NCBI RefSeq assembly: GCF_001949145.1
Contig: NW_019091478.1
Coordinates: forward strand, 802,408 to 833,379
Reading direction: 5' to 3'
Length of the DNA: 30,972 nucleotides
Source of the DNA: Acanthaster planci
Lineage: Eukaryota
This document shows positions 1 through 30,972 of this stretch, one piece after another. A program made the translations under genes and the position numbers. How positions within the stretch are numbered: position 1 is the first letter of the stretch; the number at the start of each line of letters is the position of its first letter. The notes under the pieces were generated by a model. That model was not told the origin of the DNA and made no database searches. It saw nothing but the letters and a program-made list of their open reading frames with translations.

Positions 1-397
1 GCATTTTGCTTGAGCCCTTTAACATCACGTACGTGCAGCACATGTACACCTGTTCAGTAGTATTGTTTGTGCAAGTCATTTCCATACATTTCCTAAACAA
101 AAATGCGAATGTGGCGGGCGGGAAAAGGCATACCGATTTCAATAATGGGATTGAATTACCGACTTTGCTTTTAAAAAAATATCTCATTTTCTTGGGATGG
201 TGCTGGGAGATATTCCTGAAGATTTTCCACGTAGCTTCTCGTATGAACGGGCTTTATCCAATGTTTTCAACAATTCAATCGATATGTAATTAACATACAG
301 CATGTCTTTTAGTTAAATTTAGTTGTATCCCACATGTTCGATTGGTTAACAAAAATGACCGGAAAAGACCTGTTTTCCTTCGATATGTTGTTGCCAG

Positions 398-516
398 GTT
401 AGTAGATTTCCTCGGCGGTCGCATGAAGTTGATTCTTCTCGTGATGATGATTGGGTCGGTAGGCAGTTGTGTTTGGTGTGTCTTGCTATCCATGCAGTAC
501 GTCGCGTTCAATTTAC
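398..516 (+). CDS. MFS transporter (SLC49/FLVCR-like), partial gene A, exon n-2; encodes (R)LVDFLGGRMKLILLVMMIGSVGSCVWCVLLSMQYVAFNL
   Basis: A CAG acceptor at 395-397 follows a pyrimidine tract, and a consensus GTAAGT donor sits at 517-522. The frame matches track ORF 342..692. The peptide is a transmembrane helix resembling FLVCR1 ...[30 protein letters not shown]. It is 119 nt long with the same intron phases as - strand exon 6283-6401. Confidence 0.7.
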
Positions 517-1124
517 GTAAGTGCACGGCTTGTGTCCCGCCCATACTTCCAAAATCTCATCCTTCAAGTTTAATGAAGAGTTTGCAAGGCTACCATCTGG
601 CAGGCCAACGCTTTTGTTCCATAGGATATGCACAAAGCAGGCCTCCTTGTGAAACAAAAGAACTACTCTGCGAGATGGCTACCACAAGGTAGCGCTACAT
701 GTAGGTCTACGACACAGTTGACCGATAACGTCATGAACGTACAAAGTGTCCTTTCTCTATGATACAACATGTTTATAAATGGCTACGAAGTTGTATAGTA
801 CGTGATAATCAGGACAAAAGTTTCAGGAAGATTAGTGCTTATGTAAAACCGCTTTTCCTGGCCAGTGGCGTAGCTAGATAGGATTTTACTACAGGGGCAC
901 AAAGGGGGCGCGGCACCACCATCTTACGCGGCCACCAGCTTTCAGTGGGGTGGTGTTTGGGTTTCACGTTTCCGTCAAGGAAATTTATTAAATGTGTATT
1001 GATGCATGGTTTTCACGTTTCCGGGTGGACAGAATTCTGAAAAAAAGTCTTTGGGGAAATTGACCGATTTATAGATGCTGGTGACCGTTGGTTTACTTTG
1101 GATTATTTTTTTGCCATTGCGTAG

Positions 1125-1307
1125 CGAGTTTGTACATCTCCTGTATCATCATTGGCTTCTTCGTGAATGCCTCCATCCCCATCTATTTTGAAGTCACTGT
1201 GGAGGGCATGTATCCCGTCTCGGAGGGGACCATAACGATGATCATGACGTGGCTCAACAACGCAGTGGTGCTGGTCTTCTTGCTGTTGCCACAGATAAAA
1301 GGCATAG
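1125..1307 (+). CDS. MFS transporter (SLC49/FLVCR-like), gene A, penultimate coding exon; (P)SLYISCIIIGFFVNASIPIYFEVTVEGMYPVSEGTITMIMTWLNNAVVLVFLLLPQIKGI(G)
   Basis: A TAG acceptor sits at 1122-1124 and a GTAAGA donor at 1308. The motif FEVTVEGMYPVSEG matches the FLVCR1 C-terminal helix motif [15 protein letters not shown]. Phase-1 entry fits the upstream donor. It is 183 nt, the same length as the paralogous - exon 5702-5884. Confidence 0.75.
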
Positions 1308-2122
1308 GTAAGAATTCAGATGACGATGAAACACTGCAAAATCGTTGGTGTAAATTAAACACCAGCAGGATCCATATGGGAAGGCACCAGACGTTTTGGT
1401 CGCGTACGTTAATTTGATACCAGTTCACAACCAAAGTGTCTTAAGTGATACGACTTGGGGCACAAGGTGCAGAGCTACCAGATGGAAATTTCGGGGAAAT
1501 AGTATACAAAAATTTGCTTTATTCCATTCCACTCATTCCATGAGTCTCACAGCCATTCACAACAGTTGTGCCTGTTCCCTGGGCTATGAGATCACTTTTC
1601 TGCAACAGCTCGAGAACAGTGCATGGCTTTTCGCTTGCCTCCTGGGAGAGAATAATTGTAGTCAAGTGTCCTACCTAGGGAACTGAAGCGCCGTGCGGGA
1701 ACCCTTGGGGTTCTAAGGCCTGCTTCAACCGTCGAACTGTTGCCGTGTGTAATTCAGTTTGCGCCGTTATCTGAGCCAGACACGGCAGAAGTTCGACTTT
1801 TAACTTAAAAGTTTTAAGCGGGCCTAACTCACATATCGTTCCGCGTGAGTTGAACACCAGAACCAAGTAGGCCATGCGTGCACGCTGGTATATTCTGTCA
1901 CTGCGGTGTTATGCTTGACTTCTGTACAGAACCCTAGTAATTAATTAACGAACAATATTTCACTGAACATTCATTTTTTGTGTGTAAAATTTGTGGCAAC
2001 TGTTTGACTTTGAATAATTGAAGATTTCTCCATCTTCAAGAGAGAAAGCTGGAGTCATATAACTCGGGCTAAGCAGGCGTAACTGATTCATGCTTGGCTG
2101 GTTTATGTTTCTGTTGTTCTAG

Positions 2123-2235
2123 GAGTGACGTGGATGAATTGGGTATTCCTTGGATCGGTGGTATTCTGTGTCCCACTACTCCTGATGTACAAAGAGCGTT
2201 ATAAACGGCTGAATCTCGACACCAAAGATGAATAA
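2123..2235 (+). CDS. MFS transporter gene A, terminal coding exon; (G)VTWMNWVFLGSVVFCVPLLLMYKERYKRLNLDTKDE*
   Basis: A TAG acceptor at 2120-2122 follows the pyrimidine tract tttctgttgttc. Entering with two bases completes the Gly codon begun at 1307. The stop codon TAA is at 2233-2235. The peptide is about 65% identical to the last exon of the - strand copy (GVIWMNWLLLGAIAVCIPLLMMYKEHYNRL...). Confidence 0.7.
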
Positions 2236-2236
2236 A
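2231..2236 (+). promoter_or_regulatory. AATAAA hexamer overlapping the stop codon of gene A (candidate polyadenylation signal)
   Basis: AATAAA spans the TAA stop. Many other AATAAA hexamers occur in the AT-rich 3' flank (for example near 2978, 3857, 3950), so the actual polyA site is unknown. Confidence 0.2.
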
Positions 2237-4509
2237 AGCAGATATTTTTAAAGTATGGGTTTAATGATGAAATATCAGTATTGAGCTAAGCTCTCGACGA
2301 TGAGTTTTCATTACTTCCAGTAATAACACCGGCTAAAGTTTAAAAACTTTCTTGTACCCACTTTTGGAAGAAGTGGGATGCATTGGGTTCTGAAAAGAAC
2401 CGGGCTTCGTACCGTTAAAAATGTGGGTACAAAAGTTTTCAAGCGCCTTTTTTCTCATGGTGCATCTCATCGCGAGAAACCTTTTACCGGTTACATTGTG
2501 CACATTCACAACTCACTGTTGAACCTTCGATCAATAAGCAGGCATCAGCCCTTTCTTAGAAGTGTTTCAGTAAATTCTGGGTTCACAATTTGAACAGAAA
2601 AAACCTATGCTCTGAACCATGTCTTCCTTAGATGACGCAATGGCAACAGCGCCCTCAGTTGTTTAGGAAAGCATGGATAATTTTACAATTTTTAAAAAGT
2701 GCATTTTTCAGTGCATTTAACCAAATAGGAATGTTAAGAGTTCTCACATATTGAAGAAGAGTACAAAGTTGCAGAAAAATTGTGTCTAAGAAATTTTCAT
2801 TGCAACTATAAAGTTATAAAATAAGAGATGAAAGATTCACATTATGCCACCAAAGGACTCTACTTGCTAACTTCTCTCAAAACGGTCTCACAAGTAGGTG
2901 TCGAGTGAGGTTTTGGCTGGGCATGGCATGTTTCTGAAATAATTTCCAACCTCATCAAATTTTGCCGCTTATTGCTAAATAAAAATGTCCCCCTAGACTT
3001 TACTTTTTGGGGGTCTTGTCTGAAGATGAGTTCTGCTTCTTTCTACAAGCAAACATGCAGGAAATTTTCTTTCATGACTCATAACGAGCAGATAAGGAAA
3101 GTAATTTGTAAAATGGAAATGTGAAACTTGGCTTGAAATTACAATCGTTTTAGTTTCACTTTTGAACACGGTATATAACTAAGTGTAGTGAAGGAAGTGT
3201 TGTAATTATACGAGTCTTTTAAGATGACTCTCAGCATTAAAACTGCCGGGCGCCCTCAAAACATGTTAACTGTGACATCTTGAATATAACACACTTCAGT
3301 TGGATTACGTTGCTTGTTTTAACATATTTTTTTCCGATAATTAAAAATCAAGAGTTTCGTATCAACTCTTTGTCTCCCTTAAAGTGCAAACTCACCTTTC
3401 ATCTTCAAAGAGTATTCCATGTCTTTACTTAGAATGTACGGACAAGTTGATATTGTACACTAAAGCAAAAAAAGACGCGGCAGTGTTTTCTCGAGAAAGA
3501 AATGTATTGCAATTTAATTCATGTTTTTTTTTAAGTTTGACAATATAAAGATCACATCTTCTCTCCACAGACCCATTAAAGATAAAAACATATTCGAAAG
3601 ACAGCCGATCAATGTATTAATAGATATATACCAGTGATAATCAAACGTGTGTCAAACCTGAATTGAAAACTGAATCACACAGAAATCCTTTAGTAGGGAA
3701 TCGATTGCAATGGCGACGTAAAGATACAAAAAACACGTAGAATATTTGTTTATATGTATATGGAGAGTATTTGAATGACACGAAACGCCCGGATTTCACA
3801 CTGCGGAAATTGCAGAAACTGCTTTAAAGGTCTTGGAAGCCACTTGGAAGCTTAAGAATAAACCAGGTATATGGTTATATTTCTCTACTTAATGGTTCAT
3901 TTTTATTTCCTTGAAAATCGATATTAGCACCGTACTAATCCCTGCTTCAATAAAACGATACATTTTGGGCAACCTTAGAATAAACTACGTAATTTTAGTG
4001 AGGTCTGCGTGAAATCTGCCTACGCCATTGTTGTGATGGAGGCAATGTTTTATTAACCAATTAAAATAATGAAGAAAGTCACGTGAATCAAAGTGACTGG
4101 CCACCATGTGAGTGGGTAACAAGCGACCGATTGGCAAGTCACCGATAGGAATAAAGGAGTAGATACCCAAGGTAACGTTACGATCCACCGTACTTATACT
4201 ATGTGGTCTTGCGAATGGTCAAATAGGATTGGCGTGGGGCGCCACAGGCGGGCAACGGGCTTAACAACAATGCTTTTATAATTATATAAAATCATTATGC
4301 CATTATTCTTGGAATTCTTACAATTCTGTGGAACGTGCAAAGATTAAAGAAATACAAAAGAAAAGAAAACAAAAAAGTCAGGTTTACTGAACCTAGGCGG
4401 AAGAAATCGAATTTTCTGTCCCTTGTGGTGGCAGAAAAACAAGAGACAAGAGGCATAATTCATTCTGGTGAAGAAACTCGTTAAATGCAACAGCAACTTT
4501 AACTCAACC

Positions 4510-4600
4510 CACTTGTGGTGTCGGGCGAGATTCGAACCAGAGCTGGCAAACCGTAAGGCGACTCTACCAGCAAAGTGAAACATGGTTGAGCCTGAAAGCT
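4510..4600 (-). mobile_element. tRNA-derived SINE-like fragment or tRNA pseudogene (A-box TGGTAGAGT, B-box GGTTCGAATCTC) in the intergenic region between the convergent MFS genes
   Basis: The - strand reads ...tttgcTGGTAGAGtcgccttacggtttgccagctctGGTTCGAATCtcgcccgacacca. Pol III A and B boxes sit about 30 nt apart, but no acceptor or T stems can be paired. Confidence 0.35.
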
Positions 4601-5214
4601 TTAACAGCCGCTCTACTCTCATTAGCAGATTCATGTCAACAGTGACTAGTGAGATGATGGCAAGATTTCAACGACTAAAAACCGCCACTAATGCTGAATA
4701 CATTGAAAGTCCGTTAACAAAAACATAAGCCTCGGGTTACTTAGAATTACTCTACATTTGCACATTTGTAACTAAACAAGTACCAAAATATCAGAAAAGT
4801 GCACCCAAATTACTGTCCAAAAGGCAATTTCTGTCCCCTGTCAAAGTGTCCTTGGAACGAAGCAACTTTTAGAATGTACAATGTTCTTAAAAAAAGGGGG
4901 TTGTAAGTGCTACAGGTTGCCCTTTAGCCAATCAGTGTAGCCAGTTATGGGAGGAGTGGAGAAGGCATCAAGGAGTAAAGTGGCTTGCTCAGGGACACAA
5001 CATGATTCAAACCTGAATTCAAACCTTATTGGGAGCCACAAGCTCAAACCAACAGGTCACACTGTCCTGAATACTGAAAGTGAACCAGTTTATACAGTCA
5101 ATAAACAAACTCTCTCAGTACTGCTTAGAAGGAAGTAAAATATCAAAACCACCGCTGCAAATAAGACTTTGAAAGCACAAGGCCACACTATTTGGAAGAC
5201 TACAACACTTTTCA

Positions 5215-5339
5215 TCAGTTTTGTATGCTGCTTTCCATCTTGTCTTCGTCTAAGCGATTGTAGTGTTCCTTATACATCATAAGAAGAGGTATGCACACGG
5301 CAATTGCACCAAGAAGAAGCCAGTTCATCCAAATCACAC
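5215..5339 (-). CDS. MFS gene B terminal coding exon; (G)VIWMNWLLLGAIAVCIPLLMMYKEHYNRLDEDKMESSIQN*
   Basis: The acceptor ccttatag|gt sits at 5341-5340. The stop codon TGA is at 5217-5215. It parallels + exon 2123-2235. Confidence 0.7.
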
Positions 5340-5701
5340 CTATAAGGCACAAAACGGTCACCGTTAATGAATATGCCCGGTGCTTTACATTACATTGACT
5401 ATTGAATATTGTAACCCTGCATGGAGAATTTTGTCAGACACATTGTACTCATTTTATTTTACTTTCCCTACATGGACCATCGATGGGCCATCGGTTTGTC
5501 TGTCACCCACGGATAAAGACTGGTTTATATATGGCGCGTAAGCCTACAACCCCGCAAAAGTCAGACTTCAAATCAAATCAAATATTCATGCATGATTTCT
5601 CATCGTCTTGAGATTTAAATAGATAACAGGAATAAACTGAAGACCTATTTAAACACTCACTTCCTGACTGCTGTCATCATCGATATTTTAGGTTAACGTA
5701 C

Positions 5702-5884
5702 CTATGTTTGGAATAAGCGGCAAGGCCAGGAATATGAGCGCGGCCACATTGTTGAGGTATGTCAGCACCATGGTTGTGTTACCCTCAGAGACAGGGTACA
5801 TGCCCTCCACTGTTATCTCGAAGAAAATAGGGGGTGAGGCATTGACGCAAACACCAATGATGATACAGGTGATGTACACACTCA
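5702..5884 (-). CDS. MFS gene B exon 9; SVYITCIIIGVCVNASPPIFFEITVEGMYPVSEGNTTMVLTYLNNVAALIFLALPLIPNI(G)
   Basis: The acceptor tatacag|tg sits at 5886-5885 and the GTACGT donor at 5701. The motif FEITVEGMYPVSEG matches the FLVCR-type motif. It is 183 nt, identical in length and phase to + exon 1125-1307. The frame equals track ORF 5688..6011. Confidence 0.75.
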
Positions 5885-6282
5885 CTGTATACAGGATAAT
5901 GCCAACAAGCCAACAAATGAAACACCGGGAATACTTGTTGCTATGACTTGAGAGGGTGGTCAATTCTCTTCTAGAGGCGGAAATAAATTTAATTTGGGGA
6001 GCCTGTGCCAAGTGTATGTTTTATTCCTGCAAAGAATATTTCACGTGCACATCTGGAACCCTCAAAGTGTTTCCGAAATCTACAGATTTCATTCAATCAG
6101 TGTCTTCAGAGCTTTGCAAATTGCTCAGGTAATTTCAGACCAGGAATAATTTTTGGCCATACATCGTTGAACAAAGAGCTGTAAATCATGCGAACAGCAT
6201 CACCATGGAACGCTGGAATTGCTTGCACAAATGAAATAATAGCAGCACAGACTTCGTTTTTGAGGTGTCCTCCATGACTTAC

Positions 6283-6401
6283 TTAAACTATAAGGGATGT
6301 ATCTCATTGACAGTAAGACACACCAAACACAACCAATGAAAGCTCCGGCAGTAAGCAATATCAGTACCGCCTTCATCCGGCCCCCAAGAAGGTCCACAAG
6401 T
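6283..6401 (-). CDS. MFS gene B exon 8; (R)LVDLLGGRMKAVLILLTAGAFIGCVWCVLLSMRYIPYSL(M)
   Basis: The acceptor ttgcttgccag|a sits at 6403-6402 and a GTAAGT donor at 6282-6277. It matches + strand exon 398-516 in length (119 nt), phase and sequence (about 65% amino-acid identity). The frame equals track ORF 6200..6466. Confidence 0.7.
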
Positions 6402-7034
6402 CTGGCAAGCAAAAGAAAAACATCATAATAGATTTGAGTTTGTTTTTTTAAAAATCCCCTCTTCAACCTTTTCGATACGGTTTACAGTTACAAGCTGGTG
6501 TACTTGGTTACTCAGAATTGTTAAATATATGTTATGGCTAAATTTAATTAATTGTGCTCGCATTTACATAACATCTCAATGTATATTGTTTTATGTAAAA
6601 CTGGACTCTTAACATGCAGTTGGCAAAGACAACTTTTTGGTTAATCATTAACTAGTTCAAGTCAAGTTAAACAAAGAAACAATGAATAAATGAAAGCGAA
6701 AATACATATTTGCCGAACCAATTTCAAATGGAAGCCCTGAAGGTGTGGGGGCAATAGAAGAAATCTTTTGAAACATTTGGGACTTAAAGGAATCGCAGTT
6801 CCGGACAATGAAAGTTCTAAATTCAATTGGCTGAGGCACGCTCCAGCATATCAATTACTGGTGTCTGGTGATATTTGGCTAAATGAAACGAAGCTTTGAA
6901 AGGAAAAGATGACTGTTCAGCAAAAAATGGGGTCACATGCTCAGCAGTATTGCCAGCTGGATACTTAAGGGCACTGGAGCATTGATTCTATTTCTATAGT
7001 GACTCCATAATTTTTCATTTGCCCCAAAACACAC

Positions 7035-7102
7035 CTTGCGATCACCAAGCCTGCCAACATTCCTGCAATATTGGAGATGAATCCAATCCAGCCAACAGTG
7101 TC
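7035..7102 (-). CDS. MFS gene B exon 7; DTVGWIGFISNIAGMLAGLVIA(R)
   Basis: The acceptor tttcag|g sits at 7104-7103 and the GTGTGT donor at 7034. IAGMLAGLVIAR followed by LVDLLGGRMK in the next exon aligns to FLVCR1 [18 protein letters not shown]. The phases are 0 in and 2 out, consistent with both neighbouring exons. Confidence 0.6.
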
Positions 7103-8235
7103 CTGAAATGGAAATGAAATTACAGTCAATTGAGTTTTTCTTCTTGAAGCAGATTGCGTTCAGTTCCCCCCCCCCATGCCTTGTCCAATGACAAATAGAT
7201 TAAAACCGTGGGGTGTACAGAAGTAGAGTTGAGGTAGACAAACAGGGAATTATGCAGGTACGGTACCACGTATCGATGTGCACAACACATCCATCCTTAG
7301 AAATAGACTCACAGGCGCTCATCACAAAATGCGAATAGTTATTATCACATTAAAATGTGGCTGCGATTCATGTTTCGTCAAACAATTTTTTCAGCAATCT
7401 TACACTCTTCTTCAATGTAAGGAAACTATTTTGGCATTCAATATTAGGTTAAATGCATTGAAGAGTGCGCCTTTTAAAAACATTACAAAACACACAAACA
7501 CCAATTTTGCTTTCCTGGACAACTGAGGGCGCCAGGCTGTGATGTCATCCAGAGAAGGAGTTACCATTTCAGTGCATAGATTTTTGAGCTCAAATTGTGA
7601 ACCTACAATTTACTCACTGAAGACATATCTGAGAAAGAGCTGTTTGCTTGCTTACTACTTGTACTTACACAACAATGAATCATCAAAGAAAAGAAACTTA
7701 AGGTTTAGGCTTGTATTAAAAAGAACTTTCCACTGCTGCCACCTAAATGTAGAGATTAATTAATTGAAGATTGTCAAGTGCATGCACAGAAAAACAAAAG
7801 GTTGAAAGGGTAGCAATAATCATTTTTGGCTGCAGGTCGTTCGAAAGAATGGCTAGAAGCGATGTCAGTCTACACTACAAAAATTCTGGTTTTATCAGAG
7901 GACCATTCCAACCTGTTTCACCGGTGTTAACATAGTTGGAGCTTTTTAAAACAGTTGGTGTTACTTTTAACACCCTCCAGTGCACTGTAACACTTGAAGG
8001 TGTATACGTAACACCAGCAGTATGAAAGTAACACTTTTTGGTGTGGTCATCTGACAACACCAAAATGTGTTGTTTCTAACACCAGAGTTTTTTCAGTGTA
8101 TGTGTATTGCCACATTACAATGACAAATTGTTATTTTTTTTTTGAGCTACAAGTCAATAAAAAATGTCATTGTTCAAGCCAGACATGCTTGAGCATCTTC
8201 CTTCCAAAAGATTACATTATTGGCTTATTTATTAC

Positions 8236-8347
8236 CTGGCCTATATCGAGAGTAGTTTTAAAAATTGTGTCTTGTTGTGTGCTCCAGCCACCATACACCC
8301 CACTAGATATGCTATAAGCTGCTGCAGTAATCCAAAACTGGGCACTC
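8236..8347 (-). CDS. MFS gene B exon 6; (K)SAQFWITAAAYSISSGVYGGWSTQQDTIFKTTLDIGQ
   Basis: The acceptor tatacag|g sits at 8349-8348 and the GTAATA donor at 8235. It resembles FLVCR1 [27 protein letters not shown]. The frame equals track ORF 8212..8421. Confidence 0.6.
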
Positions 8348-8940
8348 CTGTATACCAAAATAAAAGCTGAGTGTAATTCTACTGACAAGAGGTTGCAGGG
8401 CCAGGCATGCTGTTCGTCCATTTCATGAGGCAGGGTACGACAAACAGGTCAGCCATCTTAGCTCACAATTGGGGGATCGCTGGTTCAGCCTGAGTGCTAT
8501 GTTTATGAGAGAGACAGATCTGATGAGTTACGGTCGGTTTGGGCGACGCAGTATAGGCTCTAGATTTTACATCAATCAAGTGGTGGTTGCGACTGATCAA
8601 TCTTCAATCTGCACAATCAATTGAGAACTCCCAGGACTTGGTTGTTCTATTCAAATTTTAAAAATTGTCAACAACCCCGGATTTAATGGAATAAAACACG
8701 ACCGGCTTCTGGCAGACAGACTGACCCAAACGTGCGCAACATTATTACTGTAGTTTTAAGACACAATATGATAGTCCAAGGCATTTATGAAGTCACTTAG
8801 TCTTGTTTGCTTGCATTTCGACACTTCCCTGCATCAACCGTGAAGTCAGGTTAAATTCTACATATATTCTGACAGCTGTCATTTCAATCACAAATCTGTT
8901 CACGCATCTTTCGAAATCCTGCCCTTTTCGCCAGACTAAC

Positions 8941-9111
8941 TTGATCATCTTCAGGGCCCCATCTTTGAAGCTGTCCCTGGGTCTCGTGGCGGACAGGCTC
9001 GGTGAAGTCGGCGGCTTCTCCGGAAAGTACAGGAGCGTTGCTACGACTACAACGGCTGTAACTCCGCATTCTGAGAAACAAACATGCATTGCATAGATTG
9101 GCAAACCCTTA
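8941..9111 (-). CDS. MFS gene B exon 5; (S)KGLPIYAMHVCFSECGVTAVVVVATLLYFPEKPPTSPSLSATRPRDSFKDGALKMI(K)
   Basis: The acceptor AG at 9113-9112 is chosen so that one-base entry matches the upstream phase-2 donor. This gives ATLLYFPEKPPTSP, matching FLVCR1 GGVATLLLILVIIVFKEKPKYPPS. The exit must be phase 2 with AA|G completing Lys. That forces an unusual donor, GTTAGT, at 8940-8935. Confidence 0.5.
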
Positions 9112-9719
9112 CTTCACATTTGCATATAACTAGAAAACATGGTCCTTCTCTCTACATCTAGGCAAACCTATATGCACCAGTATAATGTAGACTCATACAT
9201 ACCGTACCTATATACATTAACCCCATTATTTCACTGAAAGAACGAGTCCGCTCATCCGGATCGAGAGGTTCAGTGCTGAAATAAATCATATAATGCAAAT
9301 TTTGCTAATTGAGTTCTTTTTGTTTCAATGTTGAGAATCAAAAGACGCAGAGACTGAAAACATTATGTGAATAAAAAGTGGGTGACGTGCTTTCTGTTAA
9401 ATGTTACACGCAAAAAAAGGAAAAAACGCATGTAAAAATGCATTGATTAAAATACTCTACGGCATTTTAGATATTCTTATTGGTCGAGAGCCCGTGAAGT
9501 GGCTGGTCTTAAACAATGATTTTTACCAAATTAAAACAAACAAAATGAAAAAATTTACTGCAAAGAATATTAAAATGAAAACTTTGAGCAAGTTTCTCCA
9601 ACCCTTGTGTTAAAAAACCTCATTGTGAAAACCTGTTCAACCAATTGGGAAAACATTGCTCTTAAAAAGCAGAAGGAATTGAAAGGCCACATTCACAAAG
9701 AAGAAAAAGCAGTTTTTAC

Positions 9720-9920
9720 CTTGAATTTTGTGGAATACTTGTTACGATCAATGGTCCGACCAGGAAGGACGCGGACATGCCAAGAAATGCTGCAGTAGTC
9801 GAAATAGCCGTGGATGTAGTCCGCTGGTGAGGCGGGAACCAGACGGCTGACACTTCAGTCGGGGCCGACATCATGACTGGGCCAGCAATGCCAATACAAA
9901 CATGGCCAGCATTCATTGTC
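9720..9920 (-). CDS. MFS gene B exon 4; (W)TMNAGHVCIGIAGPVMMSAPTEVSAVWFPPHQRTTSTAISTTAAFLGMSASFLVGPLIVTSIPQNS(S)
   Basis: The acceptor ttattgtag|g sits at 9922-9921 and the GTAAAA donor at 9719. It aligns strongly to FLVCR1 [39 protein letters not shown]. The frame equals track ORF 9716..9916. Confidence 0.7.
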
Positions 9921-10930
9921 CTACAATAACCCCCAAATACACGTACCTCGTTAAAGATAAGGGTGATGGTAAAATTTCAGTATGCACATTTTCAAACTGG
10001 TGTACATGTAAGACATTATATACAAACTTCAAGATTATTTAAACAAATATAATGCATTGTTGTTCCTTTGTGGCATTTATTCAAATCCACCCTAATGCAA
10101 CTTCTAGTTTAATACGTGATTTACAATTGTCTTTGTTTCTAACAATATTGTAAATTTAAATCACATTCCTCTCTTAACCTAATCTAAAATGCACATACAT
10201 GTACATGTGTACCATGATACATGTATGTTTTCCCGTGGCCATTTTTCAGTATATATATTCATTCGAATTCACAGATTTATATTTTCAAATTTCTTCAACC
10301 TGAGTTGATTTTGTGCAGTTGCAATGTTAACTATTTCTGGTCCAAACTTATGTTGGGTTTAAGATGGGCAGACAGTTTCAGTGAGGAGTGTTTTAGTCTC
10401 GCTTTCCTTTTGAAAACACGCTACTTTCATTCTACATGAATGAATGTACATTCATTCTACATTCAGATCACAGAATTTTGTTCCATGCATCAGCTGTCGT
10501 CTTCCCTGTTGCCGGTGCTCTTGTTTGTTTTAAATCTAAGATGATTTTATGTTTTAGGGTATTGTCAATATTTTCACTTACAGTGTTCTTGACATGCTTG
10601 AGAACTCAGGAACATGCTTAATTACGCACAAGACTAATTCATTAAAGAAAGCGTACCCAAGTGACTGATACAATTTGAATTTGATCTCTGAATGTTGTCA
10701 TTCGGTCACAATATAGACAACTTTCATTTGAAATGACAAAGTTTCTAGACACATGGTGTTCATAATGACCAAGCTTTGAAAATGATGGTTAATGAAACTG
10801 GGTTTTTCAAATACATGTACCGTACATGTAGCCCGTGAATTCATTTTATGCAAGAATTAATGAATAATGTTTCAAAATAGTCGGGAAAACTTATGGTTTA
10901 TACACTGCTCTGGGGTCAATTTCATAGAGC

Positions 10931-11161
10931 TGCTTAAGCACAGAATTTGCTTAAGTGTGAAAAAACCTTGCTTGACAAATCAGGTTACTAGCCAAAACTC
11001 CATGTGAAGTACATGTACATTGCTTTGGAATGGTATTCACCTGTCTTTTGGTTAGCCTAACAATCACATAGATTTTGAGCTCATAACCTTTCATTTTTAA
11101 GCAAGGTTTTTTTGTGCTTGAAGCCCTGCCTTCAAACATTGAAACAGTGATGGAATTCACC
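10931..11161. mobile_element. MITE-like hairpin element with a 14-bp perfect inverted repeat (AAAAAACCTTGCTT at 10959-10975 and, as reverse complement, 11096-11115) inside a longer imperfect inverted repeat of about 25 bp, plus short direct repeats GG(T/A)ATTCACCT at both ends
   Basis: Found by direct comparison of 10949-10978 with the reverse complement of 11095-11131. It contains the palindrome TGCTTAAGCA. It lies in intron 3 of MFS gene B. Confidence 0.35.
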
Positions 11162-11269
11162 TATAAACTTCTGAAAAAGTTCTGATTTCAATATGATTTT
11201 TAAATACACGGGGGTTAGGGTTAAAGGAACCATGCATAGTCAGTTCTAGGTGATGTGTGTTTCTCTTAC

Positions 11270-11360
11270 CACTTCAAGTTGTCTATACCGACAGGAAGGC
11301 ACCGAATGCCGAGTCCTAAGAGGAAGATTAGGGAACTACACAACACACAGTAACGAAGAC
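11270..11360 (-). CDS. MFS gene B exon 3; (G)LRYCVLCSSLIFLLGLGIRCLPVGIDNLK(W)
   Basis: The acceptor tttacag|gt sits at 11362-11361 and the GTAAGA donor at 11269. It resembles FLVCR1 [24 protein letters not shown]. The exit phase of 2 matches the phase-2 entry of the 9920 exon. No ORF in the track covers it because it is under 60 codons. Confidence 0.6.
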
Positions 11361-11980
11361 CTGTAAATCGAGAGGATGTAGAATTTTGGCACATTATTCT
11401 CTTTTTATTTGTATAGCGTTAAGTTCTCTAAGGTCAAAAAAGTCTCCGGCTCTTGGTCGGCGGTGTAATTTGGTTTAATATGATGTCCGAAGCTTCTACA
11501 CTTGCTTGATCGACTGGAATCCTACTCCTGCATAATTTTAATGTGTTTTAGATTGGATACGGCTGAGTAATATGTACTGTTGAGCCCCTCTAGGCCCCCG
11601 TACACTGACATCAGTTTTGTATCATACATTTACAATTGGGAACCAGACAAAAGAGGTGGTCTAATGTCCTTGTACGCGTACATCTGCAAGCTGAAAATGC
11701 TTCTATACAGTAAACAGTGAGGGGCCAGTTTATTTGTGTGTTAGTAGCAGTTGCAATGGACATCGCACATTATACATGTATGTACATCATTTGAAGGGAA
11801 AAAAAGTGAGGGGGAAAAAAAAGCTGCATCGCCGCACTACTTTTGGAGCCAGCCCCTGACCAGGAACCAGAGACCTTTTTGGCCTAACAAAGAGTAAATT
11901 GGTACGTTTTGGAAGTACATGTATTCTGAAAAATGGTGTTGAACTGTTTATCCTCACAAGCAGTGCTGGAGTTGAGTCCA

Positions 11981-12062
11981 TCACAAGTCCCTTCACAAAT
12001 CCCTTTCACAAGTCCCTTCACAAATCCAGTCGCAAAGTCCCTTCACAAGGCCAGTCACAAGT
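11981..12062. repeat. Minisatellite with about 8 copies of an 11-bp unit TTCACAARTCC (equivalently a 21-23-bp unit CACAAGTCCCTTCACAAATCC in 3.5 copies)
   Basis: The sequence reads tcacaagtccc ttcacaaatccc tttcacaagtccc ttcacaaatcc agtcgcaaagtccc ttcacaaggcc agtcacaagt. Confidence 0.8.
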
Positions 12063-12475
12063 AACAGAGTGAACAATGACAACAGAATGCTTTCGTCAGA
12101 GCTCATTTGAATATTTGATGAATTGGCTTGAGACTGAAAGACTTGTGATTGACTCGAATACAACACTGTTCATGAGGTTGAACGACTTAATGCTCACCTG
12201 CTGTGGGATAAATGTTATGGTGCATACAGTTGGGGCAGGGAGAAGTTGCCTCCCCCGGGGGTGAATGTTGCCACTTTTAGGAACCGAAAGTGCCAACATT
12301 TCAGAAATGATACTACACTCTACCACTTTTCAGGAGGCCGAGGATTCTTTTGAATATGATTAAAAATACAATTCCAGTTTTCCCTCGAGTCAAAACTTTG
12401 ATGAGTCACAGGTTAAATGAGTGGCTATTTCAATTTGTATAAGCAAAAATGTAACAAACTCATGCTCATACTCAC

Positions 12476-12586
12476 CTTTGACCAGGAGCAGATAAGAGAA
12501 CAGAAAACCTGTGATTACAAAGGAGATGGGGCCCCAGTTTGTTAACAGGGCTATATCGCTGTCTGTCCAATTTAACACCACCTTAA
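12476..12586 (-). CDS. MFS gene B exon 2; KVVLNWTDSDIALLTNWGPISFVITGFLFSYLLLVK(G)
   Basis: The acceptor tttccag|tt sits at 12588-12587 and the GTGAGT donor at 12475. Phases link exon 1 (g + tt = Val) to exon 3 (g + gt = Gly). It is a hydrophobic helix pair like FLVCR1 [26 protein letters not shown]. Confidence 0.6.
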
Positions 12587-13497
12587 CTGGAAATATGAAA
12601 AAAAGTCATTGTTTGAGGTTTACATGTATCTACAATTCCAGGGGACCTGTTAATTGGTAAGGCGTCCTTGTATGGATAATCATATAATATTACTGGGACA
12701 TCCCACTCCGTTCTTTTCAGCTTTCTGAATACTGTTCTCATAAACAATCTCCAAAATGTCAAAGCTCGGGGATACACTAATCACTATACCAGGTGAAAAA
12801 ACCTAAATGGATTTAATTTGACATGCTTGAATTAAAGATATTTTACAATATGGCAAAAAATCTCACAAATACCAATGTTTCCTCAGAAATACAACGCAGT
12901 CGAATGGGCCTTTTTACAGCACTGACCTGTGAGGATATCTACACCTCGACAATGCATATTTGCATTTTTTTAATCACATTACAAAATGGCAAAATTTGGG
13001 GCCCTGTAAATGTACGGTCACAGACACCGGTATAAAGGTGGATACCGAAGATGTTGCTAAATTTTTAAGGGTCAGATGCCTTCATGGGCCGATGTGTTCT
13101 TATTCCTCCATAATACATGGTACTGCACTTTGGGGGACTGGGAGACGAAGAGTTACTAAAGTGTTCAGAATTTAGGCCAACCATGCAGATGGGCAATCTG
13201 GCTAAAGTTAAGTGTTGGGTGTGAACAGGTATTAAATAAATTTTTTAAAAAGTTTCTTTTCCCCTTGTGGTGGTTTATAAGCCACCAGAAAGTGATAAAA
13301 TGTCCTAAAATGTCAAATTTAGATACAAGTGAAGATATGAGTATTCAAGCCTTCACTTAAAAAACACTATTGGGTTTGTGCACAGTAATGGCCGTGTAGG
13401 AAACTCTATCCTTTTATGCAGCCTGATGACACAGTTTAATGTGAAGTCTAGTCAACTCCACACTTAAATTAAGTCTTGAAATTCGGAGGTAACAAAC

Positions 13498-13744
13498 CTG
13501 TGTCTGCAATAGGTCCCCATGTGTTCCATGTGGCTGCTTGCAGGGCACAAAGCAGCGAGAAGACGGCCAAGATGAACCATCTCGCCGGGTACGCTTCGTG
13601 TTGTGCCCCTTCCTGTTTGTCTGTACCCTTTTTCAAGCTGCGTGTCTGGGGGTTCTGGTTGACAGTGCTGTATTTGCTCCCGTGTACGTGTAGGCGTGTA
13701 TCACTCGGTGCCGCAAAGGACACCAAGGGGTCGGTTTCTGCCAT
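13498..13744 (-). CDS. MFS transporter (SLC49/FLVCR-like) gene B, first coding exon with ATG; MAETDPLVSFAAPSDTRLHVHGSKYSTVNQNPQTRSLKKGTDKQEGAQHEAYPARWFILAVFSLLCALQAATWNTWGPIADT(V)
   Basis: The ATG at 13744-13742 is the first one after an in-frame TGA at 13777-13775. The segment YPARWFILAVFSLLCALQAATW aligns to FLVCR1 [21 protein letters not shown] (first transmembrane helix). The donor G|GTTTGT at 13497 is phase 1, compatible with the next exon. It matches track ORF 13469..13744. Confidence 0.65.
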
Positions 13745-15000
13745 TGCGGCTAAAAGCCAGCCCAGCGAATTTGGTCAGGATTGACGACAAGAACAACTGA
13801 ATGATCTCAACCAAGGGCCTAACACGAGAAACAGACAGCATGAATCGTGATCCCGATGTTATTCTTGGGTCGCTTTGTAAATAACATTTGCTGTACAGCG
13901 GTCTAAGGTCGGCTTCTTTTGTTGGTCGATCGACTCTGACAAGGTCATGTGAGGCCTATACTCGATGTACAGATTACAATACCCAAGTGACGAAGCTTGC
14001 AACTCGGCTTAACTGTGAAAACAAATAGCAGTTCACTTATTCCTCGCGAAATATCACTCTTTCACGTACGGTATACCAAACCTTGGTACACTAGGCCATG
14101 CTGGCAACATTATTAGTTAAACCATGGAGAAATAAAACACATGGTTAAACCCTTGCGAATTTCGTGTAATTAGTCGAGGCAGGTCCGTGGACCGGTAGAC
14201 TGCTTAGGCCTGTAGGCTACTTTGATGTCTGTACCCCGTAGTTGTCTGAAAACAAACAATCGCTCGAAATGAACCTCAAGGTCCAACCATGTCATTGACA
14301 GGACCTCCACAACAGAAGTAAAATTGGCCAGGTAGGCCTAATTCTACAGCCTGTACACAGCGCCATATCTGGGCTACAGTCCTAATGCCATGATCATCTT
14401 AAAGCCGATGAGAGTTCCTTCTCAAGAACAATGGTCGCGGCGAAATTGTGGCCCTCATCCTCGATGATAATGACTGCCGCGAACTAGGCCATCGAGACAA
14501 CCTGTTTCTGCATCCCAAGTCGAGTGAACTGTAATTCGAGTGAAAACGTCACCGCTGTGCATTACAGTACAAGCAACGGTGCCCTTTAATTTTCCGCATG
14601 CATGGTTGGCTCTGTATAGACATGGAGGAAGGAACACCTTCCTTCCCCCATGATATAGACGACTGCTAAGCTTGCCCTTCGACATGGCATTAATTATTTT
14701 AATACAAAACCTCGATGCTCACCATATCTCTGATTAGCGAACCGCCATCCATGTAATACGCGGGTTAGGGTCGGGCGGATGATCCAGGTATTGTATTTAT
14801 GAAAAGGAGATGGGGGTCCCACATTGGATACCATAACATTAAGGAGCTTTCCTCCATGATACGACTCAGAGCCGATTGTATGCGCGGGGTTTCAAATCTG
14901 GATGAAAATGGATGACTCGAAGTAACTTAGTAACAGTTGAGTGGAAATGGATAAGAAGAGGCATGTAACTGAACATCTAGGAACTAGGAAAAAGTTGGGG
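13745..15000 (-). promoter_or_regulatory. CpG-rich 5' flank of MFS gene B (candidate promoter and 5' UTR region)
   Basis: It sits immediately upstream of the ATG at 13744. CpG density is visibly higher (many CGCG, TCGA, CCGG, ACGT clusters such as gtcgatcgactc, ggtcgcggcgaa, cgggcggatgatcc) than in the introns. No TATA box or other core element could be positioned with confidence. Confidence 0.25.
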
Positions 15001-15028
15001 CCAAGGTGGGCCTACTGGGCGTCGTGAT

Positions 15029-15040
15029 GGGGGGGGGGGA
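15029..15040. repeat. Poly-G homopolymer of 12 bases (others: poly-C of 10 at 7166-7175; G8 at about 18616; G10 at about 18996; G8 at about 21905)
   Basis: Read directly from the sequence. Confidence 0.9.
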
Positions 15041-18000
15041 CAGGAAACAAATTAAGATCAAAACAAAAAATAAATTAGAAAAATGCAAAAGAAATACAAA
15101 GGGAGAGGAGCATTACCAATTTGCTTAAAGACATCAAAATTGACCCCATCCACTTAAATGGTTCATCAGATCGCCGCTGATGAGTACTTTGCTCCTGGAA
15201 ACAAATACCCTGGAAATAGTGCTTTGCCCCCGGATTAAAATCCTATCCACACCCATGAGTAGGTATTTTCCTTACATAGGAAAACTCCCACTGTTTACGC
15301 AGTTCGAAGTTCCACAGCTTTCATTGTCCGTCTAATTACCAAAGCTTTTGCAGGAAGAATTTAAATTCTGGATCACTTTGAAGAGTTAAAAACAATGGGT
15401 TGTAAAACATAATTACCTACTTCAGCCTGTTTTTGAATGGTTGGTCAATACAGATCACGAAGTGGACAGACTTTGCCGATAGAAATTATCGCGAAGAATG
15501 TTTGAACGTCAAGCTAGCAACGATAAAATCTTCCCAAATCAGTAAAACTCTTAAACAGAATTAGTCTTTTACATATTACTATTATTTATTAAACCAAAAA
15601 TAATCTAATACAGTCACCAAAGGCGTAACAGTGATACAGATTTATTTCAATAAAGATTCTCTACATGGAAAGATTACAATCGGAGACCACACTTTTATGG
15701 GAATATTTCAGACTAACATACATCTATAAATTTCTCTACCAGATAGATATTTGAAGGAATTAAACAATAACAAAATATATGCATACATGTATTGCAACTT
15801 CAAAACATACTGTGCCTTAGTCTTCAAATTCCAAAATTTAACATTGGTTTCCTCATCAAATGAAAATAGGTATGTTAAAATGAACTAATGTATGATTTGA
15901 TCAACTCCAGAGAAAAACAGACGTACCAGATTACAGGCATTTTTCATGAATTTGAGTTACAGAAGTTTTTATATATAAAAACAGGAACACTGAGGCTATA
16001 TTAGAAAGGTAAAATCTTGGTCTTCAAATACACAACTTGTTGATATATACCTTCTATGTCAAGACACTCACTCTGACAAGGCGATGGTCCAGAAATCTGC
16101 AAAAATCTGTCTGCCATTGCCGACACCTGATGAAGAGAGATGCAGAATTCTAAGAAACTTTTCTAACCTTGCAGGTTGGTATGGACTGCTCATCCCCATC
16201 TTCGTTTTTCTTTCTCAAATCCTTCATCCCAATACCTTACATTATCTTTATATCCCCACTGACTTGAACTTTGAACCTTTGGTCATTCGACTCCAACTGT
16301 TTTTTTGTTACCTCTAAGGCCACTCATGTTCCACCAAAGGATGGAGTTGACCACTAAGCAACCACCTGTGCCCTAGGCAAAAGTTCACCCCAAGTAGAAG
16401 AGAAAGATCTAAGCTAACCACAGAGTAATTTGGTACATAAATTTCCTTATTCATGTGGACCATATGCATGACTGGATTGACAGAGAGGCTAGGCTTGGCC
16501 ATTTTTCCGGCCAGAGCTTTTGCTCCACAGAGATACACAATTTGAATCTTTTGTGCTATCTCTTCCTGACAAAAGCAGTTACCAGAAAGATGGCTGCCAT
16601 GCACAACTTTTATTAGATTCCCACTTCGCTAACTTAAACAGAAATGTCAAACAGTAGACAACATCCAAGTGCAGCCTCACTTTTCTTGGGCAATACCATG
16701 TCAACAGCGAAAGAATATACGATCTATTCATGCACTGCAATACTATACAAAATCAGTAACATCAACAGAAAAAAATGTCAAACCTCAGATTGACTATAAA
16801 AAGAATTGGATCTGTTTGAGAACATGGTTGTCATTTATCAAGCTTGAAATCATTCATTAAAACTCTAATCTGATGCCTTTCTTTTTCATGCTAAAATCAC
16901 AAGATATTTTTGACCTTTGTATCTTAACAATGTTCCCCAAAAGAAAGTGCAAATGTTTCGTTACAGCAAACCGAGCAACCTGTTTCAAAATACAGAATAT
17001 TGCAAATACTAAATGATGTCCGTAATACCTAAAACACATGTACAAGTACATGTACATTGCTTCAAATTCTAGACAAATGCACACAGTGCCAAACAAAATA
17101 AACGGAGCTTACTTGTTACACTTTAACCGCTGGCCCTCTTGGCCTATTGACCTCTTAAGAAACACTGAGTACCATATTGAAAGAAATTATTTGATATAAA
17201 TTTCAAAGGTTACATAGAAAAGCTTTATCTAATGCATTTAACATCTTCACGATGAGCTGCTATAGTTTGAGTGTGATTCTCCATCTTGCCGACTCAGATT
17301 TTCTCTGCGGACCTACTGCGCCAATCCAGGAAGTAAACGTTCCCCAGTTTGTCCCCGCATATCATCTCTGTGCTGTCGGAGACTGGAGATGCGGTAACCG
17401 TGGTAACAGGAGCCTGGCAGTAAAACTGACCAACCTGGAAGACACAAAATTGGAATCACAGGCAATAGCTTCTTCCATACATAGTTAAGACCAGAGAAGC
17501 AAACTTTTCAAAATGAATAAGTGTAATCCTATATCGCACTTCCAGTTCCGGTTTTCCGACCGACCCTAATTTTTCGGACCCCAAAAACTTTCATCGGCAA
17601 ATTAGAAAAACAATAAATTATTTTTTTAAAGTCCTGTGTCTTTTTCTTTCTATACAAACAAATGTCAACAACTTCTTTTCACATCAAAACACTGTTCATT
17701 ATAATGATAATTGGGGCAAACTGATGATTCAACGAAGCTGGTTTCTGCCCCTACTCAAGAGTCCCATATGCACCAACTGTGGGATGCCTGCAACACATTC
17801 CTGACACGCGCATTAAGAGGCCAGCTCTGTGCTAGCTTACATAGAGTTTATACATAACTGTATGGTTTGTACCTTAGCGAGTCTGGATCGCATATTCGTA
17901 AATGGATTAAACAAATCGTAAAAATTACGCCTAAATTGTACAAGTTGGAATCTATGTCAGACAAATACTTTCCAAAAAGCAACTCAGAATGCTGAAACGA

Positions 18001-19529
18001 TGACTTAAGACAAGTGTCTGCTTTTATGCTAGCTACAGAGGGAAGTTTTCGGGAAGTTTGAAGGTGCAACAATGAAGGTATATGGCAACATTTTCACCAC
18101 AAGATATATGTGGCAAGTCAGGTAGACTGGGCAGAACACCTGTGCTGCCTGTTCACTGTTCTGTAACGGCATCTATGAAATATGACAGTTGTATGTTTGA
18201 AATAATTTTCCCTCCTTTGTTTATTTTGGACATCAGTGGTCAAAAATGGACCAAAAGGGATGGACTTCCCCCACCCCTGTGGAGGATGAGGCTGTTCTTC
18301 CATGCATAACACTTTCCTATGATTGATAATCACTGTCTAGCAAAATTATGATGTCAATTTTTTTTCTCCACCTGACCCTGAAATTTGAGAACTAAATCTG
18401 AGAAGCATACGGATTTGGAGCACACATTACCTGTTTCAGATTCTTTCTAGACCACAGCTTGAGGGCGCTGTCTTCTGAAGCCGTGCAGATTACATCATCA
18501 CAGACAGCAATATCATGAACAGCACTTGTGTGAACCTGTTTCGAGAAATGTAAAACTTAATCTTCGTTTGCTACTGAAACTGCATAAAAAACTGATGACT
18601 TTAACCCTAAAAGCAATGGGGGGGGATCTGCCCCCTTCACATTTTTTCAGTATCTCCGCAGTGCATTTTTTTTTCAGGAGCTGAGCCTTTAGGAGTTTTT
18701 AGACTAATTCTGTGTGGTCATTTTGAAACCAATTTTGAGAAAAATCTAACCTACCGTTCTCGTACAGCACCTTTTTTTCTGTGAAAGGTCGTAAAAAAAT
18801 GTATACTGTTTCCACTGCGGTGCTCAAAGCACGCGGGCTGGCATGCATGGTAGCCATGAACTTCAAATGACCGTAACAACAAAATGACACATTTAGTTGA
18901 TTTCAAACTTCACTTTGGTTATGCTAATGAGTGTCTTCCCATGCATGCCAAGTTTAAGAAAAACAAATCGAGCGTGGCACAGCTGAGTTTTGGGGGGGGG
19001 GCCCGAATCCACCCCACCCAGCTGAGAGACTGGCCAAATTAACCCAGCTCCTTCAAGGTTTAACTAGCTGAAAATAAATAAAAGCTAACAATGGCCAAAG
19101 GAGCAGTCTGAAAGACTGAAATTTAAAATTAATGAACTATTTCTCGAGTTTACATCACAGGCATTTGAATAAAAGTGCATTTTTTGGTACATTTTGAAGT
19201 GTGACATTGGTTTTACAGTTGCAATACAGGAACAAGAAAGTTGGAATTCTGAAAGCAATGCTGTAATTTGGGATAATATGTGAGTAGATCTCAAACGGTT
19301 AGCCCTTAAGGCCTTCCTCCAGTAATTTTGTTTTTGTTTACATCAGAAAGAGCTAGAAGAGCTTTTTCGTTTGGAGGGTCACTCATTTTGGCATCCTCTT
19401 GGAAACTGAAACTTAGTGAGAGAAAAAAATGTTGAGGGCTCCTACTGACTTCCACTTTGCTAGATCCTTGTACAGCGCTTGATCTCAAAAGTGGCAGTGT
19501 TGACTTGCGCCTTATTTCGTTAGGTTGGG

Positions 19530-19835
19530 TCACACATGCATCCTTTTTTCGACTGCAACATCAGTACCACTTGACGAAGTATGCCTCTGCTGGCGTACCT
19601 TCTTCCTGGCAATGACTTCATCCGTCATCACGTCGCACACCGTCAAGTAGCCCTTGGAATCGCCAGTCAGCACGGCCCTGTTCTTGCCGCTGACCTTCTC
19701 CCCGAGACCAAGGGTCTTGCCGCTTCGTAGCTGGAGCCCGGTGCAGGCGTGGACCCAGCAGGGCTCCTGGTAGCCCACGGACTGCTCCTTGGTGGAGGGG
19801 TCGACGATGCTTAACTTGGAGCTCCTCTCCAGCTC
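19530..19835 (-). CDS. WD40 gene terminal coding exon W18 (about 62% GC); ELERSSKLSIVDPSTKEQSVGYQEPCWVHACTGLQLRSGKTLGLGEKVSGKNRAVLTGDSKGYLTVCDVMTDEVIARKKVRQQRHTSSSGTDVAVEKRMHV*
   Basis: The acceptor tgtttcaactccag|g precedes it. The stop codon TGA is at 19532-19530. The start is given in ORF-track coordinates, where codon E54 of ORF 19530..19994 begins at 19835. My own character count of the displayed text puts it at 19836 because of an apparent extra G in a G-run near 19797-19801, so treat the 5' boundary as +/-1. Confidence 0.6.
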   Translation of the reverse strand, partial: ELERSSKLSIVDPSTKEQSVGYQEPCWVHACTGLQLRSGKTLGLGEKVSGKNRAVLTGDSKGYLTVCDVMTDEVIARKKVRQQRHTSSSGTDVAVEKRMHV

Positions 19836-19863
19836 CTGGAGTTGAAACAGAAGAATACAAAGT

Positions 19864-19980
19864 TCATGCTCACACTGGGTCATTTTGTCAAAAAATTTCC
19901 ATTCTTTTATCTGCTCACATTCATGCTCACAACGGGTCATTTTGTCAAAAAACATCCATTCTTCCATTCTTTTATCTATC
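19864..19980. repeat. Tandem duplication, 2 copies of about 58 bp (tcatgctcaca(c/a)(t/c)gggtcattttgtcaaaaaa(t/c)(t/a)tccattctt...ttttatct), in the last intron of the WD40 gene directly upstream of the terminal-exon acceptor
   Basis: Copy 1 spans 19864-19920 and copy 2 spans 19921-19980 at about 88% identity. Track ORF 19530..19994 reads through it, giving the repeated EWMFFDKMTRCEHEC / EWKFFDKMTQCEHEL. Confidence 0.8.
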
Positions 19981-20106
19981 GGTGAAATAGTCAATTTCTT
20001 TTTGTCTCTTCAGAAAAATTCTTGAACAAGCAGCACTACTTCTTGCCACAACAAAAAAAATATTAAAGAAAAGATGTGCTTCAATGTATTCATGATGGAT
20101 ACGTAC

Positions 20107-20212
20107 CAAATTCTTGAAGTGCTGGAGTTCCCCGTTGGCAAAGCTGGCAACTAGAGTGTTGTCTTTGAGAATCTTCAGATCCAGAACCCAGTCGGACGGT
20201 TCCTCTGACCCT
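20107..20212 (-). CDS. WD40 gene exon W17; (R)GSEEPSDWVLDLKILKDNTLVASFANGELQHFKNL
   Basis: The acceptor cttgtttcttcag|a sits at 20214-20213 and the GTACGT donor at 20106. Confidence 0.55.
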
Positions 20213-20592
20213 CTGAAGAAACAAGATTTTATGATTATATGGCCTTGATTTCCCCCTCAACAGTTACTGGCTAATATTCCAGCACAGCTCCATCTGTGTA
20301 GCTCAGTAATATGTCAACAGCAATGCTAATCAAACTGAGGTTCCCAAGCTTTTGGACCATGGTCCTCCCTACGGGGTCGTTCTCGCACGTGGAGAACTCC
20401 ACATTCAGTGCGCAAAATATTAATTGATACAATTACTTTATTACTTACATATTATCCTGATTAGCAACAGTGATCAGTGCTGTACAAATCCTTGCATTTT
20501 ACTTTGTTACATTTAACAAAGTGAAGTGTGTATGCTTAAAGCATTCTTCCATCTGCAACTACACAGATATTTGGGGCATAGACCTAGTGTAC

Positions 20593-20748
20593 CTTTGATG
20601 AACCCGGCGGGTCTTTCCAGAGTCACAGCGGAACATGCAAATCATGCCTGACCAATGACCTGTGTAGAGGCTATCCCTTAAGGGGTCATAGGTCATGCAG
20701 GTCACTGGGCTCTTGTCCTGGTCAGCGGCAAACATAGTCTTCCGATAT
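20593..20748 (-). CDS. WD40 gene exon W16; (P)YRKTMFAADQDKSPVTCMTYDPLRDSLYTGHWSGMICMFRCDSGKTRRVHQ(R)
   Basis: The acceptor tgtttctttag|a sits at 20750-20749 and the GTACAC donor at 20592. The frame equals track ORF 20559..20762. Confidence 0.55.
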
Positions 20749-20894
20749 CTAAAGAAACACAAAACTTAATTAATCAGTAACAGTTCATTTTTTTTGTAAT
20801 GAATCATGAATTCTCCACACTAAAGAAATGTTCTTTTTTCTCTGGTCCATAAAATTTTGTGACATGTTTCCTTCTGTCACTCCAAAATACTCAC

Positions 20895-21025
20895 GGTACT
20901 CTATATGCTGTATTGGGTGGGGTGGGGGCTTCGATCTCCCACACTGTCACAACACCCTCATCAGAACCCAGAGCAAACCTGGTATTACCCAGGAAGGTGA
21001 CAGAATTTATAGCCTTTTCCGCCAA
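20895..21025 (-). CDS. WD40 gene exon W15; LAEKAINSVTFLGNTRFALGSDEGVVTVWEIEAPTPPNTAYRV(P)
   Basis: The acceptor ttttgctttcccag|t sits at 21027-21026 and the GTGAGT donor at 20894. Confidence 0.55.
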
Positions 21026-21219
21026 CTGGGAAAGCAAAATAAGATTGGCATTAATTTGCATACATGTATTTGAAGCAGTGGAATTAAAAAAAAAAGTAAA
21101 TTACCACATAAATCTTTGGAGAGCTGAAGTCCACATTTTGTAATAAGAAAGTCAGATATTTCACAGCAAGTTAGCTAACAAGAAGAAAAGCAGAAGCTCC
21201 AAATAGTTCATTTTTATAC

Positions 21220-21301
21220 CTTGCTTGAAAACACCATCTTGGGAAGGGCATCGGCGGATGAATTCTTGTCTGGCATTTCCCACACCATTACTTCACCACT
21301 C
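21220..21301 (-). CDS. WD40 gene exon W14; (R)SGEVMVWEMPDKNSSADALPKMVFSSK
   Basis: The acceptor tttcgtgcag|g sits at 21303-21302 and the GTATAA donor at 21219. It completes the blade VSTSRSGEVMVWE. Confidence 0.55.
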
Positions 21302-21673
21302 CTGCACGAAATGAAACATCAGCAAGAAATGGGAAAAAACATGAAATCTTGAAATTGAACTGTGACTATCTTCTTTCCCCAACAAACTTAGTAAATTTTG
21401 CAAATCTTGCCCAATTATCACGACAGGCCCTATTTGACTAACAAATTAGTGATCCTCAAATCAGAAACATTCAAGATAAACTTTTGCCTTGTTTCATTGA
21501 CCAATAGGGTGTCATGATTTGCCAAATGCACGGGCGCGTCAAGCTTAAGAATGTGTGGCTGCAGTCATGGCGTCTCCTTGGATTATTGTATAAATATGTC
21601 CTTAATTTGGTAGTGCCTGAGCGTTGCAGCAAGCCATTACAAGATTAGCCATATCCCTATCCCATGCAACTAC

Positions 21674-21765
21674 CTGCTGGTGGAGACTGCAAAGGTGCCC
21701 TTTGTTGAGTACGCTGTGCTGGTCACTTCTCCATTGTGGCTGACAGACAGGATCTGAGCCTCAAG
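21674..21765 (-). CDS. WD40 gene exon W13; LEAQILSVSHNGEVTSTAYSTKGTFAVSTS(R)
   Basis: The acceptor ttccccctcag|c sits at 21767-21766 and the GTAGTT donor at 21673. Phase 2 out matches W14. Confidence 0.55.
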
Positions 21766-22188
21766 CTGAGGGGGAATAATTACGAATGCATCACAGTGGA
21801 TTAAGATATTATGCATCCTGCAGAAATGAACAAACAAGCTGCTCTGGCAAAAAGGTTGTGTTTCCTATTTTCCTTACTTTGACTGCTTGAGCATAAAAAT
21901 TGAGGGGGGGGCGATTTTGGGGAAATGTGGAATTGGAGATGAAGGAAAAAGGTGTGTACTTTAGTTTGAATGGGTGCAAAGAAAGTTATTTCCTCTTTAA
22001 TGAGTCTTCTCTCAAAATGTTTCTTGCCATGCCCAAAAAGTAACATCTTCCTTACCACTCTAGAACTGAGGTTTTTCTTTGAATGGTCAAAGTGTTTTGA
22101 CTGAAAGTCTCACTCTCCAAAGTTAACTGAGGAAGTTAGCAAAAGGGGTAATACTCCAATCTTCGAGCACCCTGCCTTGGGGGTTTAC

Positions 22189-22308
22189 CTTTGGTGTCCA
22201 GATCTTCACCGTCTTGTCCAGTGATCCTGTGATGATATCACCTTTGCCGGACACGGCTACAGCCACCACACTGTCCGAGTGACCACTCAATGATGCCATC
22301 TCGTTGCC
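22189..22308 (-). CDS. WD40 gene exon W12; GNEMASLSGHSDSVVAVAVSGKGDIITGSLDKTVKIWTPK
   Basis: The acceptor aattgtctccag|g sits at 22310-22309 and the GTAAAC donor at 22188. It is a textbook WD blade. The frame equals track ORF 22123..22338. Confidence 0.7.
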
Positions 22309-22607
22309 CTGGAGACAATTAACAAAAGTATCCATCATCCCTCATTCCTATGAAGCAATTTGTTTTCCTACAAAAGTCAGGTTTCCAAGGTGATATTTAC
22401 TGTCAATGGAAAGACATGCAATGCAATTGGATCGAAGAAGATGAGATTGAAGTACTCTTGGAACATGCACGTAAGTGTGATGTAGTATTTCAAAGAGAGT
22501 TCCTTTAAATCTGGATAAGGGCCTGGCCCCATCAATGGGCTGGACCATGTATACCAGGGATGGCCAGTAGTGGAGGAGACAACAAGCAAATAACACAATG
22601 GCCTCAC

Positions 22608-22801
22608 CTGTAGAGGTTTCCACAGGTGTGTCATGGCATCGTCACCGCCAGTTGCCACGACAACATTCTCCAGCCGCACCATCTCCACCTTGTCCAGTTT
22701 CCTCTTCTCGTGCTTGTCCTTCCACTCCTCTTTGGCCACCATGCTTGACCAAGGCTGGCTCGGCGCTCCAGACTCTTTGGTGCCCAGGTCTTCAAATAAA
22801 T
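22608..22801 (-). CDS. WD40 gene exon W11, with a charged insertion; (D)LFEDLGTKESGAPSQPWSSMVAKEEWKDKHEKRKLDKVEMVRLENVVVATGGDDAMTHLWKPLQ
   Basis: The GTGAGG donor sits at 22607. The acceptor is either the CAG at 22804-22802 (used here) or the AAG at 22792-22790, which would start the exon at 22789 and drop LFED. Both are phase compatible. The frame equals track ORF 22377..22898. Confidence 0.55.
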
Positions 22802-22999
22802 CTGCCGCCAAAATGACCAAATTCACAAATGCACATGAATGCTTATAGAAATTCCGGCTCTTGTTTTTGGAAATTGTCAAACTAAAGGCCAACAGCAAAA
22901 TTGTTCAAGGCCACATATGCATTTGAAAATTTGGTGAATGTACCAGTTGTTATTTCATGACCCCTATAAATTGATTTAATCTCTCCTGAGTTCCTTAGA

Positions 23000-23069
23000 T
23001 TAACCCTAACCCCCTAGGGTGTATGTAAAATGGTATTGAAATTGAAGGATTTGGGACTGTTAGGGTTAA
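23000..23069. mobile_element. Miniature palindromic element of about 70 bp with 11-bp perfect terminal inverted repeats TTAACCCTAAC / GTTAGGGTTAA (telomere-like CCCTAA core)
   Basis: The left inverted repeat is at 23000-23010 and the right at 23059-23069. Related solo half-sites are GTTAGGGTTAAAG at 11215-11227 and TTTAACCCTAA at 18600-18610. It is intronic (WD40 gene intron W10-W11). Confidence 0.4.
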
Positions 23070-23526
23070 AGAAATGTTTTCTGCGTTGACTGTTGATATC
23101 TTTCAATGAATACATTACAGTAAACTCTTCATATCTGAGCTCCTTCTTCAGATACTTCTAAAAACTGTGAATTACAAGAAAATACTGCTGAACAACATAC
23201 TTGACATCTGTGTGTTGCTACCACTGCAAACTAGAGGGTCCTACTTTGGAATGCTTCAACATAAATCCCAGATTCTGATTGCAATGCAATTTTTATGAAG
23301 TATACAAAACCATTAAAAAAACGCAGCGTACAAATACGCCTTTATGTCCAATGTGTTTGAAAAATCATATTATAAAATTTGGAGGATTAATTAAGGACTG
23401 TTGGGCTAAAGATAATCAGGGTTCTATTGAGAATCACAAATAAAGTGATGGAAGTTTCACGCTTTGGATTTCCTTAGAGTAGGGAAGTTCACATATCCTT
23501 GTTCATACAGGACTATCTGCGCTTAC

Positions 23527-23665
23527 CCTCAAGCTGCTTGGCCGACACAAAGATATCGCAGCAGTTGACGCGACTGTTGTGGCCGTACAGGGTGGTGATC
23601 TCAATGCCCTTGTGTGACCAGACTCGGATGGTACCATCAAAGCAGGCGGACACAACACAGCCTTG
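23527..23665 (-). CDS. WD40 gene exon W10; QGCVVSACFDGTIRVWSHKGIEITTLYGHNSRVNCCDIFVSAKQLE(D)
   Basis: The acceptor ccggtcatttcag|c sits at 23667-23666 and the GTAAGC donor at 23526. The frame equals track ORF 23513..23854. Confidence 0.7.
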
Positions 23666-24303
23666 CTGAAATGACCGGGGTAAAAAATACATAAACACTA
23701 AAATAATGGGAAGGAACAGGGAAATAAGCACTGATACTGCTTCTCTCTTGAGAACTCTGCTGCGGCTTTTTGAAGGGAAGACGGCAGGATCACAGAATGA
23801 GGGGTCCGTAAGAGATTGCTCCTTGTGGCGGTTGGTCGTCCCAGCACTTTTCAACTGTGCTTGAATTGCAAAGCTTAGAATGGTGAGAATTCCAGAAACC
23901 CAAGATCGGCAGGTGTGCTTAGAATTGGGCAGTTGGCAGAGTTTTACAACTAGGAGAAATTTACAGGTTAGTGTGACATCGAAGAGCAGCCATTCTTCTC
24001 AGCGTGGTAAAGGGGGTAAAAATGGGGCATCACTGTGCCAAACAATATTAATCTCGCGAGAGTGAACTGGTTGTATTTTGGGGAAAAGTGCAACTTCTTG
24101 AAATTTCTAACTTAATGAGTTTATTTACTGAGTTACCATATAGATATGTGCTTGTGCGGTGCTTTAAGATAGTGATGAAAGACAGATGACAAACATAAGG
24201 ATGTTACATTTTAGGTTTCAACTGTACATTTCAAAACAAGCGGCCCCTTTGGAACACTTCTTCTTGTAAAATTTATCCTGGGAATAAACCTTGAAGGACT
24301 TAC

Positions 24304-24411
24304 ACTGTACGCAACAGCGTTGATGGCGCTGGTGTGCCCGATAAACTGGCATTTTTCATTCATGGCTTTCATGTCCCAGAGTTTCAGGGTGAAGTCATTA
24401 GAAGCAGTCAC
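24304..24411 (-). CDS. WD40 gene exon W9; VTASNDFTLKLWDMKAMNEKCQFIGHTSAINAVAYS
   Basis: The acceptor tcttgttgcag|g sits at 24413-24412 and a GTAAGT donor at 24303-24298. The frame equals track ORF 24211..24420. Confidence 0.7.
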
Positions 24412-25100
24412 CTGCAACAAGATAAAGCATAGGACTTGTTATATCAATTCTTGGTCAGTGAACCTTATTCTTCACTTTGGGATGATGCTCAGCTCTTGCA
24501 ATGGTAGAGTAAAAAAAATGGTAGACTGAACCTCCTTTCATCTCCTGGATTTAGCAGATAAACAATCCCATGAATGTATCACCAAGCACCAGCAAATATT
24601 CACACCTTGAAAATATCAAACCCACTATTCCCAAAGCAGGATGACTTGCTAGAAAAGCTTCTGGTAAGTTCTGCAACTTTTACGAGTGACTGTTGGTGAA
24701 ATCACACCACAAGAGCAACGCAACGTCCAAAACTTCAACTATCTACACCAGCCAAAGATTTCCGCTTTCGACGTTGTTCAGTGGACTGATTTGAAGAAGA
24801 AAACACAGCTCATTAGTGGTTGAAGATTTTATTGAAATAAAGCAACCCACATCAGTGCTTATGTCTTAATGAGAGGGGTCACATTGATCAGTATACCTCA
24901 ATTTAGCAGCAAACCTTTTAACAACTTTGATTAAACCTGGTGCCTCTCTGGGTAGCTAGGTCTCACTGTCGTTTGATTTCCCTAGAAACTAAATCTTTCT
25001 TCTTGTCCGAATTATTGATTGATCATTATTCTGGTAGGTAAACAGTAAATTTGAAGGTATTTAGGAATACATTCATTAGAGAGATTATCACTTGTCGTAC

Positions 25101-25238
25101 CAGGAAGTCGTTGCTATCTGACCAGCACAGCGCCGTCACCCAGTCCTTATGGCAAGCGTGTATCTCGGCCAGTGGTCGCAATGCTTTGCCTCGCTTGCCG
25201 CTTATGTAGTCACTCTCCATGCTCCACACCTGCAGGCT
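25101..25238 (-). CDS. WD40 gene exon W8; SLQVWSMESDYISGKRGKALRPLAEIHACHKDWVTALCWSDSNDFL
   Basis: The acceptor tttttgccctcacag|a sits at 25240-25239 and the GTACGA donor at 25100. The frame equals track ORF 25026..25409. Confidence 0.65.
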
Positions 25239-25325
25239 CTGTGAGGGCAAAAATTGCAATGAGCCAAACTTTAGAGTGTTCATATCCGAGGAAAATTGGG
25301 GATGCGAAAAGAATGTGACGTGCGA

Positions 25326-25965
25326 CCCATAACCGACCCTGTTCCAACAACACAAACGTGAATGCCACCACCATCCCAAAAACCAGGCTGAAAGAATGTT
25401 AAGCTGCATGTACTATCGGCAAAATGACACCAAAATGAGCAATGCAAACTCAAAAATTCGGTCACTGCCAACAACTACTGAAGATTTCTGTAGACACAAT
25501 TCTTCCTTTACATAACTCTGAAGCATGAAAAACCAACAGCAATGGGAAGACTTGTCAACATCAATCTACCTACTTCAGCTTGGTTTGGAAACACTTGGCC
25601 AAAAGGAATCTTGTTTCAAGTGCTTAATCTAACACAAAACACATAAAGCACAGCCAGTATACCAGTGCAGTACTCATCCTAACAGATTCTAACAAACCCT
25701 GGTGTTGGAATTTGGTTGGTTGGGGATCGATATCTCCTTCATCAAGCTTTTTAAAGAACCAGATTATTCCATTTGCAAAACCGTACCCCCATAACCACCC
25801 CTGTCCAAATATTACAACAGAAAAGGTTTTAACTGTTTAGTTGGTTTCATCAAATTTTTCCTAGCAACCAAGTTTACTACATCTGAAGGACATAAGTAAC
25901 CAACCCTGTCCTAACAATACAAAGGAAAATGTTTCAGTTGTTAATAAGTTTCATCAAAGTTTCAT
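25326..25965. repeat. Three dispersed copies of a 45-75-bp intronic repeat (CATAACCRACCCTGTYCMAACAAYACAAA...GTTTCATCAAA) at 25326-25370, 25786-25860 and 25896-25965
   Basis: Found by direct comparison. Copies B and C also share the 3' half (gtttyarytgttwaktwrgtttcatcaaa). It lies in WD40 intron W7-W8. Confidence 0.55.
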
Positions 25966-26396
25966 GAACACATCAAAAACACCAAGTTTTTGTATTTGAA
26001 AAGTCATGAATGTGAAATGCCACGACAGCAAGACCCACTCACTGCCTTTTTGGCACAAGAATGAGCCTTGAGCTGGACCAATAGAGGGTGCAATTTTCTC
26101 AGCAACAGAGGGTCCCTTTGGTCAGAAGTAAACTTCGCTAGTGTACGACTAACTAGGAAATGCATGTGTTAAGCTTGCATCGCTACCTACAAAATTAACA
26201 CTCCTGATCAATATGGCTCTTTTCAACCGATGAGGGGGTGCTTCTGCTCGAGGCTGCTACTCTAAGCTCTTTTAAGCATGTTCCGCACTACAAAATCTCA
26301 AAACTGACATTCTTTGTCCTTGTGTTAGGGAAGCAACAAATCAATCATTCTGACTCTTCTTAGCTTTTCAAGTCTCGTTGACCTTGGTGATCTTAC

Positions 26397-26499
26397 CGCA
26401 TCTTTGCTTCCCGTGGCCAGTCTGGTGCCGTCCACACTGAACCCACAGCAGGTCACGGTGCCGTTGCAAGTTGCATGGATCACAGCAAGGCAGTCCAGG
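26397..26499 (-). CDS. WD40 gene exon W7; (T)LDCLAVIHATCNGTVTCCGFSVDGTRLATGSKDA
   Basis: The acceptor ctgtatgcag|c sits at 26501-26500 and the GTAAGA donor at 26396. It joins W8 to give ATGSKDASLQVWS. Confidence 0.6.
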
Positions 26500-26936
26500 C
26501 TGCATACAGCGGAAGAAATTGTATGTCAGAAACTGTGTTTATCATTATGGAAATAAATCTGGCCACTGACGGTGGCTAACATGTTTCAGAAGCAATGCTA
26601 CACAAATCATGAGCAACAAAAGACAGGAAAACAGGCATAAGGAAACAAAAACAAGAGCTAGTTCCTTGATTCAAAAGGGGGTTCCAATGTTGCACCCCAA
26701 AGGTTATTAAAAAAACTCCAAAACAAAAGAAAACACACCATACTGTTAACCCCCCCAGAACTATTCAAAAAGTATCTTCCTTTGCATTAATGTCGCTCTA
26801 ACATTACCCTCAACCCAGATGAACAAATATCACACAGTACCAGTACTTGTCTTTTTGAGGGGCAATTTCAGGGGAGGAGGTCACAAAGGAAGAGCAATAC
26901 AACCAAAAAAGAACCTCGAGTCAAAAATGTGCCTAC

Positions 26937-27103
26937 GTTTTCTGGTTGGGCTTGCGGTCGTAGGGCAAGCGCCATATGTGGATGGTGTTGTCCTCGTAGG
27001 TGGCTGCTGCCAACCGGTTGGGCATGCTGTAGGCCAAGCTGGTGACCGGCTTCAGATGGGAAGCCAGGACGGTGTTGACGGAACCCTTGGTTCCCGACAG
27101 AAG
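26937..27103 (-). CDS. WD40 gene exon W6; LLSGTKGSVNTVLASHLKPVTSLAYSMPNRLAAATYEDNTIHIWRLPYDRKPNQK(T)
   Basis: The acceptor caatccatag|c sits at 27105-27104, with an in-frame TAG just upstream in the intron. A GTAGGC donor sits at 26936, immediately before an in-frame TAG. Exit phase 2 matches the phase-2 entry of W7. The junction GDVA|LLSGTKGSV mirrors the canonical TIRLWDLRTGK spacing. Confidence 0.55.
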
Positions 27104-28079
27104 CTATGGATTGAAGACAGGGGTAAAATTAATAAATAATCGACTGAAGGAGAGAGTTTGTGATTTCTTTCCCCGTGCTGGGTCACTGCAAAAGATAGTT
27201 TGTTCTGTCTACAGTTTGTTCCATCTCTTTTGCAGAATACCCCCTCCTGTAAATGGAGCTGTGGCGCTGGTAAACCCCGCTTTAACTATCCCCAGCCCTC
27301 TGTGGGTTTTCTTTAAGCACCCTGCCAAACCCGACAGAACCCAACAGCTAGAGCAAAAGGCCTTTTGTTCACTTTTGTTCATCAACAAAATCCCACAGAA
27401 AGAGTCCACAACTGAACATTGTTGGCTTTATCATGGTTACGGTTAAGGGTCCTCTGATATTTACAAATGTCAGGGAGGCTCCACGGTTGCCATGGACACC
27501 ATTTTTTTCACTTTATTTCAATTGAAACTGCTTCTCTCAGTGGACATTATCAAAAGGACACCAAAACTTCCAAAGCCTTCCACATGTTTTCATTTTGCAA
27601 TCACAACATGAGTGGCACTGACTCCATATTTGATATTCTGGCAAATTCTGTGTTCATCTGTGTAATAACCAATTGGCTGAGAATGAAGCATATAAATAAG
27701 ATTGCAGGCTCTTCATAATTAGCATAAAAGCAACCAAAAATGTGAACTGAATGCTACACAGAACACATAGTGACATTCGTTTCAGTTCAGTGTGAATATT
27801 TGCTATCACGTAATAAATTTCTATTGTTTGCTTTTGTCCCACGTGTGAACCAGTCTGTAATTACAACGGATTACAAACTGGAAACCAAAACATCTATTAA
27901 AGACGTTACAGGTCAGTACAGGAAGAATGTAAAATTAAACTAGAGCTAAATAAAAATTAAACTTGACGTGTTACAAGATTTTGTGGGGTTTTGTGGGTTA
28001 CTTGTGGGTGAAAACCTTGAATTACCCCTTATTTAATTTTGCACTCTTCCCTGATGATTTTTATTGTCAGCGCACTCAC

Positions 28080-28343
28080 TGCGACATCTCCAGAATCCCA
28101 TCCGGCCAGCAACTCCCGCTGACCTCCTGGGGTCATGACCCATCGCAGCCCCATGACCCTGGCCTGGTGGTGCTGCACTTCCCAAATCACCGCCCCGCTG
28201 TTTGTCTCGTACAGCCGCACACTGCCGCCGTGGTAGCCCACCGCCACCTGCATCCCGTCCAGGCCGATGACCGCGGCCGTGACATGGCCGTAGCGGTCCA
28301 GGCCGAAGGTGGCTGTTTTGCGGCCCAGGTTGCCGGACCACAC
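28080..28343 (-). CDS. WD40 gene exon W5 (about 65% GC); VWSGNLGRKTATFGLDRYGHVTAAVIGLDGMQVAVGYHGGSVRLYETNSGAVIWEVQHHQARVMGLRWVMTPGGQRELLAGWDSGDVA
   Basis: The acceptor ttttcttag|g sits at 28345-28344 and a GTGAGT donor at 28079-28074. It continues the blade begun in W4 (DDQRVK|VWS). It matches track ORF 28029..28343. Confidence 0.65.
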
Positions 28344-28698
28344 CTAAGAAAATTGTCAGCGGAGAATGAAGGTGGAAGTTGTTCGCTTTAATTGAGAAAA
28401 TGTGCCAGTACCCAACACACTTTACACTGTGTATGTTATTATGACCAATTCCTAGAAGAATTTTGCTAAGCACCAGGGCTCCAGCCAATGTTGTATGAGA
28501 AACCATCTCAAAGCTGTACACGAGACCAGACACAAGACCAGTGGCAACTAACAGGGTGAACAATGGCAACGGAATGCTTATGTTGTAGTTCATTTGAATA
28601 GCTTTTGACTTGAATTCAGACTGCAGGGCTTTTGCGACTTCCAGAGACAACTTTCAGTGAAAGTAAACATAGATTGCCAATTTAATATAAGTTGTTAC

Positions 28699-28797
28699 CT
28701 TGACTCTCTGATCGTCACTGACAGTCACGAGCTGCCGTCCGTTGGGTGAGAAAGCTAGACGGTTGATGGGCATCACATGTCCGTCCAAGCCCCCAAC
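28699..28797 (-). CDS. WD40 gene exon W4; VGGLDGHVMPINRLAFSPNGRQLVTVSDDQRVK
   Basis: The acceptor cactactgaccag|g sits at 28799-28798 and the GTAACA donor at 28698. The frame equals track ORF 28654..28950. Confidence 0.65.
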
Positions 28798-29649
28798 CTG
28801 GTCAGTAGTGAAAGAAAGTGGAACACTTTCAAATTTTGTAGTTTGGGGCAGGTTTTCAGTAACAGACCACTTATGGATGTCATAACAGGAGGTTTGGAAA
28901 GTAGAACCACCATTTTCAACATTCAGAATTGAATTTTGATGGTGAAACACATCAGAGAAATGGCCTCAGAGACAATATCCTATGGATCCCATCTGTCTTG
29001 GAGGTTGAGGGTTCACCAATTTCAAAGTTTTTCTGTCTATAAAGTACTCATAATGAGACGGGTTTCAAAAGAGGGAAGTTTTCATTTTTAAATTTGTTAC
29101 CTCAAATGATAACCCTGCCTCTTTTAAACTGATGAAATATCTGGTTGGAAATAATGTAACAAAATTCAAACAATGTGCATTAGATGGATTGTTAAACAGC
29201 ACATGCTTTCCAGCGGCTGTACATGAGTGATTGAGGGCACTATCTTTCCAAGTACTGGCATCTTCAGGGTCAACAAATACTTCATGCATGCACAATCTGA
29301 ATGTGCGTAGGCCTGTGAGGTCTTCACTTGGGCACCAGCCCCACCCAGTGTTGGTCCGTACTCTCATTCGACTAAGGCCATGTCTGAATTACTTGGCTGG
29401 GCACGAGTCTATGGTAGTGGCTACAGCCAGTTCCCACAATGTCGCGTGTGATTTCAGGCCACAGGCAAATGACTTGAATGCGGCCTACGCACAAAATAGA
29501 TTTGCTTAGCAAAAACAGTTACCAGCCAAAAAAATCTTGCGACGTATACTATTTCTAATTGGTTTCCCGCTAACTTCCTGGCACGCAAATTTCGCTAAGC
29601 AATAATTTCAGCTCAAAAGCCCTATGAGGCTGCACCGTGGCCGACATAC

Positions 29650-29769
29650 CTGGGTGCCAGTCTTTGAGGACCAGATTTTGACCGTTCCATCCAGGGATGC
29701 TGAGGCAATGTGCGCCCCACTCGGAGAGTATGCTACTGCACGCACCGAGGCCTTGTGACCTCGCAAGAT
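29650..29769 (-). CDS. WD40 gene exon W3; ILRGHKASVRAVAYSPSGAHIASASLDGTVKIWSSKTGTQ
   Basis: The acceptor ttttgtggtag|a sits at 29771-29770 and the GTATGT donor at 29649. It is a canonical WD blade in a frame the ORF track does not list, because an in-frame TAG lies immediately upstream in the intron. Phase is 0 in and out. Confidence 0.7.
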
Positions 29770-30152
29770 CTACCACAAAAAATTCAGGTGACAAAGGAAG
29801 TGCATCGGTAAAATGCAAGTACAAGCAAATGCAACCTGACCAGGGTCCAAATTTCTTCCATCAAATTCTCTGTCGGAAAGCAAAGCAAATGCTTCTAGCC
29901 TTTTTTGTTGACAAAACAGTGTGAAATGCATGTGTGACTACTGCTGTGGGCTATTCCCTGGTCAATAACTGAGTTTTCACACTTTTGATTGATACAGAAC
30001 CACGAAGAAAATTATTTGAATCCTACAGGTATTTCTTCCAATCACTGTGTAATACATTGATTTACTTTTTAGTCCTTGGAAGCCTGATATAAATTTTAAT
30101 CTAATGTAATGCTTTTAACCACATATGCAGGGGGAGGGGGTGTTTCACTCAC

Positions 30153-30408
30153 CCCTAGTCTCTTTTTCTCCTCCACGTGCCAGATCTTCATGGCTGCGTC
30201 CCAGCCTCCTGTCACCACCATCCTGCCCTCTGGGTGGAACGCCACGCAGTTGATGGGGGTGTTGTCACTCAGGGTGTCTAGAAGCCTGCCGTCGCTGTCG
30301 TCCCACAGCCTCAGGCTGCAATCCCAGGAGGCGGAGACAATCATGGAGCAGCGGCCGCTGTGGCAGCAGGAGCTAACGCGACGTCGGTGGCCCTTCAGGA
30401 CGGCAATC
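30153..30408 (-). CDS. WD40 gene exon W2; (R)IAVLKGHRRRVSSCCHSGRCSMIVSASWDCSLRLWDDSDGRLLDTLSDNTPINCVAFHPEGRMVVTGGWDAAMKIWHVEEKKRLG
   Basis: The acceptor ttccctag|g sits at 30410-30409 and a GTGAGT donor at 30152-30147. Two full WD blades are present (GH...SASWDCSLRLWD and FHPEG..TGGWDAAMKIW). The frame equals track ORF 30096..30593. Confidence 0.7.
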
Positions 30409-30917
30409 CTAGGGAACCAGGAAGAATCGCAGGGTGTTGTGGAACAGTTCTGGGTGAGTTCGCGCAGCGAAAAACGCAGCCAACGTAAAATAGGAATGGA
30501 ATGAGATATGACAAAATGTGATCCACTCTGTGAAAGCGAAAAAGTCTCCAGAACTGCTTTGGAGATAATAGCCTGAATAGAAATCTTACCCAAATTTCAC
30601 CCTCATAGTGTTCATTCTCATTGGGATATCAAACTAAGCATATAAAAAAACAGCTTAGTCTGTCCTTTCTTATCAAAAGTGATTCTGGCGACTTCTGATT
30701 CACTTTCACACTGACAGTTCTGGGCAGCTGAACTGGGGTCATTAAGGTGAGCCTATAATAGCACTCAACCAGTGGTCTGCTACAGTCTGGGTTCCAACTT
30801 GTTCTTGTTTTACCATTGGGGGATCTATAGGTATCAGGTCTATACAAGTTGCACAAGGCAGGGTTGTGGCTAATACAAGAAGTCTGGTAGGCAAGACAGC
30901 GATGGCTGCACACGCAC

Positions 30918-30972
30918 CTATGTCCCTGGTTGGCATCCCACAGACTGAGTGTCTGGTCAACGGAGGCCGTGA
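30918..30972 (-). CDS. Multi-WD40-repeat protein, partial exon W1 (continues beyond the right edge); ...TASVDQTLSLWDANQGH(R)
   Basis: The WD signature DQTLSLWD is present. The donor AG|GTGCGT at 30917 has phase 2, matching the phase-2 acceptor of W2. The frame equals track ORF 30629..30913. Confidence 0.5.

Follow-up and report, generated by a model that had tools for sequence, protein, structure and literature searches.

The window analysed here, a stretch of 30,972 nucleotides from Acanthaster planci, contains two intact, adjoining SLC49A4/DIRC2 paralogues arranged tail to tail. Gene A on the minus strand is complete (13744-5215) and comprises 11 coding exons. Gene B on the plus strand is represented by its last three exons with the coding end at 2235, while its 5' exons lie to the left of the window. 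The models of both genes are computational and combine our own exon assembly with the NCBI prediction. The following features were assigned:

398-516, plus strand: exon 9 of 11 of gene B (numbered by homology), a 119-nt open frame bounded by AG and GT, coding for the end of TM8 and TM9; exact match to the C-terminus of protein P0006 and 86% nucleotide identity to positions 15600-15731 of the Patiria locus L004
1125-1307, plus strand: exon 10 of gene B, 183 nt, TM10-TM11; inverted-repeat arm I1; 85% nucleotide identity to Patiria L004 16164-16354
2123-2235, plus strand: last coding exon of gene B, 113 nt, TM12 and C-terminal tail, stop codon TAA at 2233-2235
2236-5214: spacer between the stop codons, with both putative 3' UTRs and repeat fragments
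5215-5339, minus strand: exon 11 of gene A, 125 nt, stop codon TGA at 5217-5215
5702-5884, minus strand: exon 10 of gene A, 183 nt
6283-6401, minus strand: exon 9 of gene A, 119 nt
7035-7102, minus strand: exon 8 of gene A, 68 nt
8236-8347, minus strand: exon 7 of gene A, 112 nt, left out of predicted isoform X2
8941-9070, minus strand: exon 6 of gene A, 130 nt
9208-9275, minus strand: exon 5 of gene A, 68 nt, left out of predicted isoform X2
9720-9920, minus strand: exon 4 of gene A, 201 nt
11270-11360, minus strand: exon 3 of gene A, 91 nt
12476-12586, minus strand: exon 2 of gene A, 111 nt
13498-13744, minus strand: coding part of exon 1 of gene A, 247 nt, start codon ATG at 13744-13742; disordered N-terminus with an ETDPLV motif, followed by TM1

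Comparison of the last three exons of A with those of B confirmed the coordinates, lengths (119 and 183 nt), phases and splice sites of a preliminary description of this locus, including the exact agreement in intron position and phase over the part common to both genes. Acceptor sites are AG and donor sites GT throughout, with TTTAC/GTAAGT as the first donor of B and TTTAA/GTAAGT as that of A. Each exon set contains one open frame, and the encoded proteins align without gaps at 82 of 133 identical residues (62%), within the 60-70% estimated previously. Nucleotide identity amounts to 60%, 70% and 55% exon by exon, and the A protein detected the three B exons in a tblastn search at 1e-20, 8e-12 and 2e-10. 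This likeness is far beyond chance. In a repeat search, A/B exon pairs were the sole two inverted repeats of the window, and tblastn (E ≤ 10) revealed no credible third copy or fragment besides A and B in the whole window. The facing stop codons are separated by 2,979 bp, as expected from the approx. 3 kb given earlier. The description of this spacer as AT-rich holds for its GC content of 37.7%, which is however just slightly below the approx. 41% of the window. Scans of the spacer for tRNAs and Rfam families were empty, including a tRNA-like GGTTCGAATC motif on the minus strand near 4500-4580.

Assembly of A from its 11 GT-AG exons yielded a protein of 484 aa, not the 475 aa proposed before, with 100% identity to RefSeq entry XP_022100526.1 ('disrupted in renal carcinoma protein 2 homolog isoform X1 [Acanthaster planci]'). 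The MFS_1 profile (PF07690), suggested earlier as a check, matched residues 65-433 with 76.2 bits (gathering cut-off 33.4; E = 3e-21). Hydropathy scanning, a crude method, gave 8-9 peaks, and the AlphaFold2 model (pLDDT 86, pTM 0.84) contained 12 long helices, all within residues 55-465. A Foldseek search with this model returned 461 PDB matches at E ≤ 0.001, of which the best 50 were all MFS transporters. FLVCR1/2 accounted for the best 12 at E of about 1e-18, followed by the next MFS family at about 5e-10. TM-scores against FLVCR1/2 reached 0.93 (target-normalised) at approx. 21-24% identity, with an rmsd of 2.1-2.3 Å to outward-facing FLVCR2, and sequence matches in the PDB were to FLVCR1/2 only (E = 7e-22 to 6e-16).

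The designation FLVCR-like, used in the preliminary description, is appropriate at the level of the SLC49 family and fails at that of the subfamily. A scores 302 bits against fish SLC49A4 (36% identity, 456 aa) compared with 81 bits against human FLVCR1 (approx. 23%). Every named homologue of A, from echinoderms to fish, is an SLC49A4/DIRC2 protein, and both A and B fall inside the deuterostome SLC49A4 group of a tree calculated without SLC49A3 sequences. On the strength of best hits and tree, A and B are assigned as SLC49A4/DIRC2 orthologues and not as FLVCR1/2-type proteins. With their vertebrate counterparts they share a similar length (460-500 aa) and the family motifs WNTWGPI, WFPPHQRTT and PIFFE.TVEG.YPV.EG. 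In contrast to the one gene of vertebrates, the Acanthaster paralogues form at least four clades, and two of these adjoin here. With FLVCR1/2 (SLC49A1/A2) they have the SLC49 family, the 12-TM MFS fold and the Trp in TM1 in common; FLVCRs belong to another subfamily and reside at the plasma membrane, whereas DIRC2 is lysosomal.

To place the duplication in time, the pair was compared with loci of Patiria miniata (JADOBP010000013.1) and Asterias rubens (LR699094.1). The tree, calculated by neighbour joining only with 200 bootstraps, grouped A with Patiria P0003 and P0004 and Asterias P0005, and B with Asterias P0012, each at 100% bootstrap. The A and B clades were sisters, again at 100%, while the node uniting four starfish clades as starfish-only received 71% support. 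Between Acanthaster and Patiria, identity is 84% for B (P0044) and 73% for clade A. Between A and B, pS is 0.80 and thus saturated, pN is 0.22 and identity at third codon positions is 42%. As this pS exceeds the Jukes-Cantor limit, the dN/dS comparison was reduced to pN and pS. Similarity breaks off a few bases at most from the exon boundaries, and introns and flanks are dissimilar. A recent inverted segmental duplication was rejected on the basis of the exon-only similarity, the orthologue grouping at 100% bootstrap and the saturated pS. Tree and substitution levels date the duplication as ancient, older than the split of the Acanthaster/Patiria lineage from the Asterias lineage. The conserved introns, taken previously as a feature of the pair, are real but not special to it. 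Internal exon lengths of 111, 91, 201, 68, 130, 112, 68, 119 and 183 nt are common to both clades in the three starfish, and the matching introns reflect a family-wide 11-exon structure rather than a recent duplication.

The arrangement of the pair differs between starfish. Exon by exon, the order in the window is that of Patiria L004, where A follows B after approx. 3 kb and on the other strand; a large WD40 neighbour gene is also common to both. Clade A comprises no fewer than five copies in Patiria, including an inverted one, compared with one in Acanthaster. In Asterias, the A and B paralogues have the same 11-exon structure, but B and A both lie on the plus strand, head to tail and 2.7 kb apart, with Ribosomal_L14 as right-hand neighbour. 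A Ribosomal_L14 match is absent from the window, and tblastx matched nothing between the right part of the window and the flanks of Patiria B and the Asterias pair. Likewise, comparing the spacers of the three species by blastn gave no match that would indicate conserved non-coding sequence. The tail-to-tail order in Acanthaster and Patiria versus the head-to-tail order in Asterias implies that one gene was inverted once after the duplication.

Which lineage experienced this inversion bears on the earlier term 'inverted segmental duplication', which finds no support in an old pair with exon-only likeness that stands head to tail in Asterias. As a rule, local duplication places the copies head to tail, and most of the later Patiria duplicates of A have this orientation. 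On prior grounds only, we give a slight preference to a direct tandem duplication with the inversion taking place afterwards in the Acanthaster/Patiria lineage. It is a tenable though less probable alternative that the pair originated as an inverted segmental duplication, tail to tail from the start, and that the Asterias order results from later re-inversion. Two species display the tail-to-tail order with its spacer of approx. 3 kb, and by number of events an inversion on the Asterias side is no less parsimonious than one on the Acanthaster/Patiria side. However, Acanthaster and Patiria represent one lineage, so that their common layout counts as a single observation, and the lack of similarity outside the exons leaves no junction or inverted flank as evidence for such an origin.

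A very unlikely alternative concerns function: that A and B are FLVCR1/2-like plasma-membrane transporters of choline/ethanolamine or heme which divided the substrates between them. It could draw on FLVCR1/2 being the closest solved structures in sequence and fold, on the conserved TM1 Trp equivalent to W125 of FLVCR1, and on a 2026 preprint that links zebrafish slc49a4 to erythropoiesis and heme by in-silico binding, crispants and morphants (PMC13484576). Set against this are the bit scores, 81 for FLVCR1 and 302 for SLC49A4, and the ligand site. The choline/ethanolamine-site residues of FLVCR1 are W125, Q214, F348, Y349 and Q471 (PMC11168923). In our alignment, the respective A/B residues are W/W, G/A, Y/Y, G/A and N/N, so that only the TM1 Trp is retained, and FLVCRs need the four residues that differ. 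With four of five choline-site residues different, the FLVCR substrates are not transferable to A and B, and the proposed subfunctionalisation for heme or choline/ethanolamine has no basis here. Moreover, A and B agree fully or nearly so across these five positions, which gives no sign of substrate divergence there.

The sorting signals likewise point away from an FLVCR-like role, at least for B. Human DIRC2 has an N-terminal acidic dileucine motif of the type [DE]xxxL[LI], E10-RQP-L14-L15 (PMC9719028). B contains the fitting D10-TKP-L14-L15 at the same N-terminal position, a DIRC2-type lysosomal signal, and most homologues have [DE]xxxLL. A differs in that E3-TDP-L7-V8 has Val for the second Leu; LL is present in the orthologues of A from Patiria and Asterias. 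Lysosomal sorting of A is uncertain because ETDPLV replaces the canonical LL. By orthology, each protein would be an MFS carrier of 12 helices working by a rocker-switch mechanism, would probably reach lysosomes or endosomes via the acidic dileucine, and would probably export a small metabolite from the lumen in H+ symport. Lysosomal, H+-coupled transport of pyridoxine is known for human DIRC2 only. As its orthologues, A and B are probably H+-coupled lysosomal exporters of small metabolites. This substrate inference is weak as identity to the characterised human and fish proteins is only approx. 36%, and given the zebrafish preprint the substrate of vertebrate SLC49A4 is not settled either. 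A literature search for SLC49A4/DIRC2 in echinoderms gave no co-mention among the top-ranked matches.

Finally, the idea that B is a truncated pseudogene fragment from a partial duplication is effectively refuted: although just three of its exons lie in the window and no exon 8 homologue is present in positions 1-397, these exons are open, have canonical splice sites and a stop codon and encode the exact C-terminus of XP_022100532.1, a 502-aa RefSeq model with full N-terminus whose identity over the full length is 84% with Patiria P0044 and 65% with Asterias P0012; pN is much lower than pS; and intron 8 measures 633 nt in A and more in the orthologues, which places exon 8 of B to the left of the window. 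The preliminary description is supported in that A and B are SLC49-family MFS paralogues in tail-to-tail position, and both copies are intact. RefSeq already lists the two under the correct family name, and the finding is real but ordinary.

We thus favour, with a probability of about 85%, the reading of the locus as two intact SLC49A4 paralogues that descend from an old local duplication in the starfish lineage, with a later inversion and their adjacency kept. The duplication would have occurred before the Acanthaster/Patiria versus Asterias split, and A and B would since have been maintained under purifying selection, still adjoining. The tail-to-tail order with its approx. 3 kb spacer would be the state of the Acanthaster/Patiria lineage, and one gene would have been inverted after the duplication in either this or the Asterias lineage.

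Beyond annotation, the significance is small and a specialist will find nothing surprising. What is added is descriptive: an old adjoining pair, its lineage-dependent orientation and the caution that FLVCR-type substrates should not be assumed. A further-reaching view, which we consider unlikely, is that starfish expanded a single-copy lysosomal SLC49A4 into four old paralogue clades and that the adjoining A and B diverged in role. If true, B would be the conserved 'housekeeping' lysosomal copy, with 84% Acanthaster-Patiria identity and a canonical dileucine. A would be the faster copy (73%), varying in number from one in Acanthaster to at least five in Patiria, and its change from LL to LV in Acanthaster could place a fraction of the protein at the plasma membrane, in a new uptake role. 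SLC49A4 is poorly understood even in vertebrates, where pyridoxine export in human cells stands beside a heme/erythropoiesis phenotype in the zebrafish preprint. A lineage with four diverged SLC49A4 copies could represent a small natural experiment for structure-function work.

The complete gene on the - strand (copy A) and the gene on the + strand that ends within the window (copy B) represent an ordinary old local duplicate pair. The observation made in the preliminary description was confirmed, while its interpretation turned out to be right in part. Reading of the sequence reproduced the lengths, AG/GT splice boundaries and stop codons of all six exons it had reported.

Terminal exons of the gene pair
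398-516, 1125-1307, 2123-2235, + strand: exons of copy B, with AG/GT boundaries and stop codon
6401-6283, 5884-5702, 5339-5215, - strand: last three exons of copy A, with AG/GT boundaries and stop codon

The window consists of eukaryotic, intron-bearing DNA with a GC content of about 41%. Each three-exon set is open in one frame, and the encoded peptides are homologous, with 82 of 133 residues identical (62%) in an ungapped alignment and nucleotide identities of 60%, 70% and 55% by exon. Chance as a source of this likeness is excluded by the tblastn matches between the exons (E 1e-20 to 2e-10). Apart from the A/B exon pairs, the repeat search reported no inverted repeats in the window. The stop codons are separated by 2,979 bp, in agreement with the proposed 3-kb spacer, but the AT-richness ascribed to this spacer is only mild (37.7% GC).

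Assembly of copy A from the splice sites read off the sequence, from 13744 to 5215, yielded 11 exons (247, 111, 91, 201, 68, 130, 112, 68, 119, 183 and 125 nt) separated by GT-AG introns throughout. The open reading frame of 1,455 nt encodes 484 aa instead of the 475 aa given previously. This protein is 100% identical to XP_022100526.1 from an 866-kb Acanthaster planci scaffold, which is named 'disrupted in renal carcinoma protein 2 homolog isoform X1'. RefSeq isoform X2 (XP_022100527.1, 424 aa) corresponds exactly to the copy A transcript without two exons:

Exons of copy A skipped in isoform X2 (68 + 112 = 180 nt)
9208-9275, - strand: exon 5
8236-8347, - strand: exon 7

In isoform X2 exon 6 is frame-shifted and the TM7 region is missing; it is probably non-functional, if real at all. 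The translation of copy B in the window is the exact C-terminus of XP_022100532.1 (502 aa, same scaffold), which indicates that copy B is the 3′ portion of an annotated full-length gene with its first eight exons to the left of the window. The same exact match rules out that copy B is a fragment. Both A and B are annotated already.

The copy A protein matched the Pfam profile MFS_1 with 76 bits, above the cut-off of 33. An AlphaFold2 model built on a 26-sequence alignment was confident (pLDDT 86, pTM 0.84) and predicted a disordered N-terminus of approx. 45 residues followed by 12 long helices. Among solved structures, FLVCR1 and FLVCR2 are nearest in both sequence and fold, so that the assignment to the SLC49 family was right. 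Within this family, however, the genes belong to the SLC49A4 (DIRC2) subfamily and are not FLVCR-like as had been proposed: all named homologues from crinoids to fish are SLC49A4, and the phmmer score was 302 bits with fish SLC49A4, at 36% identity across 456 aa, in contrast to 81 bits with FLVCR1. Ligand binding in FLVCR relies on W125, Q214, F348, Y349 and Q471 (PMC11168923), whereas the equivalent residues in A and B are W, G/A, Y, G/A and N. Since only the W is retained, transport of heme, choline or ethanolamine is not transferable from FLVCR1/2 to A and B. Furthermore, A and B barely differ from each other at the FLVCR ligand-site positions, which therefore give no hint of substrate divergence between the two copies.

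The exact exon chains of both Asterias genes (A and B) and of Patiria A were rebuilt. All three consist of 11 exons with internal lengths of 111, 91, 201, 68, 130, 112, 68, 119 and 183 nt, except for exon 5 of Patiria A (74 nt) and exon 10 of Asterias B (186 nt). The match noted between A and B is real but not specific to the pair; the intron positions reflect the general structure of the family.

Neighbour-joining analysis of 26 SLC49A4 homologues over 452 columns, with 200 bootstraps, grouped copy A with Patiria miniata P0003/P0004 and Asterias rubens P0005 (clade A, 100%) and copy B with Asterias P0012 (clade B, 100%). The two clades are sisters (100%); together with two more starfish clades, C and D, they make up a group that contains starfish only (71%). 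A clade-B gene is also present in Patiria (P0044, 84% identical to Acanthaster B). The split between the lineage of Acanthaster and Patiria (Valvatida) and that of Asterias (Forcipulatida) dates back on the order of 200 million years. Synonymous differences between A and B are saturated (pS 0.80), pN is 0.22, identity at third codon positions is 42%, and similarity stops at the exon edges. These values are consistent with a duplication of old age, after which purifying selection acted on A as well as on B.

In Asterias, A (+) comes 2.7 kb after B (+), and a Ribosomal_L14 gene is next. In Patiria, a clade-A gene lies on the opposite strand approx. 3 kb downstream of B, as in the window, which is collinear exon by exon with Patiria locus L004 at 75-87% nucleotide identity. 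The tail-to-tail layout is thus common to Acanthaster and Patiria, and an inversion sets it apart from that of Asterias. Flanking genes offered no usable synteny with Asterias and hence do not tell the ancestral state. Patiria carries at least five clade-A copies (loci L003, L004 and L005; JADOBP010000013.1, about 1.055-1.135 Mb), mostly head to tail with one inverted and up to about 98% identical to each other per exon, in contrast to one in Acanthaster. The single clade-B gene of Patiria is better conserved, with 84% identity to Acanthaster B compared with 73% for A. The two paralogues thus differ in both copy number and rate of evolution.

Upstream of copy A and head to tail with it, a large multi-propeller WD40 gene, which also adjoins the Patiria array, extends with its 3′ part over 17296-30972 (- strand). 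Its ORF pieces match Pfam WD40 and TEP1 beta-propeller families, with Beta-prop_TEP1_C reaching the cut-off, and five exons (17296-20761) share 81-92% of their nucleotides with the 3′ end of a Patiria gene for a protein of 2,707 aa. It is probably the orthologue of telomerase protein component 1 (TEP1). Two direct 44-nt copies (19863-19906 and 19920-19963; 91% identical, spacing 57 nt) lie in this region. A diverged inverted repeat pair (69% identical over 279 nt) has one member at 2535-2783, in the spacer 3′ of copy B, and the other at 7382-7654, in intron 7 of copy A. Because these positions are non-homologous in the two genes, the pair most likely belongs to an interspersed family of mobile elements and not to the duplication. 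A direct repeat of 104 nt with 76% identity, at 12044-12147 (copy A intron 2) and 28531-28634 (WD40 gene region), is probably interspersed as well. At about 4500-4580 (- strand) the spacer contains a tRNA-like 3′ half with GGTTCGAATC; neither ARAGORN nor Rfam called a tRNA there, and it may represent a partial tRNA-derived SINE.

A [DE]xxxLL motif is present in most homologues and reads DTKPLL (D10-TKP-L14-L15) at the N-terminus of copy B. In copy A (13744-13721, - strand) the acidic dileucine motif reads ETDPLV, with GTG encoding Val, whereas its orthologues retain LL (ETDPLL or ETDALL in Patiria, DRDSLL in Asterias). The ETDPLV form may reflect polymorphism, may weaken the lysosomal signal or may have no consequence. 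For zebrafish slc49a4, a 2026 preprint describes defective erythropoiesis in crispants and morphants together with heme binding in silico (PMC13484576). Judged from orthology at approx. 36% identity, the best reading is that A and B would both be H+-coupled exporters that move a small metabolite out of acidic organelles.

Follow-up and report, generated by a model that had tools for sequence, protein, structure and literature searches.

The window analysed here, a 30,972-nucleotide stretch of Acanthaster planci DNA from contig NW_019091478.1, carries on its minus strand a series of open fragments whose translations resemble WD40 repeats. Do these fragments belong to a single gene, where does that gene end, and to which WD40 family should it be assigned?

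Exon chain and WD40 blades

Between 30972 and 17294 on the minus strand, 20 exons separated by GT-AG introns with matching phases join into a single stop-free frame of 936 residues, undisrupted across all 936 codons and made up of WD40 blades nearly throughout. Two features of the original prediction are thus upheld, namely that the fragments chain by splice phase into a large WD40 gene of at least 18 exons and that its frame reaches the edge of the window without closing. Exons 1-18 (30972..19599) occupy the span first described, with phase-matched GT-AG introns and one frame without a stop, and the spliced frame runs off the window at 30972, leaving exon 1 partial. The GC content is 56.5% in exons versus 39.5% in introns. 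The profile search that had been proposed as a check, applied to the concatenated exons, matched Pfam WD40 at E = 7e-90, far above chance.

All exons lie on the minus strand. The partial exon 1 (30918..30972) encodes TASVDQTLSLWDANQGH(R) and ends in phase 2 at the donor TAG/GTGCGT. Two WD blades are encoded by exon 2 (30153..30408, 256 nt) and one by exon 3 (29650..29769, 120 nt), which is 68% identical to P0002, a homologous metagenomic protein. Exon 4 (28699..28797, 99 nt) is followed by exon 5 (28080..28343, 264 nt), with donor GCA/GTGAGT, by exon 6 (26937..27103, 167 nt), with a weak donor at its end, and by exon 7 (26397..26499, 103 nt). The conserved CHKDW motif is included in exon 8 (25101..25238, 138 nt), which precedes exon 9 (24304..24411, 108 nt; VTASNDFTLKLWD...) and exon 10 (23527..23665, 139 nt), ending in phase 1. 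Exon 11 (22608..22801, 194 nt) carries an acidic/basic insertion loop within a blade and then VVATGGDD..LWKPLQ. The chain continues through exon 12 (22189..22308, 120 nt), exon 13 (21674..21765, 92 nt; acceptor 21765), exon 14 (21220..21301, 82 nt), exon 15 (20895..21025, 131 nt) and exon 16 (20593..20748, 156 nt), which contains an SPVTC motif. Exon 17 (20107..20212, 106 nt) falls in a weakly conserved region and has junctions placed by phase and splice signals only, and exon 18 (19599..19835, 237 nt) ends in ...DEVIARKK at the phase-0 donor AAG/GTACGC.

Several of these exons escape open reading frame tracks. Exon 3, bounded by the acceptor ttgtggtag/AT and the donor CAG/GTATGT, lies within a 52-aa frame and is therefore invisible at the default threshold of 60 aa. 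Its boundaries had been correctly predicted, but the statement that one exon is absent from the track was an undercount, as six more (exons 6, 7, 13, 14, 15 and 17) are likewise missed or partly covered at the 60-aa threshold. Exon 14 is displayed by no list of open reading frames because its open segment is only 34 codons long.

Alignment with orthologues supports most of the splice junctions. Twelve of the 19 are gap-free and conserved, junctions 18/19 and 19/20 among them; junction 1/2, for example, is conserved without gaps in four orthologues. The other seven (5/6, 6/7, 10/11, 12/13, 15/16, 16/17 and 17/18) fall in variable loops where homology does not fix the exact splice site, with 5/6 gap-free in two of four orthologues. 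Alternative sites were rejected at three places: donor 25230 (versus 25101) would remove the conserved CHKDW blade, donor 27015 (versus 26937) would lose a WD signature, and acceptor 21753 agrees less well with the spacing in the homologue than 21765. The 20-exon structure is established as a splice model, built at the level of sequence from phase, splice signals and homology.

A profile constructed from the protein's own clear repeats recognised about 13-15 blades, a count that falls short because the C-terminal blades are too divergent. For the colinear homologue P0002, AlphaFold predicts about 72 strands, equivalent to about 18 blades in 866 residues. Mapped from this prediction, with the two extra exons added, the window would hold about 19-20 of roughly 21 TEP1 blades, which most likely form three propellers of seven blades each. 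The earlier count of at least 14 blades is accordingly correct as a lower bound.

The 3' end and the in-frame stops

The gene had been predicted to end at the TGA at 19532-19530, a claim that the sequence downstream contradicts. This TGA sits 66 nt into intron 18. From the donor of exon 18 (19599/19598), the frame passes instead to exon 19 (18431..18535, 105 nt, VHTSAVHDIAVCDDVICTASEDSALKLWSRKNLKQ; acceptor tctcgaaacag/G, donor CAG/GTAATG) and to the last coding exon, exon 20 (17294..17434, VGQFYCQAPVTT...GDKLGNVYFLDWRSRSAEKI), which closes with a TGA at 17296-17294, 2.2 kb beyond the stop first proposed. Exons 19 and 20 respectively supply the first and second halves of a match that covers PF25048, "TEP-1 C-terminal beta-propeller", completely.

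If the gene nevertheless ended at 19532-19530, the pieces at 18535-18431 and 17434-17294 would have to belong to another gene or be non-coding. The open frame does reach that TGA, a 154-aa frame at 19994-19530 is present in the open reading frame track, and an intron-retaining isoform is possible in principle. However, the 22-residue tail that results from reading into the intron (19530..19598; VRQQRHTSSSGTDVAVEKRMHV and the stop) has no homology, as judged by the lack of any Pfam match, and the 1.2 kb that follow 19530 contain neither AATAAA nor ATTAAA. The downstream pieces, in turn, have good acceptors and phase-0 continuity, no start codon lies within their open segments, and together they make up the complete TEP1 C-terminal domain. 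Four full-length orthologues run gap-free across the 18/19 junction and stop where exon 20 stops. Furthermore, the homologue contig L001 contains a true intron (gtaaga...ttccag) at the position and phase of intron 18, followed by the PF25048 segment. An end at 19532-19530 is consequently extremely unlikely. In the preferred model, that TGA is a read-through into the intron, and the feature, as far as splice signals and homology indicate, extends past the coordinates first given to 17294.

The last two exons of TEP1 are easily lost in annotation, because their open segments are startless and the preceding exon reads into a nearby in-frame stop. The same truncation is seen in the automatic annotation of P0002 and possibly also in the public protein models P0122 and P0139.

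A second in-frame stop, the TAG at 26935-26933, is formed by the T, A and G of the exon 6 donor AAC/GTAGGC. The original prediction held that this donor bypasses the stop, and the frame bears this out: exon 6 ends at 26937 in phase 2, which exactly matches the acceptor at 26499, and AAC/GTAGGC is the sole frame-compatible donor that keeps the WD blade. Were the TAG a true termination, the locus would comprise two genes or a pseudogene, a reading favoured by the weakness of the donor (about -0.3 on a rough splice matrix) and by the position of junction 6/7 within a variable-length linker, where homology does not pin it. We give this reading virtually no credence, since P0002/L001 and the full-length orthologues keep the homologous region as one continuous frame, the exons downstream of the TAG have neither a start codon of their own nor a promoter-like first exon, and the exact phase match and the undisrupted 936 codons likewise argue for a single gene.

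Assignment to TEP1

The family had been left unassigned on the grounds that its defining part lies off the window, with NACHT/NB-ARC-WD40 proteins (APAF1, NWD1 or TEP1-like) and ciliary WDR proteins as candidates. The C-terminal exons allow a narrower answer, in which TEP1 is retained from that list and the ciliary families are dropped. With high confidence, we identify the gene as orthologous to TEP1 (telomerase protein component 1, a protein associated with vaults and telomerase), of which the window carries the 3' part: 20 coding exons and the last 936 residues, which make up almost the entire C-terminal WD40 region of the protein. PF25048 (Beta-prop_TEP1_C) aligns over profile positions 1-73 of 73 at residues 857-928, scoring 103 bits on the C-terminal piece against a cut-off of 32, and the next best family in this region reaches 36 bits. 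PF25047 (Beta-prop_TEP1_2nd, the second propeller) scores 245 bits at residues 256-477 (cut-off 89), although this profile, along with many other propeller families, also matches generic bacterial WD40 arrays and is weakly specific.

In an exhaustive HMMER search with residues 419-936, full-length proteins 2356-2756 residues long ranked first or close to first, with matches reaching to 1-8 residues from those proteins' own C-termini. Entries from Branchiostoma floridae, Mizuhopecten yessoensis and Priapulus caudatus, as well as from sea urchin and feather star, are named telomerase protein component 1(-like) in their sources. Local alignments to the amphioxus, scallop and priapulid proteins run colinearly for about 850-880 residues, with 40-43% identity. 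In all three orthologues scanned (P0121, P0124 and P0131), TROVE is found at the N-terminus (317-355 bits) and PF25048 at the very C-terminal end. Exons for TROVE, VWA, the TIR-like NADase and NACHT are expected upstream of 30972, off the window, and the TEP1 identity rests on the C-terminal exons; the TEP1-specific signal is that of PF25048 and colinear orthology only.

The exhaustive search found no protein more than 50% identical in the collection searched, from which it follows that this particular orthologue is absent from that collection. Searching by word index with the last 349 residues gave no homologues, because the region is too divergent to share five-residue words. The first homologue search was dominated by bacterial multi-WD40 proteins, P0002 being the only informative match. 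Neither Rfam families nor tRNAs were detected in the window.

Could the gene instead encode another NACHT/NB-ARC-WD40 protein, such as APAF1 or NWD1/NWD2, or a lineage-specific TEP1-like paralogue without TROVE? Its N-terminal domains lie off the window, proteins named TEP1 are no more than 40-43% identical to it, and APAF1 is found among both the sequence matches (140 bits) and the fold matches (ranks 4 and 9). The best APAF1 match is, however, a single stretch restricted to residues 3-142, generic WD40 in character and no better than WDR5 or FBXW7, whereas colinearity with the TEP1 orthologues extends for about 880 residues, as far as the shared full-length PF25048, with TROVE in all three orthologues scanned. 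On this evidence from the WD40 region (the CARD and NB-ARC of an APAF1 would lie off the window) APAF1 was rejected, and there is only a slight chance that another family of this kind or such a paralogue is involved. Ciliary WDR and IFT families were also rejected, as the models for IFT122, IFT140, WDR19 and WDR90 gave short partial matches rather than full-length ones (for example, IFT122_1st with 75 bits over positions 13-121 of 350, and IFT140_1st with 78 bits over positions 38-132 of 406). Sequence and fold searches of the PDB found no structure of the TEP1 WD40 region, returning generic tandem propellers only.

TEP1 is a known, widely conserved animal gene, and the window departs in nothing from the known family. 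The importance of the locus extends little past correct annotation; it illustrates that the C-terminal exons alone are enough to recognise a WD40 gene with several propellers as TEP1. TEP1 itself is of current interest because its NADase activity was recently reported.

Putative function and known counterparts

We know of no experiment, in any species, that demonstrates what the TEP1 WD40 region binds or does. The WD40 propellers encoded here may constitute a putative sensor and auto-inhibitory module, by analogy with APAF1 and other STAND ATPases, in which binding of a ligand would release NACHT-driven oligomerisation. They may also provide the surface through which TEP1 docks in the vault cap. 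Published descriptions order TEP1 as TROVE (which binds vault and telomerase RNA), VWA, a TIR-like NADase (DUF4062/TeTIR), a NACHT ATPase, a helical domain and WD40 propellers, report that the TIR-like domain hydrolyses NAD+, and propose a STAND architecture with a sensor role for WD40, on the model of APAF1, whose propellers bind ligand and keep the ATPase inactive (bioRxiv 10.64898/2026.05.01.722283, 10.64898/2026.09.21.753143). In mouse, Tep1 associates with vaults and binds vault or telomerase RNA; it is required for the stability of vault RNA and its retention on the vault, and TEP1 resides in the vault cap (PMC2193651).

A more speculative proposal is that the GTAGGC donor with its TAG at 26935-26933 and the TGA in intron 18 serve regulated intron retention, or that the locus is a lineage-specific TEP1 paralogue with another N-terminal effector; nothing here supports either, and we consider both highly unlikely. 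Intron retention, if true, would yield TEP1 isoforms with truncated propellers, in effect a NADase/STAND protein that lacks its sensor and is perhaps constitutively active.

The closest known counterparts of the window protein are TEP1 proteins (also TLP1 or vault protein p240), represented by UniRef100_C3Z4J5 (Branchiostoma floridae), XP_021378535.1 (Mizuhopecten yessoensis), XP_014669734.1 (Priapulus caudatus) and XP_063952437.1 (Lytechinus pictus). Shared with these are the PF25047 and PF25048 segments, the C-terminal end (…GD.LG.V.FL.W) and the motifs CHKDW, VTASNDFTLK and VWSHKG.EITTL; the difference is that the N-terminal two thirds of the window gene, from TROVE to NACHT, lie off the window.

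The metagenomic homologue P0002 (contigs L001-L003, JGI metagenome 3300046527, annotated "telomerase protein component 1") is 41% identical over 873 aligned columns, across all 20 exons. It lies just downstream of TROVE and DUF4062/NACHT/WHD_NWD1/APAF1_C reading frames on L001-L003, with TROVE present in L001. In contrast to the window gene, it is nearly intron-free: the equivalent of exons 1-18 forms one uninterrupted 866-codon frame, and the 19/20 site lacks an intron, although the equivalent of intron 18 is kept. A prokaryote-style gene caller split this gene into separate frames and read through the intron (VRNKSL and a stop), the same mistake as that made in the original prediction. APAF1 (PDB 3sfz, 3j2t), NWD1 and NWD2 place tandem WD40 propellers after a STAND ATPase, and there is similarity at the level of fold. 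APAF1 differs in having two propellers rather than about three, no C-terminus of the PF25048 type, and a CARD effector where TEP1 has a TIR-like NADase together with TROVE/VWA.

A chain of WD40 exons on the minus strand

The window is eukaryotic DNA with a GC content of about 41%, and WD40 hallmarks (GH...D...W) occur in many of its short minus-strand open segments from 30972 to about 19500. All frame-keeping GT (or GC) donors and AG acceptors between each adjacent pair of segments were taken as candidate splice sites and ranked with a rough splice matrix, the final choice being aided by P0002, a colinear homologue on JGI metagenome contigs (3300046527). The chained GT-AG exons have consistent phases and contain no stop codon. 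The original prediction had claimed 18 or more exons from splice-phase chaining, and the span it covered yielded 18; exon 29769-29650 keeps its predicted limits, the donor AAC/GTAGGC does skip the in-frame TAG 26935-26933 (exon end 26937, phase 2, the split codon being completed by the first base past the acceptor at 26499), and at the window edge the frame remains open. Altogether the window model comprises 20 exons, numbered in gene direction from 30972 to 17294, and 936 residues. GC content is 56.5% in exons versus 39.5% in introns, and the Pfam WD40 search proposed alongside the original prediction gives E = 7e-90 on the protein model. On the strength of the open phased chain, the GC contrast and the Pfam match, the exon chain is real, far above chance.

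At the level of single junctions, 12 of 19 are conserved, without gaps in orthologues, while the other seven lie in variable loops, where support comes from phase and splice signals only. Comparison with P0002, which JGI annotates as telomerase protein component 1, lends strong support to the exons all belonging to one gene, because the counterpart of exons 1-18 in that organism is a single uninterrupted 866-codon frame. P0002 aligns across all 20 exons (41% identity, 873 columns) and its reading frame, on contigs of 11 kb, immediately follows those for TROVE and for DUF4062/NACHT/WHD_NWD1/APAF1_C. The TEP1 gene on these contigs (L001-L003) is nearly intron-free, unlike the 20-exon gene studied here, and was split by a prokaryote-style gene caller into TROVE, DUF4062/NACHT, WD40 and 89-aa C-terminal ORFs.

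Two spurious long ORFs lie over GC-rich exon 5 at 27963-28650, the plus-strand one 142 aa long and the other, in a different frame of the minus strand, 205 aa; both are rich in G/R/P/A and, rather than being genes, seem to result from the high GC content of this exon. Intron 17 contains a short tandem duplication in translation at 19860-20000 on the minus strand (EEWMFFDKMTRCEHE / KEWKFFDKMTQCEHE), which implies a duplicated DNA unit of about 60 nt that Tandem Repeats Finder at score 60 did not report.

The 3' end of the gene and its neighbours

The original prediction ended the gene at TGA 19532-19530, but that stop is reached by read-through into an intron, and two more exons follow. A tblastn match of P0002 at 18532-18434, downstream of this stop, led to inspection of the sequence past 19530 and to recognition of both. 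Exon 18 ends at 19599/19598 with ...DEVIARKK (donor AAG/GTACGC, phase 0). Beyond an intron of 1063 nt, exon 19 (18535-18431, minus strand, 105 nt; acceptor tctcgaaacag/G) encodes VHTSAVHDIAVCDDVICTASEDSALKLWSRKNLKQ and ends at the donor CAG/GTAATG; a further 996-nt intron precedes the last exon, exon 20 (17434-17294, minus strand; acceptor tgtgtcttccag/G), which carries the C-terminal end ...GDKLGNVYFLDWRSRSAEKI and TGA 17296-17294. Past this stop, AATAAA first occurs at 16614. The two exons were missed because their open segments have no early start codon, and the mechanical ORF track holds only 11- and 23-codon ORFs there.

Exons 19 and 20 jointly cover positions 1-73 of 73 in Pfam PF25048 "TEP-1 C-terminal beta-propeller", with 103 bits on the C-terminal piece against a cut-off of 32 (runner-up family, 36 bits) and 196 bits on the whole model; the read-through tail (VRQQRHTSSSGTDVAVEKRMHV) has no Pfam match. 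Across four full-length orthologues, junctions 18/19 (exon 18 to exon 19) and 19/20 are gap-free or nearly so, and the orthologue ends coincide with the end of exon 20. In contig L001 a true intron (gtaaga...ttccag) occupies the same codon boundary, following KK in phase 0 as in the window gene, and beyond it the contig encodes SHASTVTSVAV...TDGTLKIWSS..QQVGQLVCRAPVT...DSLGNVEFF. It is this same intron that the gene caller read through at L001 10205-10346, and also in L002 and L003, leaving the tail VRNKSL before a stop.

The minus strand also carries, downstream of TEP1, a gene for an MFS transporter related to FLVCR1/2 (SLC49 family; ~13774 to 5218); the gene looks complete, running from ...ARWFILAVFSLLCALQAATWNTWGPI to ...MMYKEHYNRLDEDKMESSIQN and a stop. 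Tail to tail with it, positions 1-2232 of the plus strand hold the 3' part only of a paralogous MFS transporter gene, ending ...LLMYKERYKRLNLDTKDE and a stop. A rough concatenation of the FLVCR-like open segments matches PDB FLVCR1/2 at E ~1e-7; its Pfam MFS_1 score, 27 bits, is slightly below cut-off. The sole TRF report in the window, a tandem repeat at 11977-12062 (12/25/37-nt period, 2-7 copies, 75-81% matches), sits within an intron of the FLVCR-like gene. Searches for tRNA and Rfam families across the window found none.

Assignment to TEP1

There is no need to leave the family unassigned, as had been done originally, since TEP1 Pfam matches and orthology assign the gene within the window. 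PF25047 (TEP-1 second propeller) reaches 245 bits (cut-off 89); as this profile also matches bacterial WD40 arrays, orthology is given more weight. When residues 419-936 were searched exhaustively with HMMER against 1.84 billion representative proteins, the top match was a 2574-residue protein aligned over 2060-2573, and other full-length matches of 2356-2756 residues showed the same pattern. Their source name is telomerase protein component 1(-like), and the named species are Branchiostoma floridae, Lytechinus pictus, Mizuhopecten yessoensis, Priapulus caudatus and Anneissia japonica. Domain scans of three orthologues each placed TROVE at the N terminus (317-355 bits), PF25047 midway along the WD region and PF25048 at the very C-terminal end. 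Local alignment of the whole model with orthologues gives 40-43% identity over ~850-880 residues. P0002, through its JGI annotation and the TROVE and DUF4062/NACHT frames upstream of it, backs the assignment independently. TEP1-like proteins were among the candidates named originally, and the gene is an ordinary orthologue of the already known TEP1, with all the family features that the window allows to be checked; the defining domains of the N terminus lie off it. The collection searched yielded no protein more than 50% identical, the closest being from amphioxus and sea urchin, which suggests that the source is an invertebrate lineage poorly represented there.

The Lytechinus and Anneissia proteins (XP_063952437.1 and XP_033107315.1) align to the window protein only to about residue 770-779, continue into unrelated tails and are without the PF25048 C terminus that amphioxus, scallop and priapulid share. 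Misprediction of the two 3' ends, or alternative isoforms, may account for this.

Propeller architecture and comparison with known systems

The WD region of orthologues spans ~965-990 residues. Residue 1 of the model corresponds to residue 1648 of the orthologue P0121, ~55-60 residues past the start of its WD region, so that one blade or slightly more lies off the window. AlphaFold predicts an all-beta fold for P0002 (mean pLDDT 80.4), with ~72 strands, or ~18 blades, in 866 residues; P0002 begins 38 residues ahead of the window model and is without the last two blades. Mapped from this predicted fold, the window would encode about 19-20 blades of about 21 overall, which three seven-bladed propellers would fit. 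The at least 14 blades proposed originally agree with this count and with the ~13-15 that our own repeat profile recognises; early papers counted 16 WD40 repeats in TEP1 by sequence (PMC2193651). No solved structure of the TEP1 WD region was found in the PDB copy searched.

TEP1 is located at the vault cap, and vault RNA stability and vault association need it, while loss of mouse Tep1 leaves telomerase RNA levels and association unchanged (PMC2193651). Two 2026 preprints describe its DUF4062/TeTIR domain as an active TIR-like NADase directly upstream of a NACHT ATPase (bioRxiv 10.64898/2026.05.01.722283; 10.64898/2026.09.21.753143), an adjacency that gives TEP1 the layout of a STAND protein, with effector, ATPase and repeat sensor. 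By analogy, the window sequence would encode the sensor and auto-inhibitory module of TEP1; alternatively, it might encode a vault-docking module.

Among the other WD40 families named originally, the ciliary WDR proteins fall away, as IFT models give short partial matches only. An APAF1-specific identity is likewise rejected: the match to APAF1 is generic, at 140 bits over residues 3-142 only, and no better than that to WDR5. As for function, the sensor role proposed for the TEP1 WD40 region would parallel the binding of cytochrome c to the APAF1 propellers (one of the two 2026 preprints).
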